Positions 1 to 64,000 of a DNA stretch of 64,000 nt are shown piece by piece. The translations under genes were made by a program, and so were the position numbers. How positions within the stretch are numbered: the first letter of the stretch is position 1; each line of letters opens with the position of its first letter. The stretch lies in the IMG/VR virus record IMGVR_UViG_3300026088_000011. One strand, given 5' to 3'. The notes below the pieces were generated by a model that saw only the letters and a list, made by a program, of their open reading frames with translations, was not told the DNA's origin and made no database searches. This stretch comes from a virus. Taxonomy: Duplodnaviria > Heunggongvirae > Uroviricota > Caudoviricetes.

Positions 1-2
1 AT

Positions 3-215
3 GTTATTATAGATGAAACTAGTGAGAAAATAGGGAAATTTAGCCCTGGTACAGGGATACCTATTGTTCACAAGAGATATTTAGCAAAAACTCCCCCTCA
101 CTATCTTGTAATTCTAGCTGAAAACTTTAAGGAAGAACTTATAAAAAGAGCTAAAGATGCTGGATATAAGGGGAAATTTATTGTTTGTCTTCCAAAATTC
201 GAAATAATTGATTAA
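3..215 (+). CDS. Partial CDS (C-terminal fragment; gene starts upstream of the window). Resembles the C-terminal domain of sugar C-methyltransferases
   Basis: Frame 3 is open from the window edge to the TAA at 213-215. The translation ...IIDETSEKIGKFSPGTGIPIV...PPHYLVILAENFKEELIKRAKDAGYKGKFIVCLP follows the pattern I recall for the C-methyltransferase C-terminal domain (PGxxIPIV ... DYVLILAWN ... GGKFIxPLP). Confidence 0.4.
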   Translation, partial: VIIDETSEKIGKFSPGTGIPIVHKRYLAKTPPHYLVILAENFKEELIKRAKDAGYKGKFIVCLPKFEIID

Positions 216-217
216 AT

Positions 218-622
218 ATGGCTATATTTCCTGAAAGAATGGTAAAACCAAAAGAAGAATTTACATTAGAATCTATAGCTGGAAAATTACATTCATTCCA
301 ATTACAGATAAAATTCATTCATTGGAAGACTAAGAATAATAGCGAGCATGTTGCTCTTGGTAATCTATTTGATTATCTTGTAGAAAAGACAGATACTATC
401 ATAGAACAATTGATGGGATATGAAGGTAAAACTATAACAGGCTTCAGGATAGATCCTATCAATCCTAAAATGGGACATATGGAGGCTGTGAAAGCATTGG
501 AATCTTATTCTCATGAAGTGTATGAGTTTGGAGAGAATAAAATGTATTGTGGTGTAGAATTGAATTCTCAGAAATTATCAGCTAAATGTGCTCAAACTTT
601 ATACCTCTTAACACAGGAATAA
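218..622 (+). CDS. hypothetical protein
   Basis: 134-aa ORF directly after the upstream stop; no motif recognised. Confidence 0.45.
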   Translation: MAIFPERMVKPKEEFTLESIAGKLHSFQLQIKFIHWKTKNNSEHVALGNLFDYLVEKTDTIIEQLMGYEGKTITGFRIDPINPKMGHMEAVKALESYSHEVYEFGENKMYCGVELNSQKLSAKCAQTLYLLTQE

Positions 623-910
623 ATGCAAATACAAACTAAATTTTTGGATGATATACTACCTGAGAACGATAAGGTATACTATTCATATTTAGTAGGAGTT
701 ATTGAGTCAGTTGATGAATTATCGTCCTTAGAAATTATACAAAGTTTACATGGATTAAGTATAAGAATTGCTCCGTCTCTTCCTAAATATACAGATACTC
801 TTCTAGAGGAACTTTTGAAATTACATAATTTGTTTAATATTCATTTAGATTTATCTAAGAGTATTAAGAGTTCAGGAGGGACTATATCCTTTGAAATAAG
901 TACAAAATAA
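623..910 (+). CDS. hypothetical protein
   Basis: 95-aa ORF, start directly abuts the previous stop (TAAATG). Confidence 0.4.
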   Translation: MQIQTKFLDDILPENDKVYYSYLVGVIESVDELSSLEIIQSLHGLSIRIAPSLPKYTDTLLEELLKLHNLFNIHLDLSKSIKSSGGTISFEISTK

Positions 911-968
911 TTTGGATAATTAAAAATCTTATTATATTTTTGTGAAATAATTAAACCAATTAAATAAT

Positions 969-1292
969 ATGGAACTAATGAAGAATGATTTAGCTACAAC
1001 TGATAAAGATGTCAAAAAACCTAAACAATCAGAAAAAACACCAGAACCACAATTAAAACCCACACCTATAGAATATGACCCTAATAAGAAATATAAATGG
1101 GACCCATCTGATGTATTTTATTTATCAGGAAATGAGTTCGGAATACTATTACAGTCTCATAGGGCTATTTTAAATACTAATGAGGCACGTACAATACTTT
1201 TAGTAGAAAGAGCTAATGATGTAATTGAGGAAGCATTAGCAAGGTCAGTACAAGCAGGTATTACTAAAGAAATGACAGAAGACAAAAAATAA
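969..1292 (+). CDS. hypothetical protein
   Basis: 107-aa ORF. Confidence 0.4.
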   Translation: MELMKNDLATTDKDVKKPKQSEKTPEPQLKPTPIEYDPNKKYKWDPSDVFYLSGNEFGILLQSHRAILNTNEARTILLVERANDVIEEALARSVQAGITKEMTEDKK

Positions 1293-1293
1293 T

Positions 1294-1482
1294 ATGGCTA
1301 AGAAACCTTCCAAATTTCATGGAAACCAAGTACCAAAGGACTTTAATCCTCTTTCTACAAACATTGAAACAAGTGCTTGGAGAAAAGTGGTAAAAGCTGG
1401 AAACTATGGGAGTTGGATAGATTATCAAAAGCGTGTATTAGGACAAATTACACCAATTAAGAAATATAAGAAAGGAATATGA
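1294..1482 (+). CDS. hypothetical protein
   Basis: 62-aa ORF tightly packed with its neighbours. Confidence 0.3.
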   Translation: MAKKPSKFHGNQVPKDFNPLSTNIETSAWRKVVKAGNYGSWIDYQKRVLGQITPIKKYKKGI

Positions 1483-1739
1483 ACATCCAGATAAATACAA
1501 AAGAGAAGACTATTAAATTAGCAGAGACTGTCAATTTGAAGGAATTAGAAGAAGTATTAATTAAATTTTTCCCAAATAATGAATGGAGAGAATATAACTT
1601 AGAAACTAACACAATTATTAATAATTGGACATCTCCTATTATAATTCAAAGGGATTATCCTTGGACTTTTCCTAATTATTTTGTAGGAACAGCAGGAGAT
1701 ACTTATTCAGAAGGATTATATAACTTATCAGTAAACTAA
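1479..1739 (+). CDS. hypothetical protein
   Basis: 86-aa ORF, 4-nt overlap with the previous gene. Confidence 0.35.
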   Translation: MNIQINTKEKTIKLAETVNLKELEEVLIKFFPNNEWREYNLETNTIINNWTSPIIIQRDYPWTFPNYFVGTAGDTYSEGLYNLSVN

Positions 1740-1900
1740 TATGAAATCAGGAAAACCAAAGAAAGCTCCTAAAGTAAATAATCCAAATCCAAAGGATAAT
1801 TTTATGAGAGAAAGTGATACAAAAGTAAGGCTAAAATCAAAGAATTGGCCCTTAAAATCAAAAAGAACATCTAAATAATAACCTGTCGAAAGCAAAAATT

Positions 1901-1938
1901 AAAGGCTCCCTAATCAAATAGGGAGCCTTTTTTATTAT
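1901..1938. terminator. Bidirectional rho-independent terminator between convergent gene blocks
   Basis: AAAGGCTCCCTaatcaaatAGGGAGCCTTTTTTATT: GC-rich stem with T-runs on both strands. It sits where the + block (1-1878) meets the - block (from 2031). Confidence 0.6.
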
Positions 1939-2030
1939 AACATGATTATAGAAGCTTTGATATTAAGTGTAATCATTGTTTATCTCCTATTTAAAATAGG
2001 AGAATGGTTAAGTAATATTGATAAATGGGA

Positions 2031-2255
2031 TTAACTTTCAGTATTAGTTTGCAATGTCCAATCTTCCCATTTTGGAGCAATTCTTTCAATCGTTTTCCAG
2101 CATATATTACACGTTTTCACTTTTGCTCCAGTAGAATGAGCAGGTGCCCACCACTCATCTATAAAATCAGTAACATCTTCATGTTTACAAACTTCTTGAA
2201 GTTGTTTTAAATCACTCTCATATTTATCTAATAATTCTTGTGCTTTCATATTCAA
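2031..2255 (-). CDS. hypothetical protein
   Basis: 74-aa ORF continuous with the minus-strand operon; preferred over the overlapping plus ORF 2025-2210. Confidence 0.35.
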   Translation of the reverse strand: MNMKAQELLDKYESDLKQLQEVCKHEDVTDFIDEWWAPAHSTGAKVKTCNICWKTIERIAPKWEDWTLQTNTES

Positions 2256-2827
2256 TTGTGTACAAATAGTACTTTGTTTATTTTAATCATTTTCTCCCAA
2301 GGATATAGTTTTTTGATACTCTCAATATAATCCCCATCAGCAGCATAATTAGTGTTTAAAGGAATAGATTGGGCTATATCTCTTCTTATGCAGAAGGCTC
2401 CCATATCTATTTGTCCATGTGCAGGAACACATTTAAAATAAGCATAGTTAAAATGGCTATGCACCATATCCCAATATATTACTCCTGGTAATGAGTTAGA
2501 TGCTAATTTAACCTCTTTTACAAAATTAGGAGTGTAATAATTATCATCTCCTGTCATCAAAATATAATCAGCTTTACTAGTTTGTTTAACAATTTGTCTA
2601 GGTGTATGACCCCAATCATTATACCTCTTGTCTGTGATAATATAGTCAATTCTATCATCATAAAAGGAGTGTATAACATTCAGTAATTTAGCTCTAACTC
2701 CCTCTTCAGGATAATCTAATATCACTGTAGCCCTCCAATCTTCATCAGTTTGACAAATAAGAGAAGCTAAACTACTTCTAAGTTCATTTATACGATTATA
2801 GGTTGGAAGTAGGATTTCTAGAAACAT
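2252..2827 (-). CDS. Family 2 glycosyltransferase
   Basis: N-terminus ILLPTYNRINELRSSLASLICQT...ATVILDYPEEG matches the GT2 signature as I recall it (hhPxYN ... L.S...QT ... VhDD-like). Confidence 0.55.
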   Translation of the reverse strand: MFLEILLPTYNRINELRSSLASLICQTDEDWRATVILDYPEEGVRAKLLNVIHSFYDDRIDYIITDKRYNDWGHTPRQIVKQTSKADYILMTGDDNYYTPNFVKEVKLASNSLPGVIYWDMVHSHFNYAYFKCVPAHGQIDMGAFCIRRDIAQSIPLNTNYAADGDYIESIKKLYPWEKMIKINKVLFVHN

Positions 2828-3554
2828 AGTCTTTTAATAGTTTTGAATAATTTCTCTTCCAATTAGGTTTCAATATAATATCCCCTGTAGGTATAAGTTT
2901 CTGTATTCTAAGCTGTTCTATATGAGCACTGTGTCTTTGTATGATATTAGGTTTACCTTCTACATCAAATCCTGCTCCTGATTGATGATATATACCACCC
3001 CCACTTGGAAGGCTCCAGCGATAAAAGGCACTTTCTTCTCCTCTAGGAGGATTCCCATGTGTATATCCATGTATCTTATGAATACTATCTGCAAATGTAG
3101 TGTCTCCTCCCGCATTCATTATTGGACATTTTCCCACCTCTTCCCAAACTTTTTTACTATATACCATACCTGAATTCCCTATAAATACTAAAGATGTTAT
3201 TTCTGGTTCATTATAATACACTCCATTCCAATGTAATATACTACTCTCAGGAGTAAAATACTTCTTTATATTACTATTATGGTTGGACATATATACATCG
3301 TCATCATCCGTAACAGCTATAATATCTCCTTTACATTGCTCTATAGTAAAATTTTCTTTTTCTCCAATAGTCTTAAAAGGTTCCTTAATATTAAATATTC
3401 TTACTAAAGGATGATTGAATATAAGAGTTTGTTTAGGATAATCGTTAACAATGACACATTCACAGTCTGTTAAATCATCTTGATTTAAAAAAGAGAAAAG
3501 TGTCTCTTCTAATGTAGACACTCTTCCATAAGTTGTAATTTTCCAGCTTATCAT
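2796..3554 (-). CDS. Glycosyltransferase (GT2-like)
   Basis: N-terminus ITTYGRVSTLEETLFSFLNQ...CECVIVNDYP and a later DDDD acidic cluster; adjacent to the first glycosyltransferase. Confidence 0.45.
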   Translation of the reverse strand: MISWKITTYGRVSTLEETLFSFLNQDDLTDCECVIVNDYPKQTLIFNHPLVRIFNIKEPFKTIGEKENFTIEQCKGDIIAVTDDDDVYMSNHNSNIKKYFTPESSILHWNGVYYNEPEITSLVFIGNSGMVYSKKVWEEVGKCPIMNAGGDTTFADSIHKIHGYTHGNPPRGEESAFYRWSLPSGGGIYHQSGAGFDVEGKPNIIQRHSAHIEQLRIQKLIPTGDIILKPNWKRNYSKLLKDYVSRNPTSNL

Positions 3555-3555
3555 G

Positions 3556-3843
3556 CTACCAAATATGCATTATATCTAAACTATTAATACAAATAAGCTC
3601 TTTATCATCAATTTTTAAGACAGTTCCTCTCCTAAGAGCATTAGGGTCAGCAAATACTTCATCCCCTGGTTTTGCATTTACTGTAATTCCATGAATTCCT
3701 TCTCCTACAGCATACACTGTAAGTTTATCAAATTTACTCCTCATTTCTTCCTTTATTCCTTCCTCTGCTTCTCTTGAAAGCTTTATTTTAGATTCTGGTA
3801 GTTGAGGTAAAATTAAATATACTCTGTTACCTTGTATTCTCAT
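3556..3843 (-). CDS. groES: GroES-like co-chaperonin (Hsp10 / phage gp31-like)
   Basis: 95 aa; NRVYLILP...VYAVGEGI...KPGDEVFAD...KELICINSLDIMHI lines up with GroES (DRVxV ... AVGxG ... GDxVxF ... ESDILAI). Confidence 0.55.
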   Translation of the reverse strand: MRIQGNRVYLILPQLPESKIKLSREAEEGIKEEMRSKFDKLTVYAVGEGIHGITVNAKPGDEVFADPNALRRGTVLKIDDKELICINSLDIMHIW

Positions 3844-4418
3844 AATTCAATATTGGTTAATTTAAAATTTTTTAATTTATTATATACATTCTTATCTATT
3901 TTATCTTTAAATAACTCTGCTATCTGACTAATTTGTTTTTCTTTCATTTTTATATAAATTTTATTTGCTTCTTCTCTAGTATCAAAAGTGCCCAAAGGTG
4001 TTGTTTTTCTTAAATTTCCTATTTTGGCCTGATATTTTCCATTTTTTGTTTTACGTATACCTGTCAAATAAGTATGTTTTCTGATCGTACAACTACCTAT
4101 TATACTATTTATGGTTATAGGTACAAAACAACAAGTTTTAGGACTATATATTTTATTACCTTTTATTAATAAATCTTTATCTAAAGAATATCCTTCGATA
4201 TAATTATTATGAAACCATTGTGCAAATACTTGAAAATTTAACCATTCTTCACATACAAAACATCCTTCATATTTACAGTCTCTTTTTAAAGATTTTTTAC
4301 AATAACATCTCCTAAGCATACTTTTCCATACATCATAGACTTTTGTTTGTTTCCCATTTATTTTTGAATGATATATACCTTTACTGTAATATCCTTTATT
4401 ATAAATAAGTCTTTTCAT
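3840..4418 (-). CDS. Homing-endonuclease-like protein with C-terminal AP2-type DNA-binding domain
   Basis: YDVWKSMLRRCYCKKS...YEGCFVCEEWLNFQVFAQW is the phage HNH-associated motif (Y..W..M..RC ... C.eW..F..F..W). C-terminus TGIRKTKNGKYQAKIGNLRKTTPLGTFDTREEANKIY looks like an AP2 domain. Confidence 0.45.
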   Translation of the reverse strand: MKRLIYNKGYYSKGIYHSKINGKQTKVYDVWKSMLRRCYCKKSLKRDCKYEGCFVCEEWLNFQVFAQWFHNNYIEGYSLDKDLLIKGNKIYSPKTCCFVPITINSIIGSCTIRKHTYLTGIRKTKNGKYQAKIGNLRKTTPLGTFDTREEANKIYIKMKEKQISQIAELFKDKIDKNVYNKLKNFKLTNIEL

Positions 4419-4422
4419 AAAC

Positions 4423-4713
4423 TTAATCTTCTATTGATGTTAGCTTGTAGAACCTATTCCCATCTTCAGCAGATAAAATAATCTCTGATTGTATAGTTTC
4501 TCTTACTTTCTTCATTCCTCTAAATTTATTGGTTTTTAGGTCAATATCTGGTTTATCTGTAACCCTTTCATTAAAATCATCTAGAATAACAATTACTGTT
4601 CCATCTGTATGCGTGACGGAGCGGATAACCTTATCCATATTTAAGGAATCTCTATATTCTTTCTCTACTTCTCCATCTTTTGCTTTTCTTGTGTAAAAAA
4701 ACTGGTTTTTCAT
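4423..4713 (-). CDS. hypothetical protein
   Basis: 96-aa ORF. Confidence 0.4.
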   Translation of the reverse strand: MKNQFFYTRKAKDGEVEKEYRDSLNMDKVIRSVTHTDGTVIVILDDFNERVTDKPDIDLKTNKFRGMKKVRETIQSEIILSAEDGNRFYKLTSIED

Positions 4714-5114
4714 AATTTATATTTAATTTTTAATAATTCTCGTCTTTTGTTAATTTCTTCATATTTATACATATTCATACCTACATTATCGTGTTCTTCC
4801 CACGTAAGGAGAATTATGTTGTCTTCTTCGTACTTTATATCTGGATATTTCTCTTTTTCAAGAATATGATGAAAAAATATACTTAAAGGTTCATTTCCAA
4901 GCCATTCTCCACTTATTTCACTCTTATGTTCTCTTTTTCCCCAAATAGATAGAAAGAATTCCCACATTGGATTACCTTGCTCTACTTTTCCTACTATTTC
5001 CTTTACTTCTTTCATTAATTTCTTGGAGATTTTAGGAAGAGGACTTCTAGGTTTACATCTAAAGCAATAATCAGACTCTGCATTACAACTACAATTCTTA
5101 CATTTTTTCCTCAT
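4710..5114 (-). CDS. hypothetical protein with N-terminal Cys-rich zinc-ribbon-like motif
   Basis: MRKKCKNCSCNAESDYCFRCK at the N-terminus. Confidence 0.4.
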   Translation of the reverse strand: MRKKCKNCSCNAESDYCFRCKPRSPLPKISKKLMKEVKEIVGKVEQGNPMWEFFLSIWGKREHKSEISGEWLGNEPLSIFFHHILEKEKYPDIKYEEDNIILLTWEEHDNVGMNMYKYEEINKRRELLKIKYKL

Positions 5115-5280
5115 TTGTCTGTAAATTCAATAAGTTTGATTTTTGCATCCCAGTTGCCTAAATCTTGATAAATGGCACTTAATACTTCATCACAACCTGA
5201 TTTATCATCTTTTAGACTTTCTTCCCAGAATTCATCAGATCCTTCTTCTATAATTACTTCAAATTTATATTTTTTCATGA

Positions 5281-5628
5281 CTAATCTAATTTTTGATTAT
5301 ATAACAAATGTCCATATTGCATAATATGTCCTATAATTTTCATTCTATTCACTTGATAGTTCCACGTACCACTATCTACCTCTATTATTAGATCATGATG
5401 ATTAGGAATATAAGTAGTAATAGAAGTAAACGATACATCTTTAATTCCCACATAATAGGAATTTTTAGTATAATACCCAGGTTCCATCTTTACTATTAAT
5501 CCATCTGTAAAGTCATGAATATTATAATGAGGTTCTGTTTTATATAATATAGAGTTATTTTCTTCGTTATATTTACTATTTAATCTTCTTTCTATATAAT
5601 TCTTTATTTTTTGTCCTAAACTACTCAT
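5281..5628 (-). CDS. hypothetical protein
   Basis: 115-aa ORF. Confidence 0.4.
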   Translation of the reverse strand: MSSLGQKIKNYIERRLNSKYNEENNSILYKTEPHYNIHDFTDGLIVKMEPGYYTKNSYYVGIKDVSFTSITTYIPNHHDLIIEVDSGTWNYQVNRMKIIGHIMQYGHLLYNQKLD

Positions 5629-5812
5629 ATTTCTTATAAGCTTTAAATTTCATATTGTTATTATACTTTTCAATCAAAAAGTTAATCTTGTCCACCCATA
5701 AATTATAATCTTTAGTTCTCTTATCAGGAATATTACTCTCCATTTTCTCAATAAGAGCATCAATTTCCCCTAAATTACTAAATTCTTTAGTATAAAACTC
5801 TTCCTCATCCAT
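5621..5812 (-). CDS. hypothetical protein
   Basis: 63-aa ORF. Confidence 0.3.
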   Translation of the reverse strand: MDEEEFYTKEFSNLGEIDALIEKMESNIPDKRTKDYNLWVDKINFLIEKYNNNMKFKAYKKYE

Positions 5813-6247
5813 TTAGAACTTTTTACCACCTTCTTTAATACGATTTTCTATTTTGTGGTCAGCTCTATGGGCATTGTAATGCATCTTTTCAACTACTGCT
5901 CCTCCTAAATCATATCCCCATCTACCAGCATAATCACAAATTCGTATAATACAATCGGCTAATTCTACTTCTGCCATTGGTCTATTAGGAAGATGAGTAT
6001 CCATAAGATTTTTACGTTCTCCTTCCATACATTCTGATATTTCACTAACCATTAACATAAGCATTTCTGCTCTATTTCTATCTTTCAATTGTCCCGTAGA
6101 TAGGTCTGTATGCCATCCAGCATCAAAGCTAGCCTTAAAACAAACTTCTACTAATTCATTTATATTTTGTTTCATATCTTGAATATTTATTACAAGTATA
6201 TCTCCTATATCTTTCATAGAATCTTCACTATTTAGTGTTACTTTCAT
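5813..6247 (-). CDS. MazG-like nucleoside triphosphate pyrophosphohydrolase domain protein
   Basis: EISECMEGERKN ... AEVELADCIIRICDYAG resembles the all-alpha NTP-PPase EExGE ... E.LGDvl pattern. Confidence 0.45.
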   Translation of the reverse strand: MKVTLNSEDSMKDIGDILVINIQDMKQNINELVEVCFKASFDAGWHTDLSTGQLKDRNRAEMLMLMVSEISECMEGERKNLMDTHLPNRPMAEVELADCIIRICDYAGRWGYDLGGAVVEKMHYNAHRADHKIENRIKEGGKKF

Positions 6248-7302
6248 ACTTCTTCATTTGTTGGTTCTTCTACTTTAATATCTGCATTTTTAATCTTTTC
6301 TATTACTAACTCTTTAAGATCGTTAAAAATTACTGGATTTTCTAATGATTTTCTATACTCATCTTCTGGAAATTTTGTTTCTTGACCTTGTTTTCCATAT
6401 ACAGTGATAGATTTTCCCCATTTCTTAATAATTTCAAAATCGGATGCAAGTTGCATGATTTCTCCCATTTTGTCAATACCTTGACCATAAATAATATTGA
6501 ATGAGCAAGATTTAAACGGTTGTCCCAGTTTGTTTTTTTCTACTTTTACAGTAGTTTTATTTCCAATTTTATTAGTTCCTTCCATTATAGAATTATCTGT
6601 AGTGGTACTTCTTGATACTTTAAGTCTTAAATGACTATAAAAACGTAAAGCATTACCCCCCTGAGTGGTTTCAGGGCTACCGTAAAGGACTCCAATTTTC
6701 TCACGTAATTGTCCTAAAAATATAAATAATACATTATATTTAATTGCTAAAATATTACATTTCATTACTGCCTGATTTAGCATCCTAGCATGTTTTCCTA
6801 ATGCAGAATCTCCTACTTCTCCTTGTACAATACTAAGTGGTTGTAGAGCATTATAACTATCTATAACAACTAATCCAATTTCTCCTGTTGATACAAGTTG
6901 CTCTACTTTATTATATGCCCCCTCTCCTCCATATTCATCTAATTGGACAACAATTAAATCTTTTAAAGAGATCCCCAAATTAGTACTATATTTGGCATCT
7001 AGAGAGTCTTCAGCATCAACTAGTAAGCATTTAACTCCTTCTTTTTGAAAGTTTGCAATTATACTTTGAGCTAATGTGGATTTACCAGAGGACTCCCATC
7101 CATAAATCTCTACTATTTTTCCTGAATTCTTAGGTAATCCTCCAATACCTATAGCAGCATCTAATCCTAAAGATCCTGTAGATACCACTTCATCATGAAT
7201 TTCTCTATTATTTCCATTAATTACTGATCCAGAGCCATATTTCTTGTTTAACTCTTTCATTACTTCCTCTAAATTCTTTTTTGCTTCTTTTTGTTTACTC
7301 AT
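6244..7302 (-). CDS. recA: RecA-family recombinase (UvsX/RecA-like)
   Basis: VSTGSLGLDAAIGIGGLPKNSGKIVEIYGWESSGKSTLAQSIIA is a near-canonical RecA N-terminus and Walker A; the aligned stretch GQLREKIGVLYGSPETTQGGNALRFYSHLRL follows. Confidence 0.85.
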   Translation of the reverse strand: MSKQKEAKKNLEEVMKELNKKYGSGSVINGNNREIHDEVVSTGSLGLDAAIGIGGLPKNSGKIVEIYGWESSGKSTLAQSIIANFQKEGVKCLLVDAEDSLDAKYSTNLGISLKDLIVVQLDEYGGEGAYNKVEQLVSTGEIGLVVIDSYNALQPLSIVQGEVGDSALGKHARMLNQAVMKCNILAIKYNVLFIFLGQLREKIGVLYGSPETTQGGNALRFYSHLRLKVSRSTTTDNSIMEGTNKIGNKTTVKVEKNKLGQPFKSCSFNIIYGQGIDKMGEIMQLASDFEIIKKWGKSITVYGKQGQETKFPEDEYRKSLENPVIFNDLKELVIEKIKNADIKVEEPTNEEV

Positions 7303-7312
7303 ATTTTTTATT

Positions 7313-7879
7313 TTAAATGTGATTCCATGCTTTTCTTACGATTATTCTGCTAACCATTACTTGTGTAATGTTATATTTTTTAGCTATATCCTTTTGTTTG
7401 GTTTTTAATTCTTTATATTCCTTTCTTATAGAAATAACATCCTCTTCACTAAGTCTAGCCATAGGATGGTTTATACCAATATAGTCGTTTATATTCTTTC
7501 TAAAATGTAGAATATTATCTTTAACAGAGCAATATTCCAAATTATCATCTTGATTATTTAACTTATTTGAATCTATATGATTTACTGTAGCTTCAGGATA
7601 GGGTTTTGGGCCTTTAAATGTTAAAATTATTAACTTATGAACTGTTGTTGGATGTTTCTTTCCATTTTTAGATAGATGCAGGAACCAATATCCTTTATGA
7701 TTTTTTGTTTGTTTCTTTATATTTTCAGGCATTTTTAAAAGAATAGCAGATTTATAATATCTTTTTAAACTTTTAATTCTACCTTTATTTGAAGCTTGAT
7801 ATAAACCTTCATATCCTGGAATATCTTTCCAGATTTCTCCTTCAATATCAATTAATGATAAATTTTCTGAATGAGACAT
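7313..7879 (-). CDS. HNH homing endonuclease (NUMOD4-like N-terminus plus HNH_3)
   Basis: EIWKDIPGYEGLYQASNKGRIKSL, then HKLIILTFKG...VNHIDSNKLNNQDDNLEY. Confidence 0.8.
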   Translation of the reverse strand: MSHSENLSLIDIEGEIWKDIPGYEGLYQASNKGRIKSLKRYYKSAILLKMPENIKKQTKNHKGYWFLHLSKNGKKHPTTVHKLIILTFKGPKPYPEATVNHIDSNKLNNQDDNLEYCSVKDNILHFRKNINDYIGINHPMARLSEEDVISIRKEYKELKTKQKDIAKKYNITQVMVSRIIVRKAWNHI

Positions 7880-7880
7880 T

Positions 7881-8132
7881 CTATCTTTTTTTAGTTAATT
7901 CCAAATAATTTGCTTCTAAATTCTTCTTATACCATTGTATATCATCAAATAACATTTTATACGCTAATTTAATGAATTCTACATCATTATTTTTATATAT
8001 TTGAATAGGATGAAACATATTTTCTTCATCTGGTTCATTTTTTATAGCACATTTAACTAATTCTTTTAATTTGTTCTCCATAAGTTGCAAATATCGTAAT
8101 AAAAAAGGAGAGGAACAAATATTCCTCTCCAT
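7881..8132 (-). CDS. hypothetical protein
   Basis: 83-aa ORF. Confidence 0.35.
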   Translation of the reverse strand: MERNICSSPFLLRYLQLMENKLKELVKCAIKNEPDEENMFHPIQIYKNNDVEFIKLAYKMLFDDIQWYKKNLEANYLELTKKR

Positions 8133-8151
8133 AAATTAAAAAACAAAACAA

Positions 8152-10122
8152 TTATTTTATAGGGCAAGCTCCAGCACATTCCTGTACTTCAAAACTATCC
8201 TCACCAATATTAGCACTTGTAATAGGTGTAACATTTTTTATAGATTCATTATATTCATCTTCTGTAATAGTCTCATAAGGAGCTTGTTTAAAACCATGCC
8301 CACTACTCAATAGGAAAGATACAGTTTTCAGCTCATTTGAGAAATGTTTATTTAAATATTCTTTAATTCCTCCAATATCTTCTTTTTTATAATACACTGT
8401 ACAACTTACAGAATTATCACTCCATTCTCTTTGCATTCTTCTCACCATATTTAATTGCTGAGTATATGTAAAATTACTCTCCACAGGTACATTTTGTCCT
8501 ATTTTACAAGGAAATGTTACCACCATAGTAGTTTTACTATTACTACCATCAAATTCAATAGCTGGTTCTACGTTATATCCATGTTTCTTACATAATTCTA
8601 CTAATGGGCTATTTGTAGCCATTCTAACACGTCTATAATAATATGGCCCTGCTGGATTAGGATGCACCCCAGGTGTAACTCCTGCTAAGAGAGATAAGGT
8701 TCCACTTGGTTTTACTGTAGTGAGTTTTATAGATGTTGGAAATTCTTTCAAATTCGAATAATAAGTATCATAATATCTAAGTTCTTGATAAGCATCTTTA
8801 AGCCAATCTCTTTGTTCAGGAGTAGCTTGTAATATACCTGTCATTCCTATACCCATTCTCATATTCTTATGCACAATATCTTCTGTTTCTTTCAAAGAGC
8901 AATGTAAAGCTAAAGAATGTTTATTCACTCTATAAGTATATTGTAAAACATCTAAAAGTTCTTCAAAACTATCTATATTAGGAAGATATACTTCTGATAG
9001 ACAGCAAGTCTCAAAATTATTCAAACTCTGCTCTGCACAAGGATTAAACCCCTCTACACCCATATCAGGATATTTGGTTTCTCCTGTTCTACCACACACT
9101 TTAGAAAGTTCTAAGTTGATAAGTCCATAAGGTTCTCCTTGTTCATAAGTGTCCCAATATTCTTGCGGAAGGTCACTTAAATCACTAGGAGCATATATAG
9201 AATTATTACTCATACTTCTCCAATTAGGAATATTACCTAAATCCCATCTTTTAGCCTTTAAAAACTCAACATCATCATAATCTCCTATTGCAATTTGAGC
9301 AGATCTTCGAACATTTCCACTCACTACAATAAATCCAATAATATTCATTATATCAAGGCAATCTATAGGTCTTAATTTCTTATTAGATCTACTATTCAAA
9401 ATCTTATGAATCTCCTGCATTCCCCAACAAAGTTCCTCTGGACCACTGGCTGTACCTCCAAACCCTTTTATAATAGCTCCTTTACCTCTTACACAAACAG
9501 TAGAATAACTAAAACCCTCTCCATTATAAAAATGAGCCTTTAGTACTTTCCCTAGAAGCTTCACCCATCCCTCCCTACTATCAGGAACTATAAAATCAGC
9601 ATCATTAGTTTCCTTTCTTTCTATCTTTATTTTACCCTTTAATTTAGGAAGTTGATAGACATTTTCTTTTTGAATATTGAATCCTACACCACTTCCTAAC
9701 ATTAACATTTCAAATGCCCATGTAAAAGGTCTAATTGGTTGATTTACAGTGACAAATGAGCAATTTTGCAAGCTTGGTAATCCAAGTTTATCAACTGTTT
9801 TAGTACCTAATTGCCACATAAACCTTCCTGCTGTACTGAATTTCAACCCTAGTCTATATCTAGCATATTTTTCCTCCTCTTCAGGAGTAAATCCCACTTT
9901 TAATTGTTTCCTACATGCTTCTAATTCTCTTTCTACTACTTGCCAAAATTCCTCTGTTTTACTGTTTGAATCATCTTCCTTAAGTCGTCTAGCATATGTT
10001 CTTTTAAAAACAATATAGCCAATTTCACCCCAAGGAGTATTAATCTCTTTACTAAGTTTTTCTACATCTACCATATTTATTTGTTTAATTTGTTTTCGGA
10101 AAAAAGGATGTGAAAGTAACAC
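8152..10122 (-). CDS. nrdJ: Class II (adenosylcobalamin-dependent, monomeric type) ribonucleotide reductase; true start may be the internal Met near 10074
   Basis: GEIGYIVFKRTYARR near the N-terminus, catalytic NPC.E motif (GFNPCAEQSL), C-terminal Cys pair (CAGACPIK), 656 aa. Confidence 0.7.
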   Translation of the reverse strand: MLLSHPFFRKQIKQINMVDVEKLSKEINTPWGEIGYIVFKRTYARRLKEDDSNSKTEEFWQVVERELEACRKQLKVGFTPEEEEKYARYRLGLKFSTAGRFMWQLGTKTVDKLGLPSLQNCSFVTVNQPIRPFTWAFEMLMLGSGVGFNIQKENVYQLPKLKGKIKIERKETNDADFIVPDSREGWVKLLGKVLKAHFYNGEGFSYSTVCVRGKGAIIKGFGGTASGPEELCWGMQEIHKILNSRSNKKLRPIDCLDIMNIIGFIVVSGNVRRSAQIAIGDYDDVEFLKAKRWDLGNIPNWRSMSNNSIYAPSDLSDLPQEYWDTYEQGEPYGLINLELSKVCGRTGETKYPDMGVEGFNPCAEQSLNNFETCCLSEVYLPNIDSFEELLDVLQYTYRVNKHSLALHCSLKETEDIVHKNMRMGIGMTGILQATPEQRDWLKDAYQELRYYDTYYSNLKEFPTSIKLTTVKPSGTLSLLAGVTPGVHPNPAGPYYYRRVRMATNSPLVELCKKHGYNVEPAIEFDGSNSKTTMVVTFPCKIGQNVPVESNFTYTQQLNMVRRMQREWSDNSVSCTVYYKKEDIGGIKEYLNKHFSNELKTVSFLLSSGHGFKQAPYETITEDEYNESIKNVTPITSANIGEDSFEVQECAGACPIK

Positions 10123-10164
10123 ATTTTTCCTTCCTAAACAAATGTATCTCTATAATATTCTAAG

Positions 10165-10470
10165 TTATACTAATTCTTTTTGTGAGTGTTCTAATTGGTA
10201 AACAATCATCATACTATTACATGCTAATGCTACAAAATGACCAAATAATTGTTCATCTGAATAGTTATTACCTTGTATTTCTATAAAATGGCGTGTAATT
10301 GCTTGTTTTAATTCTTCTACGTTATTTCCATTTTTCCAATTAAATATAGGATATTTACCATTCTTATTTAAAGCCATTCTTTCAGCCATTTTCTTTACAA
10401 AATTCCAATCAATTTCATAAAATAACTTATCTTTTGTTTCCTTTATCTGGGTAACATTAAAATCACTCAT
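10165..10470 (-). CDS. hypothetical protein (possibly related to phage dATP/dGTP pyrophosphohydrolase N-terminal domains)
   Basis: 101 aa; weak recollection of an IDWNFV ... RHF ... GHFVALACNSMM pattern. Confidence 0.3.
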   Translation of the reverse strand: MSDFNVTQIKETKDKLFYEIDWNFVKKMAERMALNKNGKYPIFNWKNGNNVEELKQAITRHFIEIQGNNYSDEQLFGHFVALACNSMMIVYQLEHSQKELV

Positions 10471-10473
10471 AAT

Positions 10474-10680
10474 TTATTTAATTAAATCTCTTAATATAAA
10501 CTCAGGAATTTCTTTCGTCTCTAACTGAAATATCTCATCTCCTTCCACTTTATAAATAACCCTGGGAAAGGAGAGATATTCATTATATATTTCATCTTTA
10601 ACCCATTCAGTCCATATATTTCCATTTTTCCTAAGATGGTCTTTGAGATCTAAGGATAAAGTACTTTTCATTTTAATCAT
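10474..10680 (-). CDS. hypothetical protein
   Basis: 68-aa ORF. Confidence 0.35.
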   Translation of the reverse strand: MIKMKSTLSLDLKDHLRKNGNIWTEWVKDEIYNEYLSFPRVIYKVEGDEIFQLETKEIPEFILRDLIK

Positions 10681-11063
10681 AATTTCTCTTCTAAAAGTTT
10701 GAAAGAATATTCTACAGCTCCTTGTTCTGCTGTTTTTCTATCAGGGAGAACAACAGACCTATTATCCTCCATAGGATGATCTTTTCCATCATCTATAAGA
10801 TAACCAAATGTCTTTTCTTTTTTACTATTAAAAAAAGCATCAATATTAATTAATATACCATGAGAATCAAAAATATCCGTTAATGCAATTGGATTAGCCT
10901 CTAAAAGCTTAAATATTTGCTCTTCAGGAACCCCTTGCTGTCTAACATGTTCTTTAAAATCTTCATCTAATCCTTTATCTTCTAAACTCTTTAATAGCTT
11001 ATTTAAATAGTATTCTTTTACTACTTTAGCTGCTTTTGGGTATTTTTCTAATAATTCTTTCAT
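10677..11063 (-). CDS. hypothetical protein
   Basis: 128-aa ORF. Confidence 0.4.
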   Translation of the reverse strand: MKELLEKYPKAAKVVKEYYLNKLLKSLEDKGLDEDFKEHVRQQGVPEEQIFKLLEANPIALTDIFDSHGILINIDAFFNSKKEKTFGYLIDDGKDHPMEDNRSVVLPDRKTAEQGAVEYSFKLLEEKL

Positions 11064-11617
11064 ATTAATTCTTTAATTCTTTCTATATCTAATACTTCAT
11101 TTTCATCATCCCAAGTGTCCCAAACCTCCATATCTCCTTTAAAATCTATAGCTGCTCTTTCTCCCCAATAATCCTTTAATTCTTCCGATTTGTTGAATAT
11201 TTGGTAATACAATGAAGTCTTCTCTTTAGGAATTTCTCCTTTTTTATACACTTTTATCACTTTAGGGAACAAAGCTTGAAATTTCTGAGAAGTTTTGGAA
11301 TATTTCCCTAATTTGATGAGTTTAAAATCTTCTTCAAATTTTGGATTTAACGTATATACCAACACTACAAACTTCTGTGCTGGATCATAGTCTTCTACTA
11401 ATGCACTATTTTTTCTTTCATATTCATAATCTACAAATTCTTTAAATCTATCTATATTTGGTGGTTTAAATAATATATAAACAGAATTAGGATAGGTAGA
11501 TTCCCTATCCTTATCTGAAATATATCCATTTATCATTCCATTATCTTGTAATGTTTCTCTACTTACTCCTACTGTAGGCACTAAGAAGAGGGTACTAATT
11601 GTTTTTTTCAGAGTCAT
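11060..11617 (-). CDS. hypothetical protein
   Basis: 185-aa ORF. Confidence 0.4.
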   Translation of the reverse strand: MTLKKTISTLFLVPTVGVSRETLQDNGMINGYISDKDRESTYPNSVYILFKPPNIDRFKEFVDYEYERKNSALVEDYDPAQKFVVLVYTLNPKFEEDFKLIKLGKYSKTSQKFQALFPKVIKVYKKGEIPKEKTSLYYQIFNKSEELKDYWGERAAIDFKGDMEVWDTWDDENEVLDIERIKELI

Positions 11618-11620
11618 TCA

Positions 11621-12706
11621 TTATCCTTTTATGTTTACAAACCCTCCATTCTCATAATTCTTTTTTGAAATGTTCCATTTGTCATTCTCTTTAGCCCATT
11701 TCAATTCTTCTATAATACTCTTCACACCAGGATATTTCCTACCTTTATATTCAAAACCATTGTAGGCATCATCCATATCATCACTGTTAAGTGTATATAT
11801 CAATGGAGCATAATATCCAATACTGTCACATACAATGAATTTAGGACACTCTATGGTATAATATTCTAATCCTTCTCTTTCTTTTAATTCTGTACATGCT
11901 TCCATATATAGATAGGCTTGGATGTAACTTCTCCTAAAGAGGTAATATTCGGTGTAGAAACCCTCCACACTAAATGTACACTTTAAATCATAGCATGAGA
12001 TTGTCTTTTTCTTATGATCTATGATTAATTTATCCATCATTCCTTTAAGTTTCAATCCATCTATTTCAAAATCTTCAATTTGAAATTGATTATATACACT
12101 ATATCTATCACTATTTACTAGATTTATAATAGGAGCAGTAAATTCATTAGATTTCAAATCCTCTACAATTCTCTCAGAATTCTGTACATCTTGTAGTGTA
12201 ATAATAGTAAGTCCTTTAGATTTTACTTCTCTCATTTCCTTATATAGTAATTCTGGGTCTTTCCCTATAAATTTATCTAATATAACAGGGAGTTTCCAAT
12301 CAAATTGAGCTATTATTCTGGCTTCTGTAGCCATATCCTCAAAGCTTTTATTTACATTACCAGCTTCATCTGTATTTGCAATAGTAATGTCTACTAAAGC
12401 ATTAACAAAATCAGCCATTTTTCCTGTTAAAGGTTTAGCTGTAGAACTAAGATAGAATTTAGCATCAAATTTCTCAGGTTCAAATAATAGTAAATCAACT
12501 AAGGAGCCAATTTTTGATGCTTGGTTGGATTCTTCTTCTATTCTTTCATTTAAAAAATATTTTTTATAATATTTACGTCTATCTAATGAAAATTCTTTCA
12601 AACTGGATGACGAATCCAAATTTATCATTCTATACTGCTTTTCCGATTTAATATTCCCGTTTATCATTTTATTTATTTTTGTATTTCCATTTATATCCAT
12701 AAGCAT
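11621..12706 (-). CDS. hypothetical protein
   Basis: 361-aa ORF; no motif assigned. Confidence 0.45.
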   Translation of the reverse strand: MLMDINGNTKINKMINGNIKSEKQYRMINLDSSSSLKEFSLDRRKYYKKYFLNERIEEESNQASKIGSLVDLLLFEPEKFDAKFYLSSTAKPLTGKMADFVNALVDITIANTDEAGNVNKSFEDMATEARIIAQFDWKLPVILDKFIGKDPELLYKEMREVKSKGLTIITLQDVQNSERIVEDLKSNEFTAPIINLVNSDRYSVYNQFQIEDFEIDGLKLKGMMDKLIIDHKKKTISCYDLKCTFSVEGFYTEYYLFRRSYIQAYLYMEACTELKEREGLEYYTIECPKFIVCDSIGYYAPLIYTLNSDDMDDAYNGFEYKGRKYPGVKSIIEELKWAKENDKWNISKKNYENGGFVNIKG

Positions 12707-13439
12707 AATTTCTTCTACCTTTACAACATGCTATAATATTAGGATTTCCACCTATTTTATTTAATTCTTTTTCAGCTTCTTTTACACTTAAGAATTCCTT
12801 TATTTCATTTCCATCCATATCACATTGTATTATTTCTACAGTATCTCCAGATACTATTCTATTTAATAAAGTATTAGGATTATAGTCCTTTTTTAACATA
12901 AATCTATATCCTTGACAACTTTTTCTTATTCCTTTTGTAACTTTAGAAATTGCAGTACTTATAGTATTTAATTCTTTTGCTGCCTCAAGTGTATTCCTAA
13001 ACTCCTTGACAAAACTACCGTCTAAATTTAGCATCACTATATTAATATTATGAATAGGATGAGCTTTAAATTTTTCTTTGGTTTTAACTGACCATTTTTT
13101 ACCCATACTAGATATAGACATCCTTTTTTTAGTTTCCTCTGAAGCTTTACCTTTGCTTCCAGGCTCTCTAATATTTAACATCTTATATCCTACAAATTTG
13201 TACCATTTCCACCAATAGATCTCATAGAAATTTAAAACATCTTGAGTAATAGTATTTGGAAATTCTAAAATAATCTCAAATTTATGATTTTTTATACCAT
13301 ATTTCGAAAAAGATCTATACAGTAATCTTTGAAATTTGCTACCTCCACTAGAATATTTGGAGTATCTTTGTTTCCAATTCCAAGTTTGTCCTATATAAAT
13401 CTTTCCAGAAGGAGAGATTATTCTATAAATTACTATCAT
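12669..13439 (-). CDS. GIY-YIG homing endonuclease with NUMOD-like C-terminal repeats
   Basis: VIYRIISPSGKIYIGQT (GIY...YIG), then three repeated ...LNxxGxxIKEFxSxxEAxKELN... modules. Confidence 0.8.
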   Translation of the reverse strand: MIVIYRIISPSGKIYIGQTWNWKQRYSKYSSGGSKFQRLLYRSFSKYGIKNHKFEIILEFPNTITQDVLNFYEIYWWKWYKFVGYKMLNIREPGSKGKASEETKKRMSISSMGKKWSVKTKEKFKAHPIHNINIVMLNLDGSFVKEFRNTLEAAKELNTISTAISKVTKGIRKSCQGYRFMLKKDYNPNTLLNRIVSGDTVEIIQCDMDGNEIKEFLSVKEAEKELNKIGGNPNIIACCKGRRNYAYGYKWKYKNK

Positions 13440-13464
13440 TCCTTTTCTGTCTTATTTCCTTGTA

Positions 13465-13716
13465 TCATAATTCTGTTGTTTTAAGATATTTATCTATCAT
13501 ACTAGCCAATTCATAGCTATCCTTTGTATTTTCACTCTTTATATTCTTCCTAGGAATCATATTTAAATAATGTAATGTTTCCTTTAGAAGGTCATAATAG
13601 CTATTTTGGTTAAAATCTAATTTCTCATTGTTCATATTTCTTACAAATTTAGTACTTCCATCTTTCAATGTAAATAAAATACCTAATAATCTATCATTAT
13701 CTGGATTTCTTATCAT
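13465..13716 (-). CDS. hypothetical protein
   Basis: 83-aa ORF. Confidence 0.35.
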   Translation of the reverse strand: MIRNPDNDRLLGILFTLKDGSTKFVRNMNNEKLDFNQNSYYDLLKETLHYLNMIPRKNIKSENTKDSYELASMIDKYLKTTEL

Positions 13717-13717
13717 A

Positions 13718-14062
13718 TTATTCTAATTTATTCCATCCAAAATCTATCCCTTGTTCTATAATATCAATTAATTCATCTACGTCTTCTTCTTTCCATTTCC
13801 ATGCCTCATATTCTTGATAAATATCTGTTTCAAGATCTTCTATTGATAGTGTCCTGTTTTTCCATTTTGATAGAAAAGTATAGAATTCTCCAAATACAAA
13901 ATTTCCATTATCCCAAAACTCTGTACCAAACATACTATGTTTATCAAAATTTATACTAGGCATACTATACTTTTGTTTGGTTGGAATATATAAAGCAGAC
14001 AATGACACACTAGCATCTGGATTCTCTATAGCCATATATATTGTTACATCTCTCTCTTTCAT
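13718..14062 (-). CDS. hypothetical protein
   Basis: 114-aa ORF. Confidence 0.4.
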   Translation of the reverse strand: MKERDVTIYMAIENPDASVSLSALYIPTKQKYSMPSINFDKHSMFGTEFWDNGNFVFGEFYTFLSKWKNRTLSIEDLETDIYQEYEAWKWKEEDVDELIDIIEQGIDFGWNKLE

Positions 14063-14268
14063 ATTTCTACATTTACATTTCTTTCATAAAAATTCTTACA
14101 CATATCTCGCATATCCAACTTATAATGTCTCCATTCATCAAATTCACTATCTGGAGGTATAATTAGATGGTCTAATAAATACTCAAACAGCTCTAATGTT
14201 GTAAAATCATTAAATACTAGCTCGTTCATCTTTTTCTTTTTTAGTTTTCCTATCGTGACATTCATCAT
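14059..14268 (-). CDS. hypothetical protein
   Basis: 69-aa ORF; overlaps the next gene's C-terminus, so the start is uncertain. Confidence 0.3.
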   Translation of the reverse strand: MMNVTIGKLKKKKMNELVFNDFTTLELFEYLLDHLIIPPDSEFDEWRHYKLDMRDMCKNFYERNVNVEI

Positions 14269-14656
14269 GTAAACACTGCAAATTGTCTATTTCACAGAAT
14301 AAAGTTTTGACAAAATGAGGTAGATCAGAATAATCTTTTAAACTTCCCAATGGATGTACATGATCTACAGAAATCCTTTTATCAGGAAAGTAATTTCCAC
14401 ATTCTGCACATTTATATTCCCATTTTTGACGCTTCACTGGTCCCTTATATGGTCTTCTAGCTGCATTTTTACATGCTAATATAGGTTTCCACCACCTGCT
14501 TTTCTGTCTCAATGCAGATCGTATAAATGACCAAAAACCACTAACACTCATTGTTCCATGATTAAATGGTTTCTCCACCTTACTTTTTCTCTTCTTAGGA
14601 GCCTTTATTTTCTTTTGTTTCTTACTCATGTACAAATTTAATAAAAAATTGGACAT
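14210..14656 (-). CDS. HNH nuclease domain protein
   Basis: CAECGNYFPDKRISVDHVHPLGSL...LQCLHDECHDRKT gives the C..C ... DH..P ... CH spacing; basic N-terminal tail. Confidence 0.5.
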   Translation of the reverse strand: MSNFLLNLYMSKKQKKIKAPKKRKSKVEKPFNHGTMSVSGFWSFIRSALRQKSRWWKPILACKNAARRPYKGPVKRQKWEYKCAECGNYFPDKRISVDHVHPLGSLKDYSDLPHFVKTLFCEIDNLQCLHDECHDRKTKKEKDERASI

Positions 14657-14683
14657 GTTTGCTATACATGTCCAATTATTGTT

Positions 14684-14986
14684 TTATATGATATAATCCT
14701 CAATTTCTTTAGAAGATAAAAAATCTGTATAATTAGAATAATTAGTTTCTACTCTAAGTCCATTTTTCTCCATTTTTTTAATACTTCCTTTTACCCACTT
14801 TTCATAACCTTTATGAGTTAAAGCAAGTTGTAAGGATGGATTATTATCAATAATTACATACATTCCTACACAATAAGGTTGTGCTATAAAAGAGGTATCT
14901 TTTTCTTCTCCTTTATATGCTTGTAACCCTCTACAAAACTGTAATTCTTCTATATTTTTAGTCTTTTTCATAAATTTGATATACAT
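14684..14986 (-). CDS. hypothetical protein
   Basis: 100-aa ORF. Confidence 0.4.
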   Translation of the reverse strand: MYIKFMKKTKNIEELQFCRGLQAYKGEEKDTSFIAQPYCVGMYVIIDNNPSLQLALTHKGYEKWVKGSIKKMEKNGLRVETNYSNYTDFLSSKEIEDYII

Positions 14987-15185
14987 AAGGCATAAAACAA
15001 CCTGAATGATACTTTAAATGGTATTTATTACCTTTAGAGTCTTTAAACCTCCAATCATCATTTATAGTATTTACATATTTGAATTTTAGACCTTTTGAAT
15101 TATTAATCATACAAGGCCAAATAACTAATCCTTCATCATTTAACCTTTTTAAAGTTTGATTACTGGTTATTTGTATTTCTTTCAT
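14958..15185 (-). CDS. hypothetical protein
   Basis: 75-aa ORF. Confidence 0.35.
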   Translation of the reverse strand: MKEIQITSNQTLKRLNDEGLVIWPCMINNSKGLKFKYVNTINDDWRFKDSKGNKYHLKYHSGCFMPYVYQIYEKD

Positions 15186-15916
15186 ACTAATTCAGGAATT
15201 TCATTTACGAAGAATTTATGAGCTTCTATATGATTTTGCATCCATAGAGAAGGATGAATTTCTCTCATTGACTGGGTTGTATATTGATATAGCTCGTAAA
15301 GGCTATATGGACAATTATAGTCGAATTCTGGGTGTTTTAGTTGATTTTTGATGATATTTAACTGTGTGGAAGTAATAAATTCGTCTTCTATAAACATTCT
15401 ACCTATTAATTCTGCTCTAGTTTTATCAGAAAGTTCAATTTTCTTCATTTCTTCTCTTTCTTTTACCATTTGAGTGAATATTTCTCCAGAGTTCTTGATA
15501 TATTCTGTAATCGCTGTAGGTGTGAAAGATTGAATTTCTCCTTGATGTTTCTTTTTAAATGTTCCCATATCTCCTCTAACACATCCATTTTTACAAATAA
15601 ATACATGTGTTCCTATAGCAAATTTAAGACTTAAGGACTTATCATAGCTATTTTGGAATGCTATTTGTATTTGCATTTCCTTATCTGCTACATTTCTAAG
15701 CTTAAATAATCCATTTGCTACATTTCCTTCCCTGGCAGATGTATAGGATTCTCCACTTAATGTAAATCCTGCTCCTTGTATAGAATTCAATGTTAAATCT
15801 ATTAATTGTTCATGTGTAATAGGTCTATAGGTTCTTGTTTCACGTGGAACAATTGTGTTTATAAGTTGTTGTTTTGTACTAATATATGTATTTTGTTGTT
15901 TTTCTAATGTTTCCAT
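15182..15916 (-). CDS. hypothetical protein, possibly DUF932-like (phage/plasmid-associated)
   Basis: 244 aa; a weak recollection of the DUF932 family only. Confidence 0.3.
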   Translation of the reverse strand: METLEKQQNTYISTKQQLINTIVPRETRTYRPITHEQLIDLTLNSIQGAGFTLSGESYTSAREGNVANGLFKLRNVADKEMQIQIAFQNSYDKSLSLKFAIGTHVFICKNGCVRGDMGTFKKKHQGEIQSFTPTAITEYIKNSGEIFTQMVKEREEMKKIELSDKTRAELIGRMFIEDEFITSTQLNIIKNQLKHPEFDYNCPYSLYELYQYTTQSMREIHPSLWMQNHIEAHKFFVNEIPELV

Positions 15917-15924
15917 AATTTTTG

Positions 15925-16557
15925 TTATTTATAGTTTTTTAATATTAATTCTCCTTCTTCTTTACATTCATTTTCTCCATAAAATCCCCAACAACTATCT
16001 TCTACTGTTTCTTCAGTATTTCCACAACATTTACATTTGATGGATTTCACTATTTCATACCCCCAAACATCCCCAGATAAGAACTTATTCCATGTTTCTA
16101 TTAATCCTTCAGCATAGTTTTCAGCTTCTTCTTCATTATTTTCAAAATTCTTACCAGAAGGATTGAAAGTTTTCCTAACTAGAATATATCCAGTTGTACT
16201 TACATCCCATTTTCTATCAGGGTAGTCTTTGGTATTAGATAATGATAAATTAATCCCTGAATGAATATAAGCATCTACTCCAAATATCCAATATTTATCG
16301 TATTCAGGATTTAAATCTTCAGAGTATTCTTCTACTGTACTTTTACCATTCAAGGTAATTTCAGACTTTTCTATTTGTCTTTTAGCTTCTAAATGAGTAA
16401 ATATAGAATGAGGATCAAAATTCTCCCTTTTAACATTAAATTGTCTATGATCATATACTAAAAATATATCATTATTTTCCCATCTATCAGGAGATTCTGA
16501 AAACTCATCCTGAATTATATTTAATGTATATTCTACATTTTTATTTTCTAATATCAT
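15925..16557 (-). CDS. hypothetical protein with C-terminal Cys cluster
   Basis: 210 aa; C-terminus has CKCCGNTEETVEDSCWGFYGENEC. Confidence 0.4.
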   Translation of the reverse strand: MILENKNVEYTLNIIQDEFSESPDRWENNDIFLVYDHRQFNVKRENFDPHSIFTHLEAKRQIEKSEITLNGKSTVEEYSEDLNPEYDKYWIFGVDAYIHSGINLSLSNTKDYPDRKWDVSTTGYILVRKTFNPSGKNFENNEEEAENYAEGLIETWNKFLSGDVWGYEIVKSIKCKCCGNTEETVEDSCWGFYGENECKEEGELILKNYK

Positions 16558-16781
16558 ATTTTCTTAAGTTTTAGAACAGAACTTTCTACCAAATAACCAA
16601 GATTATAGCTACTTTCAACTTCTGCATTTTTAATAGCATCATCTAAAGCCTTATTATACATTAATTGACCATATTCCTCCATACACTTTACAATTTTAGG
16701 ATAGAGGTATTTATCATATACATGATGTTTTGTTTCTGGAGTTATGTTATAACTCTTTAATATTTCTTCTTTCTCTTTCAT
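16554..16781 (-). CDS. hypothetical protein, paralog of the next gene
   Basis: 75 aa; shares KEEILK...MEEYG...ALEEAA.NA...SILKLKK with 16778-17032. Confidence 0.4.
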   Translation of the reverse strand: MKEKEEILKSYNITPETKHHVYDKYLYPKIVKCMEEYGQLMYNKALDDAIKNAEVESSYNLGYLVESSVLKLKKI

Positions 16782-17032
16782 GTTTTCTTTAATTTTAGTA
16801 TGGAATCTTTTATTACATATACTTCTATAGTATCTTCATCATCCCCGCTCCAATGAGGAAGTCTGTTATAATCAGCATCTGCGTTATTAGCAGCCTCTTC
16901 TAGAGCTAAATTCCATTGAATTTTCCCATATTCTTCCATTACTTCCAAAATGCAATCTGCTTCAGATGTATCATTTTTGTACCAATTTTCAAAAACGATA
17001 CCTTTATCTTTCAATATTTCTTCTTTTGTCAT
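16778..17032 (-). CDS. hypothetical protein, paralog of the previous gene (start placed at the internal Met, MTKEEILK)
   Basis: Tandem duplicate of 16554-16781. Confidence 0.4.
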   Translation of the reverse strand: MTKEEILKDKGIVFENWYKNDTSEADCILEVMEEYGKIQWNLALEEAANNADADYNRLPHWSGDDEDTIEVYVIKDSILKLKKT

Positions 17033-17042
17033 GATTATTGTA

Positions 17043-17771
17043 TTAAAAAGGTAAATCATCAATTTTTTGAAGCCAGTTTATCTCTACCCTATTATTATCT
17101 TTTACTATCTTTGAAACCTTAGAAAATACTCCATTTGTTTCCATTTCTTGTGAAATACGTGCAAAATAGCTAGGATGTTTAAGAAAAAATGTATGCGTAA
17201 AAGGAGTAACATATTTTTGTAATTTGGCCGCTTCTGAGCCTAAAAATATAATAGGTATTCCTGTGTATCCTACTACTTCCTCTAATAAGTATTTCATAAA
17301 TGGGTTCCATAAATCTACCATATTTCCAGCTTTATCTTTTGAAGTAGTTAGAGCAGCATTTACTAATAGTATTTTCTCATCTCTAGCTAAATATGTCAAA
17401 TCTGGATTTTTTATTCTATCTAAAGCTAATCCTTTATATACATCTTGTTCTATTGCATTGAGTAAAGTAGATAAACTAGGCTGCATTTTACCTGTTATAC
17501 TACAACTTAAGGCTAAACCATCACAAATACTTGCTCCATTTATAAATGTATGATATGGACATAGACCAATCATTATTGCCCTACATTCATCCAAAGGAGT
17601 TTCTTTAAAGGCTCTCCATGTAAGCATGGAATTTGGTGCAATTTGTATACCTCTCCTTGCCTCTTTCTTCAAAAAAGCATAAATTTCATCACATTCTTTA
17701 CTTTCCACAAACTTTTGCATTTTAGGATGATAGGATTCATGGAAATAATCTTTAAATTTATTCCATTCCAT
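17043..17771 (-). CDS. Uracil-DNA glycosylase family-1 homolog with a divergent active-site motif
   Basis: All family-1 blocks align in order: IMIGLCPYH (vs VILGQDPYH), GLALSCS (GLAFSV), QPSLSTLL (PPSL), ILLVNAALT (LLLNTVLT), IIFLGSEAAK (FLLWGSHAQK), LKHPSYFA (LKAPHPSPLS). The catalytic Asp of GQDPYH is Cys here. Confidence 0.7.
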   Translation of the reverse strand: MEWNKFKDYFHESYHPKMQKFVESKECDEIYAFLKKEARRGIQIAPNSMLTWRAFKETPLDECRAIMIGLCPYHTFINGASICDGLALSCSITGKMQPSLSTLLNAIEQDVYKGLALDRIKNPDLTYLARDEKILLVNAALTTSKDKAGNMVDLWNPFMKYLLEEVVGYTGIPIIFLGSEAAKLQKYVTPFTHTFFLKHPSYFARISQEMETNGVFSKVSKIVKDNNRVEINWLQKIDDLPF

Positions 17772-17985
17772 TGAAATCTAATTTAGTTTGTCTTTCATAA
17801 TCTATATGATAGGGATTATCTTTTTCAGACTTTGGAAATGCAAAATTTAGTTTCCCTATTCCCAATTCATAAGATTCTCTCATTAATTTTAATACTGCTT
17901 GTCTTTCTTGTACACTTCCAAATATCCCATTACTTAAATAGGGATATTGGTCTAGTATATTTTCTAATTGTTTTTGTATTGTCAT
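17758..17985 (-). CDS. hypothetical protein
   Basis: 75-aa ORF. Confidence 0.35.
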   Translation of the reverse strand: MTIQKQLENILDQYPYLSNGIFGSVQERQAVLKLMRESYELGIGKLNFAFPKSEKDNPYHIDYERQTKLDFNGME

Positions 17986-18329
17986 GTGTATTTTATATTT
18001 TTCATTATAAACTCATCAAATTCTTCAAATGGGACATTTATTCTGTAATAGTCTTTTCCATCCATCCTAAGTGTAGTTATCCCTATCTCTCCAGAAGGAT
18101 TATAACTATTTATCTTAGAAAGTCTAAATCTAAAAGGAGCAGGCTCCATATCTTCTAATTTATTTTCTGGTTCAGGAAGCCCCATTTCCTCATATTTAGG
18201 AATATTATCCTTTTCAAACATTGCTTCTGTTATAACAAAATCTCCTTTTAATTCTATCATAGTAAGTTTTTTTCTTTTAATTCTTTCTCTATTGTTTGAA
18301 TTCCGTACACCTTTCCTAATAGTGCCCAA
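17982..18329 (-). CDS. hypothetical protein
   Basis: 115-aa ORF; partly overlaps the primase-like gene. Confidence 0.35.
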   Translation of the reverse strand: MGTIRKGVRNSNNRERIKRKKLTMIELKGDFVITEAMFEKDNIPKYEEMGLPEPENKLEDMEPAPFRFRLSKINSYNPSGEIGITTLRMDGKDYYRINVPFEEFDEFIMKNIKYT

Positions 18330-19288
18330 TCCTTGATACCTTCTTGTAGATATTTCCTAGGAACATTACAATAATCGAAGTTGAATAATTTAGTAATTTG
18401 TTGACTATTCTGCACTCCTGTTATATCACTATCGAATGATAGAATTTGCTTTTCAGAATTAGCTTTTAAATATGCTACATTTTCTTCAGAAAAACAAGCA
18501 ATTCCCTCATTCTGAACAGCACAACTACATGGAAATACTTTCTTAATCATCATGTGGTCCTTCTTTGACTTATTCACAAAAGCCACCTTACAATTTTTAA
18601 TATCATTTTTCCCATCCATTGTTGTAATAGGAACATTGTTAGGCATCCATTTGCTCTTTTTATCAGCAAAAGGTCTGTAAATCTTCCAGAATCCATTATA
18701 ATAATAACCAAACCTTAAATCAGTATCTTTAAGAGGAAATTTAGATTTATTGAAATATAACGTTTTTATGCTATAAATGGAATTATCACGTAAATCCGTG
18801 ATATTCTGATGATAGGTATTCCAATAGGCTAATTCCTCTAATGTGAACTTTCTTGTAATCACTTGAATCAAGCTATTTCTTTTGGTTATTTCTGGTTGTT
18901 TATATTGAGAAGTAATAGATTTATAATCCCCTTGTACACCATTACTGATTCCAAGCTGGAAGTCCACATCTATTTTTCTAAGAATATCATCTAATGTGGA
19001 AAGCATAAATAACTGTTTTACGAAGGTGAAACAGTCTCCTCTAAAAGATGTATCACCAAAATCAATATATGAAATATACCCTAATTTACTCCCTATAAGG
19101 AATGAACTATTTTTATCTGTCCTAAATGGACTATGTGTAATTTCATTCAATTTCCAATCCTTTGTAGGCATATAATAGGAAAATATAGAGAATTCGCTAA
19201 CTTTCTCTAATATACTATCCATAGATAGTCTTTGCTTAACTCTACCTTTTATCATATTATTTATAATAATACCTGTAAATGTATACAA
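18257..19288 (-). CDS. DnaG-like (Toprim) DNA primase with a cysteine-less zinc-finger-like N-terminus; start may be an internal Met
   Basis: HSPFRTDKNSSFLIG...YISYIDFGDTSFRGDCFTFVKQL parallels the DnaG zinc-finger block (CPFH.EKTPSF ... CFGCG ... GD..FV) with the Cys residues replaced. ILSFDSDITG gives a Toprim-like DxD. Confidence 0.4.
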   Translation of the reverse strand: MYTFTGIIINNMIKGRVKQRLSMDSILEKVSEFSIFSYYMPTKDWKLNEITHSPFRTDKNSSFLIGSKLGYISYIDFGDTSFRGDCFTFVKQLFMLSTLDDILRKIDVDFQLGISNGVQGDYKSITSQYKQPEITKRNSLIQVITRKFTLEELAYWNTYHQNITDLRDNSIYSIKTLYFNKSKFPLKDTDLRFGYYYNGFWKIYRPFADKKSKWMPNNVPITTMDGKNDIKNCKVAFVNKSKKDHMMIKKVFPCSCAVQNEGIACFSEENVAYLKANSEKQILSFDSDITGVQNSQQITKLFNFDYCNVPRKYLQEGIKDWALLGKVYGIQTIEKELKEKNLL

Positions 19289-19430
19289 TCATTAAAAATA
19301 AGTCCTTTATAGAAGAATTAGGTCTTGTATACTTGTTAAATCCATCTTTTTTATAATAATAGTCCAAAATAACCATTTTGAGATGTCTTAGGAATCTCTT
19401 AAACTTATTCATAATTTTTCAAATATAATA

Positions 19431-19468
19431 AAAAAGCTAGAAGATTTCTCCTCTAGCTTTCTTTTTGT
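19431..19468 (-). terminator. Rho-independent terminator downstream of the 19489-20379 gene (hairpin also readable on the + strand)
   Basis: GCTAGAagatttctccTCTAGC followed by TTTCTTTTT; the reverse complement gives stem plus TTTTTT. Confidence 0.5.
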
Positions 19469-19488
19469 TTAACAATTTAAATTAATTT

Positions 19489-20379
19489 CTAATAAGAAGC
19501 ATCGTCTTCTTGAATAACTTTATCTCCAGTTACAATGAAATCTTCTGGTTTAAATTCCTTCAAATCTTTAAGCACGTGGCTGTTTTTAGAGCCATATTCT
19601 CCTTTAACATTTAACACAAATCTTTCATGAGGTTTTAGATCCTTATTAGCTTTCTTTTTAAGAGCCTCTATTACTTCAGTTTTATCATAATCTACTAATC
19701 TAAATTGCTTTAAAGCGTAAGAAGCTAGAAAAGCTTTATTATAAATAGATTGATAATTTTTAGTTTCTCCTTCTTTATCTACAGATTTTACTTCATATAC
19801 AGGTACAAATGTTCCACTGTACTCCCCGTTAATCTGGCTCCTAATATCCTTCAAGTTCCCTTTCATTAATTGTTTCCACTCTAACTGAAGAGTAGTTTCC
19901 GCATCTTTATAATCTAGCTTACTTAACCAACTTCTTAGAAAGTTATAAAAATCTTCTTCACCTACATTAGCTACTCTATAATCTCTCTTAACAAACCAAT
20001 CTGGCAGGTTATTAGGATCATCACTCCAAGAGCAATTACCTAAAGTATTAATATACTGTTTTTTAGTACCTTCTTTATTTTCTTTAGGTTTATCCTCTAG
20101 AAAATAGGTAATTTTGTCCTTTTTACCAGTTTTAACATTTTCTACCCAAACATCAATTCTTACATTAGTATTCCCTTCTTTGGATTCCCCAATATATTCT
20201 GTAGCCCTACTATCCTCTTTCAATTCGATTCCTAGGATCTCTTTATACTCTTCAATAGAAGGATTAATAGCAATTACCTTGACTTCAGCCAATCCTACAT
20301 AAAGTTGATTGTTAAATTCTTGATTAATTCTGATTTTTCCTCCAATTCCTGACTTTACTTCATTCTTTGTCTCTTCCAT
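19489..20379 (-). CDS. hypothetical protein; speculative single-stranded DNA-binding protein
   Basis: 296 aa, acidic C-terminal tail (...IQEDDASY), sits between the primase-like and replication genes; no sequence motif confirmed. Confidence 0.25.
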   Translation of the reverse strand: MEETKNEVKSGIGGKIRINQEFNNQLYVGLAEVKVIAINPSIEEYKEILGIELKEDSRATEYIGESKEGNTNVRIDVWVENVKTGKKDKITYFLEDKPKENKEGTKKQYINTLGNCSWSDDPNNLPDWFVKRDYRVANVGEEDFYNFLRSWLSKLDYKDAETTLQLEWKQLMKGNLKDIRSQINGEYSGTFVPVYEVKSVDKEGETKNYQSIYNKAFLASYALKQFRLVDYDKTEVIEALKKKANKDLKPHERFVLNVKGEYGSKNSHVLKDLKEFKPEDFIVTGDKVIQEDDASY

Positions 20380-20408
20380 AATTTGTTTGTTTAAATTTGC
20401 TTTCTTGT

Positions 20409-20939
20409 TTATTTTACTGTATATTTTGTTCCTTTTAAGATGAGAAAGTTAAGCTGTCGGGGATCAACTAGTCGTAAATTCATACTATCTGTAATGTTCA
20501 TATCTGTACAGCTTATACGTCCAAAATCATCTTGTAAACCTGTGTGATAACCTGTAAGAATTCTTTCTTCTCCATTTAGAGCACGTTTTACAGCTTTTTT
20601 AATAGCTGCTTCCATTGTTTTAGGCGTGGCTCCTTCATAAGAGTCCATTATTTCCTTTGTTACATCTGCTTCTTTCACTTGCTTATTAAAAGAAACAGTA
20701 AATGTTGTATTAGGATTTTCCAAAAACATTTTAGTTAAGTCAGTTTTGTTGATTTTTTCCTCCTTTGTAAACTGATTACCACTAATTAGACAATCTTCTA
20801 CATATCCACTGTCTACTACAATATCTTGATTTAAGACATTTTTCAATTGTACTTTGTTTCCTACGATTTTTACTACTTTATAATATTGAGTTTCATTTAA
20901 GACTTCTCCTATTTTCAATGTTTTAAAATTTGTTTTCAT
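20409..20939 (-). CDS. hypothetical protein (upstream partner of the vWA protein)
   Basis: 176-aa ORF directly abutting the vWA gene. Confidence 0.4.
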   Translation of the reverse strand: MKTNFKTLKIGEVLNETQYYKVVKIVGNKVQLKNVLNQDIVVDSGYVEDCLISGNQFTKEEKINKTDLTKMFLENPNTTFTVSFNKQVKEADVTKEIMDSYEGATPKTMEAAIKKAVKRALNGEERILTGYHTGLQDDFGRISCTDMNITDSMNLRLVDPRQLNFLILKGTKYTVK

Positions 20940-20948
20940 GTTTATTTA

Positions 20949-21734
20949 TTAAAGTGTTTCTTGTTTTTTATAAAATCCTACTAATGTGTCTTCTCCAGCT
21001 ACAGATGAAGCAAAATAACTCATTGTAGCTCCTCTTGTTTTTTCCATACTCATTTTAAATCCTTCTGCTGTATTAGCTGTAGCAAATGTATTAGATGCAT
21101 CAATATTAATATCTCTCATAATATTCTCTAAATCTTGAGGAGTAGCTACAAAAGTGATAGTAAAATTCTCCTTTTGTACCTTCTTAATCAATTCTGCTGC
21201 TTTAGATTGATAGTCTCTCATGGAATTATTTTGTCCATCTGTATATACATTCATTAACACTTTGTCTTCTTTTGTAACCTCAAGATTCTTAATTGTCTCA
21301 TATACAGTATAATATAGAGGAGTATCTCCTCCAATTGCTCCACTAAAAGGAATCAATGAGGTATTTATGTCAGAAGGTTTTACTTTATACACAGCTTTAT
21401 TGAATGGTTTACTAGCTTGAATAAATTCAACTAAGCTATAAATAACATCTTTCCTAGTTTTCATATCATTAATACGAGAAATGATACCTTCTGTGGAGTT
21501 ATTATATTTTCCACCAGACATACTACCTGAAGCATCTAAAATATCAACAACATAGAATTTACCTTTAAATACTTTTTTCTTTGGTTCATTTGTCTTCTTC
21601 ACCTTGATTTTAGTCTCCAAATGAGCTTTGTAGCTATCTGCTGTCAAAAATCCATACTTTTCAGCTAGTTTTTGCTTTCTTTCCTTGTTTGATTTCTTAA
21701 AATCTTTCAATTGTTCTTCTCTTGTTTTACTCAT
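20949..21734 (-). CDS. von Willebrand factor type A (vWA) domain protein
   Basis: FYVVDILDASGSMSGG (DxSxS MIDAS motif), later TDGQNN and hydrophobic beta-strand periodicity typical of vWA. Confidence 0.6.
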   Translation of the reverse strand: MSKTREEQLKDFKKSNKERKQKLAEKYGFLTADSYKAHLETKIKVKKTNEPKKKVFKGKFYVVDILDASGSMSGGKYNNSTEGIISRINDMKTRKDVIYSLVEFIQASKPFNKAVYKVKPSDINTSLIPFSGAIGGDTPLYYTVYETIKNLEVTKEDKVLMNVYTDGQNNSMRDYQSKAAELIKKVQKENFTITFVATPQDLENIMRDINIDASNTFATANTAEGFKMSMEKTRGATMSYFASSVAGEDTLVGFYKKQETL

Positions 21735-21736
21735 AT

Positions 21737-22054
21737 TTATTTATTGTTAATTGATTCATACATTGTAATAGTCTTTTGTGCAGGTTTTACTTCGTATACA
21801 TCATCCCAAGAATAGAAATCAGTTCCTACGTGGGAAGCATAAAATCCTCTAATTTTGATATACACATCATGATCTTTGAAATACTTTACAGACCACCAAT
21901 TATCACCTTCACCTTCTCCTCCCTGTTGTTCAACTTCTTCACTTTCTCCAAGCCCTAGTTCTTTGGAGTTATAATCTCCATAAGCAAATTGATCCAAATC
22001 TATATTAAATTCTCTTAATTTATCAATAATTTCCTTACCTGTTAACTTGCTCAT
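21737..22054 (-). CDS. hypothetical acidic protein, paralog of the next gene
   Basis: C-terminal ...WDDVYEVKPAQKTITMYESINNK parallels ...WDEMIEVKPIQKIIEGYEQVNR in 22035-22367. Confidence 0.4.
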   Translation of the reverse strand: MSKLTGKEIIDKLREFNIDLDQFAYGDYNSKELGLGESEEVEQQGGEGEGDNWWSVKYFKDHDVYIKIRGFYASHVGTDFYSWDDVYEVKPAQKTITMYESINNK

Positions 22055-22367
22055 ATCCTTCTATTATTTTTTGTATTGGTTTTACTTCTATCATTTCATC
22101 CCATTCTTCTCCTTCATAAGAAGCTCTAGTTCCTGAAAATTGTACAAATATACTAAATTCTGGGAAATAAAATATTCTTTTTAATTCAGTATCTTCACTT
22201 CCATAGCTATCATATTCTACTTCATCTTGATTTTCTTTTAGTTCTCCATTTAATGAATTCTTATTTAAATCGAAGAAATCATTCATAAAGCTATAAATAG
22301 AACTATCTATATCCTTCTCAGGATAAGTTTCTATAAGTTTCTTTCTAAATTCTTCAAATTGGCTCAT
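22035..22367 (-). CDS. hypothetical acidic protein, paralog of the previous gene
   Basis: Tandem duplicate. Confidence 0.4.
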   Translation of the reverse strand: MSQFEEFRKKLIETYPEKDIDSSIYSFMNDFFDLNKNSLNGELKENQDEVEYDSYGSEDTELKRIFYFPEFSIFVQFSGTRASYEGEEWDEMIEVKPIQKIIEGYEQVNR

Positions 22368-22656
22368 ATATTGTTACTTTTTTCTCTTTTCCTTTAACAA
22401 ATTGTATATCTACTAAATGTTCATTATTTCCATAGCTATCAGTATGGTAAGTTTCTTGCATAAATACTCCTTCTGTAAATCCAGGATGTTTGTAATATAT
22501 AATAGTTTCATTATATTCTCCTTGATTTCCTTCACTATAATCATCAGGAATTCCTATATGGCCTGTCTTTTCCTGCATTTTATACTTAGACTTGTTCTTT
22601 AACAAATCTTGAAGATCTTTTAATAATATTGTCTCCTCTTTCATTGATTTTTTCAT
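22354..22656 (-). CDS. hypothetical protein
   Basis: 100-aa ORF. Confidence 0.35.
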   Translation of the reverse strand: MKKSMKEETILLKDLQDLLKNKSKYKMQEKTGHIGIPDDYSEGNQGEYNETIIYYKHPGFTEGVFMQETYHTDSYGNNEHLVDIQFVKGKEKKVTIYEPI

Positions 22657-23362
22657 TTAATATTTTAATAAAATTATGTCTTACTTTCTGTAATTTAGGA
22701 TAGTTTTCTAATATCCATATAGCTTCCCATATAGGAGCATGTGAAATGATGAACTTTTTAAGCATTTTTCCGTAAGCCATTCTAAAGTCTAATTTAGGCC
22801 ACCTTTCAAATGCCATTATTTCAACTTCTTCTCTTACTAGATTTTCCTTTTCTTCTTCTGGTAATAGCTCAAATTTGTCTTCTCCTACCTCTACTTCTCC
22901 TATTAATACTTTATTGAATGTAGGAATAGGATTTAAAAGTGTATGTAACCAATCATGGTCATATTCACATTTTAGAGCATTATCAAAGAAATCTGCTGCT
23001 GACATCTTTAAATCACTTCTTTTATTCTTTCCATGCAATTCATTAAAGAATTCATAGAGTTTATAGAATAGTTCTTTATTTAATTCACATCCCTTCTTTC
23101 TTAGAAATGTAGCATCCCATTCATGTTTTTCCCAAGCTAAATCCCAGAATAAATGAGACATTTTAAGTGTATATAATTCATCTGGTGGACATATTTCTAT
23201 TCTATATCCTAAATGATTTATTAAAATAGGATTATATAAATATTCTATTCCTTTATGATTGGATTTTAAATCTTGTTTAAGAACAGCATAATCCACATCT
23301 TTTGGTTCTCTAGGGAAATCAGGAAACCAGTGTTTTATTGCTTTGCTTCCTACAAGTATCAT
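22586..23362 (-). CDS. hypothetical protein
   Basis: 258-aa ORF. Confidence 0.4.
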   Translation of the reverse strand: MILVGSKAIKHWFPDFPREPKDVDYAVLKQDLKSNHKGIEYLYNPILINHLGYRIEICPPDELYTLKMSHLFWDLAWEKHEWDATFLRKKGCELNKELFYKLYEFFNELHGKNKRSDLKMSAADFFDNALKCEYDHDWLHTLLNPIPTFNKVLIGEVEVGEDKFELLPEEEKENLVREEVEIMAFERWPKLDFRMAYGKMLKKFIISHAPIWEAIWILENYPKLQKVRHNFIKILNEKINERGDNIIKRSSRFVKEQV

Positions 23363-24210
23363 TATTTATAAATTTTATCCCAAAATGTCTCTATTTTACC
23401 ATCTTTTCCTTTCTTAGAAATAAGGATTTTGCCTGATAGTTTTGGTGCTCTACTTCCAGCTATAATACTATCATTTAGAACATCAAAATTTAACCATCTT
23501 TCATCTCCATCAGCTACTAATTTAGCTAATGCTGTAACTCTAGAAGCAAATATTGTCTTTAATTTTCCTGTAAGACTAATTTCACTACCAATCACTTCTT
23601 CTTTTCCATTATCCTTAATATATTTATCAGATACATGAGCAGCATATAATCTATAAGGACTAATTTGTTTAAAGGCTTCAATTTGATCTAGAAACCATTT
23701 TCTTGTATGTTGATAACCATTTCCATCAGGAAGTGTTAATACAGATTTCCATCCAGGTTCTCCAAATTCAAATATTCTACCTGTTTCAACATTTCCTTCT
23801 CTATTAAACTTCTTACCAATTATACTTTTTTGGTAAGCCAATGTACCTCCAATTTCTGATAAGTCATCTAAATCACTCAATCCATCTATAAGGAGATATT
23901 TATATTTACCTTTTTGCTCTAAGAGAGCTTTTCTATATTTAATATAATTCTGATAGGATTCCCATCTAGTAGTTTCTTGGGAAGTATATGTAGAAATCTT
24001 TCTAGCATCAATATACTCATATCCTCCTTTTTCTAAATCTAAGACTAAAGCATTATATTTCTTAGTAAAATCACCAAAAATTGATCCTTTTCCCATTTTG
24101 GGCTGAGAAATTACCACTAGATCTCTCGCTGGAGCATCTTCTAACACAATTTCTACATCGTCTGGTAGTTTAATTTCTTCTTTCTTGCTTTCTAGTTTTG
24201 TTTCTATCAT
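23362..24210 (-). CDS. hypothetical protein, possibly a P-loop NTPase fold
   Basis: VVISQPKMGKGS (Walker-A-like) and YLLIDGLSDLDD (Walker-B-like hhhhD); weak. Confidence 0.35.
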   Translation of the reverse strand: MIETKLESKKEEIKLPDDVEIVLEDAPARDLVVISQPKMGKGSIFGDFTKKYNALVLDLEKGGYEYIDARKISTYTSQETTRWESYQNYIKYRKALLEQKGKYKYLLIDGLSDLDDLSEIGGTLAYQKSIIGKKFNREGNVETGRIFEFGEPGWKSVLTLPDGNGYQHTRKWFLDQIEAFKQISPYRLYAAHVSDKYIKDNGKEEVIGSEISLTGKLKTIFASRVTALAKLVADGDERWLNFDVLNDSIIAGSRAPKLSGKILISKKGKDGKIETFWDKIYK

Positions 24211-24216
24211 ATTTTA

Positions 24217-24426
24217 TTAAATTTTTACTATTTCCAAGTTTTGTTTAAGTTTTCCTACAAGTTTTACTTCATACACATACCAAGTACTATCTTTATAGTC
24301 CTTCTCAATATCATCATAAGCTTCTTTTAAAGAACCTTTAATATACATCTCACATCCTTCTCCAATAGAACTTTCATCTAGGGCGTAGTATATTTTCTTC
24401 TTTATAATTTCTTTTTTCTTTGCCAT
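24217..24426 (-). CDS. hypothetical protein
   Basis: 69-aa ORF. Confidence 0.35.
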   Translation of the reverse strand: MAKKKEIIKKKIYYALDESSIGEGCEMYIKGSLKEAYDDIEKDYKDSTWYVYEVKLVGKLKQNLEIVKI

Positions 24427-24451
24427 AATTTCTACAAATTTAATAAATTAA

Positions 24452-24664
24452 TTAATTTCTTCCAAGTTTTTCTGTACATTTTTCACACAAACATTTTTTA
24501 CCAATTACTTCCCAACCTCTATCAATAAAGGTTTCTATAGCTTCCCATTCATCCATATAACTCTTATCAATTGTATTACATTCATCACATTTTATTTCTG
24601 TCACTGTTGTAACAAAATCTAACAATTGTATAGAGCCACTTAAATCTACTTCCTCCTCTTTCAT
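24452..24664 (-). CDS. hypothetical Cys-rich (zinc-ribbon-like) protein
   Basis: CDECN...CLCEKC pairs. Confidence 0.35.
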   Translation of the reverse strand: MKEEEVDLSGSIQLLDFVTTVTEIKCDECNTIDKSYMDEWEAIETFIDRGWEVIGKKCLCEKCTEKLGRN

Positions 24665-24960
24665 ACAATAGGATTTTTACTCATTATTTCTTTAACTATT
24701 TTCTGTACTTCTTCTCTAGCTAATTGTTGTACATAGGAAGCTTTTCCCCAAGATCCATTGTCTAGTTGGGCTTTCACAGTTTTCATAACTTCTTCTTTCA
24801 GGATTTTGTCAGGATCTGCATCTGGAACTTTTTGGACTAATATTTCCTTAAGAATTCCTATGATTTCTTCTCTAGCAATTGACCTAACTTGACCTTTTAT
24901 AGCATCTTTAATTGCTAATCTTAATTCTTTATCTTCTTCTATATTTAATTTTACTATCAT
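24661..24960 (-). CDS. hypothetical protein
   Basis: 99-aa ORF. Confidence 0.35.
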   Translation of the reverse strand: MIVKLNIEEDKELRLAIKDAIKGQVRSIAREEIIGILKEILVQKVPDADPDKILKEEVMKTVKAQLDNGSWGKASYVQQLAREEVQKIVKEIMSKNPIV

Positions 24961-26120
24961 ATATATTTTATTTTATTACTATCTAACATTGAGAGAGATT
25001 CTTTTATCTTTTTGATTTCTGGAGGTTCCTTTATAGCTAGAATATGAATATTAGCTACTTTTCCAGTGTAGTCTAATTGTAGACTTCTAGATATGGATTG
25101 AGCACTATTTTCAGCATTGTATGTGAAGTTAAGTAGAATAACACTATCTAATGATTTATAGGTTAATCCTGTCTTCCCTTTTTCAACTAGTGCTAAGTGA
25201 TTAATTTCTCCTCTTTGAAATTTCTGTAAATTCTCATCATTTTCAGACTTACTATGATATGAAGGAATTCCTATACCGTCTGCTACATCTGCTAATCCTG
25301 TAAAAATAATACATCTTTTACCTTGTAATTGAAATAGTAGTTTCTTTAAGAAATTCATTTTTCCTATAGAGGATAATGATAATCTATTTCTAGAGAGAGC
25401 TAAATGCATGAAATTCTGACCTTTATATTTCATTTGTTGAATTACAAAGCTTAAATTGTCATATTTTTGCTTCTCTGTAAGCATTTTACCCTTCTTATTA
25501 GGAGTTTTAATACTATTATCTAAATCTACTAAATGAACAGTTATTTGATAATCTGCAATTATCTTATCCTTAATAGCACTACTGAGAGAATATTTAGCTA
25601 TTTCTTTCAGTCCCCACTTACCCTCTGTTTCTTTACTAATAGTTCCTGACAATCCCAATACAAGAGTATTTTCATCATTTGTCATTATTTGATGACAATA
25701 ATCTCTTTCTCCATCTGAAGTAGAGTGCATTTCATCAATAATAATAAAGTCAAATATTTTGTCCTTATATTTATGTAAAGAACTAAAGTTACAAAAGGTT
25801 ATATTAGGATTAAAATAACTCCATTTAATCATTTCTCTTTCCCAATTCCCAATTAGGGAATTTTCAGGATATGCTAGAAGAATAGTACAATCATATGAAT
25901 ATAAGGATTTAGCTATTTTAATTGCCAAAAGGCTTTTACCCACACGCATTCCTACATTTAGGAAACCAAATCTTTCTTTCTTATAGAAATCTATAGATTT
26001 AGCTAGAAGTTCATCTTGTATATCATCTTGTGTCATTTGTTTACATTTAGGATATATACATAAGTTGTTCAATGTACAACTTTCTCCTTCTCTTTTTATT
26101 CCATTTTTAGAACAAATCAT
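24957..26120 (-). CDS. Superfamily-2 (DEAH-type) helicase
   Basis: GMRVGKS (motif I), FIIIDEMH (motif II, DEAH-like), LSGT (motif III), later QRGE...VEKGKTGL. Confidence 0.6.
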   Translation of the reverse strand: MICSKNGIKREGESCTLNNLCIYPKCKQMTQDDIQDELLAKSIDFYKKERFGFLNVGMRVGKSLLAIKIAKSLYSYDCTILLAYPENSLIGNWEREMIKWSYFNPNITFCNFSSLHKYKDKIFDFIIIDEMHSTSDGERDYCHQIMTNDENTLVLGLSGTISKETEGKWGLKEIAKYSLSSAIKDKIIADYQITVHLVDLDNSIKTPNKKGKMLTEKQKYDNLSFVIQQMKYKGQNFMHLALSRNRLSLSSIGKMNFLKKLLFQLQGKRCIIFTGLADVADGIGIPSYHSKSENDENLQKFQRGEINHLALVEKGKTGLTYKSLDSVILLNFTYNAENSAQSISRSLQLDYTGKVANIHILAIKEPPEIKKIKESLSMLDSNKIKYI

Positions 26121-26329
26121 ACATTATTTTTATCAATTATAGCTGCTATTAACAACATTATTAAGAAGGGAATAATTAATACCCATGAGAAACTAGACAA
26201 AATTATTCTATTTCTTACATTATCTGGAAAGTTAACAAAAGCCTTATTTTGTATAGAATTCTCATCTATTCTCCACACTATAGCAAATCCTATAATATAG
26301 GTTATTATAATTATTACTGTCCATATCAT
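26117..26329 (-). CDS. small membrane protein
   Basis: 70 aa with two hydrophobic segments. Confidence 0.35.
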   Translation of the reverse strand: MIWTVIIIITYIIGFAIVWRIDENSIQNKAFVNFPDNVRNRIILSSFSWVLIIPFLIMLLIAAIIDKNNV

Positions 26330-26577
26330 ATATAAAGGGTTTTATTTTGTAAAGGTATCTTTAAAATGTTAAATTTAGCATCATAATATTCACAAGAAAC
26401 ATTATAAGCTTGTTGTACAAGGGGATAGAGTTGTATAAATTCTATAAATTGTGGAAATTCAAGGAAATCTTTATGTTTTTCTTTATTAAAATGTTCCTTA
26501 TAAAAGTCGTACATGATCTCTGGAGAATTCTCTTCTCTTAGTTTGATATAATTTTCTCGGTTCATATTATTTATCAT
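26326..26577 (-). CDS. hypothetical protein
   Basis: 83-aa ORF. Confidence 0.35.
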   Translation of the reverse strand: MINNMNRENYIKLREENSPEIMYDFYKEHFNKEKHKDFLEFPQFIEFIQLYPLVQQAYNVSCEYYDAKFNILKIPLQNKTLYI

Positions 26578-27727
26578 TTAGAAAGTAAGACTTATTCAAT
26601 ACTGAAGTAATCAAATCTTGATATTGTCCATCAGACAGATCACTTTTTCGGGGGAGTTCCTTCACCTGACCACAAAATCCATTAAAAGCTAAAGGAATTC
26701 GCAAGCTATTAGCTCCGTATGAAGATTTTAGTATTTGACAGCTTCTAAAATAAGCATTTCCATTAGTCTTATCAACAAAATCAGTTGGTGTATATCCTGT
26801 CTTTGAACCTTGAGAATAAGCAATTGGATCGAATAAAGATACTGCCAAATCGCAAGCATCTGAAATATCACCTGACTCCTTAACATCTTCTAGTACTAAT
26901 TCATGTTCTTGATCTTTCATTCTTGTTACTCCTGCTATGGCTCTATTAACTTGAGCTATCCAAAATGGAGCACTTCCTTCCAAATCGCGAAATCCTTGTG
27001 TGTATTCTACTAACTTATCTATAGCTTGTTTTTTACTAGGAAGTTCTTTTGTAGTTTTAGTTAAATTACCATGATCAAATACAGGACTTACTATTTCATT
27101 TTCATTATTAGGAATATATATTTTTACTTCTTTAGATAATCCTGTTTTCTTATCTATTTTAGTAACTTTCTCATATTTACCTTTGGATTCGAAGTGATCT
27201 TTCATAATTCTATATATTTCATTTGGAGTTTTTGCTCCTTCATGAATAGTAATATAGTCATTTAGTAATTGATCAATATATTGTTTTTGGCTTAAAAACA
27301 AGGAATGCTCTACTTTTGTTAATTTAGCATCTTCCCACCATCCCATTATTCTAGGTAGTTCTATTACTTCCCCCTCATTCTTAAATATAAGATAACTTAT
27401 CCATTTAGCTATTCTTAGTTTCTTATTTCTTTCCATACTAAATAGCTGGAAATCAGGCTTTAACCCAGAAGGATGATTCATATGATGATCACAAGCATTC
27501 AACATAATCGTGTCTATTAAGGAACTTTTCCCAGCACCTGTTGTAGAAAATAGTAATGTTAATATATTCTTTCTAATATTAGCATATCTTCCTAATTTAG
27601 GAAGACCAATAGGAATAGATTGTACTTTTCCAGCAATGGCTTCAGTTACATCTTTATTTAGTTCATCAAATGTTGACTCCATCATAATTTTCTGGTGTTT
27701 TTTCAGCTTTTTGTCCCTTTCTAACAA
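26567..27727 (-). CDS. DnaB-like replicative helicase C-terminal (RecA-fold) ATPase
   Basis: LLFSTTGAGKSSLIDTIMLNA Walker A in a DnaB/gp4-like context; acidic SGDISDACDLAVSLFDP segment. Confidence 0.4.
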   Translation of the reverse strand: MLERDKKLKKHQKIMMESTFDELNKDVTEAIAGKVQSIPIGLPKLGRYANIRKNILTLLFSTTGAGKSSLIDTIMLNACDHHMNHPSGLKPDFQLFSMERNKKLRIAKWISYLIFKNEGEVIELPRIMGWWEDAKLTKVEHSLFLSQKQYIDQLLNDYITIHEGAKTPNEIYRIMKDHFESKGKYEKVTKIDKKTGLSKEVKIYIPNNENEIVSPVFDHGNLTKTTKELPSKKQAIDKLVEYTQGFRDLEGSAPFWIAQVNRAIAGVTRMKDQEHELVLEDVKESGDISDACDLAVSLFDPIAYSQGSKTGYTPTDFVDKTNGNAYFRSCQILKSSYGANSLRIPLAFNGFCGQVKELPRKSDLSDGQYQDLITSVLNKSYFLNDK

Positions 27728-28292
27728 GTTCTACATAACTCTCATAAGTGTATTGTAATAAATATGTATGTGAATTTTGGAAATACGAGAGCTTATTTTG
27801 ACCTGTTTTAATACTATTTTCCTTCTTTTGATGAACTTCTAATTCTATAGCCTTTATAAGTTCTTCTATTGTATATTGTCCTTCATTAAGAATTTTATTC
27901 AATTTAAGCTTACAATCATCTTTTTTAGCCTTTAAACTCCTTGTACCAGGAAAATGTCTCCCTTTATAGTCAAATGTATCACTGGAAGGAAAGGCAGCCC
28001 ACCATGATTGAAAAGGTTCTTCAGAAGGTTTTTTCTTAACTATCTTTTTATTCTCTTTTATAGAGAGGAAAGAAATTAGTTCTTTCCCCTCCTTAGTCAA
28101 ATTATGATTATCTGAAATTAGTCCTTTTCTATATAAAGATTGTATAATATTACCCAATTTAGGACTGTCTTTGGAAATTTCATCTAAATCTTCTCCATTT
28201 TCAACATATTCTAAAAGATGAACAATATCAGAAGAATAACCTTTTTTATGTAATTCTATAAGCTTTTCAGATGTCACTTTCAACTCTATCAT
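27666..28292 (-). CDS. hypothetical protein
   Basis: 208-aa ORF. Confidence 0.4.
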   Translation of the reverse strand: MIELKVTSEKLIELHKKGYSSDIVHLLEYVENGEDLDEISKDSPKLGNIIQSLYRKGLISDNHNLTKEGKELISFLSIKENKKIVKKKPSEEPFQSWWAAFPSSDTFDYKGRHFPGTRSLKAKKDDCKLKLNKILNEGQYTIEELIKAIELEVHQKKENSIKTGQNKLSYFQNSHTYLLQYTYESYVELVRKGQKAEKTPENYDGVNI

Positions 28293-28461
28293 TTGAAATA
28301 ATTAATTGTTCATTGAATTTTACCTTGATCTGTGCTGGTTTTCTCTTCTTATCATATTTAATCTGCTCTTCCATCCATTCCCATTCTTCCTCTTCTTCCT
28401 TTTGAGCTTGAATATAAGCAAAATCAGTTAAGAATTCTCTTTCTTCATCAAATACTATCAT
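28267..28461 (-). CDS. hypothetical acidic protein
   Basis: 64-aa ORF. Confidence 0.3.
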   Translation of the reverse strand: MIVFDEEREFLTDFAYIQAQKEEEEEWEWMEEQIKYDKKRKPAQIKVKFNEQLIISNDRVESDI

Positions 28462-28464
28462 AAG

Positions 28465-28761
28465 TTATTTTTTAGGGTTAGGTGATGTTTCTTTTACACA
28501 TTTTTTCAATACAGTAATTCTACTTTCTATATCTTCTTCTCTCCACCAAGAACCTGCTAACCAGGAAACAGATGAAGGAATTTTTTCACCAAATTCTTTA
28601 AAGATTATACGAACTTCATCAGCACCAATATGCTCATCTTTTCTTTCATTTACAATGTTCCTTAAAGCTATACATATAAATCTTTCATAATTTCTTCCAT
28701 CTTTTACTCTTTCTATAGCTTTCTTATAATATTTACATCTTTCCTTCTTTGTTAGTTTCAT
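28465..28761 (-). CDS. hypothetical protein
   Basis: 98-aa ORF. Confidence 0.35.
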   Translation of the reverse strand: MKLTKKERCKYYKKAIERVKDGRNYERFICIALRNIVNERKDEHIGADEVRIIFKEFGEKIPSSVSWLAGSWWREEDIESRITVLKKCVKETSPNPKK

Positions 28762-29026
28762 ATTTTAGGATTGGTTTCTTCGATACATTGTTTTAGTACT
28801 TCTATTCTACTTTCTTTATCTTTTTTAGGCCACCATCCTCCTTCATTAGGAAGAGATATTATTACTTCAGGCTTCTTTTTAAACAATTCTGGAAAAAATC
28901 ATTCTAATTCTGATTCAGAAATCCAACTTTGCATTTGCCACATTAATATATTACAAATAAAGTCTCTTTCCTCATTTTCTATAGCTACTAAAGCATGTTT
29001 ATAATGCTTATTTTTTTCTTCTTGTG

Positions 29027-29281
29027 TCATGTTTTTTCAATATTTAGTCCAAAACAAAAATATAATGCTCCAAATATACCTCTAGCCTTCTTAGGTGTAC
29101 AACGTAAGGTTTTACAGATGATATTAATAGCATACTTTCTATATTCTTTATACTTATTTTCAGGAATGGTCCATTTAAATGACCATTCCTTGTCCTTTTC
29201 AGCATCTTTCATTGTTCTCCCAATAAGGGAGAGTTGATAAATAACAAGATGCTCTGCAAGATTTTCTCTTGTTATCTTCAT
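29027..29281 (-). CDS. hypothetical protein
   Basis: 84-aa ORF. Confidence 0.35.
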   Translation of the reverse strand: MKITRENLAEHLVIYQLSLIGRTMKDAEKDKEWSFKWTIPENKYKEYRKYAINIICKTLRCTPKKARGIFGALYFCFGLNIEKT

Positions 29282-29357
29282 TCTCTTTGATTTTTACTAT
29301 GTGTATATGTAGTGAGAAGAAGCATAATTAATAATATGAATATTACAGTTGCCATAA

Positions 29358-29558
29358 TTAAAATTTTAAATGTTCTGAGTAATTTAGTATATTCTTAATT
29401 TTACTCCAATTTATAGTATAATGATAAGTATCAGCTCTCCAGTATTTCCAGAATTTTAGTAATTTCTTCCTTTTATGTTTAGGAAAGAGTCTATTTATTT
29501 TTCTTCTTCTAGGTTTTGGATTTCTAGCCATAAGGTTATATTTAAAATTGGAACCCAA
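29358..29558 (-). CDS. hypothetical basic protein
   Basis: 66-aa ORF. Confidence 0.3.
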   Translation of the reverse strand: MGSNFKYNLMARNPKPRRRKINRLFPKHKRKKLLKFWKYWRADTYHYTINWSKIKNILNYSEHLKF

Positions 29559-31566
29559 GCTGGTTAATTGGTTGCTTCTTCACTGCTTTTCTTCCTTCCA
29601 GTTGGATTTTTGTTATAATCTCCTGACATTTCCCTATATAAAAATCATAATTTATATTACAATCTTCTACTTTTGTTGTTTTAGGGAGGAAATTACATAC
29701 TACACAAGAATACCCTTTTCCTTCTTCTTTTTTTTCTACAATAGATACATCAGGGGCATTTGTTGTACATTCTGGATTTTTTATTTTAAATAAAGATTCC
29801 CCTGACTCAGAAACATAATATCTAATGAGCTTTCTATATACATTAGTACCTTTTTTAGACACCCCTTCATAGTGGAAATCCTTACTACTTTTTACTCTAG
29901 AACAAAAATCGTAGATATTCTTATGATTTCTTATAGTCTCATCTATAGAGATATTGTTAGTAAAATACTGTTCTAAGGCTTTTGCTATTATTACTTTTGA
30001 TTTTTTCTCTCTTAATTCGAAATCTGTCTTAAATTCAGCTCCTTTTTTCTTAATAAAGTCTCCTTTATTATCAGCTATTTTCCTTTTGGCTATATATCCA
30101 CTAACAGATGTTTGTGCAATCCATTCAAATTCTGTATATTCTACATTTCCCAATTCTTTATTACCTATTAATTCCTCATAATAAGATATTATTTCCTTGA
30201 ATTCCTTTTCTCTAGATTTATCTATTAAAGCATCCCAGCCATCGGTATTCGCGCTTACTATATTATAATCTTTAAGAATAAGAGCTTCAATTATCATTAA
30301 TATCTCTAATTGGCACCCCATAGTTACTTTTAACATAGCACATGGATCTTGTTGCCAATCTCCTTGTGTATTAAGTCTACCATAAGCTCCTCCATTTAGG
30401 GATAATTTGCCCATTTCTTGTAGGGATTCATATTTAGGATCTTTTGTATCTTTTGCTAACTTTTTGTACTTTAACCTTCTTTCAATCTTACTTACAAGCA
30501 TATTATTCCATTCTATTCCTAAATGGGATGGGTAAATTTTATACTTTCTTATTGCATTGGGATATTGTGAACCTATATCACATTGTAGATATAATTGGTT
30601 TTCTGTAGGTTTTATATATCTAGGTTTCTCATTAGAATGTATACCTCCTCTCATTACAGTGACAGTTAAATCCTTATTAAACCTATACTTAAACTGTTGT
30701 TCTTCATTTTTAATAAATGTCTCACCTAGCTCTTTTACAAATTGTTGTAATTCTTTAGTTTGGAATTTCACTGTGTTAGGAAAAAACACTTTATACTTCT
30801 TCCCAAAGAAATTACTAACCTTTTTAGGTTTTAATTCTTTTTCATTTTTTCCTGTTAGTTTACAATAATCTAACTGATTCCACATCGCTCCTATCTTAAC
30901 ATCATCAAAATTCAAGCAATTTAAGCCTGTTTCTTCTTGTATAATAAGTCTATCTTTTATCTTGTTTTTACCTTTATATAAAGGATTATCTGTTTCTCCT
31001 ATAGTATACAAATATAACTCATAACTAGACATTATATCATTAAAACAGTAATCTTTAATTAGTTGTATTTCCTCTTTGGTTAAGTCTTTTTTTAGATGAT
31101 GTATTGGCATCTCTTCCACATTATACCAGTTTGTAGCATATTGTATTGCTTTTAAAGATACCCTTTGTACATTTTTACCCTCTCTTAATAGATGCCAGAT
31201 TAAAGGCAGATCTAATTGTTTTAAAGTTAAATCATACTCTCTATATCTGGAAAATAGCCCATAATTAGAATTATCTATATTATCATTAGATTCTTGAGAT
31301 ATTAAAGCACATATTTCTAATCCTGTTAAATCATGCCAATTTTGATAGTTTCTTAAAACCCATTCGATTATTTGACCGTCATATTTAAGATTATTATATC
31401 CTGTCCAATAGTAATCTTTATGAGTTTCAGTAAATTTAATAAACCCATCCAATGTATTTTCCCATTGATTTACTCCAAATTCATACCTTTTATCCTCTTC
31501 AGGGATATAGATTCCCACAAAGAAGCATTCTAAGAGAGCTTCTATATCCCAGATGAGTATTTTCAT
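29542..31566 (-). CDS. Family B DNA polymerase (compact, with 3'-5' exonuclease domain)
   Basis: Exo I ILIWDIEA, Exo II YNNLKYDGQII, Pol motif A CDIGSQYPNAI (DxxSLYPS), motif B KLSLNGGAYG (Kx3NSxYG), motif C region SANTDGWDAL (unusual NTDG in place of DTDS/DTDG). Confidence 0.65.
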   Translation of the reverse strand: MKILIWDIEALLECFFVGIYIPEEDKRYEFGVNQWENTLDGFIKFTETHKDYYWTGYNNLKYDGQIIEWVLRNYQNWHDLTGLEICALISQESNDNIDNSNYGLFSRYREYDLTLKQLDLPLIWHLLREGKNVQRVSLKAIQYATNWYNVEEMPIHHLKKDLTKEEIQLIKDYCFNDIMSSYELYLYTIGETDNPLYKGKNKIKDRLIIQEETGLNCLNFDDVKIGAMWNQLDYCKLTGKNEKELKPKKVSNFFGKKYKVFFPNTVKFQTKELQQFVKELGETFIKNEEQQFKYRFNKDLTVTVMRGGIHSNEKPRYIKPTENQLYLQCDIGSQYPNAIRKYKIYPSHLGIEWNNMLVSKIERRLKYKKLAKDTKDPKYESLQEMGKLSLNGGAYGRLNTQGDWQQDPCAMLKVTMGCQLEILMIIEALILKDYNIVSANTDGWDALIDKSREKEFKEIISYYEELIGNKELGNVEYTEFEWIAQTSVSGYIAKRKIADNKGDFIKKKGAEFKTDFELREKKSKVIIAKALEQYFTNNISIDETIRNHKNIYDFCSRVKSSKDFHYEGVSKKGTNVYRKLIRYYVSESGESLFKIKNPECTTNAPDVSIVEKKEEGKGYSCVVCNFLPKTTKVEDCNINYDFYIGKCQEIITKIQLEGRKAVKKQPINQLGFQF

Positions 31567-31567
31567 A

Positions 31568-31981
31568 TTATTTCTTCTTTTTAACTAATATTTTAGTCTT
31601 TTTCTTTCTTTCAGGATAGGCTTCTTCTAAAGCTTTAGCTATTTCCTTAAAGTTGTATTTCTCTGTATCATTTAAAACATCTAGAGAATTCCCATCTTCT
31701 CTCCTCTTCTGAATGTCATCATTTATTTCCTTCAGCCATGTAGGAGCATATTTTTGATAATTAGGCATATCTCCTTCTAAATATGGAATTTCTGTCTCTT
31801 CACCAGTATTTTCATCCATCTTTGTTTGATATTTCCACTTGTTTTTAGGAATAAGTATTTTACAAGCTACGCCGAGGCAACAATAACCATCTTTGTCATT
31901 TAAGGTTCCTGTTGTTTGTTTATATCTTCCTGATTTTAAGGCTTTTATCCATTTTCTGAATTGTTCTCTATTTAGTCTCAT
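31568..31981 (-). CDS. hypothetical protein
   Basis: 137-aa ORF. Confidence 0.4.
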   Translation of the reverse strand: MRLNREQFRKWIKALKSGRYKQTTGTLNDKDGYCCLGVACKILIPKNKWKYQTKMDENTGEETEIPYLEGDMPNYQKYAPTWLKEINDDIQKRREDGNSLDVLNDTEKYNFKEIAKALEEAYPERKKKTKILVKKKK

Positions 31982-31993
31982 AATTGGTTTTAT

Positions 31994-32281
31994 TTAAAAA
32001 TACAAAGTTACACTATCTTTTTGCATTACAGCTCTTTTAGGGACAAAATTAAACTCGAATCCTTGTGGGAGTTGTATTTCATTCACTTTTATATTAGCTG
32101 GTTTATATTTCCTTTTTCCTTGTACAAGATAGTATTTTTGTAAGATACACCCTACTGTCCTTCCTGACTCTTTTGAGAATATTTCCATAGCCTCCTTCTT
32201 AGTTATGTCACTTCTTTTAACCAAGTCTAACATTCTATCTGTTTCTTCTTTTGTCCAGAATTTTACTTTCATAAATTTCAT
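31994..32281 (-). CDS. hypothetical protein
   Basis: 95-aa ORF. Confidence 0.35.
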   Translation of the reverse strand: MKFMKVKFWTKEETDRMLDLVKRSDITKKEAMEIFSKESGRTVGCILQKYYLVQGKRKYKPANIKVNEIQLPQGFEFNFVPKRAVMQKDSVTLYF

Positions 32282-32283
32282 AA

Positions 32284-32841
32284 TTAGTTAATTTTAGCTA
32301 TACAACACATTGCACTACTATCGAAATAAGGAGCATAAATATACTTTCCCTTGTCTGTAGTGTATTTTGTATGCTCTACAGGGGAAATGAATCTTCTCTT
32401 GAATTCTATAATTTCATTCCTTATTTCAAAGAATCTATCTATTGTCTTATTTCCTATTAATCTCCTAGAGAAGGTCATAATGAAATTATTTTCTGTATAT
32501 TTCCTTATTTCCTCTTCCATATTCATAATAGTGCTACAATAGTCTAAATCATAAAATACTTCCTTTTTAGGAGTTTCTTCCCCTATATTTCCTAATATAA
32601 GAGAAATTGGTGTATTCTGTATCTTTGGAAGTTGTTCTACAACCACTTCTAAATCCTTCTCATACACCTTAATTTCCTTAAATTTGTGTTCCCTGCACCA
32701 ATTTATATATTCATCTATATTAGGTCCAGCAAGTCCTGTTAATTGGACATATTGGCTATAATAACCAATTAAGAAATCCCTAACCATTCTTTTCTGAGGT
32801 AAAGACCCTTCTTTTTTCACTTTCTTAAGATAATTACTCAT
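32284..32841 (-). CDS. hypothetical protein (start placed at the internal Met MSNYLKK to avoid overlap)
   Basis: ORF 32284-32943 trimmed. Confidence 0.35.
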   Translation of the reverse strand: MSNYLKKVKKEGSLPQKRMVRDFLIGYYSQYVQLTGLAGPNIDEYINWCREHKFKEIKVYEKDLEVVVEQLPKIQNTPISLILGNIGEETPKKEVFYDLDYCSTIMNMEEEIRKYTENNFIMTFSRRLIGNKTIDRFFEIRNEIIEFKRRFISPVEHTKYTTDKGKYIYAPYFDSSAMCCIAKIN

Positions 32842-33049
32842 GATAATGCCTTTTAGATTTACAATCTCCTTTATGTGTAATAGATTCAACTTTCCATCCA
32901 CCTGAAACATATGAAGATAATATAATATATTCACAGTTATCAATTACCCTAATTTCATAATCTCTACTTTCAGTATCTTTTACTTTAGGTTCTATTTCAG
33001 AACAAGATAATAGAAGTGAAAACAGTAATATTTTACATATCTGGTGCAT
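32834..33049 (-). CDS. putative small lipoprotein
   Basis: N-terminus MHQICKILLFSLLLSCSE looks like a signal peptide with a lipobox (LLSC). Confidence 0.35.
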   Translation of the reverse strand: MHQICKILLFSLLLSCSEIEPKVKDTESRDYEIRVIDNCEYIILSSYVSGGWKVESITHKGDCKSKRHYHE

Positions 33050-33230
33050 ATTTTTCTCTTTTCCAAGATTTATAGTTAGAAATAATATTCTTATCTCTCA
33101 TTTTATATCTATTAGGGTGGTTCCCATAATAAACATGAGCAGCTTCTAATAATTGTTGCTCCCAATCATATGTAGAAGTATTTTCAGATATATAATCCCA
33201 ATCCTCCATAAATTCATATATTTCATCCAT
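33033..33230 (-). CDS. hypothetical protein
   Basis: 65-aa ORF. Confidence 0.3.
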   Translation of the reverse strand: MDEIYEFMEDWDYISENTSTYDWEQQLLEAAHVYYGNHPNRYKMRDKNIISNYKSWKREKYAPDM

Positions 33231-33232
33231 AA

Positions 33233-34069
33233 TTAGTTTAATTTCGGATTATATACTAATTCATCTTGAGCTTCTAACCCCCAAGCTGTTACAATAAGAT
33301 AATATTTTATATTTTCATACATTACAGGTTGCAATACAATAGGATCTGGCACTTGTATTCTACATAATTGGAAATCCTTTACCTCCATATTTGTTGTATC
33401 AAAATCACTCATTGGAGCCGCTATTTCTAAAGAGGATTTAGCTGTATTGAGAGTAGGATAATTGCGATGTATTCCTGAGGATAAATGACAGTCTCTATTA
33501 AATATAATCATTTCTTTCTCATAGTCTATTCTTTTTTGATTAGCCGTATTGAAGCTTATGTTTTTAGGAGTATTCCTTCCTCTCCAATCTCTTTCTGCAT
33601 CCAACCATAATTCATCTTCCTCATTGATTTTAAATTTCTCCATCTCCTCAATTGCCCTATCTGGAACCATACCTTTATATCTAGTTATTCCTCCATAGAT
33701 AAGACCATATTTCATACATATTTTCTTAACACTATCCTCTGTAATGAATTTATAAGTAGGATATTTCATAGAAAAATATTCAATAGCTCTAATCAATTGC
33801 TTTTTATTATTGTTTTCTCTATTAATCTCAGCTAATCTTTCAATTTCCTTTTGAGCTACTATCATCTCTTTAGTTTGTTTGAAACCAAGATTTCTAAGCC
33901 TTTCTTGTTTTTTTAACAAATCTTCATATTGAGTTTCTGTAGATTTGCTAATTTTAGCCTCTGCTAACAATTTATCTACTTCTGTGAAAAAGGTTTCATG
34001 AATTTCCTCTATAATTTTGTTTTTAGAAACTATTATAGTTTCTGCTTTTTTCATTAGATTTTTGAACAT
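33233..34069 (-). CDS. hypothetical protein
   Basis: 278-aa ORF. Confidence 0.4.
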   Translation of the reverse strand: MFKNLMKKAETIIVSKNKIIEEIHETFFTEVDKLLAEAKISKSTETQYEDLLKKQERLRNLGFKQTKEMIVAQKEIERLAEINRENNNKKQLIRAIEYFSMKYPTYKFITEDSVKKICMKYGLIYGGITRYKGMVPDRAIEEMEKFKINEEDELWLDAERDWRGRNTPKNISFNTANQKRIDYEKEMIIFNRDCHLSSGIHRNYPTLNTAKSSLEIAAPMSDFDTTNMEVKDFQLCRIQVPDPIVLQPVMYENIKYYLIVTAWGLEAQDELVYNPKLN

Positions 34070-34074
34070 ATTAT

Positions 34075-34404
34075 TTATAATTTAATTAATTTAATCCCTT
34101 CCTGTAAGCCTTTCTCTAAAGCTAATTCCCAATTAGAATTTCCTCCTATATATCCATCTCCATGTTGATGTGATGTATTTGGAGGAAGTACAATAATACT
34201 CCATCTTGGTTTAGTAAGTCCATCATCATACCATCTAAGATACACCTTAATATTATGCTTATCTCTTAGCCATTTCTGTATCACCTCTTGAGATATTTCA
34301 GGATAATAAGTTTCACCAGAAGGTAATCTAATATAAGATTGTTCTGTAAACCTATCAAAACCCTTCTCAATAGCTAAATCTCTTGTCTCTGGAGAAATAA
34401 TCAT
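34075..34404 (-). CDS. hypothetical protein
   Basis: 109-aa ORF. Confidence 0.4.
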   Translation of the reverse strand: MIISPETRDLAIEKGFDRFTEQSYIRLPSGETYYPEISQEVIQKWLRDKHNIKVYLRWYDDGLTKPRWSIIVLPPNTSHQHGDGYIGGNSNWELALEKGLQEGIKLIKL

Positions 34405-34532
34405 AATTTAGTGTCTAAAAGGTGATAAAAGTATATATAATTCAATATAAAACAGTGTTGCTAATAGGACTAAAATGAAAAAAGCTGCAAAAGCAGCTAA
34501 TTTCAAGTATTTCTTCATTTCTTTACTAAGTT

Positions 34533-35312
34533 TCATAAGTCATTCTTTAGTGTAAGGATGAATTTGGACTTCAATTCATCAACCTCAGCCATTATTAAAC
34601 CAGATGTTTCATATACTTCTTTCCATAATTCATCCTGATTAGCTAAAGCCTCTTGGTCGCTTTTCTCTAACTTGGATTTTACATAATCACTTATGGCTTT
34701 ACATATAAATATACTTTCAATACTTTCGTCATTCTGTAGATAGAAGTGAGTAATTGCTTGTTCATAAACTAAAAGTATCTCTTTGTAGGTAATCTCTTTC
34801 CCTTCTTCGCTTGGTGATTCAACTTTACCTTCAATAATATCTCTTTCTTCTTTACTCCATCCTGTTTGGTCATCTTCCTTTACCCCATCATCTTCGATAA
34901 GGCAGGCTACTTGCTCAAATCCGTGTGGTTCATTGTAATTATCAACGTGCCCAAATTCTATTTCTTCAACTTTAAATTTCAACCCTTCAATCCTATATTC
35001 GGTGAGGTCTTTTGGTTGCCATATTTTATCCGGGTTTAACAGCCACTGATTATGCTTAATCAAGTCAATAATATCAGATTTATCCTTTTCGTGGACTTTA
35101 AAAGGATGGGCACGGGCGTAGGATACTGCATCATTGTATTCTTTAAGATAAGCTGAATACTCGTACTGTGCTTCATTAAACCACATTGAATTGGGATAGT
35201 CTTCACGCTTAGGTGGCTCTCTATCTAAACATTTATGTGGTTTGTCCGGTAACTGGTACACATACATTTCTCCTTCTTTGAAGATAGCGATGTTAGGGGT
35301 GATTATATTCAT
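34533..35312 (-). CDS. hypothetical acidic protein
   Basis: 259-aa ORF. Confidence 0.4.
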   Translation of the reverse strand: MNIITPNIAIFKEGEMYVYQLPDKPHKCLDREPPKREDYPNSMWFNEAQYEYSAYLKEYNDAVSYARAHPFKVHEKDKSDIIDLIKHNQWLLNPDKIWQPKDLTEYRIEGLKFKVEEIEFGHVDNYNEPHGFEQVACLIEDDGVKEDDQTGWSKEERDIIEGKVESPSEEGKEITYKEILLVYEQAITHFYLQNDESIESIFICKAISDYVKSKLEKSDQEALANQDELWKEVYETSGLIMAEVDELKSKFILTLKNDL

Positions 35313-35556
35313 AAAAAAAGATTTGCGATTACAATAAACATGATAATTATCCCAAAAATAAAAGCTAGGATAAGATCAACAAATTCAAATTTCTTTTTCA
35401 TTGTGTCGGTTATTATGTCTCCTGTTTTCATTTCTTGTTATTTATAATTGCAACTAATCTTTTTAAATCTTCGAGTCTGATTTCTATTTGTTCTATGATT
35501 TTTGCGATTTCATTAATAATAGGTTCTTTTCCAGTTGATGCCATTTCATTTGTGGT

Positions 35557-35910
35557 TTATTGTTTCGGTTGAAGATTAAGCCAAGTAATGAATGTTATCA
35601 CATTTTTATAAACTTGTTGAATATTTGTAGATAAGCCAACTCTTCGATAGCTCCATGCTTTCCATCCAGTAGGATCATCCAAATGTTTTGATTCTGGAAA
35701 TTCTTTTTCTTTAGCATCTCCAATTTCGTGGCATTTGATTACTACTGGCATCAGCCAATCCCATGAAGTGTGATATTTTAAATTCTTTTCAAGGATAAAC
35801 CTTGCTTCTGGTGCGCCTGCTTGTGGCATCTTTTTAACTACACTAAACCCCATAAACTCAGCAATCAATTCGTTCTTTGTTTTCATTGTTGTGTTGTTGA
35901 TCTCTTTCAT
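35557..35910 (-). CDS. hypothetical protein
   Basis: 117-aa ORF. Confidence 0.4.
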   Translation of the reverse strand: MKEINNTTMKTKNELIAEFMGFSVVKKMPQAGAPEARFILEKNLKYHTSWDWLMPVVIKCHEIGDAKEKEFPESKHLDDPTGWKAWSYRRVGLSTNIQQVYKNVITFITWLNLQPKQ

Positions 35911-36800
35911 GGGTGAGGGGGTTCAGGTAAAATGTCTTCTACATGTTTCCAAGTTTTTTTTCTAATTATGCGACATATACTATCTATACTTACATTAAAA
36001 GTCCTAGCTATATCTTTAGTTCTTTCTCCTGCAATTTTCATTTGTCTAATTTTACGAATATCGTCCTCTTTTAATTTACAAGAACCTATATCTCTTCCTT
36101 TAGCAGAACTAGATTTAGTTCCCATTTTATAATTATCATAATGAAATAATCTATGACAATTAGAACATAATAAATCACATTTTTCAACTTCCTTTAGTAT
36201 TTTTTCAATAGATTTTCCTGAAATTGCTGTAGAAATGGTAAAATCTTTTAGAGAGGGATCTCTGTGATGTAGATCATAACAAGAAAAATGGTAAGTATTA
36301 TTACATATTTTACACTTATTTCCTTTTATCTCTAGAATCTTAGTCCAAACTTCTATCCTAACTTGTCTATTTAAATGATTTTTACAATATCCTCTAGCGT
36401 CATGAGGCTTATTACACCCTTCAATTTTACAACCTCCTGTATATTTATTAGGTTTTATAGGTAAATTTAAAGGAATCCCTTTTCTTAGTCTACCATAATG
36501 AGTTTTACATAATCCTTTACTTGTCGAATATTTATTACAGTCTTTAACACTACATGGAAATTTAATAATTGATGGATCTGTAGATAATCTTTTATATCTA
36601 TCTGCGGAATAATGAGTTGTACATAATTTTCTAGAATGTTGACATCTATTACATCCTTCTACTATGCATTTTTTATATGTAAAATTTTTTCTAATAGGAA
36701 TAGTCATATCTATCCCTTTCTTATTTCTTAGATAATGAGCTGGACACATTCCTTTAGAATGGGATTTTTCTAAACATCCTTCAATAGTACATATTTTCAT
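35907..36800 (-). CDS. HNH endonuclease with four N-terminal Cys/His zinc-loop repeats and a C-terminal helix-turn-helix
   Basis: Four repeats of C.(I/V)EGC....H..G.C..HY.R..KG, then KCKICN...DLHHRDP...CDLLCSNCHRLFHY (HNH), then ...RTKDIARTFNVSIDSICRIIRKKTW (sigma-70 region-4-like HTH). Confidence 0.6.
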   Translation of the reverse strand: MKICTIEGCLEKSHSKGMCPAHYLRNKKGIDMTIPIRKNFTYKKCIVEGCNRCQHSRKLCTTHYSADRYKRLSTDPSIIKFPCSVKDCNKYSTSKGLCKTHYGRLRKGIPLNLPIKPNKYTGGCKIEGCNKPHDARGYCKNHLNRQVRIEVWTKILEIKGNKCKICNNTYHFSCYDLHHRDPSLKDFTISTAISGKSIEKILKEVEKCDLLCSNCHRLFHYDNYKMGTKSSSAKGRDIGSCKLKEDDIRKIRQMKIAGERTKDIARTFNVSIDSICRIIRKKTWKHVEDILPEPPHP

Positions 36801-36833
36801 ACTTTCCTTAAAATTCTACAAAATTAAGGAAAT

Positions 36834-37460
36834 TTATAGTAATTTACAACGATTTCTCCAGCTATTTATGAAAACCTTTTGACTACTATCTCTTTTTATA
36901 ATATTATTATAAAATATAAGTCTTCTATTATTTAGAGTTTTAAGAAAAATGTGTTTATTAGCGCGATTTATACATAAAATTGTCGAACTATCCATTGTAT
37001 TTTCTATAGGGATTCTGAATCCTAAGTCAGTTAAGCTTCTTCTAATTATACGATTTCCGACTGTTCCATTCACTCTAAAATCAAAGCAGTATGAAGCTAT
37101 ATTTTGGTCATTTAATTCATACCATCCTTCTTTAACCCATAAATCTAAATAAAAATCAAGCACCCAATGGTCTAATTCTTCTATATGAGTATTCCACTCT
37201 ATTTTACCATGTTTTCTTTTATATTCATCTAAGTATTGCCATCCAGCCCAATTTTTACAGTAATTTTTTGTAATTCCGCAATACGTCTCCCCGCCAAAAT
37301 CCAAAGGATGATCACTATAATACCCTTCGTTTTTAAGGATATAATTCAGACAAGTCCTAAAATCAGCCTTCTTTTGCATTTGTTTATCTAATTCTCTCCC
37401 TGGAGAATAGACACTAATACAGCTAAAAAGGATGAGCAATGCTATTATTATACTTTTCAT
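36834..37460 (-). CDS. GH108-type lysozyme-like peptidoglycan hydrolase (probable endolysin) with N-terminal signal or lipoprotein sequence
   Basis: ILKNEGYYSDHPLDFGGETYCGITK matches the GH108 signature (EGGY..D..D.GG.T.YGIT). N-terminus MKSIIIALLILFSCISVY is hydrophobic with an LFSC lipobox-like motif. Confidence 0.55.
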   Translation of the reverse strand: MKSIIIALLILFSCISVYSPGRELDKQMQKKADFRTCLNYILKNEGYYSDHPLDFGGETYCGITKNYCKNWAGWQYLDEYKRKHGKIEWNTHIEELDHWVLDFYLDLWVKEGWYELNDQNIASYCFDFRVNGTVGNRIIRRSLTDLGFRIPIENTMDSSTILCINRANKHIFLKTLNNRRLIFYNNIIKRDSSQKVFINSWRNRCKLL

Positions 37461-37485
37461 AGTTTTTTAAGTTTAAAATAAGAAA

Positions 37486-37530
37486 GGACAAAGGTAGGTA
37501 AAAATCTTGAATTTTGCAAATTTACCTAAT
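37486..37530 (-). terminator. Inverted repeat downstream of 37650-37964 (candidate terminator)
   Basis: TAGGTAAAaatcttgaattttgcaaaTTTACCTA, an 8-bp perfect stem. Confidence 0.3.
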
Positions 37531-37649
37531 TGTAGTAAGAATTCCCGTTACAATTACAGAATATTTCACCTTTTTCCTTAATTTAGGCTACGAATTTACG
37601 GATTACACCTATTCCATTTAGCTTTGTGAAAATGGACAATCACATTACC

Positions 37650-37964
37650 TTAACCTAAAAAAGCTTCTTTTTCAGCTTTCAAGGACTCTTGAGCCTTCTT
37701 CAAATCTTGTACTTCTGTTTGAAGTGTAACAAGAGTTTGAATATAACTAGAAAGATTTCCTTCATTTTTAGCAGCATTTACAAGCTTTTCGCGTTGTGAA
37801 TTCTGTTCAGCTTCTTTACCAAGAAGTTGTTCTTCCAAGCTATCTGCTGCTGAAGAGAAACTACGCTCAATCCTTTTTACAACAAAAGGACGTTTGATTG
37901 CTTCAATAGCACCATCAAGGATTTTTTCTAATAGAGATTGTTTTTTTTCTGACTTGTTTTCCAT
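37650..37964 (-). CDS. hypothetical coiled-coil protein
   Basis: 104 aa with heptad-like E/K/Q/L-rich sequence. Confidence 0.4.
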   Translation of the reverse strand: MENKSEKKQSLLEKILDGAIEAIKRPFVVKRIERSFSSAADSLEEQLLGKEAEQNSQREKLVNAAKNEGNLSSYIQTLVTLQTEVQDLKKAQESLKAEKEAFLG

Positions 37965-37976
37965 AATTGTTTAAAT

Positions 37977-40900
37977 TTAAATTGTTAATAAAATTGGTTT
38001 ACTTTTCTTTACACTAATTACTACTTCTTTTTCTGTGTTTTTGAGTGTTACAGAAGCACTTTTCTTTAATTTGATGTTTGTCACTTCGCTATCTATTGTA
38101 ATAGATGGTTTTTTCTCAATAGGATTACTATATATAATTCTTGAGAAATCCTTCATTTCTCCCATAGAAATTTTACCATAATTATTAGGATATTCTACTA
38201 TTTCAGCCCATGAATTTGTAGCTTTACAGTAAACATTCCAACTTCCTATTATCCACCAATCATTGTCAGATTTTTCATTATATAATGTGCATTCTTTTTC
38301 TTGTTTATAGATTGATTTACTAACACCTTCTACTTGTGTAATAGGTTTAAATTTACAACCCACTGGGAATCTCTTTTTAGCTTCAATCAAAAAACTCTCT
38401 TTTTCTGACATCTTAGAAACAAGTTCTATATGCTCAAAATATACACCATTTCCTGATTTAGGCCATGCTATATCTTCTGAAATTCTATCTATATGGAACT
38501 CCATTCCTTTTACCCACCCTGATGATGTTTTACCATCTTTCTTTTTATCAGTATCACCTATACATCTTACTTTATCTCCTATTTTGAATTTTTCCATAGT
38601 TTTAATAGGTAATTTGTCTATATGTCCTTCAGGAAGGTATTGTTGGATTTCACTGATAGAGATTTCCTTAATAGGGGTTATTTCTGATGGTACATAAGCA
38701 CCCTGTTTATAAAATGTAGAGTTTTGAATATAATCTCCCCATATAAGAGATGGATCAATTTTTTCGATTTTGATTGTTCTTTTTTCTCTATTGCTATAAC
38801 ATTCGCACTCATACCACTTCCCTATAACAAATTTACTTTCTTCTTTATTAGGAGGAATAAAACCTATAGGCATTAGTTCCCATGAAATACCTGTAGTGAC
38901 ATTATTATAATTCCAACTCCAGACTTTATTTAAGAATGTCCCTGATCCAGTAGTTGGAGAATCTATTCTGGTAATCAATAAATAGTCTCCTTTTTTCATA
39001 GTTCCTATACTTTGAGGACCATCTTTTAGAGCTTTTAAATATCTTCCTACAAGATTTTCTTCTTTCTTTTCCATAGATTTCCCTATTTTTTTATAGAATT
39101 CTTCTGGTGTAAGAACTTTTCCCCAAGGAATATTACTACTAGGAGCATAGTCTTTTAAACCCTTTTCTCCATAATACTTTTGTCCTCCGCACCAATTATT
39201 TCTATGTTTTTTATTCAAGAATTCTCTAACATCATGACTAAGTGAAGGATTACCTTCTACAAGAACACACCAATCTTCATTTTTAGGCTCCATAGATGAT
39301 GAATTAGGTATTTCATGGGGAAGTGCTTTTCTATAGACATCAAAAAAATACTCTCTACCTATCCAACTAGGAGTGCTATTTCTATCTTTGGAAAAAATCT
39401 GATCTCCATTTATACTAGTTATAATAGTAGGATTTTCCTTAATAGATAGATATTTACCTTCTTTATCCCATATCCAATCCCCTACTTGAGGTATCCATTG
39501 TTCTTCTTTCATAGGAAAATTCTCTTTTTTAGCTGGAATTTCTTGTAAATTAGCTATTTCTTTCAAATTAATAGCAATATTCTGTCTACTCCCTCCATCT
39601 AAATAAGCTTCTCTCGATTCTACAATGTTTATTCCTATAATAGCATCATATAATTCTATAGTTTTATTATTCCATGTCCATGTAAACCTGTAATTCTTCC
39701 CATTTTCTAATTTTGTTTCCATAGGTTTATTTTCTAATTTAGATGCCCAAATTCCTTTTCCTATAGGTACATAAAGTCTCCATTGATTATCATATAATAT
39801 TTCTCCATCTCCATCTATTTTGAAGTCTTGATTGAATATTTCTATAATTTTATCATAATTAGAACTACTGTCTGCATATAATTGATAGAATTTAGTACCA
39901 ATGGAAAATAACTTTTTAGTTTCTTGTAATAATATAGATTCTGTAGATTTCAGAGCTTGCTTTTTAGGAATGAATTTATTAGCCTTAATACAGCATTCTA
40001 ACCACTGGATTTCATCAGAATTAGCTTTTCTATCTCCTTCTCTTAGAAAACATCCTCCTCCTTTAGAAAACCCTGTATTACATGTTGTAGAAGTTCCTGT
40101 AAAGTGGTATTCACTATCTGTAGTGCCCCATTTATGAATATTTCCATTATCTGCTACATAATATTCTCCTTCAATTTTTACATCATTTTTAGGTCTTTCC
40201 TCAGGAAAATATTTGAAAACTTCTTCCATATTAGCAGGTTTTAAGTCAATCCAGCTTTTCTTACCTGCAAATCCATCCCAGTTTCCTGTTTGAGGGAAAT
40301 TATTATGGTTTATGTATTTATCTACTTTAAAATAATTGCCTTTATTTCCTAAATAATGAAATACATGTCTATTACCCCCATATAAACCCTCATACCAGTT
40401 TCCTTCAATAAGCTCTAATTCCTTAGATTTTACAGGTTTTGGAACAAATTTTCCTTTTTTAATACATAATTCCATCCATTCTATTTCATCTTCTGTAGAA
40501 GGAACAAATTTGTTATAAATATTACCTTTTATACTTTGGTCTTTAAAGAATACATCTACCATAGGATTAAGATAATAACAAGTTGTTTCATTTTTTATTT
40601 TGAAAATTTGCCACCTTTTATTAATATTATCTTCTAGAGTAGTATAACATTTTCCTACTTCCCAATTTATCACCTTATCAATATGACCATCTGGGAGATA
40701 TTGCTGAATTTCTTCTAAATCTTTCATAGGTTCAGCATATTTCCACCAATCACTATTATCCACATCAAGATTTAATCCAACCTGATTACCTAAACTTTTA
40801 GCCAAATGAATAGTATCAGCTTTTAACTTATTATTCATAAGAATCAAAGGTTTCATATATCTCCCTCCATGAATCTTATACCATTTTCCTATTGCAAGAT

Positions 40901-40988
40901 CATTTATTTCCATAGTTTTTATTCTTTTTATAGGTTTTCTTCCATATCCTAGCCAAAATTCTTTTAATTCATCTATGAAAGTTTCCAT
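37977..40988 (-). CDS. Large hypothetical protein (1003 aa) with internal sequence repeats
   Basis: Repeated modules: EEIQQYLPDGHIDKVINWEVGK (aa ~90) vs EIQQYLPEGHIDKLPIKTMEKFKIGDK (aa ~790); EIEWMELCIKKGKFVPKP vs EIQWLECCIKANKFIPKK; many W/G/Y-rich segments. Confidence 0.55.
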   Translation of the reverse strand: METFIDELKEFWLGYGRKPIKRIKTMEINDLAIGKWYKIHGGRYMKPLILMNNKLKADTIHLAKSLGNQVGLNLDVDNSDWWKYAEPMKDLEEIQQYLPDGHIDKVINWEVGKCYTTLEDNINKRWQIFKIKNETTCYYLNPMVDVFFKDQSIKGNIYNKFVPSTEDEIEWMELCIKKGKFVPKPVKSKELELIEGNWYEGLYGGNRHVFHYLGNKGNYFKVDKYINHNNFPQTGNWDGFAGKKSWIDLKPANMEEVFKYFPEERPKNDVKIEGEYYVADNGNIHKWGTTDSEYHFTGTSTTCNTGFSKGGGCFLREGDRKANSDEIQWLECCIKANKFIPKKQALKSTESILLQETKKLFSIGTKFYQLYADSSSNYDKIIEIFNQDFKIDGDGEILYDNQWRLYVPIGKGIWASKLENKPMETKLENGKNYRFTWTWNNKTIELYDAIIGINIVESREAYLDGGSRQNIAINLKEIANLQEIPAKKENFPMKEEQWIPQVGDWIWDKEGKYLSIKENPTIITSINGDQIFSKDRNSTPSWIGREYFFDVYRKALPHEIPNSSSMEPKNEDWCVLVEGNPSLSHDVREFLNKKHRNNWCGGQKYYGEKGLKDYAPSSNIPWGKVLTPEEFYKKIGKSMEKKEENLVGRYLKALKDGPQSIGTMKKGDYLLITRIDSPTTGSGTFLNKVWSWNYNNVTTGISWELMPIGFIPPNKEESKFVIGKWYECECYSNREKRTIKIEKIDPSLIWGDYIQNSTFYKQGAYVPSEITPIKEISISEIQQYLPEGHIDKLPIKTMEKFKIGDKVRCIGDTDKKKDGKTSSGWVKGMEFHIDRISEDIAWPKSGNGVYFEHIELVSKMSEKESFLIEAKKRFPVGCKFKPITQVEGVSKSIYKQEKECTLYNEKSDNDWWIIGSWNVYCKATNSWAEIVEYPNNYGKISMGEMKDFSRIIYSNPIEKKPSITIDSEVTNIKLKKSASVTLKNTEKEVVISVKKSKPILLTI

Positions 40989-41174
40989 ATGTAAATTTTA
41001 AGTAAAAATCCTAATGGCTACAAAAATTGTCAACAGCATGTAAGATGTATTCTTTATGTTTCTTACCTTGTCCATCCTCTACAGTGATGGTTTCCCTTAT
41101 ATGAAATACTGATTGAGGTTTTCTACCCAAAACCTTTTTACTCTTTTTCTTTGATTTCTTAATATTAGTCATAA

Positions 41175-41597
41175 TTATAGAGTTTTAATTTCACCTTTTA
41201 TATATTTAACTAGTCTTTCATTAGCTCCACTCCTCCAATTATTACCTCTAGCTATAAATACTTCAATAGGTGAGAAATAACTTGTTCTTTCTTTACTAAA
41301 ACCAATATTTACAGCTCCATCCTCTTTTCTGTACTTTCCTATAGGAGTACCATTTAATTTATATTCTTCCCAATTATCTCCTGTTTTTGTAGAATACACT
41401 CTACTACAACTTTTCTCTATTAATTCTTTAGCTCTTTTAGAAAAACAATTAGATGTCATTTGACCATAAATACACTCGAATTTGCTAGAAAAATCTAGTT
41501 TTTGAAAATTTAATCTATTTCTTTCCTCAACTGTAGCTAGTTTTCTTAAACTTTTAGCTTCTTTTATTACAAGAGCTGGATATTTGAATTTTTTCAT
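41175..41597 (-). CDS. hypothetical protein
   Basis: 140-aa ORF. Confidence 0.4.
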   Translation of the reverse strand: MKKFKYPALVIKEAKSLRKLATVEERNRLNFQKLDFSSKFECIYGQMTSNCFSKRAKELIEKSCSRVYSTKTGDNWEEYKLNGTPIGKYRKEDGAVNIGFSKERTSYFSPIEVFIARGNNWRSGANERLVKYIKGEIKTL

Positions 41598-41599
41598 AA

Positions 41600-41797
41600 T
41601 TATTTATACTTAGAATAACTTTTACCACTACCTTGTACAATAAACCATCCATTACACATTCCTTGAGACATAGAATATAGGAATTCCACCTTATAATATC
41701 TTTGTTTCAATTTAGCAAAGGATTGTCTTATTTGTTCTTTTGTCCTATTGTAGAAATATATTGCTTTTTTCATTGTTTTATTTATTTTTTGTTGCAA
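41600..41797 (-). CDS. hypothetical protein
   Basis: 65-aa ORF. Confidence 0.3.
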   Translation of the reverse strand: MQQKINKTMKKAIYFYNRTKEQIRQSFAKLKQRYYKVEFLYSMSQGMCNGWFIVQGSGKSYSKYK

Positions 41798-41929
41798 TAA
41801 TTCCGATTATCATAAAGGATGAGCTAATCAAAATTGCAATTAATACTATTATATCCATCCTAATAAGAAACAAATTTAACAACATTGTAAGATTTGCTCC
41901 TAGATTAAACCATCTTAAATTGTTCCATT

Positions 41930-42136
41930 TCATAATGAATAAGGGTTTTTATCTTGTGGTGGTTTATGATTTTCTGTTTCTCCCACTATAAATGAGATGA
42001 ATGCAAGAAGTAGGGATAGTATTCCCCAAGAGACAATACTTCTTTCTAATAGTATAATTCCTGAATATATTAGGAAAAATCCTCCTAATAAGAGGAATAT
42101 GGACAGCCCATATATTAATTTTACATAAGTTTTCAT
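41930..42136 (-). CDS. small two-TM membrane protein (holin-like)
   Basis: 68 aa, two hydrophobic helices and a charged C-terminal tail. Confidence 0.35.
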   Translation of the reverse strand: MKTYVKLIYGLSIFLLLGGFFLIYSGIILLERSIVSWGILSLLLAFISFIVGETENHKPPQDKNPYSL

Positions 42137-42426
42137 GATAGTTTGAGGGTTTCTTTAAATTTCTTTCTTATTTCTTTGATTTTGTACTTAGTTCCATAAT
42201 CAGAAATATCTAATAAATGGACTAATTCATGTATTATTCCTTCATCTCCTAATACATTATAGGAAGGAAGTTCCTTTAAATATGCTACAAAACAAGCAAA
42301 ATGAAGAACTGAGGGTAGACAGTGTATGAACTCACTATCTGTCATTCTTATTATTTCATTATATTTTACCCTCAATTCTTCATATGAAAACGTATATCTT
42401 GCACCACTTTCACTTAGATAGTCCAT
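42133..42426 (-). CDS. hypothetical protein
   Basis: 97-aa ORF. Confidence 0.35.
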   Translation of the reverse strand: MDYLSESGARYTFSYEELRVKYNEIIRMTDSEFIHCLPSVLHFACFVAYLKELPSYNVLGDEGIIHELVHLLDISDYGTKYKIKEIRKKFKETLKLS

Positions 42427-42580
42427 TTGGTCCTGTTAAAATAAGTGGCTTATTCCAACCTACTACATCTTTTTCAATAGCTTTAAGTATCTTTTTATCG
42501 TTTTTTGATAAAGAAGTACAAACATCCTTACTTGTTATCATTTCTCTTAGTAATTGTACTTTTTCTTCTAATGTAATCAT
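42410..42580 (-). CDS. hypothetical protein (start trimmed to internal Met MITLEEK)
   Basis: ORF 42410-42634 trimmed to avoid overlap. Confidence 0.3.
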   Translation of the reverse strand: MITLEEKVQLLREMITSKDVCTSLSKNDKKILKAIEKDVVGWNKPLILTGPNGLSK

Positions 42581-42882
42581 ATCAATATGTTTAAATTTCC
42601 AATTAAAGCTAATAATAAATACCCTAATAGCCACTGAAATCCTCCATTTTGCTTATTAGGATCTAATTGTTTCTTTCTATACATCCTATCATATTCCTCT
42701 ACTAGAATAGAATTAATTTCTCCATGTCTATAAGGAATAAAATGAGGAGAATATTCTTTTCTATGTAAATGGTGCTTACTTTCCTCTATTTTAACTCTTG
42801 TTTCCTTAAAATACACTGTTTTTTGAGGCTGTATACATGAAATACATATAAATACCATTAATATAAAAATTAGAGTTTTCAT
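42577..42882 (-). CDS. secreted or membrane-anchored hypothetical protein
   Basis: N-terminal signal-like MKTLIFILMVFICISCIQP. Confidence 0.35.
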   Translation of the reverse strand: MKTLIFILMVFICISCIQPQKTVYFKETRVKIEESKHHLHRKEYSPHFIPYRHGEINSILVEEYDRMYRKKQLDPNKQNGGFQWLLGYLLLALIGNLNILI

Positions 42883-43139
42883 ACATATTCTTCAATTAAT
42901 GATTCTTCTAATTTCTTTATTACTTCCTCTCCAAAATCATTATCCACTTCTCTAAACCTTTCTACCCTTTTTAAATCTTGAGTTTCCTCAATGAAATAGC
43001 ACTTGTTTCCTGTAATAGGATTGGGATAAATACTTCCATCAGTAGTGTATATTTCTCCTTCTACTAATCCTACTCCTATACTATTATTACCCAAATGTTT
43101 ATTGGGAATAGGTCTATTATTTATACATACAAGTTTCAT
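42879..43139 (-). CDS. hypothetical protein
   Basis: 86-aa ORF. Confidence 0.35.
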   Translation of the reverse strand: MKLVCINNRPIPNKHLGNNSIGVGLVEGEIYTTDGSIYPNPITGNKCYFIEETQDLKRVERFREVDNDFGEEVIKKLEESLIEEYV

Positions 43140-43146
43140 AGTATTT

Positions 43147-43563
43147 TTATTTAATTTGCCACCATCCCGTAGGAATTTGTTGAAGAGACTTTAATCTTGT
43201 AGGTTCGTCATCATCATAAAAATAATCATCGTACACCTCTCCATTACAAGCGTATGATACATGAATATCGAACATAGTAATGTATTTACCCTTATTTAAG
43301 ATGGTTAACATTTGACCATATTCCACTCTAGATGTATTAGAAACATAATCTACTCTAAAATGAAGAACCTTTGCTATTCTATTAATAACTTTTGTACATT
43401 CCCAGAAATTTAGTCCTTTTCTAGCCTTCAATTTCATTAAATCAGCTATGACAAAAAAAGCAGTTTCTGATATGTTAAATGCCTGAGAAATAGCCTTTGT
43501 AGCACATTCTCCATAATTAAATCCTGAATTTGTAGGATGTATAGTGATTATTGTTTTTCTCAT
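43147..43563 (-). CDS. hypothetical protein
   Basis: 138-aa ORF. Confidence 0.4.
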   Translation of the reverse strand: MRKTIITIHPTNSGFNYGECATKAISQAFNISETAFFVIADLMKLKARKGLNFWECTKVINRIAKVLHFRVDYVSNTSRVEYGQMLTILNKGKYITMFDIHVSYACNGEVYDDYFYDDDEPTRLKSLQQIPTGWWQIK

Positions 43564-44207
43564 ATATTAGAAATTTAGGTAGAAAATAGGAGACTATCAC
43601 TCCTCTATATACACAATTAGGACTTAAAGAGTTAAACTTCGATGTAGTTACCTACAAACTTCTACCTGATTCTCGTTCTCCTAATAGAGAGTTTAAACTG
43701 TTTTCAGGGCTATCTTGTTCCTAATAACACAATATAGGCTATGAATTCACACATATATCCTGTAAAAGGAGTGTCTTTAAATAAAACAATATTCTATATT
43801 AGCATAAGGTTCATGTATTCTTACATATTCCTCTAATATTTCTGCTACTTTTTCCCTTCTCCTCTTACGAGTATAATGGGTGAATCCGACACGCAAAACA
43901 TTAGCACATTTAATAAATGTTTTCATAATTTTTATTAATTTACAATGTAAATAAAGAAAAAATAACTCTCTTGTCCAATTTTCTAGTGGAATAGGTGATC
44001 AATTGGTTATCCCTATCTCTACAATAAACATTAACTGCTAGAACAAACTAATAGATTTCGTACTTTCTCTTGCACGCTGAATGTTTCATCTCTGCAAGTC
44101 CTGGTATATACTGTGGTAATTACTCCTATGTATAGCTGGCACATCTATGGTTCCTCTGTCAGGTATTCGTTTCTATTATTGTTTATCTTCAAGCAAGAGA
44201 GTATATT

Positions 44208-44339
44208 TTATGTCTTTTTTAAACTACCTGGTTTATGATAACTTCCTGGATTACGAGATAAAGCATCTTGAATAGTTCTATCAGAATGAAAAGCACTTTG
44301 TTTTCTTTCTAATCTCTTTCTTTGTTTTATTGCTTTCAT
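44208..44339 (-). CDS. small basic hypothetical protein (start at MKAIKQRK)
   Basis: C-terminal part of ORF 44208-44483; ATGA overlap with the upstream gene. Confidence 0.3.
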   Translation of the reverse strand: MKAIKQRKRLERKQSAFHSDRTIQDALSRNPGSYHKPGSLKKT

Positions 44340-44614
44340 AATTGTGCGTAAAATGGTTGTAATTTTTGTGGTATTTCCACAGTTTCTTCTTTTTTGAATG
44401 ATTGCCCTTCTTGAGAAGGTAATTCTATAAATAAGGATATATGAGCAGCATCTAAAGGATTTAACTCCTCTAATCTGTGCCACATATCTAAATTTTTGTA
44501 TACATATCCAACAGGCTCAATTCTAATACTATTATAAATCTCTCCTTTCTTAGGAATTAGTTTAACTGCATGCCCAGGTTGTAATGTTCCATTTTCTATA
44601 CATAATACTTGCAT
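44336..44614 (-). CDS. hypothetical protein
   Basis: 92-aa ORF. Confidence 0.4.
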   Translation of the reverse strand: MQVLCIENGTLQPGHAVKLIPKKGEIYNSIRIEPVGYVYKNLDMWHRLEELNPLDAAHISLFIELPSQEGQSFKKEETVEIPQKLQPFYAQL

Positions 44615-44631
44615 TTTGATAAATTTTAAAG

Positions 44632-44814
44632 TTATTCAAATGTTATAGGACAAACTTTTACATTACTAGGCCAAGCATAAAATCGCTTGTTTGTACTACA
44701 AAATACCTCTGTCATACCCATTTCATGAGCAAAAACAGTGAATATTCTATTGTCCCATATAAACTTCTGAGAAGTTCTAAATAGGCTTAATTCTGTTATA
44801 GGATATGTTTTCAT
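44632..44814 (-). CDS. hypothetical protein
   Basis: 60-aa ORF. Confidence 0.3.
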   Translation of the reverse strand: MKTYPITELSLFRTSQKFIWDNRIFTVFAHEMGMTEVFCSTNKRFYAWPSNVKVCPITFE

Positions 44815-45356
44815 GATTTTTTATTAAATGGATATAATGTAGATTTCACATATTGATCAAAGAATTTCTTTGTTACTTTGGAATAGTTTTTCTCTCCTTC
44901 TAATGAGAATTCTACCATTAATTCTCCATCTTCCCAATATTCAATGATTTCTCTGGAATAAGAATAAGCAGGATATTTGTCCCCCTTCTTGTATCTAGGG
45001 TCTTCTAGACCTTTATTCCATTTTTCATTCCAATATTTATCATCTTCTGTATGAATTCTATCCTCTAAATGCTCAGGTTGCATATATTTATGTTTCTGAA
45101 TATAGGGAAGGAATATCTTTTGAGCTGATTTTATACCCATTGTTACTTCAGAGACAACACTAATTCTATTAGCACAATAAGCATGTTCTCCAGATAAACT
45201 ACCTTTAAAAGTATTCATATCTGTTTCAATACTATCATTACCTATTATTCTTAGATAATCATGAGCAATAATTATTCTCTCAGCTCCCACATTCCTTTGT
45301 TCATCTTTTAATGAAACTACAAAAGTATGCTCGTCTATTTGGTTAATTATTTTCAT
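44811..45356 (-). CDS. hypothetical protein
   Basis: 181-aa ORF. Confidence 0.4.
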   Translation of the reverse strand: MKIINQIDEHTFVVSLKDEQRNVGAERIIIAHDYLRIIGNDSIETDMNTFKGSLSGEHAYCANRISVVSEVTMGIKSAQKIFLPYIQKHKYMQPEHLEDRIHTEDDKYWNEKWNKGLEDPRYKKGDKYPAYSYSREIIEYWEDGELMVEFSLEGEKNYSKVTKKFFDQYVKSTLYPFNKKS

Positions 45357-45357
45357 A

Positions 45358-45606
45358 TTATAATGGGGTGTATTCTGTTACAAATTCTTTAATTTCTCCA
45401 TTTTTGAGAGCATTGTAATTTTCTTCAAGAAAAGGAGGGTGAATAGTAGCATATTTATTATCTACAGGAGAACCTATTATATTTGATCCTACTCCAATTC
45501 TATCATTATTTAATATTTTCTGCATTACCTTTGCCAATGGACAATTATAATTATCATCATAACTTCCAGCATTCTTTACATCTTCTTGTGTTATTACAAT
45601 TTTCAT
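45358..45606 (-). CDS. hypothetical protein
   Basis: 82-aa ORF. Confidence 0.35.
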   Translation of the reverse strand: MKIVITQEDVKNAGSYDDNYNCPLAKVMQKILNNDRIGVGSNIIGSPVDNKYATIHPPFLEENYNALKNGEIKEFVTEYTPL

Positions 45607-45797
45607 GGTTTTAGAGGTTTAGTGTCTTCAAAATCCATATATCCTATAACAGCACCTATTCCAAATAGAGCACTAAATCCGTAAATACATTCTCTTTTAT
45701 AAGAAGGTTCAAAATCAGATTCAAAGAATTTTATTACACATTTTACCTCTCCAACAATAAGAATTATAGCAATAGCTATATAAATTATATATTTCAT
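45603..45797 (-). CDS. small membrane protein (start at internal MKYIIYIAI)
   Basis: One TM helix plus a hydrophobic C-terminal segment. Confidence 0.3.
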   Translation of the reverse strand: MKYIIYIAIAIILIVGEVKCVIKFFESDFEPSYKRECIYGFSALFGIGAVIGYMDFEDTKPLKP

Positions 45798-45804
45798 AAT
45801 ATTT

Positions 45805-45978
45805 TTAGTTAAATTCGTCCAAAATAACAATAATTCCAGCAAGACCAAATAGAAATATACTAGCACCTCCCCATTCATTTGTTTTAAATGTCCAATTAAG
45901 GAGAGAAAAGAATAAGTACAGCACTATCATAAAAGATAGGAATTTAAAAAATCTATCTAGTGTTTTTAAGCTTTTCAT
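45805..45978 (-). CDS. small membrane protein (57 aa; not in the ORF track)
   Basis: Reverse complement reads MKSLKTLDRFFKFLSFMIVLYLFFSLLNW...GLAGIIVILDEFN. Confidence 0.3.
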   Translation of the reverse strand: MKSLKTLDRFFKFLSFMIVLYLFFSLLNWTFKTNEWGGASIFLFGLAGIIVILDEFN

Positions 45979-45984
45979 GTTTTC

Positions 45985-46158
45985 TTATTTTAGTGAGAAA
46001 ATAGAGATGAGTAATAACAATAGTCCTATAATAGTAGGAATTGTAGAATAGAGATGATATTTAATTTCATAAAAAGGAAGATCATTCTTAGAATTTACAC
46101 ACACCCCTGCTATTCCTATTAGGAATAAACTAACTGCTATAATCCATAAAGTTGTCAT
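45985..46158 (-). CDS. small membrane protein (57 aa; not in the ORF track)
   Basis: Reverse complement reads MTTLWIIAVSLFLIGIAGVCV...IIGLLLLLISIFSLK. Confidence 0.3.
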   Translation of the reverse strand: MTTLWIIAVSLFLIGIAGVCVNSKNDLPFYEIKYHLYSTIPTIIGLLLLLISIFSLK

Positions 46159-46195
46159 AAATTTATTGGTTAATTTTAAAGAAAAAGAGGAAATT

Positions 46196-46600
46196 TTATT
46201 CCTCTTTTGTATCTTTTAATGACTGATAGTATGATTTTTCAATTTCTTGAATATTCTCCACCATATTGAAGATTTCCTTCATTTTCTCTGAGAATTCTTT
46301 CTTTTTGTTTACCACTGTCTTTTTGAAATCCTCTTCAGCTTTCTTTACTTCCTTATCAAATTCAAGCTTTTTGTCCAAAAGACTCTTAGCCTTTGCTTTA
46401 AAGTCTTTTATGAAATCTTCCCTTCTTTCTTTCAATAAATCCTCTACAATTGTTCCTAATTCATCATTAGGAACATTTACCTTTTTAAGAGTTTTCTCTC
46501 CTCCCAATAAAGCTATCAATTTCTTGAAATTAGCATCAAATTGCTTGCTCACCTTATCATTCTGTTGTTCTGGGGTTTCTTGTGTTATATTATCTTCCAT
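46196..46600 (-). CDS. hypothetical K/E-rich coiled-coil protein
   Basis: 134-aa ORF. Confidence 0.4.
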   Translation of the reverse strand: MEDNITQETPEQQNDKVSKQFDANFKKLIALLGGEKTLKKVNVPNDELGTIVEDLLKERREDFIKDFKAKAKSLLDKKLEFDKEVKKAEEDFKKTVVNKKKEFSEKMKEIFNMVENIQEIEKSYYQSLKDTKEE

Positions 46601-46605
46601 ATTTG

Positions 46606-46950
46606 TTAAAATTTAAAGTTTTTAAGTTTACTAATGTCAAATTCTTCATTTCTATTTACTATTGATGATTCTAAAGCTAAGGAAGTATTGTTATAATCTT
46701 TAAATACATTATTTAATGTATAATTTAAACCATCTCTATAAGGATGACTAAATATAATATACTTAAATTCTCTATCTCCAGAAATCATGCAGTTTATATC
46801 TCTGGGACTAAACCTATAAAAATCTTTAGAACAGTGTTTTAACCCCTGTATTAGAACACTTACAAAATCACTAGTTTTTAAATCTTCCTTCTTTCTAGCC
46901 CATTTGAATGTCTGTTCTATTACATTCTTTATATTTACAAAGTCATCCAT
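46606..46950 (-). CDS. hypothetical protein
   Basis: 114-aa ORF. Confidence 0.4.
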   Translation of the reverse strand: MDDFVNIKNVIEQTFKWARKKEDLKTSDFVSVLIQGLKHCSKDFYRFSPRDINCMISGDREFKYIIFSHPYRDGLNYTLNNVFKDYNNTSLALESSIVNRNEEFDISKLKNFKF

Positions 46951-47196
46951 AAATTTAATTGTTTAGAATGTGTAAAAAAGGTTAATATCCTGTAACTTTA
47001 GCCTTGCTGCCTGTTAATTCAGACCAGTATTAACCTTTTTCATTACTTTATTTATGTGTCTTGTAATTAGAATATGTATAACACACCTTCTTTGAAGGAC
47101 TACAAGAGAATACCATCATTGTAATTATTACAAGTAATAGTAAATAGAATACCTTTTTCATTGTTTTTTAATTTATTTGGTTAGTTTTAATTGATT

Positions 47197-47382
47197 TTAG
47201 TCACCTTTGTACCATTCGTATAACACTAATCCCCAAAGAAAGGATAGAAGTACATCTGGTATCCATAGTAGAAACCATAAATTCTCCCCTGTCTTAGGAG
47301 GATAAAATTGATACATTTGAATAGGTATAAGCCATAAAAGTGCTATGAATAGTATTCCTAATACCGCTAATAAATCTTTCAT
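47197..47382 (-). CDS. small membrane protein
   Basis: 61 aa, two TM segments. Confidence 0.3.
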   Translation of the reverse strand: MKDLLAVLGILFIALLWLIPIQMYQFYPPKTGENLWFLLWIPDVLLSFLWGLVLYEWYKGD

Positions 47383-47441
47383 ATTGTTTGTTTTTAGTGT
47401 AATTAGGGCTACATTTTAGAAGATGTTGCCCACGTAATAAC

Positions 47442-48116
47442 TTATATATTTTGATTCATCCAATCTTTTACTCCTGTTATAGTCTTGATCTTGGGATTAG
47501 CTTCTTCACGAGAATTGAAATAAACAAACTTTTCTATTAATTCTATTACTTCTTCTCTATTCCAAATATCTTTCACTCTCTTAATTGTAATAGTATTGTC
47601 TTTTGGATTTACTTTAGGAAAATATTCCAGTGGTCTATCTAACCACTCTATTCCTTCATATTCTACCATTACTTGTTTAATCTGTTTTCCTTCATTATAT
47701 GCTTTTACATATACTTCAAGAAATGAGTTAGAGGGTTGAGGATAAAAATCTCCTATTTCTTTAAGTTTAGTAAAGTCTCTTAAAGAGCTATCTGTTGTAG
47801 CTATGATTTTTTTAAACCAAGCTTTATTAATTAATTGTTCTTTAGTTATTTGAAAAGGCTTTTCTCCTATAACAGATTCTTTATAAAGACACCAATCTCT
47901 TTCTTTTATCTCTTCATCTGATAAGATATAAAGATGTTGATTGGTACAACTATTATTTCTAAACTTTGCAAGTAGTTGCATAGGATTTAAAAATAATCCT
48001 TTTTGTACATTATTTAACGTTATAGGTGCTTTTTCATTAGTTGGAAGCATAACAACTTGTACTTTCTTTAACATAGCTTTAGCTTTTAGTTTTAGAATTT
48101 CTATATATATATCCAC
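47442..48116 (-). CDS. hypothetical protein
   Basis: 224-aa ORF. Confidence 0.4.
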   Translation of the reverse strand: MDIYIEILKLKAKAMLKKVQVVMLPTNEKAPITLNNVQKGLFLNPMQLLAKFRNNSCTNQHLYILSDEEIKERDWCLYKESVIGEKPFQITKEQLINKAWFKKIIATTDSSLRDFTKLKEIGDFYPQPSNSFLEVYVKAYNEGKQIKQVMVEYEGIEWLDRPLEYFPKVNPKDNTITIKRVKDIWNREEVIELIEKFVYFNSREEANPKIKTITGVKDWMNQNI

Positions 48117-48303
48117 TTTGAGATAGAGGTAAATTTAACTCTCTTCTTGATCTTTTAATAGCATCATTATAACTAGTAGCATCTTTTATAGTGCCAAGAT
48201 ACTTATCGTCATCAAATACATCTATATCTCTAGTATATTGTTTATTCTTTTTCATTGTAGACATAGCTTTAATGTTTAAGTTTTTTGAAAAGGAATAGAA
48301 CAT
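48079..48303 (-). CDS. hypothetical protein
   Basis: 74-aa ORF. Confidence 0.3.
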   Translation of the reverse strand: MFYSFSKNLNIKAMSTMKKNKQYTRDIDVFDDDKYLGTIKDATSYNDAIKRSRRELNLPLSQSGYIYRNSKTKS

Positions 48304-48490
48304 TATATATACATTCAGGAGGGAGCTAATTGAATAGCTTTAGTGAATGTATTAATGCTCTATTCCAAATATAAGAGAAAAATAAGACTATTGACTTATT
48401 ATTGAAGCTATTATGCTCCCTACCATCTACTCTGTTTGATAATTCTATCAATCCTCTTACTTGGATGATATATCATCAATAGTCTTAATA

Positions 48491-48685
48491 CTACCTTTCT
48501 ATGTGCATTACACTATTTGATTTCTTACCTCTATTTACCCATTGTACATACCATAGGGCTATAATAATCTGTAAATTTGATGTATAGAAGCCTAATGACA
48601 ATACTCCTATTAGGCCATCTACAATACATATAATTGAATACATTATAATGTACCAATTAGGGAGTCCTGCTTTCTTTATTGCCAT
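48491..48685 (-). CDS. small membrane protein
   Basis: 64 aa, hydrophobic. Confidence 0.3.
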   Translation of the reverse strand: MAIKKAGLPNWYIIMYSIICIVDGLIGVLSLGFYTSNLQIIIALWYVQWVNRGKKSNSVMHIER

Positions 48686-48696
48686 TTTGTTTGATT

Positions 48697-49062
48697 TTAA
48701 GGAGATGTAATAAAAAATGTTGTAATATACACTATTTTAGGTGTAATGAAGGCTGTTACAACATAAGCCATTGGTTCATTCACTACTATTACATCATTCA
48801 TTTCTGTAAAGTAATAGAAGCATCTACAGTCTAAATCTAATGTTTTCCTAGATATATGGAAATAAAGAGGATTTAAGCCCTCTTTATGATTTACCACCAT
48901 TGTATCAGAAACAGTGAAATATCCACAATTTGCTGATATGCTGTCTAACACTTGTTCTTTTGTCTCTTGCGAAGCATGTGTGCTAGCTGTCATGTTGTAT
49001 TTATATGTCTGAGCCATAGCTACATTACATATAAATAGGAGTATAAAAATGAGAGTTTTCAT
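48697..49062 (-). CDS. secreted hypothetical protein
   Basis: N-terminal signal-peptide-like MKTLIFILLFICNVAMA. Confidence 0.35.
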   Translation of the reverse strand: MKTLIFILLFICNVAMAQTYKYNMTASTHASQETKEQVLDSISANCGYFTVSDTMVVNHKEGLNPLYFHISRKTLDLDCRCFYYFTEMNDVIVVNEPMAYVVTAFITPKIVYITTFFITSP

Positions 49063-49064
49063 GA

Positions 49065-49346
49065 TTAATATTTAGAAGGATAATGTTTTTCAAAAAGATT
49101 AATTATCCCCATTACAACATTAACAGTTGATAACAAGAACAGTAGAAACATCATCCAAAAATACCAATAGTGTCTAGCTCCCCATATCCAATAACTATCA
49201 AAAGAAGATCCTGAGCAATTTTGCTGTCCACAATAAGTATCTCCTAAAAACTCTCTTAATTGGGGACTAATAAATGTCCACAGCATTCCTACACCAAATA
49301 GAATAACTATTCTAATAGCTATTCCAAAATATACTTGATATTTCAT
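49065..49346 (-). CDS. membrane protein
   Basis: 93 aa, multiple TM segments. Confidence 0.35.
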   Translation of the reverse strand: MKYQVYFGIAIRIVILFGVGMLWTFISPQLREFLGDTYCGQQNCSGSSFDSYWIWGARHYWYFWMMFLLFLLSTVNVVMGIINLFEKHYPSKY

Positions 49347-49351
49347 AGTTT

Positions 49352-49552
49352 TTAATTTATATCTTCCCAGTCTCCTCTAAAAACCATAGAAATAGCTATA
49401 CATATTTGAGCTATTAATAGAAACCACCAAGATACTATTAATATAATCCATGCATACCAAGGATCATCCAAATCATTATTCAGCTTATAGGCTGTAAAGA
49501 ATATTCCTATTACATATAATATACATAACAGAATAATAGTTAATAAATCCAT
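49352..49552 (-). CDS. small membrane protein
   Basis: 66 aa, two TM. Confidence 0.3.
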   Translation of the reverse strand: MDLLTIILLCILYVIGIFFTAYKLNNDLDDPWYAWIILIVSWWFLLIAQICIAISMVFRGDWEDIN

Positions 49553-49575
49553 AATTTTTTAATTTAAAGCTATAT

Positions 49576-49764
49576 TTATTCTTCGTTTATACTATCCTTA
49601 ATAACAGCACATTCATCCTTGTATGAAGCTGAAAGGACGATAATAGAATATTCCTTATTACTAAGAAATGTATGAATAGCTCCAGAAATACTTTGATTTC
49701 TTACTTCCTCTATATGGATTTCTTTATCCTTATAGGAATAATATTTAACAATAATAGTGTACAT
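49576..49764 (-). CDS. hypothetical protein
   Basis: 62-aa ORF. Confidence 0.3.
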   Translation of the reverse strand: MYTIIVKYYSYKDKEIHIEEVRNQSISGAIHTFLSNKEYSIIVLSASYKDECAVIKDSINEE

Positions 49765-49783
49765 AGTAATGTGGGTTAAAGAT

Positions 49784-50122
49784 TTATTCTATAATTCTAA
49801 CGAAATTTGAAGAAGTATATATTTCCTCACCTGTAGGAAATACAATTAATAAATCGAGTAAATATGGTTTAAAACCCATTTTTACTTCAACTTTATCTAG
49901 TTTTGTATAAATATTCTGATTGATAGCTATAACAATAGCTTCAGATTTGAATAGTTTATCAATACCCCATCTATGTTCACCTGTATTCTTATCAGTATTT
50001 CCACTTCCATCCCATACCATTACTCTATCTCCAATTTCCTTTTTTCTATCATCCGAATTAGCAGCTTGAATAGCTGTAATGAGATAGATCATTTCTAATG
50101 CTTCTTCTTTAATAGATTTCAT
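49784..50122 (-). CDS. hypothetical protein
   Basis: 112-aa ORF. Confidence 0.4.
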   Translation of the reverse strand: MKSIKEEALEMIYLITAIQAANSDDRKKEIGDRVMVWDGSGNTDKNTGEHRWGIDKLFKSEAIVIAINQNIYTKLDKVEVKMGFKPYLLDLLIVFPTGEEIYTSSNFVRIIE

Positions 50123-50183
50123 AATGTGGATTTAGTGTATGAAAATTAGAAATAAGAGGTTAATTCAATAACCCCTTATTTGA

Positions 50184-50690
50184 TTAAAATGATTTAATTG
50201 CTATAACATATAGACTATCCTTAGATAATATCATAGATTTTAGGTTGTCTTTAATTCTAAAACCTGTTCCAGAATTACCATTGCCTTCACTCACCCAATA
50301 TGTGTTATTATTGGATATTAGCTTAGAAAGATAGAGTTTATTGAACTCCTGACTATTAGGTAGGAAATAACCTTCTAGATTACAAGCATTTGCAGCATTA
50401 TACACACCACATAGACTATTCATTAAAGCTGTATTATTTACACCTTCTCCTAATGTAGGTGATAGAGCATTTGGATTGATACCTGTTCCACATCCCCACC
50501 ATATATATTTCCCTTTCAACTCCTTGTATACAAACCCATGATTTTCGCCCTCAATATAGCCTTTATCACCTTTCTGGAGTGTATAGAACACATTTCCTCC
50601 ATTTAGCTTACTATTTAAAGCTGTAGAAGGTGAGACATCATTACCCTTACAGGATAATAACATCGTTGTAAGTATAATGATGTATTTCAT
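50184..50690 (-). CDS. putative lipoprotein, possibly DUF1566-like
   Basis: MKYIIILTTMLLSCKG (lipobox LLSC); C-terminal GYFLPNSQEFNKLY...YWVSEG resembles the DUF1566 motif (GYSDWRLPT.EEL..LY...YWSST). Confidence 0.35.
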   Translation of the reverse strand: MKYIIILTTMLLSCKGNDVSPSTALNSKLNGGNVFYTLQKGDKGYIEGENHGFVYKELKGKYIWWGCGTGINPNALSPTLGEGVNNTALMNSLCGVYNAANACNLEGYFLPNSQEFNKLYLSKLISNNNTYWVSEGNGNSGTGFRIKDNLKSMILSKDSLYVIAIKSF

Positions 50691-50720
50691 ATTATTTATG
50701 TTTAATGCTATAAGTTGTAT

Positions 50721-50957
50721 TCAAATAAAACCTAATTCAATATAAGGAGATAATCTATTATCCCTCTCAATTAGCTTATTAAGGAGATATTCACATGTCT
50801 CAATAGAAACAATAAATCTCTTCCTAATACGTCTAGTAGTAATAAACGGGTCACAAGTAGCACTATTAATACCATTCTTATACACATTTCTATGATATTT
50901 GGAAAGAATAGCTAATTGTTTATTCTCTTCTAATACATCAAGATTTATCTTAGCCAT
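50721..50957 (-). CDS. hypothetical protein
   Basis: 78-aa ORF. Confidence 0.35.
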   Translation of the reverse strand: MAKINLDVLEENKQLAILSKYHRNVYKNGINSATCDPFITTRRIRKRFIVSIETCEYLLNKLIERDNRLSPYIELGFI

Positions 50958-51184
50958 ATAATATACGGATAAGGCTCTTCAAACATAGCAAACCAACTAT
51001 CAATAGTCCTATTAATAGGATTAATTGGTTCATATTTAGAGTTATTAATTAATATAACTGATAAGACGCTACAAAGATCTTTATTAATATCAATAGACGG
51101 ATTACATATGTTGATAGTCTCATACCATTTTCCACTTGATTTAAATATACGTATTTTCATATTAGTTATATTATTTAATGCCAT
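50945..51184 (-). CDS. hypothetical protein
   Basis: 79-aa ORF. Confidence 0.35.
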   Translation of the reverse strand: MALNNITNMKIRIFKSSGKWYETINICNPSIDINKDLCSVLSVILINNSKYEPINPINRTIDSWFAMFEEPYPYIIWLR

Positions 51185-51203
51185 AATAATGAATAAATAG
51201 TGT

Positions 51204-51806
51204 TTATTTCTTGAGTTTTAGGTCTAATCCTTCCCATAATTGACCTTCTCCATTGATAAGTCTATATGTTCTAACATTAGCAAATGTTGTAAGCTTAATT
51301 CTTTCAAATTTAAGACCGTAATCAGCTTCTGTAAATGCATTAGTTATGTTATTTTCTATTGTTTCAGGAATACAATCAATTAGGTTATTATTACATATAA
51401 AATCACTCATTTTACCCATAGCAATATTACCTATTGTCATATCTGGCATATAAAGAGTGTTAAATAGCTTAGAAATATTCACAATACTATATCCAACACT
51501 AGAAGATACAGTAATCGTATGACCATCCTTGGTAGTTAAAGTCTGTATTGGAAGAGTAATTGTTCTTAATCTCTTCTCTTGAACATATATACTATCTAAT
51601 AATGGCAGCTTCAAATAAACCCCTTTATCTAATAATGTAATATGTTTACCAAATCTAACTCTTATTCCCTGCTCCCAAGGCATGACAATCACCCACCATG
51701 TAAATAGTTTACTTATGTAGTCTATAATTTCTTTAAATATACCCATGAGTGATAATTGTTTAATAGTTAGTAATAGAGAATATAATGCTATAACAATTGA
51801 ATACAA
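51204..51806 (-). CDS. SPFH/band-7 (stomatin/prohibitin-like) domain membrane protein
   Basis: N-terminal TM, then VIVMPWEQGIRVRFGKHITLLDKGVYLKLPLLDSIYVQEKRLRTITLPIQTLTTKDGHTITVSSSVGYSIVN matches the SPFH pattern (V.e.e.gv..rfGk...pGlhf..P.i..v..v..r.....q...TkD...v.vd..v.yrI.d). Confidence 0.45.
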   Translation of the reverse strand: MYSIVIALYSLLLTIKQLSLMGIFKEIIDYISKLFTWWVIVMPWEQGIRVRFGKHITLLDKGVYLKLPLLDSIYVQEKRLRTITLPIQTLTTKDGHTITVSSSVGYSIVNISKLFNTLYMPDMTIGNIAMGKMSDFICNNNLIDCIPETIENNITNAFTEADYGLKFERIKLTTFANVRTYRLINGEGQLWEGLDLKLKK

Positions 51807-52131
51807 CTAGTTTATTTGAATAATCGTTTAAGCGAATATACAGTTATAGTGATAGTACCACAACTCTAAAACACTCAAATCAATTAAATTTCACACTATT
51901 TTGACATCAAACAGTGTATCACTCAATTAATATGTATATATAATAGAGTGAATAATTAAGTTATCCACTCTAATGCATTATTTGCATCTTCTTTGGAGAA
52001 ATAGAAACCAAATATGTCTCCATCTTCATCAATTATGCACCATTCTTCTCCAAGAGGAGAAGTATAATTGTCTGGAATCAAGCTTATTCTCCACATAATA
52101 TTAATAGTTTAATTTACTCCTTATATATAGA

Positions 52132-52165
52132 TGTATAAAAAAGAGGCCATTACAGCCCCTTTTCC
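52132..52165 (-). terminator. Rho-independent terminator (minus strand)
   Basis: Minus strand reads AGGGGCtgtaatgGCCTCTTTTTTAT. Confidence 0.5.
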
Positions 52166-52291
52166 ATTTCAACCTAAACCCATTTACTACCCAAACAGAA
52201 TATTCTTTGGTATAAGACCCCTAAAAATAGGTATTGGTATATACAACAAATTACATTTCACCAAATATTATTCTGTTTAAGTATAAATAGG

Positions 52292-52324
52292 TGTATAAAA
52301 GGAGAGCATTGCTGCTCCCCTCTC
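52292..52324 (-). terminator. Rho-independent terminator right after the 52330-52722 gene (minus strand)
   Basis: Minus strand reads GAGCAgcaaTGCTC (GNRA-like tetraloop, extendable stem) followed by TCCTTTTAT. Confidence 0.5.
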
Positions 52325-52329
52325 GTTAA

Positions 52330-52722
52330 TTACCAAGCCAATTCTTCTGGATTAAGCACTTCAGCTTCAATTGCTGCAACATTAATCTTCTCAACAGCAA
52401 TCTCATGAACTCCACCAGTTGGAGGCATTGCTACAAACTGACGCAATTCACCTTTGTCATCTTCTGTTTCAATGACATTCAATCCTGCTAATTGGGAGAT
52501 TGTCAGCTTTTTAGCTCTGAACATCTCACTCACCTGCTTGCTACATGGAACAACAGCAGAATTACCAGCTTTGTTAGTAAGAACAACAACAACTCTCTTA
52601 GTGAGGTCATTGTAATTCTTCCTAAGGAAGCCAATCTTTCCACCTTTTCCAGCAAGATCTTTCACTGTGCCAAGGTCAGTAAGCTCTGCTGTACTGCCTT
52701 CATACTTCTTAAATTCTACCAT
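52330..52722 (-). CDS. hypothetical protein; compositionally atypical (about 42% GC versus about 29% background); standalone transcription unit
   Basis: 130-aa ORF flanked by about 400-bp intergenic regions, an upstream hairpin (52773-52797 GGGGAGTgatgtcaACTCCCC) and two downstream terminators. Confidence 0.55.
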   Translation of the reverse strand: MVEFKKYEGSTAELTDLGTVKDLAGKGGKIGFLRKNYNDLTKRVVVVLTNKAGNSAVVPCSKQVSEMFRAKKLTISQLAGLNVIETEDDKGELRQFVAMPPTGGVHEIAVEKINVAAIEAEVLNPEELAW

Positions 52723-53103
52723 AATACTTGTTTTTAATTGTGTTTTTGTTTTTTAATTCTCATTTGTTCTTAACCGGGGAGTGATGTCAACTCCCCAAAC
52801 TTGGGAGGGGTGGCTTGGTGGAGGTACACTACTCTCTCTTTAACATAAAAAATTCCTTAAATTTGGAAAATTTTTTATTTTTTCCTTCTCTAAAACACAT
52901 CTCTTCTACTCCAAACTAGATTGATATTCCACCTTTTACAGTCTTATATTTGGAAATGTCAAACCTTTTACATATATTTGTCCCATGTTAAATAATAATT
53001 TACGCCCCTTACAGCATTCACATTCGCTCCCTAGTTATCTAGTGGAGGAGGGGATATTTGTGTTTAATTATAGTTGATTCAGAACAACTTTTTAAAACTT
53101 CAG

Positions 53104-53139
53104 AAAACCCCTCCTTAAAACAGAGGGGTTTTTTATTTT
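53104..53139 (+). terminator. Rho-independent terminator immediately upstream of the tRNA array
   Basis: AAAACCCCTCcttaaaacaGAGGGGTTTTTTATTTT. Confidence 0.55.
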
Positions 53140-53212
53140 CTAGGTGTATATCAATTGGTAGATTACCTGGTTTGGGACCAGGAGGCTGTAGGATCATACC
53201 CTACCATCTAGA
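53140..53212 (+). tRNA. tRNA-Pro (anticodon TGG)
   Basis: Hand-folded. Acceptor CTAGGTG/CATCTAG (one G-U), anticodon stem CCTGG/CCAGG with loop TTTGGGA, T-arm GTAGG-atcatac-CCTAC. Confidence 0.65.
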
Positions 53213-53214
53213 CT

Positions 53215-53285
53215 TTTAATATGGTGTAATGGATGCACATCAGATTTTGAATCTGAGAGTTTGGGATCATGACCCAATATTAAAA
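53215..53285 (+). tRNA. tRNA-Gln (anticodon TTG)
   Basis: Acceptor TTTAATA/TATTAAA, anticodon stem TCAGA/TCTGA with loop TTTTGAA, T-arm TTGGG-atcatga-CCCAA. Confidence 0.55.
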
Positions 53286-53287
53286 CT

Positions 53288-53358
53288 GTGTCTGTAGCTT
53301 AATGTAAAGTCTCACCCTGTGAAGGTGATGGATATGGGGTCGATTCCCATTAGACACC
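53288..53358 (+). tRNA. tRNA-His (anticodon GTG)
   Basis: Acceptor GTGTCTG/TAGACAC, anticodon stem TCACC/GGTGA with loop CTGTGAA, T-arm ATGGG-gtcgatt-CCCAT. Confidence 0.6.
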
Positions 53359-53363
53359 TATTT

Positions 53364-53433
53364 CTTTCTGTAGCTTAAAGAAAAGCGATTGAATACGAAT
53401 CAATCAGATGAGGTTTCGCACCCTCCAGAAAGT
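53364..53433 (+). tRNA. tRNA-Arg (anticodon ACG); T-arm imperfect
   Basis: Acceptor CTTTCTG/CAGAAAG, D-stem GCTT/AAGC, anticodon stem ATTGA/TCAAT with loop ATACGAA. Confidence 0.5.
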
Positions 53434-53437
53434 CTAT

Positions 53438-53517
53438 GCTCCTGTGACATATGCAAAATGGTACAGCTACTAGTTTTAGAAACTAGGTTATTATAGGTTC
53501 GAATCCTATCAGGAGTA
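53438..53517 (+). tRNA. Atypical tRNA, anticodon TAG (Leu by anticodon) but 80 nt with an oversized D region and no long variable arm
   Basis: Acceptor GCTCCTG/CAGGAGT, anticodon stem CTAGT/ACTAG with loop TTTAGAA, canonical T-arm ATAGG-TTCGAAT-CCTAT. Confidence 0.4.
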
Positions 53518-53520
53518 CAT

Positions 53521-53609
53521 GTCCCTATGGTGAAAATGGCAGCACACGTTAGACTTAAAATCTAAAGCGAAGTAATAGTAGCGTGAAGGTTCGAAGCCTT
53601 CTAGGGATA
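53521..53609 (+). tRNA. tRNA-Leu (anticodon TAA), class II with long variable arm
   Basis: Acceptor GTCCCTA/TAGGGAT, anticodon stem TTAGA/TCTAA with loop CTTAAAA, T-arm GAAGG-TTCGAAG-CCTTC, 89 nt. Confidence 0.65.
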
Positions 53610-53613
53610 CATA

Positions 53614-53700
53614 AGGAGGGTATCTGGCTGGATGAAGAGCTTGTCTTGAAAACAAGTAGGTCGGTAATACTGGCTTGTGAGTTCGAGTCTCACATCCTCC
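53614..53700 (+). tRNA. tRNA-Ser (anticodon TGA), class II
   Basis: Acceptor GGAGGGT/ATCCTCC, anticodon stem CTTGT/ACAAG with loop CTTGAAA, T-arm GTGAG-TTCGAGT-CTCAC, 87 nt. Confidence 0.65.
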
Positions 53701-53703
53701 TCA

Positions 53704-53788
53704 TAGAGAGTTGACAGAGTGGCTTATTGTGTTTGTTTGCTAAACAAAAGGGTGTAACAGCTCCAGGAGTTCAAATCTCCTACTCTCT
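53704..53788 (+). tRNA. tRNA-Ser (anticodon GCT), class II
   Basis: Acceptor AGAGAGT/ACTCTCT, anticodon stem TTTGT/ACAAA with loop TTGCTAA, T-arm AGGAG-TTCAAAT-CTCCT, 85 nt. Confidence 0.65.
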
Positions 53789-53793
53789 TCAAA

Positions 53794-53879
53794 ACTGTAA
53801 GTATCCAAATTGGTGAAGGAGACAGACTGTAAATCTGTTGCCACTGGCTAAACTTGTAAGTTCGAATCTTACCTTGCAG
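53794..53879 (+). tRNA. tRNA-Tyr (anticodon GTA), class II
   Basis: Acceptor CTGTAAG/CTTGCAG, anticodon stem ACAGA/TCTGT with loop CTGTAAA, T-arm GTAAG-TTCGAAT-CTTAC, 86 nt. Confidence 0.65.
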
Positions 53880-53990
53880 ACAAAAATAAATTAATAAATA
53901 TTAGGAATTGTAGGTTTTATTTACTACGTTTGTGATATGAAAATAAAGAGTGTTAATAATTCTGAACAAATAGAGACTGAGGAACATATT

Positions 53991-54062
53991 GTTCCTGTCA
54001 TCTAATGGCTAGGATATTACACTTTCAATGTAAAAAAGAGGGGTCGAAACCCTCCAGGAATG
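53991..54062 (+). tRNA. tRNA-Glu (anticodon TTC)
   Basis: Acceptor GTTCCTG/CAGGAAT, anticodon stem TTACA/TGTAA with loop CTTTCAA, T-arm GAGGG-gtcgaaa-CCCTC. Confidence 0.6.
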
Positions 54063-54306
54063 CTAAAAATGAAGAAAGATATTAAGATTAATTTAATAAA
54101 ACTATTAGAAGAAAATGGTGGAAAATTTAGTTTTTTCCCAGAATGGACTTTGATAGGAACAGGTAAAGGTAAATTAACATCTATAAAATAAAGAATTATG
54201 AAAAGGAATTGGTTTAATATTATATTCACCATGTTTGCGACAAGAGATTGTGGCAAGGTGGGAGTATATTGTTGGAGCCAATAAAAGAATATAACACAAG
54301 TTATAA

Positions 54307-54337
54307 TTAAGGCTCCCCAAAAAGGAGCCTTTTTTAT
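54307..54337 (+). terminator. Rho-independent terminator inside the tRNA array
   Basis: AAGGCTCCccaaaaaGGAGCCTTTTTTATTT. Confidence 0.55.
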
Positions 54338-54341
54338 TTAT

Positions 54342-54415
54342 GGGGGATCATGTACCAAGGCTGGCGAGATTGCTTTGCAAGCAGACTGAGTAGGATTCGA
54401 TTTCCTAATTCTCCA
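54342..54415 (+). tRNA. Probable tRNA-Ala (anticodon TGC); D-arm unresolved
   Basis: Acceptor GGGGGAT/ATTCTCC with a G3-U70 wobble (the Ala identity element), anticodon loop TTTGCAA on a 4-bp stem, T-arm TAGGA-TTCGATT-TCCTA. Confidence 0.4.
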
Positions 54416-54421
54416 CATAAT

Positions 54422-54494
54422 AGTTCTGAGGTCAAATGGTTAAGATGTCCCACTGTCTATGGGTACGGAGAGGGTTCAAATCCCTTCAGAACTG
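54422..54494 (+). tRNA. tRNA-Asp (anticodon GTC)
   Basis: Acceptor AGTTCTG/CAGAACT, anticodon stem (T)CCCA/TGGG(T) with loop CTGTCTA, T-arm GAGGG-TTCAAAT-CCCTT. Confidence 0.6.
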
Positions 54495-54497
54495 CAA

Positions 54498-54568
54498 GGG
54501 TTGTTAGTACAATGGTAGTACGAGTGACTGTTAATCACTGAATGGTAGTTCGATTCTATCACTTCCCT
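54498..54568 (+). tRNA. tRNA-Asn (anticodon GTT); two U-U mismatches in the acceptor stem
   Basis: D-stem GTAC/GTAC, anticodon stem AGTGA/TCACT with loop CTGTTAA, T-arm GGTAG-TTCGATT-CTATC. Confidence 0.55.
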
Positions 54569-54574
54569 CAATAC

Positions 54575-54644
54575 ACACTTCAGGCTATGGTAGCCAAGGA
54601 GTCTCCAAAACTTCAGGACATCAGTTCGATTCTGTGGAGGTGTG
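54575..54644 (+). tRNA. Probable tRNA-Trp (anticodon CCA); short D-arm, weak T-stem
   Basis: Acceptor ACACTTC/GAGGTGT, anticodon stem GGAGT/ACTTC with loop CTCCAAA. Confidence 0.4.
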
Positions 54645-54650
54645 CAATAT

Positions 54651-54724
54651 TCCCTACGTAGCTCAACAGGTGGAGCAATAGTTTTGTAAACTGGAGGCTG
54701 TCAGTTCAAATCTGACCTAGGGAT
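54651..54724 (+). tRNA. Probable tRNA-Thr (anticodon TGT)
   Basis: Acceptor TCCCTAC/CTAGGGA (6 bp), D-stem GCTC/GAGC, anticodon loop TTTGTAA, T-arm GTCAG-TTCAAAT-CTGAC. Confidence 0.5.
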
Positions 54725-54760
54725 CATGGTGATAGTACGAAGATATAGGTTATTCTAATA

Positions 54761-54832
54761 AACTCCTGTAGTTTAAATGGAAAAACTATGCTCTTCTAAA
54801 GCATCATTCAGAGTTCGAATCTCTGTAGGAGT
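54761..54832 (+). tRNA. tRNA-Arg (anticodon TCT)
   Basis: Acceptor ACTCCTG/TAGGAGT, D-stem GTTT/AAAC, anticodon stem ATGCT/AGCAT with loop CTTCTAA, T-arm CAGAG-TTCGAAT-CTCTG. Confidence 0.65.
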
Positions 54833-54837
54833 TCATA

Positions 54838-54914
54838 TTGAGATGTATCCTCTCACGCTTATATCGTGTAGAAAAGGTAATTGGTCACATAAGGGTTCGA
54901 CCCCCTTCATCTCT
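54838..54914 (+). tRNA. tRNA-like element of uncertain fold (possible pseudo-tRNA; an internal stem-loop CACG-CTTATAT-CGTG would give anticodon TAT)
   Basis: Acceptor TGAGATG/CATCTCT (6 bp) and a good T-arm AAGGG-TTCGACC-CCCTT, but no canonical D or anticodon arm placement. Confidence 0.25.
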
Positions 54915-54964
54915 ACAAATTTTATTAATATGGAAACAGATAAAAAAGACTATGAGAAGATTTA

Positions 54965-55037
54965 TTCTCTCATAGCTCAATGGTAGAGCTGGAAGCTTTT
55001 AACTTTCAGATCATGGTTCGATTCCATGTGGGAGAAC
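54965..55037 (+). tRNA. tRNA-Lys (anticodon TTT)
   Basis: Acceptor TCTCTCA/TGGGAGA, D-stem GCTC/GAGC, anticodon stem GGAAG/CTTTC with loop CTTTTAA, T-arm CATGG-TTCGATT-CCATG. Confidence 0.7.
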
Positions 55038-55041
55038 ATAT

Positions 55042-55114
55042 AGTAACTTAGCTTAGATGGGAAAGCATCTGACTGATATTCAGAAGAGAACAGGATCGTT
55101 ACCTGTAGTTACTA
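55042..55114 (+). tRNA. tRNA-Ile (anticodon GAT)
   Basis: Acceptor AGTAACT/AGTTACT, D-stem GCTT/AAGC, anticodon stem TCTGA/TCAGA with loop CTGATAT, T-arm ACAGG-atcgtta-CCTGT. Confidence 0.65.
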
Positions 55115-55172
55115 CTTAAAATAAATATCATAAATCATTTGGAATTTATGATACTTCTTATTAAATTTGTAA

Positions 55173-55559
55173 ATGCCTATTAAAGACAAAGAAATAAGAA
55201 AAATAAAAAGCAGAGAATACCAAAAGAAACATTACGAAAGTAAGAAATGGTATTATAAGCAAAAAACAAAAGACAGAAAGAAGAACATATTAGATATGCT
55301 TTCTGAATTAAAACAAACTTTAAAATGTAAAAGTTGTGGAGAAGATCATCCTAGATGTTTAGATTTCCATCATAGAAATCCGAATGATAAGAAAATATCT
55401 ATCGCAAGAGTTGCAAATCAAGGATGGAGTTTAGAAAAAATAAAAGAAGAAATAAATAAATGTGATGTTTTATGCTCTAATTGTCATAGAAAATTACACT
55501 ATGAAGAAAATAATGTGGGTAGGGCTAGTGCCCCAGTGAGTCTCATAAGCTCACCTTGA
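55173..55559 (+). CDS. HNH endonuclease embedded in the tRNA array; 3' end overlaps the next tRNA
   Basis: CKSCGEDHPRCLDFHHRNPNDKKISIARV...CDVLCSNCHRKLHY, closely parallel to the HNH module of 35907-36800. Confidence 0.65.
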   Translation: MPIKDKEIRKIKSREYQKKHYESKKWYYKQKTKDRKKNILDMLSELKQTLKCKSCGEDHPRCLDFHHRNPNDKKISIARVANQGWSLEKIKEEINKCDVLCSNCHRKLHYEENNVGRASAPVSLISSP

Positions 55560-55581
55560 CAGGAGCGTAACCTGTACCCGC
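55512..55581 (+). tRNA. tRNA-Met (anticodon CAT; initiator/elongator/Ile2 not distinguishable); short D-arm
   Basis: Acceptor TGTGGGT/ACCCGCA, anticodon stem TGAGT/GCTCA with loop CTCATAA, T-arm ACAGG-agcgtaa-CCTGT (same T-stem as the tRNA-Ile). Confidence 0.5.
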
Positions 55582-55588
55582 AACAAAA

Positions 55589-55663
55589 GGAACATGAGCT
55601 AGTCTGGTGATTCAGCGTGCGCCTGAAGAGCGCAAGAATATGGTTCAATTCCATAATGTTCCA
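55589..55663 (+). tRNA. tRNA-Phe (anticodon GAA)
   Basis: Acceptor GGAACAT/ATGTTCC, anticodon stem TGCGC/GCGCA with loop CTGAAGA, T-arm TATGG-TTCAATT-CCATA. Confidence 0.65.
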
Positions 55664-55716
55664 CTGTATGGGAAGTTGACTAGTGTATAAAAAGGAAACT
55701 AGAGTCATAGTTAAAC

Positions 55717-55777
55717 TTAAAGGCTTGGCGGTAATTAGCTGTTATACATAGTTCGTCCTAACTAAAACCGCCTCCAT
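55717..55777 (+). ncRNA. tRNA-like fragment / structured element with an encoded CCA
   Basis: GGCGG ... stem TAGTT-cgtcct-AACTA ... AACCGCC-T-CCA; too short (about 55-60 nt) for a full tRNA. Confidence 0.2.
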
Positions 55778-55850
55778 ACTTCAGTAGCTCAGAGATAGCA
55801 GCAACTCCCTTACATGGAGAAGGTCAATGGTTTGATCCCATTCTGAAGTA
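55778..55850 (+). tRNA. tRNA-Val (anticodon TAC)
   Basis: Acceptor ACTTCAG/CTGAAGT, anticodon stem (A)CTCC/GGAG(A) with loop CTTACAT, T-arm AATGG-tttgatc-CCATT. Confidence 0.6.
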
Positions 55851-55854
55851 CAAT

Positions 55855-55926
55855 GCAGAACAGGTGTTGTTGAAGGCACTCCTGACTTCCAATCAGGGTG
55901 GTTGGGTTTGAACCCCAAGTTCTGCA
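55855..55926 (+). tRNA. tRNA-Gly (anticodon TCC)
   Basis: Acceptor GCAGAAC/GTTCTGC, D-stem GTGT/GCAC, anticodon stem CCTGA/TCAGG with loop CTTCCAA, T-arm TTGGG-tttgaac-CCCAA. Confidence 0.65.
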
Positions 55927-55953
55927 CTTTTGTCAAGTGTTTTTGAAAATAAT

Positions 55954-55990
55954 TTCTCCCTGATTACTAGCTAGTTAGGGAGTTTTTATT
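55954..55990 (+). terminator. Rho-independent terminator after tRNA-Gly
   Basis: TTCTCCCTgattactagctagttAGGGAGTTTTTATTTT. Confidence 0.5.
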
Positions 55991-56087
55991 TTAATCCCTA
56001 TTGCTTTATAATTAAATTCGTTATAACTTTGGGGATGGGTGGCAGGGTCTTGGAATATACCCTAGTTAGATATTCCAAATATAAAAC

Positions 56088-56158
56088 ATCAGGATGGTTG
56101 AGTGGTTAAACATAGATCTGCAAAATCTAGTACGTGAGTTCGAACCTCACTCCTGATT
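56088..56158 (+). tRNA. tRNA-Cys (anticodon GCA)
   Basis: Acceptor ATCAGGA/TCCTGAT, D-region GTTgagtggttaaAAC, anticodon stem TAGAT/ATCTA with loop CTGCAAA, T-arm GTGAG-TTCGAAC-CTCAC. Confidence 0.65.
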
Positions 56159-56335
56159 CTAAACCAATAACAATATGGGATATATAATAGGAATAATCTT
56201 CATTTTAGCTCTTTGTGCTCCTGATGATAGATATAAGAAAAAGGAAGAAAAGAAGAATTAAAGGATAATATAGCAATTATTTATAATTATTCTTGTTAGT
56301 TATGATAATTCCTTTTACATTTGTATTAATTACGT

Positions 56336-56695
56336 ATGGAAACCAAAGAACAGAAAGTCCTTTTACAAAGAATAAAGCTTACAGAGACACAATCTCTGAA
56401 CATAGCTCAGAAATATTATTCTCTTCTTTCAGCTATAGGAAACTCTCCTTTAACAGAAAGAGAGATTCAATTAGTAGCTTTTACAGCCATTAAGGGAAAC
56501 ATTTCTTATTCTTCTAATAGGGAAGAGTTTTGCATCTTGTATAAATCATCCTCCCCTACAATAAATAATATCATCTCCAAACTAAAGAAGATGAAAATTC
56601 TAGTAAAGGATGCAGGAAAGATAAAGGTTGATCCTAAGTACCTCTTGGATTTTAATAAAGATATTGTTCTACAAATCTCCCTATTACATGGATAA
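56336..56695 (+). CDS. hypothetical protein (first gene of the rightward late block)
   Basis: 119-aa ORF. Confidence 0.4.
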   Translation: METKEQKVLLQRIKLTETQSLNIAQKYYSLLSAIGNSPLTEREIQLVAFTAIKGNISYSSNREEFCILYKSSSPTINNIISKLKKMKILVKDAGKIKVDPKYLLDFNKDIVLQISLLHG

Positions 56696-57038
56696 ACCTC
56701 AATCAATGTCTGATAAGGACTATCTAATTAGAGTGATGAGTATTAAAACCAATACTCCTGTAGCTACAATAGATGCTGTTATCTCACATCAATTTGAGGC
56801 AGCCAATGAAGCTCTTAAAACCAATAATACAATAGAGCTTTCAGGATTTGGGAAGTTTGTCTTTAAATTAAAGAAAGCTCATAAGAAATTAGAAAGGAAT
56901 ATAGGTAAGAAGGAGTATTGGGAGAAAGCTCTGCAAGATAGTGCTCTAACAGACCAGAAGAGGCAATCTTACACAAATAAACTAAATAATACAATAAAAG
57001 AAATAGAAGTGTTGAAAACCAAATTGAAAGTAGAATGA
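56688..57038 (+). CDS. HU/IHF-like DNA-binding protein (start at the internal Met MDKPQ)
   Basis: ATIDAVISHQFEAANEALKTNNTIELSGFGKFVFKLKK parallels the HU core (...AA.E.....I...L..G..V.L.GFG.F.v). Confidence 0.4.
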   Translation: MDKPQSMSDKDYLIRVMSIKTNTPVATIDAVISHQFEAANEALKTNNTIELSGFGKFVFKLKKAHKKLERNIGKKEYWEKALQDSALTDQKRQSYTNKLNNTIKEIEVLKTKLKVE

Positions 57039-57358
57039 ATTTCTTAGAAATATTTGAAGGTTGGCGAAATCATCTTCTCCCTCCTGAAAGATTAAAGGAT
57101 TTAATTAAACAAACCAGTGAAGAAAGACTAGCTATATGTGTAAAATGTATAGCTTATGATGAAACAGGAGAAGGATGTGCAATGCCTCTATCTCAACCTT
57201 GCTGTAATAAACATGTAAAAGTGGAAGGAACTTTAGGATGTGGATGTCCTTTAAAAAGTAAAACTAAATGTCTTTCATGTAGCTGTCCTGCTGATAAATG
57301 GAAAGCCATTTCTACACCAGAACAAGAAGAAATAATAAACAGTAAATTAAACAATTGA
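57035..57358 (+). CDS. hypothetical Cys-rich protein
   Basis: 107 aa with 13 Cys (CVKCIAYDETGEGCAMPLSQPCCNKHVKVEGTLGCGCPLKSKTKCLSCSCP). Confidence 0.4.
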   Translation: MNFLEIFEGWRNHLLPPERLKDLIKQTSEERLAICVKCIAYDETGEGCAMPLSQPCCNKHVKVEGTLGCGCPLKSKTKCLSCSCPADKWKAISTPEQEEIINSKLNN

Positions 57359-57362
57359 ATAT

Positions 57363-57641
57363 ATGGAGCCTAGAGATTATAAGATGATCAATATCGAAGC
57401 TATGATGGAAGTATTGAATATGCTTTGGAATAAAGGAGTGGACTACGTTGATATATCTGGAAAACAAGGAGAAGATCAAGATGAAATATGCTTCTCCTTT
57501 TGTAGGGAATATATGGATGAGGAATATAAAGATACATTTGAAGACGGATTTATACAAGAAGAAGAGAATGAAATCATCTCAAAACCCACTCAACAAATAA
57601 AGGTGAAATTAACAGATAAAGACATAGACGAATTAATTTAA
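57363..57641 (+). CDS. hypothetical acidic protein
   Basis: 92-aa ORF. Confidence 0.35.
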   Translation: MEPRDYKMINIEAMMEVLNMLWNKGVDYVDISGKQGEDQDEICFSFCREYMDEEYKDTFEDGFIQEEENEIISKPTQQIKVKLTDKDIDELI

Positions 57642-57647
57642 ATAGAT

Positions 57648-57953
57648 ATGGGAAGGAAACCAAACCACTACAACCATGTAATCCAAGTTCTACAAGAACT
57701 TCACAAACTATACCCCTCATATACAATGAGTATGCATTTAGCCACTGCTCTAGACGGATACAGAGACATATGGGGAATTACAGACAAAGAACTCCTATTC
57801 GCTTTAGAGAAATATAAAGCTCAATTGGAAATGGAACCTCCTCACACAGAAGGAGATGAACTAGAAGGTATAATTAAAGAAGGAATGAATCTATCCTTAT
57901 CTAGTATCTTAGGAGCAGATGATGAGGATATTAGAGAACAAGAAGATTACTAA
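57648..57953 (+). CDS. hypothetical protein
   Basis: 101-aa ORF. Confidence 0.35.
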   Translation: MGRKPNHYNHVIQVLQELHKLYPSYTMSMHLATALDGYRDIWGITDKELLFALEKYKAQLEMEPPHTEGDELEGIIKEGMNLSLSSILGADDEDIREQEDY

Positions 57954-58282
57954 TGGCTAAGAAAGCAAATAACTACATTACTACAGAACTTGATTGGGCT
58001 GAACAACAACTTAAGTCTTGGAAAGCTTATGTAGATGCTAATCCATTACATGAGTTAAAAGATAGAATTGAATGGAAACCTACGAGTAAAGGAGGACTAC
58101 TCCCTATGGTTATTGCCTCAATTGAAGCTCAAGGTAAGTTCATTCAAGACACTATGAAGAACTATCTAGCTTTATTAGAAGTAGTAAATAATCTTAGAGA
58201 AAGAGAAGAAGCAAAGGTGGAAATTAGAGGAAAAGGAGAGCTTTCTGTTATGGCTTCAAATTTCCTTAAAGATAGAAAATGA
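57953..58282 (+). CDS. hypothetical protein; small terminase subunit suspected from position only
   Basis: 109-aa ORF immediately upstream of the putative large terminase, overlapping stop/start. Confidence 0.25.
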   Translation: MAKKANNYITTELDWAEQQLKSWKAYVDANPLHELKDRIEWKPTSKGGLLPMVIASIEAQGKFIQDTMKNYLALLEVVNNLREREEAKVEIRGKGELSVMASNFLKDRK

Positions 58283-60306
58283 CAAACGAAGTAAAATCTA
58301 TAGATTATAAAGATTGGTTTATTAACCAAAAACGTATTCCAGATAAAGGATCTATAGAACATGAGGAGTTCTTTAATTTTCATAAGGAACTATGTTTAAA
58401 TGGATGTATGATAGGAGGGGTTTATTTTAACCCCTTTTTGTATTGGCATTTAAATATATGGCACACAGAAGTAGACATAATTGACTCCAAAGGAAGAATA
58501 TCTCAAAAGTATTCCAACCCCTATCTCAGGGATAATGAATGGATAGTTACAGAAGCTATTGAAAAAGCTCACGAAGAAAAGAAAGGATTGGCAATAGGAG
58601 GGATAAGACGTTTAGCTAAATCAGTAATAGAAGCTTCTTATATAGGATGGGGGGCAACATTTGATGAAAATTCTCAGAATGTTATTTCAGGATTAAATTC
58701 TCCTGATATAAAACTAGTGACAGATAAGATAGACAAGGGTTTAAACTTTATACCTGAAGCTTGGAGGTGGCAGAGAATTGAGGATAATTGGAAGAACCAA
58801 GTAACTCTAGGAGTTAAAACTAAAAGTGGAGAAAGAATCCCCTTCTCAGCTATCCTTATAAGGAACTTAGATGAGGGTAATAATGAAGAAGCTATTGCTG
58901 GTACAAAGCCTAGGAAACTAATTATAGATGAAGGAGGAAAAGGTAGTTTCCTAAGAGGTTTACAAGCTGCTATTCCAGGATTTACTACACCTTATGGATG
59001 GGGATGTTCTCCTATAGTAACGTTCACAGGTGGAGATATGACTAAATTTGCAGATGCTAAACTCCTAATGTTTGATGTAGAAGCATTTAACTTCCTATCT
59101 TATAATAATACAGAAGATACTAAAAGAGTACATGGACTATTCTTAGGTCACAAATATAGAATGGAGGCTAAACGACCTTCTAATCTAGCTGACTATTTAC
59201 AAATTGATTCTCCAGAACTTAAGAAAATAGAGATGTTAGTTAGTGATGAGGAGATAGCTAACAAAATAACAGATGATAATCTAGCTAGATCTAAGAAAGC
59301 AGGAGACAGAATAGCATATCTTAAGGAAAAAATGTACTATCCTAAAACAGTGGATGATATATTCCTTAATGAGAATACCAATATATTTGATATAGAAGCT
59401 GCTAGAAGACAAAAAGCAAGGCTCCTATCAAGAGGATTCACAGGAACCCCTGTAATTTTACATATGGGAGAAAATGGTATATATCATGAATTCACAGACA
59501 AAAGACCTATAACTAATTTTCCACTAAAATCTACAGATGACAAAGATGCTCCAGTAGTAATTATAGAATTTCCAATGACTAACCCTCCCTATGGATTATA
59601 TACAGGAGGAGGTGACCCATATAGACAAGGTAAGGCTATATACAGTACATCTCTTGGAGCTATATACATATATAAAAGAATGCATAATATTCTTACTGAT
59701 AAATATCAAGAAATGCTTGTAGCATATTATGTAGCTAGACCTGATAAAAAAGAAAAATGGGAGGAGCAAGCTAGACTACTTATTAAATATTACAATGCAA
59801 GAGCCTTAATAGAAAATGATGAGATCTCTTTCATAGATCATATGAAAGCCAAAGGAGATGCTAATTATTTAGAACCTCAACCTCAATGGTTAAGAAGAGT
59901 TATACCAAATACTTCTCAAAATAGAGATTATGGTTTATCAAGATCTTCAGATAAAATAATTGATTTTCTTCATGGAAATCTTAAAAAATATACAGAAGAA
60001 ATAATACATTCTGAAAAAGATGAACATGGTAATACAATAAAAGAAATCACAGGAATGTCTAGAATTCTAGATCCTATGCTTTTAGAAGAAATGATTCAAT
60101 ACAATGAAGATGGTAACTTTGATAGAATTGTAGCAGCAGAACTAGCCATCACTCAAGCAATTGAAATGGACCCTATATACGGAAAAGCAACACAAGAGAA
60201 TGAAAGAGCTAAATCCTTATATCAAGGAAATAAAGCAAAACCAACACTATTTGGGGAAACTCCATCCCTATTCAATAAAAAAAGAACACGTAAATTATTT
60301 GCATAA
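58279..60306 (+). CDS. Putative terminase large subunit
   Basis: 675 aa; Walker-A-like LAIGGIRRLAKSV, Walker-B-like KLIIDEGGK about 110 aa later, acidic residues in the C-terminal half consistent with an RNase-H-like nuclease; directly precedes the putative portal gene. Confidence 0.5.
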   Translation: MTNEVKSIDYKDWFINQKRIPDKGSIEHEEFFNFHKELCLNGCMIGGVYFNPFLYWHLNIWHTEVDIIDSKGRISQKYSNPYLRDNEWIVTEAIEKAHEEKKGLAIGGIRRLAKSVIEASYIGWGATFDENSQNVISGLNSPDIKLVTDKIDKGLNFIPEAWRWQRIEDNWKNQVTLGVKTKSGERIPFSAILIRNLDEGNNEEAIAGTKPRKLIIDEGGKGSFLRGLQAAIPGFTTPYGWGCSPIVTFTGGDMTKFADAKLLMFDVEAFNFLSYNNTEDTKRVHGLFLGHKYRMEAKRPSNLADYLQIDSPELKKIEMLVSDEEIANKITDDNLARSKKAGDRIAYLKEKMYYPKTVDDIFLNENTNIFDIEAARRQKARLLSRGFTGTPVILHMGENGIYHEFTDKRPITNFPLKSTDDKDAPVVIIEFPMTNPPYGLYTGGGDPYRQGKAIYSTSLGAIYIYKRMHNILTDKYQEMLVAYYVARPDKKEKWEEQARLLIKYYNARALIENDEISFIDHMKAKGDANYLEPQPQWLRRVIPNTSQNRDYGLSRSSDKIIDFLHGNLKKYTEEIIHSEKDEHGNTIKEITGMSRILDPMLLEEMIQYNEDGNFDRIVAAELAITQAIEMDPIYGKATQENERAKSLYQGNKAKPTLFGETPSLFNKKRTRKLFA

Positions 60307-62897
60307 TGGCAATTATTAGATATACAAAGGACGCAACAATTAGATATGCCTATCTAAACATCTTTCCTGATCAGTTTAAAACTGAAGAAGAAAAGAAAGA
60401 CGATAGTTGGATAAAGAATACAATGGACTACTTTGCTAATAAGGCATATGTAGAGTACAAGAAAAATAGAGAAACCTTTGTTAAAAACTATGATTTGGTT
60501 AAAGGTATTCTTAGACATGAGGATTTCTATGAAAATCAAGAAGTAAGTTCCTTTACAGAAACCCTAACAAGAGATTTAGACCTACCTGCTTATGTAAAGC
60601 ATTATTCTATTCTAACCACTCCTATAAATGAACTTGTAGGAGAACTTTCTAAAAGACCAGACGGATATAAAGTGAAAGCTTTTGACGATGATAGTAAGGC
60701 TGAAGAGTTAGAATTTAAAACTCAAATACTTCAACAGTTTATCATCTCTCAAGCAAAAGAAAGAATTCAAGCTAATTTAGCTCTTCAAGGAGAAGAGGTT
60801 GATGATGAAGAACTTCAACAAATGACACTAGATGATGTTAAGGATGAGCTGGATAGTTATACTTCAATGGCTGAAAAATGGGGAAATCATGTACTTACCT
60901 GCGCTAAAGCTGATTTCAATGTAAAGGAATTAAGCGAGGATGCTTTTAGAGATATGCAAATTTCTGCTAGAGAATACTATCATATTTACGAAGATAACTC
61001 TAAAACAGGATTTAATATAGAAGTGTTTAATCCCAAGAATGTATGGTATTTAACCACTCCTGATAGAAAATATGTATCAGATCCTTCTGGTAGAACCAGA
61101 GGAGCATATGCTGCTGGAGGAGTACATGTCATGGAAATATCTGAAATTATAGAAACCTTCCCAGATATTACTAAAGATGAAATAGACCACCTTAGATCTT
61201 CTCTTCAAGACTATGGTCTTATTAATGTTAGAGAATCTAATTTAGGAGCAGATGTTACTCCAGGTATAGATAGTATAAAGTATGACACCTTTGATCCGGC
61301 TATTCTTCAAGAAAGAATGATGATAGAGGGAGAAATGAAGGAAAATAATGATAGTTTAAAGGATTTTCTAGGCCTTACTTCTAATGTTTCTTCATTTGGT
61401 TATAAGTATGTAGTGGTTAGAGCTTATTGGTTGTCTAAAAGGAAGATAGGAAAGGTGGTGTATGAGGACGAATTAGGTAATGAACAATCTATCCTTGTAG
61501 ATGAAAATTATAAGAAGGGTACCATTCCTACAGAGATTTCGGTAGAATGGGGATGGACTAATCAATGGTATCAAGGAGTTAAGATTGGGCCAGATATTTA
61601 TCATATTAAACCTTACAAACTATTAGACTATTGTCCTATTATAGGACTTATTTACGAAGTAAAAAACACTGAAGCTAAGTCTACAGTGGATATGATGAAA
61701 CCTTTCCAGGTAATATACAATGTCTGTATGAATCAGATGTTTGAGCTATTAAAGAAGGAAATAGGTAATGTTGCCTCTGTAAACATTAGAAGAGTTCCTA
61801 GAATTAAAGATGGAGATGCTCAAGATGATATTGATTTGTGGGAACAAGAAGCTAGAACTAGAGGTATAATGTTCGATGACGATAGTCCTGAGAATACTAA
61901 AGCTCCAGTAACTAATACATCTATTGCTAAAAATGTAGACCTCACCAGAACTAATGAAATACAGGCTAGATACAATCTAGCTGTACAAATGAAGAACGAA
62001 TGTTGGGAACTCATAGGAATGTCTAAACAAAGACTTGGTTCTATATCTGCCTCAGAGTCAGCAACAGGAACCCAAGCTGCTATAACACAGTCCTATTCTC
62101 AGACAGAACCTCAATTTGTAGCTCATGAGTATATATTAGGTCAATTATATCAGGCCATTATAGATGGATCTTTATATGTGGAGTCTCAGAAACCACAATC
62201 CACCCTATCTTATATTACTAATAAAGGAGAATCTGCATTTGTACAAGTAAATGGAACAGATTTAAAATCAAGAGACTTAAAGGTATTTCCTACTAACAGA
62301 CCGGAAGACAAGGAAATGTTTAAAGAACTTAGAGGTCTTGCTCACCCCGCTATGCAAAATGGAGCTACATTATATGATATTGTAGAATTATATTCTACAG
62401 ATTCTGTGCGTCAAATGAAGAAAACTTTTAAAACTCTTAAAGAAAGACAAGAAGAGCTTCAGAACCAACAAATGCAACAAAAACAGCAAGAATTGCAACA
62501 AGAACAAGGAATTTCTCAAGCTCAATTACAGCAAGCTAAACAAATGCATGATGAACAAGTTGCTCATGATGATTATCAGAAACAACTGGATAGAGAATCT
62601 AAGGAGAAAATTGCCATCATCCAAGCCACAGGTTTCGGAAAGGTGGAGTCTGAAGATTTGAATCAAAATGAAATACCAGATGTTTTAGAGGCTTCCAGGT
62701 TAGTACATGATCAGGAAAATGCTGTAAGAGACTACAATTTAAAGCTTACGGATATGGCTTCTAAGAACAAGCAGTCTTCTGAAAAGACAGCTTTAGAAAA
62801 GGAGAAGATTAAGGTGGAAAGAGAAAATCAAGCCAATGATTTAGCTATTGCAAAAATAAATGCCAAAAATAGGAAATCTCAAAATAAGAAAAAATAA
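60306..62897 (+). CDS. Putative portal protein
   Basis: 863 aa, immediately downstream of the putative terminase (ATG overlaps its stop), Q/E-rich coiled-coil C-terminus; size and position only, no motif confirmed. Confidence 0.4.
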   Translation: MAIIRYTKDATIRYAYLNIFPDQFKTEEEKKDDSWIKNTMDYFANKAYVEYKKNRETFVKNYDLVKGILRHEDFYENQEVSSFTETLTRDLDLPAYVKHYSILTTPINELVGELSKRPDGYKVKAFDDDSKAEELEFKTQILQQFIISQAKERIQANLALQGEEVDDEELQQMTLDDVKDELDSYTSMAEKWGNHVLTCAKADFNVKELSEDAFRDMQISAREYYHIYEDNSKTGFNIEVFNPKNVWYLTTPDRKYVSDPSGRTRGAYAAGGVHVMEISEIIETFPDITKDEIDHLRSSLQDYGLINVRESNLGADVTPGIDSIKYDTFDPAILQERMMIEGEMKENNDSLKDFLGLTSNVSSFGYKYVVVRAYWLSKRKIGKVVYEDELGNEQSILVDENYKKGTIPTEISVEWGWTNQWYQGVKIGPDIYHIKPYKLLDYCPIIGLIYEVKNTEAKSTVDMMKPFQVIYNVCMNQMFELLKKEIGNVASVNIRRVPRIKDGDAQDDIDLWEQEARTRGIMFDDDSPENTKAPVTNTSIAKNVDLTRTNEIQARYNLAVQMKNECWELIGMSKQRLGSISASESATGTQAAITQSYSQTEPQFVAHEYILGQLYQAIIDGSLYVESQKPQSTLSYITNKGESAFVQVNGTDLKSRDLKVFPTNRPEDKEMFKELRGLAHPAMQNGATLYDIVELYSTDSVRQMKKTFKTLKERQEELQNQQMQQKQQELQQEQGISQAQLQQAKQMHDEQVAHDDYQKQLDRESKEKIAIIQATGFGKVESEDLNQNEIPDVLEASRLVHDQENAVRDYNLKLTDMASKNKQSSEKTALEKEKIKVERENQANDLAIAKINAKNRKSQNKKK

Positions 62898-63574
62898 TGA
62901 GAAAAGGCAAGATATATTGTTTAATTTGTCCCAAAACTGGAAAAATAAGATATATAGGACAAACCAAACAAAAAGGAAATAAGAGATTTCATCAACACAA
63001 GTACCAATGGAGTAGATCTAATGGTCAACTATCTTATGTAAATGCTTGGATAAAAGGATTATATAACGATAATTTATTGCCAATATTTGAAATAATAGAA
63101 GATAATATATCTGAAGAACTATTAAACGAAAAGGAAATAAATTATATAAAATTATTTAAATCATCTGGGGCAATATTAGTAAATATAGAAGCGGGAGGAG
63201 GAACTTATAAAAATTTTACACAAAGAGAGGATTCTAAAATAAAGAGATTAAACACCTTAAAATCTTCAAAAAAGTGGAAAATTAGATCAGAAAGACATTC
63301 TCAAATAATGAAAGATAAACACAAAGATGGAGTTTCTAAGATAGGATTTAAATATTTTTCTAATGAAAAATTAAGAGAAATGAATCAAATATCCTCTATT
63401 TCAAGACAAAAGAAAGTGAAAGGAATTGATTTAAATGGAGAAAGTTTAGAATTTCCTTCTATTAGAGAAGCTGCAAAGTTTTATAATATAAAAGATTCAA
63501 CTCATATAGTTCGAGTACTTAAAGGTAAATCCAAAAGCGGAATGACTCATAATATAAAATTTAGTTATTTATAG
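62897..63574 (+). CDS. GIY-YIG homing endonuclease
   Basis: KIYCLICPKTGKIRYIGQT (GIY...YIG), conserved Arg/His/Glu/Asn downstream (RFHQHK..., E, NIEAGGG). Confidence 0.75.
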   Translation: MRKGKIYCLICPKTGKIRYIGQTKQKGNKRFHQHKYQWSRSNGQLSYVNAWIKGLYNDNLLPIFEIIEDNISEELLNEKEINYIKLFKSSGAILVNIEAGGGTYKNFTQREDSKIKRLNTLKSSKKWKIRSERHSQIMKDKHKDGVSKIGFKYFSNEKLREMNQISSISRQKKVKGIDLNGESLEFPSIREAAKFYNIKDSTHIVRVLKGKSKSGMTHNIKFSYL

Positions 63575-63585
63575 ACAAAATTCTT

Positions 63586-63999
63586 ATGAAACCAATTCTT
63601 CTACAGAAATCTAGACTTCCTGTATTTAAAGCCACTATATGGATAGTTATAGGGAATGATGTAGAGAAATCGATTGATTATATAGAAGACGAAACTTCAG
63701 AAGTAATAGCTAAACAGAAGGATAAGAAATATATTAGAGCATACACATATGCTTATGAATCTCCAGATAACAAACGAAAGTACATGTTGTTTTTTAAATA
63801 TACAGCAAAACCTGGAGAAATAGCACATGAAGTAAAGCATCTAATAAATATATTATTTAGCTGGCATGGATATAAACTATCTATAACAAATGATGAAATG
63901 GAATGCTATTATTTGGAGGATATTGTGGACAAAGTTCATTCAGCCCTCACAAGGTATAAAAAACTTTACAAGACAGATAAACAAAAATGTTTAGAGTGA
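63586..63999 (+). CDS. hypothetical protein
   Basis: 137-aa ORF ending at the TGA at 63997-63999. Confidence 0.4.
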   Translation: MKPILLQKSRLPVFKATIWIVIGNDVEKSIDYIEDETSEVIAKQKDKKYIRAYTYAYESPDNKRKYMLFFKYTAKPGEIAHEVKHLINILFSWHGYKLSITNDEMECYYLEDIVDKVHSALTRYKKLYKTDKQKCLE

Positions 64000-64000
64000 A

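Follow-up and report, generated by a model that had tools for sequence, protein, structure and literature searches.

A family-1 uracil-DNA glycosylase homolog with cysteine at the catalytic aspartate position in the replication module of a crAss-like phage

Family-1 uracil-DNA glycosylase (UDG) is a textbook enzyme with an invariant Asp/His catalytic pair. A stretch of 64,000 nucleotides from an IMG/VR phage record (hereafter "the window", 30% GC) encodes on its minus strand, at 17043..17771, a protein of 242 amino acids which resembles this enzyme but has a cysteine in place of the aspartate (ATG start, stop codon at 17043-17045). This raises the question of what a UDG deprived of its catalytic aspartate does for the phage. 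An earlier note, made from the sequence alone, proposed that the protein is a catalytically altered uracil-binding factor of the replication machinery.

A phmmer search against all PDB sequences retrieves only uracil-DNA glycosylases, the top match being Coxiella Ung (3tr7, E=6e-12), and the best E-value improves to 1.3e-27 with a profile of 120 relatives. E. coli Ung is aligned by hhalign with a probability of 99.3%, in a register identical to that of the phmmer alignment. The AlphaFold model obtained from the alignment of the relatives (pLDDT 95.3, pTM 0.91) gives, as top PDB matches in Foldseek, family-1 UNGs exclusively (probability 1.0, TM 0.7-0.84). Sequence, profile and fold comparisons are thus concordant: the product of this ORF is a family-1 UDG homolog. 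The conserved blocks of the family occur in the expected order (GLCPYH, DGLALSC, QPSL for PPSL, LLVNAALT, FLGS and KHPSYFAR), as the earlier note had it; the stacking Phe is Leu88 here and the wedge loop is HPSYFAR. General models recognize the protein poorly: Pfam PF03167 gives no match at E<=1, and the score with the NCBIfam Ung equivalog is 92 bits, below the cutoff of 162. With the NCBIfam Ung models, the forms that have Cys score 92-118 bits, compared to about 163 for Asp-bearing phage forms, which is consistent with shifted constraints.

A search of metagenome proteins returned 179 relatives, the best 120 of which (48-70% identity to the query) are considered here as the close family. 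The clade of the query is known from metagenomes only; in the collection of cultured phages that was searched, there is no close homolog and every match is below 31% identity. The closest annotated relatives are the UDGs of Crassvirales (crAss001, DAC15/17, PhiCrAssBcn, cr108_1), which are 25-30% identical to the query and share with it a motif B of the HPAY(Y/F)AR type, but have GQDPYP with the Asp, a short loop and no xPF tail. GenBank contains no phage nearly identical to the window; for the terminase encoded there, the nearest relatives are the terminases of Leptolyngbya and Cellulophaga phages. What the ORF encodes is a derived member of UDG family 1, and the replication module to which it belongs is that of a crAss-like (Crassvirales-related) phage.

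Motif A of the query, G69-L-C71-P-Y73-H74, is encoded at 17550..17567 on the minus strand by the codons GGT CTA TGT CCA TAT CAT, the TGT of Cys71 being at 17559-17561. In the phmmer, profile and hhalign alignments, GLCPYH falls on GQDPYH, the water-activating loop ("miGLCPYH" over "ilGQDPYH" in the phmmer alignment with 3tr7). The claim that Cys occupies the position of E. coli Asp64 (human Asp145) is confirmed by phmmer, the family profile and hhalign, and the Gln of GQDPYH is indeed replaced as well, by Leu70. The protein therefore departs twice, by Asp to Cys and Gln to Leu, from the GQDPYH motif with water-activating Asp that characterizes family 1. No family-1 UDG with Cys for Asp is described in the literature searched.

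Among the best 120 of the 179 relatives, residue 71 is Cys in 110 (about 92%); the others have Ser (7) or Asp (3). The codon for this Cys is TGT in 56 and TGC in 20 of 80 IMG/VR loci; the conservation of Cys while its codon drifts indicates selection on the amino acid. The codons of Asp (GAY) and Cys (TGY) differ by two bases, which implies that an intermediate with neither Asp nor Cys was once tolerated, and variants with Ala, Gly or Ser at this position do occur in the wider clade. A compensating Asp was sought elsewhere in the protein. The two invariant ones, Asp84 and Asp28, are no less common in the relatives that have Asp71, so neither is a relocation specific to the Cys forms.

The residue three positions downstream varies together with residue 71. 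His74 is found in 117 of the 120 close relatives. When 324 sequences are pooled, Cys71 is paired with His74 in 187 of 190 cases and Ser71 in 17 of 30, whereas Asp71 is accompanied by Pro74 in 42 of 63 sequences and by His74 in only 4; like the conservation counts, these pairings are not phylogenetically independent, the neighbour-joining tree of 150 cluster representatives being star-like. For human UNG, activation of the catalytic water is ascribed to Asp145, "with possible assistance from His148" (PMC8730318); His148 is the equivalent of His74 in the query. Residues 71 and 74 both line the water site, and a Cys-His (or Ser-His) pair is thus a credible replacement for the Asp. The relative placement of Cys71, His74 and His199 is deduced from the alignment and from the literature.

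The rest of the uracil pocket is kept, all of it on the minus strand. Asn138 (E. coli Asn123, human Asn204), which confers uracil specificity, is encoded at 17358..17360; motif B, H199-P-S-Y-F-A-R, which corresponds to HPSPLSA and contains the equivalent of E. coli His187, is at 17157..17177; the QPSL loop, equivalent to the Pro-rich loop PPSL, with the phosphate-pinching Ser99, is at 17472..17483. Asn138, His199 and Tyr73, the gate against 5-substituents, are each found in 120 of the 120 close relatives, and Pro72, Asp84-Gly85, Gln97-Pro98, Ser99, Trp155 and Gly178 are invariant too. The triad Tyr73/Asn138/His199 is complete in 188 of the 190 Cys forms among the 324 pooled sequences. Other positions have changed. 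The strand DGLALSC (17502..17522; HGLAFSV in E. coli) has Leu88 at the position of the stacking Phe (E. coli F77), where the close family has Met in 88 sequences, Phe in 18 and Leu in 14. In motif B, the family has HPASAAY where the query has HPSYFAR, with Phe or Ala at the position of the wedge Leu and Arg or Tyr two residues further on. The loop that follows PYH is four residues longer in the query than in Ung. The query also lacks two near-invariant residues of its family, His151 and Trp210, both replaced by Met; it forms with its two nearest relatives a small sub-branch marked by H151M, W210M and "DEK" instead of "QG" before the LLxN strand.

With an exhaustive profile search, 391 clusters (at 50% identity) are retrieved at E<=1e-30, and the number of representatives rises to 9,829 at E<=1e-3. 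This clade is environmentally widespread, with hundreds of contigs in IMG/VR. Among the best 150 representatives, the position of Asp64 is occupied by D, C, S, E, N, A, G, P, T, K or V, while Asn138, His199, QPS, Trp155 and Gly178 are mostly kept. Judging from these sequences, the Asp has been replaced many times in the clade, and one sub-clade appears to have fixed Cys together with His. In about 25 representatives the pocket is wholly lost, and the N-terminal helices and the C-terminus remain; in one of them (P0130), motif A has become GPPPSY, Asn138 is replaced by His and His199 by Asp. Both this pocket-less form and an Asp-bearing one (P0018) are encoded in the gene slot that follows the primase. 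Two single representatives have an additional domain. A metagenomic protein of 385 residues (P0135) combines an N-terminal NADAR domain with a UDG-like domain of the Ser type (GLSPYH); it may be a read-through gene call, or the fusion may indicate a link to the reversal of DNA ADP-ribosylation. The other (P0141) combines GIY-YIG with a UDG-like domain, and is either a fusion or a read-through gene call.

A second feature of the protein is its C-terminal tip, I-D-D-L-P-F-COOH (17046..17063, minus strand). The consensus of the C-terminus of bacterial SSB, D-D-D-I/L-P-F, is a hub peptide which recruits fork proteins, including Ung (PMC3000357), and the query, which ends in QKIDDLPF-COOH, matches it at five of six positions. 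The tip is borne by an OB-fold tetramer in SSB and by a UDG fold in the query, where docking is predicted. A PF ending is found in 86 of the 120 close relatives and 69 of the 150 cluster representatives, the last six positions reading [D/L][E/D][D/E][L/V/P]PF; the other 34 close relatives may be genuine variants, or their gene calls may be truncated. The stretch from Trp233 to PF is 4 to 45 residues long and enriched 2.5-fold in acidic residues. The tail after Trp233 has a median length of 7 residues, with a linker of usually about 5, and such a short tail may pack on its own domain instead of docking in trans; the confidence of the model at the last two residues is low (pLDDT 66). All kinds of residue 71 are found together with the tail (18 of the 55 Asp forms have it), and 18 of the 25 pocket-less representatives retain it, so that the persistence of the tail is at least equal to that of the active site. 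In the literature searched, no UDG with an SSB-like C-terminal tip is described.

The location of the gene in a replication block, which the earlier note had pointed out, is borne out by its neighbours. A DNA primase (phrog_12622, 18257..19288) lies directly upstream in the same orientation, and the minus strand also carries p296 (19489..20379), a probable phage SSB with an OB-fold and a conserved acidic tail whose last residue is Tyr or Phe, an SNF2-type helicase (24957..26120) and a PolB-like DNA polymerase (phrog_1252, 29542..31566; motifs DIGSQYPNA, KLSLNGGAYG and NTDG). An AAA_24 ATPase, RNR, RecA, a PD-(D/E)XK nuclease, MazG-like pyrophosphatases and several homing endonucleases are encoded nearby. 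In 87 related loci, the upstream order is PolB (-9.6 kb), SNF2 (-4.8), p296 (-3.0), primase (-1.8) and the UDG-like gene, followed downstream by rIIA-like (+1.9 kb), rIIB (+4), PD-(D/E)XK (+6), RNR (+9) and RecA (+10). All of these genes share a single strand, and the arrangement from PolB to the UDG-like gene is conserved in more than 80 loci; the primase neighbour is found in 83 of 88 sequences (the 87 loci and the window). No second, canonical UDG is encoded within the 64-kb window, nor within 10 kb on either side of the gene in the 87 related loci.

The surroundings differ in some details. Most relatives (L005-L087) have DUF932 before the UDG-like gene and rIIA-like (HATPase_c) and rIIB after it, whereas DUF932 is downstream of the gene in the window (15182-17043), which has no homolog of rIIA or rIIB over its 64 kb. 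At least four genes that resemble homing endonucleases (GIY-YIG/NUMOD, HNH; 12669-13439, 3840-4418, 14210-14656 and 7313-7879, all minus) are scattered among the replication genes, and in the relatives such genes are at other positions. The window also contains an ORF of 1003 amino acids without Pfam or PHROG match (37977-40988, minus).

The explanation that we tentatively prefer, and to which we would give a little less than an even chance, is that the protein is a uracil-recognition module tethered to the replisome, whose chemistry has been attenuated or re-engineered with Cys-His in place of Asp. The nucleotide-flipping scaffold and the uracil pocket would be kept, with Tyr73 as the gate, Asn138 as the reader of the Watson-Crick edge and His199 in contact with O2 and the leaving group. 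The conservation of these residues suggests that extrahelical uracil is still recognized. Cys71, which co-occurs with His74, would stand in for the water-activating Asp, and the acidic IDDLPF tip, a docking peptide similar to the SSB tail, would anchor the protein at the fork. As for the partner, a protein of the phage replisome (PolB, primase or the SSB-like p296) is probable, and a client of the host SSB is possible. Held at the fork, the protein would scan nascent or template DNA for uracil, and cleavage of the glycosidic bond would be slow or altered, Cys and His positioning the water in much the same way as the Asn of MUG and SMUG1. Selection would then act on the fork-coupled sensing and handling of uracil, together with a structural role, rather than on bulk repair. 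In evolutionary terms, a canonical phage UDG may have gained the tail, after which the Asp was relaxed or replaced and the pocket was lost in some lineages. Such a series would mean that the gene is retained for a non-catalytic role, as is the case for poxvirus D4. What we infer for this protein, then, is that it binds uracil, has reduced or altered catalysis and docks through its tail on one of the partners named.

This explanation retains much of the earlier proposal of a catalytically altered, uracil-binding replication factor, to which the labile Asp position, the pocket-less orthologs in the same slot, the SSB-like tail and the conserved gene order lend support. The idea of lost activity fares less well, since it is deduced, Cys is conserved together with His74, and Asn, Ala or Glu in place of the catalytic Asp is compatible with activity in other UDG families. 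There is a functional analogy with MUG/TDG (family 2) and SMUG1 (family 3), in which a non-acidic Asn is at the water-activating position, as Cys or Ser is here. These are slow-turnover glycosylases which bind their product tightly. Their motifs are GINPG and GMNPG, whereas the query is clearly family-1 by its sequence and its fold. It shares with E. coli Ung, human UNG and Coxiella Ung (3tr7) the fold (TM 0.73-0.84) and the order of the motifs, the Tyr gate, the Asn specificity residue, the motif-B His and the Pro-Ser and Gly-Ser phosphate loops; it differs from them by Asp64 to Cys, Gln63 to Leu, Phe77 to Leu, HPSPLS to HPSYFAR, a longer loop after PYH and the added acidic PF tail.

The main alternative is that the protein is an ordinary, competent UDG, in which the Cys71 thiolate and His74 activate water or stabilize the oxocarbenium, and which performs the normal repair of uracil in phage DNA. 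The Cys-His pair could indeed be fully adequate as a general base, which would make the protein an ordinary enzyme. The invariance of the residues that form the pocket and pinch the DNA (Tyr73, Asn138, His199, Ser99, Gly178) and the strict conservation of Cys71 alongside His74 are in line with this, as are the Ser and Asp alternatives inside the same close family, the activity of other UDG families with Asn, Glu or Ala, and the dUTPase or ThyX genes of relatives, which imply that avoiding uracil matters to these phages. However, even the D145E substitution severely impairs human UNG (PMC8730318). Residue 71 varies greatly across the wider clade, Ala, Gly and Pro being among its forms, and syntenic orthologs lack the whole pocket; this indicates that the gene is maintained for something other than catalysis. 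The query has changes at both the stacking Phe and the Leu wedge, and its score is well under the thresholds of the Ung equivalogs. Ordinary repair is thus a possible explanation but a doubtful one.

The opposite alternative is that the protein is a pseudo-enzyme of purely structural use in the replisome: the UDG fold would be used only for binding DNA or for bridging, as D4 is with A20/E9, and the recognition of uracil would not matter. The pocket-less orthologs, found in the same slot with their N-terminal helices and PF tail preserved, and the conserved synteny of the replication module speak for it. It also has a precedent in the family-1-like poxvirus D4/E4 UDG, an essential component of the replisome whose role in replication is independent of catalysis (PMC1936997, PMC2630940). 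The parallel has its limits: D4 itself retains the catalytic Asp and His, and its tether is A20 rather than a C-terminal peptide as proposed for the query. D4/E4 match the family profile only weakly, over the C-terminal half (E~1e-4), far below the cellular Ungs. In the family of the query, moreover, Tyr73, Asn138 and His199 are conserved at 100%, and Cys71 and His74 at 92-98%, when overall identity is about 50%; this is not what is expected of a pocket without function, and we consider a purely structural role unlikely.

A bolder possibility is that the active site was re-invented, after the loss of the Asp, as a Cys71-His74 dyad, perhaps with Cys90. The dyad would either cap uracil or abasic sites at the fork by a covalent adduct (thio-glycosyl or AP-site), in the manner of UdgX or HMCES, or make the protein a glycosylase under metal or redox control, and the mimic of the SSB tail would bring it to the replisome. 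We regard this scenario as improbable. Slightly less credit still is given to new chemistry as such, in which Cys71 would attack C1' or the aldehyde of an AP site with a covalent DNA-protein intermediate or crosslink (UdgX/HMCES-like), or Cys71, His74 and Cys90 would form a metal or redox centre. Cys or Ser with His is the classic pattern of a nucleophile dyad, and Cys is conserved once the Asp is lost. Cys90, which aligns with E. coli Val79, is on the DGLxxxC strand, which in the UNG fold adjoins the strand that ends at residue 71. But Cys90 is present throughout the clade regardless of residue 71, and Cys27 alternates with Phe, Met and Leu, so there is no dedicated cluster of cysteines; a three-Cys metal or Fe-S site (Cys27, Cys71, Cys90) is rejected on the same grounds. 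Family 1 offers no known precedent for such chemistry either.

An artefact at the LCPYH codons, whether through sequencing error, frameshift or the decay of a pseudogene, can be dismissed. The ORF is intact, and independent assemblies contain the same protein. More than 100 relatives and 76 of 80 IMG/VR loci share the Cys motif, for which both Cys codons are used, and the model is of high confidence. The only points in favour of an artefact are the two query-specific departures, H151M and W210M.

The earlier note had also envisaged that the protein helps the phage to tolerate uracil or modified pyrimidines in its DNA. This idea finds no support: the gate residue Tyr73 never varies in the close family, and some related phages encode ThyX or a trimeric dUTPase, which argues against a genome containing dU. 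No gene that would support a dU or hypermodified genome was found; the 64-kb window itself encodes neither a trimeric dUTPase nor ThyX. Its minus strand carries a protein with the N-terminal domain of MazG-like dATP/dGTP diphosphohydrolases (10165-10470) and a second "pyrophosphatase" (phrog_5658, 5813-6247). On the same strand, two overlapping ORFs for family-2 glycosyltransferases (GT2; 2252-2827 and 2796-3554) mark the far end of the block for replication and nucleotide metabolism; they have no established link to DNA, and their target may be a DNA base, the host surface or something else. In the 10-kb flanks of the 87 related loci, homologs of the second ORF are found in 4 loci and of the first in none, and the copies of the window lie outside such flanks. 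Genes for COOH-NH2 ligase and glutamine amidotransferase often go with hypermodification of DNA bases. Genes annotated in this way precede the Asp-bearing UDG in the uncultured phage cr108_1 (Steigviridae; positions 1-2980 of locus L001).

To our knowledge, poxvirus D4 is the only example of a repair enzyme turned into a component of the replisome. The clade described here is a natural series, in one genomic slot, which goes from the enzyme to an altered enzyme and to a pocket-less scaffold. This series could reveal by which route a repair enzyme becomes part of the replisome, whether a thiol can substitute in the hydrolysis of the glycosidic bond, and how phages reuse the docking code of the SSB tail. 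It also means that the annotation "uracil-DNA glycosylase" on crAss-like phages is not evidence of activity.

Follow-up and report, generated by a model that had tools for sequence, protein, structure and literature searches.

A dense array of tRNA genes in a 64,000-nucleotide stretch of viral DNA (hereafter, the window) raises the question of where its novelty lies, in the tRNA genes themselves or in the spacers between them. The DNA is that of a phage, as the initial annotation had it: the − strand carries replication genes, and the + strand the genes for the large terminase (58279–60306) and the portal protein (60306–62897). The array lies where the replication and the packaging genes diverge, in the intergenic region separating them, and it is the tRNA module of a lytic phage of ~110–125 kb, distantly related to the crAss-like phages, to Cellulophaga phage phi4:1 and to Leptolyngbya phage Lbo-JY46.

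ARAGORN at default settings identified 19 tRNA genes between 53140 and 56159, all on the + strand, and Rfam RF00005 added tRNA-Arg(ACG) at 53364–53433 at gathering score (44.6 bits), so that standard thresholds give 20 genes for 18 amino acids. Relaxed scans revealed four further atypical genes: Leu(UAG), Ala(UGC), Met(CAU) and a remnant with a UAU loop. These are supported by the scans together with canonical orthologues in three related contigs (L003, L083 and L004), where tRNAs of the same anticodon fill the equivalent slots (CAU in the fourth), and by the C that, followed by A or T, lies directly 3′ of 23 of the 23 tRNA genes. The window and the three contigs share the gene order of the array. 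We conclude that this is a real phage set with one tRNA per codon box, comprising 23 genes and one aberrant element; the 22–24 genes first estimated and all 23 of the anticodons first listed were thus recovered by ARAGORN, Rfam, relaxed scans and orthologues combined.

In principle, the set is sufficient to decode all sense codons used by the phage. Cover for Ala and Met, and hence for all 20 amino acids, relies on non-canonical predicted genes, and the four non-canonical tRNAs may be non-functional, which would leave the set incomplete. The early observation of a wobble bias towards U also held, U34 being present in each four-codon box except CGN, where the anticodon is ACG. Because any set with one tRNA per codon box must use U34, this is weak evidence for codon-usage tuning. 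As a tRNA set, the array is ordinary. The suggestion that 20-amino-acid coverage is unusual for a phage did not survive comparison: the T5 record contains 24–25 tRNAs covering all 20 amino acids and interspersed with HNH genes, and arrays also adjoin the terminase genes of the cultured phages closest to this one, phi4:1 (23 tRNAs annotated, 21 isotyped and 2 flagged tRNA-Pseudo) and Lbo-JY46 (17 annotated, ~20 at relaxed threshold). T5, with which we group the T4 tRNA cluster with SegB among the closest known systems, resembles the window in its ~24-tRNA block, its HNH genes (one overlapping a tRNA), its short ORFs and the lack of a fully encoded CCA. It differs in carrying redundant isoacceptors and stable RNAs, whereas in the window each codon box has a single tRNA; nor does T5 have a leader ORF followed by a terminator that abuts a tRNA.

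What is new is the content of the spacers, namely the leaders and terminators. The features computed for the first sub-array are as follows.

52949–52980, +: promoter-like box P1, TTTG-N20-TATATTTG, Bacteroidota-type −33/−7 (pattern search); ends 4 nt upstream of the leader ORF 1 ATG; kept in L003 and L083
52985–53077, +: leader ORF 1, MLNNNLRPLQHSHSLPSYLVEEGIFVFNYS and stop
53103–53139, +: intrinsic terminator 1 (putative attenuator), hairpin GAAAACCCCUC/GAGGGGUUUUU and a T-run reaching the first base of tRNA-Pro
53140–53212, +: tRNA-Pro(UGG) (ARAGORN; Rfam 53.7 bits)
53215–53285, +: tRNA-Gln(UUG) (ARAGORN, Rfam)
53288–53357, +: tRNA-His(GUG) (ARAGORN, Rfam)
53364–53433, +: tRNA-Arg(ACG) (Rfam, as above; ARAGORN -ps95; orthologues in L003, L083 and L004)
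53438–53517, +: tRNA-Leu(UAG), atypical (Rfam 26.9 bits, cut-off 29), with a short variable arm, a D arm longer by 4 nt and A73; compensatory anticodon-stem change between the window and L083 (alignment); type II orthologue in L004
53521–53609, +: tRNA-Leu(UAA) (ARAGORN, Rfam)
53613–53699, +: tRNA-Ser(UGA) (ARAGORN, Rfam)
53705–53789, +: tRNA-Ser(GCU) (ARAGORN, Rfam)
53795–53880, +: tRNA-Tyr(GUA) (ARAGORN, Rfam)

The Glu unit, the second sub-array and the Cys unit follow.

53901–53932, +: promoter-like box P2, −7 box TACGTTTG at 53925–53932 (alignment); TAnnTTTG form kept in four of four arrays (alignment; L004 by pattern match)
53937–54005, +: Glu-rich short ORF, MKIKSVNNSEQIETEEHIVPVI and stop (read from sequence), overlapping tRNA-Glu by 15 nt; regulatory role uncertain
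53991–54062, +: tRNA-Glu(UUC) (ARAGORN, Rfam)
54060–54191, +: short ORF in the window only, an insertion missing from L003, L083 and L004 (alignment)
54198–54284, +: leader ORF 2, MKRNWFNIIFTMFATRDCGKVGVYCWSQ and stop
54309–54340, +: intrinsic terminator 2 (putative attenuator), AAGGCUCC/GGAGCCUU and T-run
54342–54415, +: tRNA-Ala(UGC), atypical (ARAGORN -ps95 only; alignment with canonical orthologues), D arm degenerate and D stem weak, G3:U70 and A73 present
54422–54494, +: tRNA-Asp(GUC) (ARAGORN, Rfam)
54498–54568, +: tRNA-Asn(GUU) (ARAGORN, Rfam)
54575–54644, +: tRNA-Trp(CCA) (ARAGORN; no match in the Rfam search)
54651–54724, +: tRNA-Thr(UGU) (ARAGORN, Rfam)
54762–54833, +: tRNA-Arg(UCU) (ARAGORN, Rfam)
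~54839–54915, +: aberrant tRNA-like element (ARAGORN -ps95; alignment; fold), acceptor and T arms intact, D arm replaced, anticodon-like hairpin loop CU-UAU-AU; slot occupied by a CAU tRNA in L003 and L083; possibly an AUA decoder or a pseudogene
54966–55036, +: tRNA-Lys(UUU) (ARAGORN; Rfam 65 bits)
55042–55114, +: tRNA-Ile(GAU) (ARAGORN, Rfam)
55173–55559, +: HNH homing endonuclease gene (PHROGs, E = 4e-28), an insertion separating tRNA-Ile from tRNA-Met; a promoter-like box of its own lies at 55138–55169; final 46 nt overlap the tRNA-Met gene; missing from L003, L083 and L004
55514–55583, +: tRNA-Met(CAU), atypical (ARAGORN -ps90 only; orthologue in L083), D loop of 4 nt, T loop AGCGUAA; minimum-energy fold a clean cloverleaf (z = −2.9)
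55589–55663, +: tRNA-Phe(GAA) (ARAGORN; Rfam 45.5 bits)
55778–55850, +: tRNA-Val(UAC) (ARAGORN; Rfam 50.9 bits)
55855–55926, +: tRNA-Gly(UCC) (ARAGORN; partial Rfam match, 20.4 bits)
55956–55990, +: intrinsic terminator 3, closing the second sub-array
56001–56031, +: promoter-like box P4, −7 box TAACTTTG at 56024–56031 (alignment), upstream of tRNA-Cys and the packaging operon; TAnnTTTG kept in four arrays, in L003 and L083 also by pattern match
56088–56158, +: tRNA-Cys(GCA) (ARAGORN, Rfam)

Two sub-arrays open with a promoter-like TTTG-N19-TAnnTTTG box, followed by an ORF of 28–30 codons. Next comes an intrinsic terminator, its T-run placed directly against the first tRNA. Promoters and start sites are predicted from consensus matches, the promoter-like pattern occurring 7 times in the window against 3.0 expected in the pattern search. 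The initial annotation had placed internal terminators at 54307 and 55954. Hairpins are indeed found at 54309–54331 and 55956–55982, but the first is not a simple internal terminator, since it abuts a tRNA and has a leader upstream. A terminator of the attenuator type is missing from the Glu and Cys units.

Comparison of the leader ORFs with the tRNAs that follow them reveals a correspondence. ORF 1 reads LRPLQHSHSLPSYL, and the tRNAs downstream are Pro, Gln, His, Arg(ACG), Leu, Leu, Ser, Ser and Tyr. Every codon from 6 to 19 is cognate to these nine tRNAs, a run of 14 that was reached by none of 200,000 simulated peptides (P_run < 5e-6); overall, 17 of 29 codons fall in the set (8.1 expected) and 9/9 codon boxes are represented. 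ORF 2 reads KRNWFNIIFTMFATRDCGKVGV and precedes Ala, Asp, Asn, Trp, Thr, Arg(UCU), Ile, Lys, Ile, Met, Phe, Val and Gly. It names each tRNA of the second sub-array, plus Cys, with 22/27 codons in the set, a run of 16 and 13/13 boxes (P = 0.002). Its DNA is nearly invariant across the four arrays, and the reading frame of ORF 1 is retained in L003, L083 and L004, the genomes of this clade being mutually non-independent.

About six divergent phage lineages show the match, and their leaders differ as their sub-arrays do. The leaders of the three phi4:1 units contain 7/7, 9/10 and 6/6 boxes, and that of the Lbo-JY46 Pro unit 7/7 boxes with a run of 11; the Lbo-JY46 Leu-unit leader is a poor match taken alone. 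Across leaders, several in-set runs were attained by none of 200,000 simulated peptides. Where a genome has more than one leader, the best match of each is to its own sub-array, with the exception of Lbo_c, which matches all three about equally. The correspondence extends to codon families and to gene loss: Arg codons are CGY upstream of Arg(ACG) and AGR upstream of Arg(UCU), and in L004, where tRNA-Val is missing, both Val codons of the ORF 2 counterpart have been replaced, leaving none. A Lbo-JY46 leader contains R (CGT) and W, and the Arg(ACG) and Trp tRNAs missed at the ARAGORN default were found in relaxed scans; Tyr and Ser residues that have no counterpart behind one Lbo-JY46 leader are accounted for in L171, a relative of Lbo-JY46 that retains Ser, Ser and Tyr tRNAs. 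A terminator abutting the first tRNA is also present in phi4:1, Lbo-JY46, Maribacter phage Panino, L171, L184 and L194. The same pipeline found no such leader units in T5, Fusobacterium phage Fnu1, Streptomyces phage Alone3 or a 636-kb phage.

With phi4:1 and Lbo-JY46, the window shares an array beside the terminase and portal genes, the promoter-like box, the order leader ORF, terminator, first tRNA, and the neighbourhoods Pro..Gln-His and Leu-UAG beside Leu-UAA. Terminase identity is nevertheless 32–40%, and the sub-arrays are cut differently, with the leaders following suit. In the public records, these leaders are unannotated or hypothetical proteins (phi4:1 gp075), and full-text literature searches found no earlier description.

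Alternative pairings were computed for the leader RNAs. The 5′ arm of terminator 1 can pair with GGAGGGG at ORF 1 codons 21–24, and that of terminator 2 is complementary to UGGAGCC at ORF 2 codons 26–28 (codon-shuffle P = 0.004). Partial folds show the majority of terminator 5′ arms paired with the last third of the ORF to which they belong; codon-shuffle P values range from 0.004 to 0.4 across leaders and combine to ~1e-4 by Fisher's method. Several off-diagonal duplexes equal the matched ones in strength, since a C-rich arm, as many of the terminators have, would anneal to Gly-rich codons anywhere.

These features suggest that the leaders probably direct ribosome-mediated attenuation of the his/trp type in phage tRNA operons. 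The genes fall into putative transcription units, two of which would be governed in this way. In each of these two, the promoter would drive a leaderless or nearly leaderless ORF of 28–30 codons, the central codons of which form a ‘roll call’ of the codon boxes decoded by the downstream tRNAs; the terminator lies ~25 nt past the leader stop codon, its T-run contacting the first tRNA. When the cognate tRNAs are all plentiful, the ribosome would pass the roll-call codons, segment 2 would be either covered by the ribosome or base-paired to segment 1, and the terminator would form, switching the tRNA genes off. Should any one cognate tRNA become scarce, through host-defence cleavage, host shut-off or high demand from A/U-rich codons, the ribosome would stall on segment 1, segment 2 would pair with the 5′ arm of the terminator, and RNA polymerase would read through into the sub-array. 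The evidence is comparative and statistical throughout, and the transcription start sites, leader translation, the direction of the switch and its physiological trigger we infer from sequence. To our knowledge, coupled transcription–translation has not been established in Bacteroidota.

A different step might be controlled. The leaders could sense translation but act through RNase P or RNase Z processing, RNA stability or Rho, or with the opposite sign, efficient translation promoting read-through. Such a scheme would accommodate the Glu unit, which lacks a terminator and whose Glu-rich ORF enters the tRNA and can pair, through GAGGAACA, with its 5′ acceptor strand, as well as the hairpins placed directly against RNase P cleavage sites and the weakness of several antiterminator duplexes (phi4:1 unit 2, −6.2 kcal/mol, shuffle P = 0.41; Panino, P = 0.25). 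We nevertheless consider it unlikely, given that every unit has a canonical terminator with GC-rich stem and T-run, that the folds show 1:2, 2:3 and 3:4 alternatives, and that the stop codon lies 21–31 nt from the terminator arm in 13/13 leaders, a spacing that, like that of classical attenuators, prevents a ribosome at the stop codon from covering the hairpin.

Large phage tRNA arrays are commonly explained as codon-usage compensation. A plain constitutive cluster offsetting A/T-rich phage codons against the host tRNA pool, with the ORFs and hairpins incidental, would fit the GC3 of ~20% in the window's genes, the 4% of codons that are ATA and the suitability of U34 anticodons for NNA codons; the lack of an array at this site in ~150 relatives (70–73% terminase identity) is expected of an accessory module. 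The set, however, gives each box a single tRNA and does not favour particular codons, the leader–tRNA match is far above chance and recurs in independent lineages with differing sub-arrays, and the abutting terminators, which leave no room for a promoter, are kept across phages whose terminases are only 32–40% identical. This explanation is very unlikely. That the ORFs encode functional micro-proteins (for example membrane or anti-defence peptides), with terminators ending their own transcripts and leaky read-through or unrecognised promoters supplying the tRNAs, is highly improbable: the ORF 2 amino acids are conserved with mostly synonymous differences among close relatives, its N-terminal half is hydrophobic and the peptide has two Cys, but a long internal hairpin also accounts for the DNA conservation, a functional peptide needs neither the amino acids of the downstream tRNAs nor an Arg codon family that switches with the isoacceptor, and in ORF 1 substitutions stay inside the amino-acid set without preserving particular residues, and its C-terminal tail is altered by a frameshift in L083.

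Attenuation of the proposed kind has parallels in known systems. The trp, his, pheA and thr attenuators likewise combine a short leader ORF rich in regulatory codons with an intrinsic terminator that precedes the genes under control and with mutually exclusive 1:2, 2:3 and 3:4 pairings, and multivalent leaders (ilvGMEDA, ilvBN, thr) sense two or three amino acids. Those systems regulate biosynthetic enzymes and classical leaders repeat one amino acid, whereas the phage leaders would regulate tRNAs and contain 7 to 13–14 codon boxes, mostly 1–3 times each. T-box riboswitches, too, make read-through of an intrinsic terminator depend on the state of a particular tRNA, but they bind uncharged tRNA directly, have no ORF and control synthetase or amino-acid genes; no T-box or other non-tRNA Rfam family was matched in the region. 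The phage system would further differ from classical attenuators in being phage-borne, in probably operating in Bacteroidota and in that its products decode the sensor directly, which would make the loop self-limiting. Leader and terminator together have the appearance of a new feedback control of tRNA supply, and the translational autonomy proposed at the outset for this phage is plausible.

Analysis of the whole window with ARAGORN at default settings revealed 19 tRNA genes, all on the plus strand at 53140–56159, and none in the rest of the 64 kb. At its gathering score (cut-off 29 bits), the Rfam tRNA model RF00005 returned 16 genes in the whole-window run and 18 when the region was searched alone. 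Arg(ACG) at 53364–53433 is found by Rfam and missed by ARAGORN at default, and together the two give 20 genes, serving 18 amino acids. With the ARAGORN thresholds relaxed, four calls were added: Ala(UGC), a CAU tRNA, a UAG tRNA and an 89-nt oddity. We accept the array as 23 tRNA genes and one aberrant element, with the four atypical members as candidate tRNAs. This agrees with the 22–24 or so genes of the initial annotation (19 by ARAGORN default, 20 with Rfam, the rest at relaxed thresholds), all 23 of whose anticodons were reproduced by ARAGORN and Rfam; the terminators that it had placed at 54307 and 55954 were located at 54309–54331 and 55956–55982. Tandem, on one strand and in a phage genome, the genes constitute a phage tRNA gene cluster. 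The set is real and near-complete, but such sets are not as unusual for a phage as was supposed, T5 covering all 20 amino acids.

Each of the 23 tRNA genes is followed by C and then A or T, and CCA is never encoded. The same flank is present at every tRNA of the window's relatives; in T5 and Fusobacterium phage Fnu1, the position is always occupied by A. The C plus A/T flank suggests a lineage-specific 3′-processing signal and a dependence on the CCA-adding enzyme. The members that required relaxed thresholds are as follows.

Atypical members of the window array
53438–53517, plus strand: Leu(UAG), relaxed ARAGORN; 26.9 bits in Rfam
about 54342–54415, plus strand: Ala(UGC), relaxed ARAGORN only
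54839–54915, plus strand: UAU-loop tRNA-like element, relaxed ARAGORN (89-nt call overlapping the end of Arg(UCU))
55514–55583, plus strand: Met(CAU), relaxed ARAGORN only

These four have conserved slots and anticodons, one compensatory pair and C74, but their D arms are aberrant. The Leu(UAG) slot is filled in the window and in L003, L083 and L004, three related contigs, and a compensatory pair in the anticodon stem separates the window from L083. Its variable arm is short and class I-like in the window, L083, L003, Cellulophaga phage phi4:1 and Leptolyngbya phage Lbo-JY46, and long and class II in L004; A73 is present in all the orthologues (L003 488–563; phi4:1, L001, 9704–9779; Lbo-JY46, L002, 5530–5603; L004 5440–5523). 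Ala(UGC) of the window is far diverged from its canonical counterparts in the three contigs, with G3:U70 and A73 retained. A CAU tRNA follows Ile in all four arrays; the window copy folds as a clean cloverleaf (z = −2.9) without the usual D-loop and T-loop motifs, and the CAU tRNAs mix initiator, elongator and Ile2 features. The UAU-loop element has good acceptor and T arms, a replaced D arm, a 1:72 mismatch and the hairpin loop CU-UAU-AU. No orthologue of the same structure was found in L003, L083 or L004: the slot after Arg(UCU) holds a CAU tRNA with a C1×A72 mismatch in the first two and is empty in L004. The element may be a decayed gene or, given that ATA makes up 4% of the phage codons and is present in the second of the leader ORFs described below, a decoder of AUA.

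Codon usage was compiled from 16,629 codons in 84 ORFs. At third positions, A accounts for 41%, T for 39%, G for 13% and C for 7%; ATA, with 674 occurrences, is the most frequent Ile codon, and CGG does not occur. The anticodon set supplies exactly one tRNA per codon box, with U34 in four-codon and NNR boxes, G34 in NNY boxes, ACG for CGN, CAU for AUG and, for AUA, the candidate decoder in the aberrant slot. This is the look of a minimal complete set. The U34 preference described in the initial annotation is present, but the bias says little about tuning, since a minimal complete set looks like that anyway. Stop-codon recoding or the use of suppressor tRNAs can be dismissed: there is no suppressor anticodon, and terminase and portal are intact under table 11.

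The main result concerns the short leader ORFs that precede the Pro and Ala sub-arrays.

Leader elements of the window
52949–52980: promoter-like box TTTG-N20-TATATTTG, 4 nt before ORF 1
52985–53077: leader ORF 1, 30 codons
54198–54284: leader ORF 2, 28 codons

ORF 1 reads M-LNNN-LRPLQHSHSLPSYL-VEEGIFVFNYS and ORF 2 M-KRNWFNIIFTMFATRDCGKVGV-YCWSQ. The reading frames are conserved in relatives, and the DNA of ORF 2 is almost invariant across the four arrays. The T-run of the terminator hairpin at 53103–53133 reaches the first base of tRNA-Pro, and that of the hairpin at 54309–54331 ends some 2 nt before tRNA-Ala. There is no room for a promoter between the terminators and the first tRNAs, so that the sub-array transcripts must pass through the terminators.

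ORF 1 is followed by Pro, Gln, His, Arg(ACG), Leu(UAG), Leu(UAA), Ser(UGA), Ser(GCU) and Tyr. Fourteen successive codons belong to this set, and all nine boxes are sampled.

Codons of ORF 1 for each tRNA of its sub-array
Pro: CCC, CCT
Gln: CAG
His: CAT, twice
Arg(ACG): CGC
Leu(UAG): CTC, CTA
Leu(UAA): TTA
Ser(UGA): TCA, TCG
Ser(GCU): AGT
Tyr: TAT

ORF 2 is followed by Ala, Asp, Asn, Trp, Thr, Arg(UCU), the UAU/CAU slot, Lys, Ile, Met, Phe, Val and Gly, with Cys past the next terminator; it has a run of 16 in-set codons and samples 13 of 13 boxes, Arg as AGG and AGA. Among 200,000 peptides simulated from the window's own codon usage, none reached the ORF 1 run of 14, and full box coverage had P = 0.001 for ORF 1 and P = 0.002 for ORF 2. 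In the ORF 1 core, no substitution within the window clade leads outside the amino-acid set; the C-terminal tail, by contrast, carries a frameshift in L083. It is close to certain that the match of leader to tRNAs, a roll call of the genes downstream, is non-random.

The arrangement of promoter box, ORF, terminator and first tRNA recurs in other phages, where the contents of the sub-arrays differ and the leaders differ accordingly.

Leader units in other phages
phi4:1 unit 1: core QRLHLQELEQP; then Pro Glu Gln His Leu Leu Arg(ACG)
phi4:1 unit 2: core TKTGITVIDKTKGARA; then Ala Lys Ile Gly Met Asp Thr Val Arg(UCU) Met
phi4:1 unit 3: core NYCTYNNSNWSFSY; then Tyr Ser Ser Asn Trp Phe and one tRNA without assigned isotype
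Lbo-JY46: core TRQHTQFWFPT; then Pro Thr Phe Gln His Arg(ACG) Trp
Lbo-JY46: leader rich in Cys, Ile, Asn, Asp and Gly; then Lys Cys Cys Arg Asn Met Gly Glu Asp Met Ile Ala
L171: core YYSLSLLSSL; then Leu Leu Ser Ser Tyr
Maribacter phage Panino: core NTFSWFNYSNCSDCNC; then Tyr Ser Ser Asn Trp Phe Cys
L184: three units
L194: one unit

A terminator-anchored pipeline, which replaced a generic scan that split sub-arrays at gaps of at least 90 nt and missed most units, recovers all of these automatically; it found no units in T5, Fnu1, Streptomyces phage Alone3 or a 636-kb phage. Shared sequence ancestry might be put forward to explain the match, but four observations argue for a causal link between leader and tRNAs instead. 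In genomes with several leaders, every leader but one fits its own sub-array best, the exception being Lbo_c of Lbo-JY46, which fits all three about equally. The Arg codons of the leaders track the downstream Arg isoacceptor. Where tRNA-Val has been lost, in L004, both Val codons of the leader are replaced. Finally, leader residues anticipated genes found later: Arg(ACG) and Trp of Lbo-JY46 emerged at the relaxed ARAGORN threshold, Ser, Ser and Tyr genes that account for residues at first unexplained in a leader of Lbo-JY46 turned up in its relative L171, and Cys was found in Panino at the position of the phi4:1 tRNA without assigned isotype. By analogy with Panino, the phi4:1 'pseudo' tRNA at 12854–12928 is probably Cys.

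Two annotated coding sequences of phi4:1 bear on these units: gp075 (9990–10109) is the second leader ORF with an upstream extension reaching into the promoter, and gp076 (12118–12219) overlaps a tRNA-Ser(UGA) at 12113–12196 called by relaxed ARAGORN. In Alone3 (L167), an ORF beginning MTPTTTT at 6778–6888 lies just before three tRNA-Thr genes (P about 0.002), and in T5 (L169) short K-rich and T-rich ORFs lie ahead of tRNA-Lys and tRNA-Thr. These are weak hints of single-amino-acid leaders, none with an abutting terminator.

For analysis of alternative pairings, the leaders were folded up to the terminator loop, that is, before the 3′ arm is made. In these partial folds, the partner of the terminator 5′ arm is, in most units, a stretch in the 3′ third of the same unit's ORF. 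In ORF 1, GGAGGGG (codons 21–24) pairs with CCCCUC; in the full-length fold it switches to CGCCCCUU (codons 7–9), and the terminator forms. ORF 2 folds on itself through codons 4–11 and 20–28, and its UGGAGCC (codons 26–28) is complementary to the terminator arm GGCUCC. The arms differ in L083 and L004, with complementarity to the ORF 2 segment kept. The antiterminator duplexes of the window amount to −11.4 kcal/mol (codons 21–24) and −11.9 kcal/mol (codons 26–28), support varying in other lineages. Against codon-shuffled ORFs, P was 0.004 for ORF 2, 0.006 for the Lbo-JY46 Pro unit, 0.024 for phi4:1 unit 1 and 0.07–0.41 for the remaining units; Fisher's method gives about 1e-4 for the nine values together. 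All 13 leaders have 21–31 nt between stop codon and terminator arm, the same geometry as in attenuators of the trp and his type. The pairing evidence is weaker than that from leader composition.

The elements by which a ribosome-mediated attenuator is recognised in sequence are thus all found: a short ORF, cognate codons, an intrinsic terminator and a competing antiterminator overlapping the ORF. We consider it likely that the leaders act by roll-call attenuation. Transcription would start at or just before the leader ATG, and the leader would be translated. A stall at any roll-call codon would free the 3′ segment of the ORF to form the antiterminator, allowing RNA polymerase into the sub-array, and smooth translation would let the terminator form. 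As the tRNA products decode the leader that senses them, the circuit would be a negative feedback loop. Candidate triggers are the cleavage or decay of host tRNAs in infection, or the load of A/U-rich late genes.

Other kinds of regulatory RNA find little in the sequence. A T-box riboswitch gave no Rfam match over 52000–57500, even at E ≤ 10, and other known RNA families gave only sub-threshold noise in spacers and leaders (rimP, Phe leader, STnc100). A resemblance of the WFNI of ORF 2 to TnaC was set aside, since only four residues match and their spacing is different.

TAnnTTTG boxes, a motif that we take to be the Bacteroidota sigma-A consensus, are conserved also between the Tyr and Glu genes and between the Gly and Cys genes. 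An ORF in the second of these spacers was rejected as a leader, L083 having CTG in place of ATG; the conservation of this spacer is read as a promoter or initial transcript. Lbo-JY46, reported as a cyanophage, carries TTTG-N19-TAnnTTTG boxes like those of Bacteroidota phages (1789–1820, 3526–3557, 5352–5383, 5786–5817 and 6081–6112). A phage-encoded factor may read the motif, or else the host assignment needs a second look.

Several further features of the spacers were observed. After box P2, a Glu-rich ORF at 53937–54005 (E at 4 of 22 positions), present in the four arrays, runs into tRNA-Glu (53991–54062). Its GAG GAA C, which is GAG GAG C in L003 and L083, can pair with the 5′ acceptor strand of tRNA-Glu and co-varies with it; the ORF may be a processing-level sensor, a reading with weak statistical support. 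A stretch of about 35 nt before tRNA-Lys (54931–54965, ATGGAAACAGATAAAAAAGACTATGAGAAGATTTATTCT) is conserved in the four arrays and, on the minus strand, forms a terminator-like hairpin together with the tRNA-Lys start. The Phe-to-Val spacer (55664–55777) is 113 nt long in the window vs 3 nt in L003 and 53 nt in L083; it holds an acceptor-like GGCGGT...ACCGCC pair and yielded no tRNA call, by relaxed ARAGORN included, and no significant fold.

The window is phage DNA. On the minus strand, Pfam and PHROGs identify a ribonucleotide reductase, a RecA/UvsX-like recombinase, DNA polymerase, helicase, primase and a PD-(D/E)XK nuclease; past the array on the plus strand lie the large terminase (58279–60306) and portal (60306–62897). 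The terminase is 40% identical to that of Lbo-JY46 and 32% to those of phi4:1 and phi17:2. Set against the Crassvirales, identity is 24–30% for the terminase and 26–28% for the DNA polymerase, which is nearest to crAss-like phages, while the best terminase matches are Lbo-JY46 and phi4:1. Both of these carry tRNAs beside terminase and portal: phi4:1 has 23 annotated, two of them flagged tRNA-Pseudo, and Lbo-JY46 has 17 (about 20 at the relaxed threshold) with a homing endonuclease within the array. Six homing-endonuclease ORFs, HNH and related, were found in the window (3840–4418, 7313–7879, 12669–13439, 35907–36800, 55173–55559 and 62897–63574). The one at 55173–55559 sits within the array, shares 46 nt with tRNA-Met and comes with a TTTG-N20-TAAATTTG box of its own.

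Searching IMG/VR and a metagenome collection with the terminase gave about 160 loci at 70–85% identity, of which only three, L003, L083 and L004, have an array upstream of the terminase, all with the gene order of the window. In about 150 relatives (L005–L162; terminase identity 70–73%; for example L021 6956–7960 and L041 6907–7914), the site is without a tRNA array; a few have a lone ARAGORN call elsewhere. The flanking genes, homologues of 52330–52722 and 56336–56695, lie about 650 nt apart without the array vs 3.6 kb in the window, which marks the array as a clean presence/absence module at a fixed site. Many IMG/VR contigs (L003–L082) end 2–6 kb upstream of the terminase, near the array site; these ends may be genome termini or assembly breaks. 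Among further searches for carriers, an alignment-based scan gave two more array-bearing relatives. A DNA search of a phage collection with the window matched single tRNAs and the HNH gene only, a degenerate ORF 2 pattern returned only two contigs already known, and single-protein terminase scans with phi4:1 and Lbo-JY46 queries returned only phi4:1 itself and one relative. Four of six MAG bins with this terminase family are Bacteroidota or near (Sediminibacterium twice, Cytophagales, Kapaibacterium), a weak hint of a Bacteroidota host.

The array itself is of a known kind, represented by T5-like complete sets and by those of phi4:1 and Lbo-JY46; in T5, a 20-amino-acid set with HNH genes, as in the window, was already known. 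Earlier descriptions of such leaders were not found in the full-text literature, of which coverage was incomplete, and priority elsewhere is possible. The device would work like the multivalent ilv and thr attenuators. It differs from them in regulating tRNA genes, in being phage-borne and in the breadth of its leaders, which sample 7 to 13–14 codon boxes, mostly one to three times each.

The leading ideas on phage tRNA sets, near-complete ones included, are that they compensate for codon usage, stand in for host tRNAs that have been degraded or evade anticodon nucleases. The leaders allow the isotypes of odd phage tRNAs to be assigned from sequence alone, since leader residues unmatched at default preceded the finding of Arg, Trp and Cys at a relaxed threshold or in a relative. 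As compact natural parts, they lend themselves to synthetic circuits for sensing tRNA or translation capacity, and phi4:1 on Cellulophaga baltica provides a cultured system for testing. Overall, we think it reasonably probable that an aquatic phage group, probably on Bacteroidota, uses multivalent roll-call attenuators that test for each downstream tRNA and switch the operon on only if one is missing, giving a self-regulating supply. A leader that lists the tRNAs downstream would be a direct molecular read-out of tRNA sufficiency and would carry classical attenuation beyond amino-acid biosynthesis, into the decoding machinery itself; if this is true, the roll-call supply could double as a sensor of tRNA-cleaving host defences.

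Follow-up and report, generated by a model that had tools for sequence, protein, structure and literature searches.

The window, that is, the entire stretch of 64,000 nucleotides of a Caudoviricetes genome that was analyzed (IMG/VR record IMGVR_UViG_3300026088_000011), carries a tRNA gene array in which a small ORF encoding a predicted HNH endonuclease is lodged between tRNA-Ile and a non-canonical tRNA-Met, with tRNA-Phe beyond the latter (Table 1). The original prediction placed a 128-aa HNH ORF in precisely this position, and both the ORF list and ARAGORN bear this out.

Table 1. Coordinates of the HNH gene, its neighbors in the tRNA array and the paralogous HNH gene in the window
Feature	Coordinates	Strand	Evidence or remark
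Larger HNH endonuclease (297-aa paralog; zinc-loop repeats at the N-terminus, HTH at the C-terminus)	35907..36800	-	Sequence comparison with the array HNH
Promoter-like motif TTTG-N20-TATATTTG preceding the first array tRNA	52949..52980	+	Motif search
Divergent tract Ile-HNH-Met-Phe-Val-Gly	55042..55927	+	55-68% identity to L008 and L090 (per-tRNA identity table)
tRNA-Ile(GAT), left neighbor of the insertion	55042..55115	+	ARAGORN; Rfam, 59 bits
HNH leader, 57 nt	55116..55172	+	No counterpart in L008, L009 and L090; conserved in L170, partly in L259
HNH endonuclease ORF, 128 aa	55173..55559	+	ATG to TGA; ORF list
Non-canonical tRNA-Met(CAU)	55514..55583	+	MFE cloverleaf, relaxed ARAGORN, positional orthologs, covariation
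tRNA-Phe(GAA)	55589..55664	+	Starts 5 nt past the tRNA-Met discriminator; tight spacing typical of the array
Terminator-like hairpin and T-run	55956..55982	+	Nearest terminator-like site downstream of HNH

The HNH protein consists of two basic N-terminal helices followed by an HNH/zinc core that includes the motifs CKSC (residues 52-55), DFHH (64-67) and CSNCH (101-105) as well as H109. The residues that are invariant in an alignment of 24 homologs (C52, C55, D64, F65, H66, H67, C101, N103, C104, H105 and H109) are all present in the window protein, and the alignment brings out both the beta-beta-alpha-metal core with its DFHH ... CSNCHRKLH signature and the zinc site with CKSC. The protein matches PHROG HNH families (phrog_3106, E = 4e-28) and, among solved structures, the HNH domain of McrA (6ghc, sequence match E = 4e-4). 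The score against Pfam PF01844 stays below the gathering threshold (12.9 versus 21.4 bits, E = 0.13). The AlphaFold model (pLDDT of 80.8, falling below 50 for residues 113-128) contains the elements E63-67, E97-101 and H102-105, and a Foldseek comparison of this model with the PDB retrieved HNH domains with non-significant scores (best E = 0.3). The PHROG profiles match the middle part of the protein only, and the possibility that the ORF is a fragment of a larger HNH protein was considered and rejected: the 378 homologs are mostly 107-145 aa long and share the same MPYKDKE start, so the ORF is full length.

Over 71 aa, the HNH module of the array ORF is 48% identical to that of the larger HNH gene in the window (E = 2e-18), so that the original description of the two as close to duplicates is overstated; judging from this divergence, they are homologs, not recent copies of each other. 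The motif strings quoted in that description had also been assigned the wrong way round, CKSCGED, DFHHRNP and CDVLCSNCHRKLHY belonging to the array ORF.

Comparison of the related loci indicates that the small HNH proteins of about 110-130 aa comprise a large family whose genes habitually reside beside tRNA genes; homology searches for this family gave 378, 509 and 546 hits. Among the homologs with at least 50% identity to the window protein, a tRNA-Met lies in or right beside the 3' end of the ORF in 8 of the 10 genomic contexts, with an actual overlap in 7; the homolog in phage nickie likewise runs into a tRNA-Met. For relatives encoded in cellular genomes, bacterial and archaeal, a tRNA gene is found within 1.5 kb in 71 of the 79 loci. 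The association is not universal: more distant phage relatives (37-47% identity) are mostly encoded on contigs devoid of tRNA genes, a tRNA being missing from the ORF end in 77 of the 91 IMG/VR loci, and on this ground, a link to tRNA-Met for the entire family was rejected, such a link holding only for the subclade with at least 50% identity. Several homologs are preceded by orphan 5' parts of a tRNA-Met, located 41-69 nt upstream of the ATG. In L259 and L265/L179, these parts end exactly after CTCATAA, in L188, the orphan comprises the 5' two-thirds of a tRNA-Met, and in L171 and L175, shorter remnants are detectable, against a background rate of such parts of about 0.02 per 150 nt. These remnants are suggestive of the site targeted by the HNH enzymes.

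The distribution of the gene among related phages points to insertion into a pre-existing array. Three relatives (L008, L009 and L090), with TerL 75-85% identical to that of the window phage, have the same array order as the window, and in each of these, tRNA-Ile and tRNA-Met are only 5-7 nt apart, with no HNH gene between them, so that the HNH gene in the window is identified as an insertion, placed at the junction between tRNA-Ile and the spacer. The gene is present at the same site in L170, where the encoded protein is 61% identical and the synonymous sites are saturated (dN/dS of 0.28/1.44, about 0.2). With such divergence between two copies at the same site, the insertion appears to be old and maintained, contrary to the initial suggestion that it was recent. 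The low dN/dS, along with the intact HNH and zinc-binding residues, shows that the gene is intact and evolves under purifying selection, and together with the absence of the gene from the three relatives, supports the earlier view of a mobile endonuclease that has colonized the tRNA array. Two assemblies from different samples (L088 and L089) are 100% identical to the window, and the exact HNH protein is found on 5 contigs; in INPHARED, no near-identical phage genomes were found.

The segment around the gene is itself unusual. The tract from tRNA-Ile to tRNA-Gly is the longest divergent tract of the array, bordered by tRNA-Lys, with 90-93% identity to L090 and L008, on one side, and by tRNA-Cys, with 96% identity to L008 and only 71% to L090, on the other. 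This tract is, suggestively, a candidate for a co-converted or imported segment, and the proposed effect of the HNH gene on recombination of the array plausibly fits such a mosaic tract surrounding the gene. The array, however, is mosaic elsewhere as well, with no HNH gene nearby, so the divergent tract is non-specific evidence of co-conversion. The T-arm of tRNA-Ile (ACAGGATCGTTACCTGTA, 55090-55107) and that of tRNA-Met (55559-55576) form a direct repeat (D2) with 16 of the 18 positions identical.

The leader, which is missing from the HNH-less arrays, evidently came in together with the HNH gene. It contains a promoter-like motif of the Bacteroidota type, TTTG (55138-55141) followed, after 20 nt, by TAAATTTG (55162-55169), that ends 3 nt before the ATG, and an AT-rich inverted repeat (55120-55135 and 55144-55159). 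The motif occurs 7 times in the window compared with 1.84 occurrences expected, and one of the copies, at the start of the array, is likely to be the array promoter. Given that the first terminator-like site downstream of the HNH gene lies beyond tRNA-Gly, a single transcript probably covers HNH, Met, Phe, Val and Gly.

The HNH ORF contains no stop codon of its own ahead of tRNA-Met: translation enters the tRNA gene for 14 codons, so that residues 115-128 are encoded by tRNA-Met, and the TGA spans the variable region and the first base of the T-stem. The overlap amounts to the first 46 nt of tRNA-Met, with the stop codon included; the original prediction had recognized the overlap correctly but put the tRNA at 55512-55581 and the overlap at about 48 nt. 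A sequencing error that would conceal a true stop upstream of the tRNA is ruled out by the identity of L088 and L089 to the window. The positions of the stop codons vary between the homologs, and the conserved C-terminal tails of these proteins ('AGG' or 'VGR') are the acceptor stem in translation. The disorder predicted for the C-terminal tail and the variation of the tail among relatives show, to the extent that the model and the alignments are a guide, that it is dispensable.

The overlapped tRNA-Met is odd in its structure. The 7-bp acceptor stem (TGTGGGT/ACCCGCA, with the discriminator A at 55583) is followed, after 1 nt, by a D-arm with a 4-bp stem and a 4-nt loop (GGGC-TAGT-GCCC), a 6-bp anticodon stem with the loop CTCATAA (anticodon CAT, 55544-55546), a 4-nt variable region, and a 5-bp T-stem with the T-loop AGCGTAA. 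Among the nucleotides involved in tertiary contacts, G18, G19, U54, U55 and A58 are absent, and C56 alone is retained. Default ARAGORN does not call this tRNA, and the Rfam tRNA model RF00005 gives no match at E≤1 in a 3.7-kb search or even at E≤10 in a search of 111 nt, with the gathering score not reached; both rejections are explained by the D-loop of only 4 nt and the T-loop AGCGUAA. A covariance model of this short-D-arm class of tRNA-Met (R1), run over 95 loci, yielded scores above 50 bits for the four training sequences only. By contrast, ARAGORN calls the tRNA at relaxed (-ps80) or mitochondrial (-mt) settings, and the minimum free energy fold is a clean cloverleaf (-29.1 kcal/mol, z = -3.1) with the 7-bp acceptor, the 7-nt anticodon loop CUCAUAA, U33 and A37, a fold that recurs in L170, L090 and L172.

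Such features raise the question of whether the tRNA-Met-like sequence is a dead pseudogene that was damaged when the HNH gene landed, in which case the overlap would be accidental and no functional tRNA would be made. The silence of Rfam and default ARAGORN, the 4-nt D-loop without G18/G19, the T-loop without U54, U55 and A58, and the poor scores of several other tRNAs in the array are all compatible with decay. However, all four stems are held together by two-sided compensatory changes at 12 of the 22 pairs, with 86 of the 88 cells paired, across four genomes (the window, L170, L090 and L172, a small sample in which one genome is HNH-less and one is an unrelated phage). Furthermore, positional orthologs exist in four related arrays (L170, L090, L008 and L009), the tight spacing to tRNA-Phe is kept, and T-loops of comparable oddity occur, in all five related arrays, in other tRNAs that score well. 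No other CAU tRNA is present in the array, which has tRNAs for each of the remaining 19 amino acids, the set of 20 being completed by tRNA-Met and the Ala tRNA under relaxed ARAGORN. At the Arg(TCT)-Lys site, where relatives have a second CAU tRNA, the window contains a non-homologous sequence in which the only signal is a weak call resembling Ile(TAT), with a fold that does not convince (z = -0.7). Decay of the tRNA is accordingly rather improbable, and although standard detectors fail on it, an outcome that the original prediction had named as refuting, the cloverleaf, the relaxed calls, the orthologs and the covariation jointly show, at the level of sequence, that tRNA-Met(CAU) is a real if structurally unusual tRNA gene; a role in translation would be expected but is less certain given the missing G18/G19 and U54/U55. 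The occurrence of the same odd type of tRNA-Met in L090, which has no HNH gene, indicates that the tRNA type and the HNH gene are separable.

Two further explanations concern the HNH gene itself. It could be a domesticated phage gene, not a selfish one, serving either as a nuclease cofactor of the terminase, of the HK97 gp74 type, or as a SegB-like amplifier of tRNA genes that counters host defenses. The age of the gene and the purifying selection would agree with domestication, as would its location, with TerL and the portal gene 2.7 kb downstream, and SegB itself is known to amplify tRNA genes against the Septu defense (PMC13096335). Nevertheless, domestication appears unlikely. The absence of the gene from L008, L009 and L090, the three closest array-bearing relatives, implies that it has no essential role in packaging; between it and TerL lie four tRNA genes (Phe, Val, Gly and Cys) as well as six small ORFs, its relatives adjoin tRNA genes in bacterial and archaeal chromosomes with no terminase nearby, and no tandem amplification is seen in the window. 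The terminase-cofactor version was rejected because the gene is missing from these relatives in spite of their very similar TerL, and so is not conserved beside the terminase and portal genes. Alternatively, the ORF could lie inside a self-splicing group I intron of a tRNA gene, comparable to the introns in cyanobacterial tRNA-fMet and tRNA-Leu; HNH-bearing group I introns in tRNA anticodon loops are indeed known (PMC13011429), and the orphan tRNA-Met 5' halves that end in the anticodon loop upstream of some homologs would agree with such an arrangement. Yet no group I or group II intron family of Rfam matches the array at E≤1, the non-coding sequence amounts to 57 nt before the ORF and none between the ORF and the tRNA, which leaves no room for a ribozyme core, and the downstream tRNA that the ORF enters is complete, with its own 5' half. 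An intron as the carrier of the HNH gene is therefore highly improbable and was rejected.

The reading preferred here, with a probability of roughly 0.65, is that the array ORF is a free-standing HNH homing endonuclease gene that was inserted between tRNA-Ile and tRNA-Met and has been kept functional. The gene and its short promoter-bearing leader would have entered the array in an ancestor of the ~122-kb phage, whose host probably belongs to Bacteroidota. On the pattern of T4 SegB, the enzyme would then cut or nick the arrays of co-infecting relatives that lack the HNH gene, within a tRNA gene or close to one, the likeliest target being the tRNA-Met gene around the anticodon loop, and repair would copy the HNH gene along with flanking tRNA genes into the cut array. 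The RNase P cut at the 5' end of tRNA-Met (55514), needed for maturation of the tRNA, would deprive the HNH message of its final 14 codons and of its stop codon, so that each transcript would give either a tRNA or a translatable nuclease mRNA, a choice that would hold the nuclease at a low level. The suggested effect of the overlap on tRNA processing is plausible, with a direct precedent in the T4 segB mRNA (PMC2330249).

A more specific scenario for the close HNH subclade is tentative and, on current evidence, rather doubtful. These genes might be intron-less invaders of tRNA-Met genes that cut in the anticodon loop after position 38, with the mobile unit consisting of the promoter, the HNH ORF and a replacement 5' part of tRNA-Met (or a whole tRNA-Met) that overlaps the end of the ORF; insertion would restore the tRNA, and the orphan 5' half would decay upstream. 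Should this be the case, the odd tRNA-Met, with its 4-nt D-loop and T-loop of the A54/U58 type, would either travel with the element or resist cleavage, and the small-HNH family would represent an element targeting tRNA genes across domains, in phages, Acidobacteriota, CPR and DPANN.

A small endonuclease gene lodged between two tRNA genes and ending in one of them is a layout already known from T4 and ΦcrAss001, and the window locus is a further example. The best studied counterpart is SegB, a homing endonuclease encoded in the tRNA gene cluster of T4 that recognizes a T-arm motif of tRNA (PMC2330249) and whose co-localization with tRNA genes is widespread (PMC13096335). As with the window HNH, this is a free-standing endonuclease gene in a phage tRNA cluster that is absent from close relatives; the end of the SegB ORF abuts the next tRNA, 5' maturation of tRNA-Arg cleaves the segB mRNA at its stop codon (PMC2330249), the target lies in tRNA genes, and flanking tRNA genes are co-inherited. 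The differences are substantial, however: SegB belongs to the GIY-YIG superfamily, whereas the window ORF encodes an HNH protein; the overlap in T4 is limited to the stop codon, whereas in the window it extends over 46 nt that include the acceptor strand, the D-arm and the entire anticodon arm; SegB does not favor any tRNA isotype, in contrast to the close relatives of the window HNH, which are tied to tRNA-Met; and the activity of SegB has been determined experimentally, whereas the window HNH is known from sequence alone. The T5 enzymes F-TflI, II and IV resemble the window HNH in being of the HNH type and encoded between tRNA genes of a lytic phage, a likeness drawn from their description. 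They are known nickases with mapped sites, and they have been proposed to resemble SegB in that processing of the tRNA transcript holds their expression down (2004 work cited in PMC2330249). SegB and the F-Tfl enzymes thus serve as experimental precedents for homing endonucleases of tRNA clusters, and also for the idea of expression being limited by an overlap of ORF and tRNA. Among the 30 tblastn matches listed, none was recognized as coming from T5 or a T5-like phage; there are 183 further records, many from enterobacterial phages.

Closer in sequence is the HNH protein Gp8 of ΦcrAss001 (NC_049977, 5238-5654), a member of the same family with 48.5% identity to the window protein (E = 8e-22), which is likewise encoded in the tRNA array of a Crassvirales-type phage. 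The gp8 gene starts 2 nt past one tRNA and extends 14 nt into the following one, less than in the window; its neighbors are tRNA-Gly genes, as opposed to Ile and Met, and the overlapped tRNA is canonical. In the tRNA arrays of mycobacteria and mycobacteriophages, HNH genes are the most widespread protein-coding genes, and a role in spreading or diversifying the arrays has been proposed for them (PMC5966550, PMC6409571); here, the similarity is one of description, the host phylum is different, and no overlap between ORF and tRNA is described. The closest solved structure by sequence, the HNH domain of E. coli McrA, has in common with the window protein the C-terminal CxxCH...H beta-beta-alpha-metal motif. 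McrA, however, is a restriction enzyme of 287 aa that is specific for modified DNA and reads 5mC through its N-terminal domain, and only about 22 residues align with the window HNH.

The window locus thus provides an HNH case for the SegB model, under which homing endonucleases reshuffle phage tRNA arrays while being restrained by tRNA processing, in a Crassvirales-like lineage of freshwater or soil phages. The model carries more weight now that phage tRNAs are regarded as counter-defense genes and their amplification by SegB has been shown (PMC13096335). The bacterial and archaeal loci with a tRNA gene near the HNH gene are a ready set for asking whether tRNA genes are a general target of homing. 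There are also implications for annotation: standard tRNA finders miss the conserved, probably functional tRNA-Met and three further tRNAs of the window array, so that the phage seems to lack Met and Ala tRNAs although it probably encodes the full set, and wherever a member of the small-HNH family ends in a tRNA, ORF callers and tRNA callers will give conflicting annotations.

The T-loops of the A54/U58 type are not confined to the surroundings of the HNH gene. They are found in the Ile and Met tRNAs that flank it in the window and, among relatives that lack the HNH gene, also in the other CAU tRNA and in Phe, Glu and His, whereas the HNH-linked tRNA-Met genes of L171, L175, L259, L261 and L263 have canonical T-loops. 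The idea that odd T-loops confer self-immunity against the resident HNH enzyme was dropped for this reason, the T-loop type showing no correlation with the presence of the gene.

The HNH gene in the tRNA array lies where it had been predicted, between tRNA-Ile and tRNA-Met/Phe (see the table), and is intact and under selection. The Pfam HNH model scores it under threshold (12.9 bits); PHROG HNH families match it strongly (phrog_3106, E = 4e-28), and its family profile matches the McrA HNH domain (6ghc, E = 4e-4). All residues invariant across 24 homologs are retained (CxxC 52/55, DFHH 64-67, CxNCH 101-105, H109). The 378 homologs are mostly 107-145 aa long and, therefore, the ORF is full length. 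The Ile-HNH-Met-Phe stretch is 100% identical in two assemblies from different samples, so that a sequencing error displacing the stop codon is excluded. Its HNH module had also been described as close to a duplicate of that in the 297-aa HNH gene at 35907-36800; the two are only related (48% identity over 71 aa, E = 2e-18), and the motif strings assigned to them had been interchanged.

Features of the tRNA array and its surroundings in the window
Feature	Coordinates	Strand	Remarks
Promoter-pattern copy	37489-37520	-	upstream of gene 36834-37460
Promoter-pattern copy	52949-52980		head of tRNA array
tRNA-Arg(ACG)	53364-53434		Rfam 44.6 bits; missed by default ARAGORN
tRNA, anticodon TAG, short variable arm	53438-53518		Rfam 26.9 bits; ARAGORN: Ser(ACT) or Leu(TAG); missed by default ARAGORN
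tRNA-Ala(TGC)	54345-54416		missed by default ARAGORN
tRNA-Ile(GAT)	55042-55115		left neighbour of HNH
Promoter-pattern copy	55138-55169		upstream of HNH gene
HNH ORF	55173-55559	+	128 aa, stop TGA; between tRNA-Ile(GAT) and tRNA-Phe(GAA)
tRNA-Met(CAU)	55514-55583		cloverleaf fold, -29.1 kcal/mol, z = -3.1
tRNA-Phe(GAA)	55589-55664		right of HNH and tRNA-Met
Large terminase (TerL)	58279-60306		just downstream of array
Portal	60306-62897		just downstream of array

The gene is an insertion relative to syntenic relatives. Of the TerL relatives, which number 409 in IMG/VR and 562 or more in JGI metagenomes, few carry the array, namely L008, L009 and L090 (85%, 75% and 85% TerL identity, respectively). 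These loci share with the window the order Pro, Gln, His, Arg, Leu, Leu, Ser, Ser, Tyr, Glu, Ala, Asp, Asn, Trp, Thr, Arg, Lys, Ile, Met, Phe, Val, Gly, Cys, except that L008 and L090 have one more tRNA-Met(CAT), placed after Arg(TCT) and before Lys. In all three, tRNA-Ile and tRNA-Met are separated by 5-7 nt with no ORF, and the alignment places an insertion of ~395 nt between the Ile 3' end and the AATAT spacer preceding Met, which supports the notion of a mobile endonuclease that colonised the array. The suggestion that the insertion is recent fails: L170, which has a related array, carries HNH at the same site, with a protein only 61% identical (dN = 0.28, dS = 1.44), and therefore, the insertion is older than the split between the window phage and L170, and the gene is maintained by selection. 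Compared with L008, the array is mosaic, and its longest divergent tract holds the gene, with 55-66% identity for Ile, Met, Phe, Val and Gly, 93% for Lys and 96% for Cys. This tract fits an imported segment but is not specific to that reading because other divergent patches of the array lack HNH.

The 3' end of the gene overlaps tRNA-Met by 46 nt, spanning two-thirds of the tRNA, which lies at 55514-55583, not at 55512-55581 as originally predicted; with such small coordinate corrections, the prediction is confirmed as an observation, and its interpretation is supported except for the age. Whether this is a tRNA at all has to be considered, given that standard detectors miss it: default ARAGORN does not call it and the Rfam tRNA model leaves it unmatched even with 111 nt searched at E<=10. 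In its favor, relaxed or mitochondrial settings of ARAGORN do call it, and the cloverleaf is clean, with the acceptor TGTGGGT/ACCCGCA followed by one linker nucleotide, discriminator A, and stems of 4 bp in the D-arm (GGGC-TAGT-GCCC, 4-nt loop), 6 bp in the anticodon arm (loop CUCAUAA) and 5 bp in the T-arm (loop AGCGUAA). The same architecture, with other stem sequences, is shared by the orthologously placed tRNAs of L170 and L090, and also by one from L172, an unrelated phage; when these four tRNAs are compared with structure as the guide, standard pairs occupy 86 of the 88 cells, and 12 of the 22 pairs have changed on both sides. We conclude that this tRNA-Met is real, conserved and non-canonical, and infer that it is used in translation.

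Relaxed or mitochondrial settings also recover Arg(ACG), Leu(TAG)-type and Ala(TGC) tRNAs in the window, which are orthologous by position to tRNAs called with default ARAGORN in L008/L009 (L090 lacks a default Leu(TAG) call). Together with Met, the sole CAU tRNA, these complete the 20-amino-acid set. In all five arrays (window 53140-56159, L008, L009, L090, L170), several tRNAs have non-canonical T-loops with A54 and T58 instead of the usual T54 and A58 (for example, ATCGTTA, AGCGTAA, ATCATAC, ATCATGA) on intact T-stems, including Pro, Gln, Ile and Met of the window, Phe and Glu of the relatives, and the other CAU tRNA. This trait is independent of the HNH gene and, speculatively, might be an escape from nucleases reading GGTTCRANTCC. 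HNH is bracketed by an 18-nt direct repeat (55090-55107 and 55559-55576; 16/18) made up of the T-arms of tRNA-Ile and tRNA-Met; the tRNA-Ile of L170 has a canonical T-arm, so that of the window tRNA-Ile may be a product of conversion to the Met-like form. The second CAU tRNA of L008, L090 and L170 (T-loop ATCGGTA or ATCAGTA) lies between Arg(TCT) and Lys, where the window (54835-54965) is non-homologous and yields only a weak Ile(TAT)-like call with an unconvincing fold (z = -0.7); if it is an AUA-reading tRNA-Ile2, the window phage may have replaced or lost it. Directly upstream of tRNA-Lys, a conserved motif, ATGGAAACAGATAA(A/G)AAAGACTATGA... (window 54931-54965, L008 1879-1911, L009 4708-4722), reads as a mini-ORF, METDKKDYEKIYSLIAQW plus stop, running into the tRNA, and could be a processing or promoter signal, or a small ORF.

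The overlap recurs among close homologs. In ten genomic contexts of homologs with at least 50% identity, the ORF ends within tRNA-Met(CAU) in seven (the window, L170, L171, L172, L175, L261 and L263); tRNA-Met lies 4 nt past the ORF end in L259, L265 has tRNA-Met remnants only, and in L264 the ORF end is free of tRNAs. The stop falls, depending on the relative, in the D-arm, just before the anticodon loop, in the anticodon-loop TAA or in the variable region, and the C-terminal tails of the homologs ('...LHYEEKMAGGG...', '...VGRAGAPFSLIS') are translated tRNA sequence. In the AlphaFold model (pLDDT 80.8), residues 113-128 are disordered, which points to the tail being a by-product of running into the tRNA rather than a functional domain. 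One group of relatives (L171 3950-4356, L175 4335-4740, L261 3604-4013) has a NUDIX-HNH-tRNA-Met unit followed ~0.5-0.9 kb downstream by GOLLD, a full-length RNA there (RF02032, 315-320 bits) that is absent from the window.

More broadly, the HNH family associates with tRNA genes. Phage relatives with 37-55% identity lie mostly on tRNA-free contigs, and at 77 of 91 loci the ORF end is without a tRNA; those in arrays often stop 4-14 nt into the next tRNA (Gly, Arg, Pro or Met). In the cultured phage nickie, an unannotated homolog runs into tRNA-Met. In bacterial and archaeal genome assemblies, a tRNA lies within 1.5 kb in 71 of 79 loci, with a mean of 1.95 tRNAs per ~3.1 kb, against a background of about one per 25-100 kb. 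Recurring cellular layouts include a convergent tRNA-Met directly past the HNH stop (Acidobacteriota), tRNA-Trp just upstream, flanking Arg(CCT) and Gly(TCC) (DPANN archaea), and Gln(CTG) 2-5 nt downstream (CPR bacteria). In ~25 loci from Pyrinomonadaceae and other Acidobacteriota (within L267-L346), HNH converges on an opposite-strand tRNA-Met(CAT), with either 0-80 nt between the stop and the tRNA or an overlap of 14-42 nt between the two genes. Several HNH copies are present in many of the MAGs, and the arrangement resembles a chromosomal HNH element linked to tRNA genes.

Several loci offer clues to the target: in these, an orphan 5' part of tRNA-Met precedes the HNH start codon by 41-69 nt. 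The orphan in L259 is a complete 5' half ending exactly after CTCATAA, those in L265 and L179 are recognizable halves ending likewise, L188 retains the 5' two-thirds, and a shorter 'G[TG]CTCATAA' remnant is left in L171 and L175; the background rate is ~0.02 per 150 nt. These sequences suggest that the DNA of a resident tRNA-Met gene was broken within its anticodon loop, or at least that the insertion junction lies there; several loci share one phage group, so that probably only about three independent events are represented. The counterpart in the window, ATATCATAA (55126-55134), is degenerate and part of an AT-rich inverted repeat, and is not counted as evidence.

Endonuclease genes in tRNA arrays are documented for phage T4 SegB (PMC2330249, PMC13096335), T5 F-TflI, II and IV, and mycobacterial and mycobacteriophage HNH genes (PMC5966550, PMC6409571). 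In the cultured phage ΦcrAss001, Gp8 (48.5% identity to the array HNH) starts 2 nt after a tRNA-Gly and overlaps the next tRNA-Gly by 14 nt, as the RefSeq annotation already shows; therefore, the layout is known in kind. SegB, which recognizes GGTTCRANTCC in the tRNA T-arm, causes the tRNA genes beside it to be inherited with it (PMC2330249). By analogy, when a relative with an HNH-less array co-infects, the array HNH enzyme would cut that array within a tRNA gene or close to one, and repair would copy the HNH gene in. No terminator-like sites were found between HNH and tRNAs Met, Phe, Val and Gly, so these are probably co-transcribed; an RNase P cut at 55513/55514 would then deprive the HNH message of its stop codon and the 14 codons before it, making tRNA and nuclease production from one transcript mutually exclusive, as has been proposed both for segB, with its stop codon and tRNA-Arg, and for the HNH enzymes of T5 (PMC2330249). 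Tentatively, at roughly one chance in four, the close subclade may be an intron-less invader of tRNA-Met genes that brings a replacement for the 5' half; the unusual tRNA would then be a linked or resistant allele. Less ordinary are the length of the overlap, the tie of the close subclade to tRNA-Met, the structurally unusual tRNA-Met class missed by standard detectors, and the family-wide tRNA adjacency in cellular genomes; the latter three are not described in the literature searched, the coverage of which is incomplete, so that novelty is unproven.

The source phage is uncultured and ~122 kb long (the exact HNH protein is encoded on a 122,235-bp ENA contig). The nearest TerL proteins of cultured phages are from a Leptolyngbya phage (40% identity) and Cellulophaga phages (~32%), and also crAss-like phages. 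The Bacteroidota-type promoter pattern (TTTG, 19-21 nt, TAnnTTTG) has seven matches in the window versus 1.84 expected, a count reached in 1 of 100 shuffles, and from this a Bacteroidota host is inferred to be likely. Directly 3' of the portal gene, a 225-aa ORF (62897-63574, + strand) matches PHROG homing endonuclease families (phrog_314, E = 2e-8) and, with the array HNH and the 297-aa HNH, is one of three endonuclease-like genes in the window.
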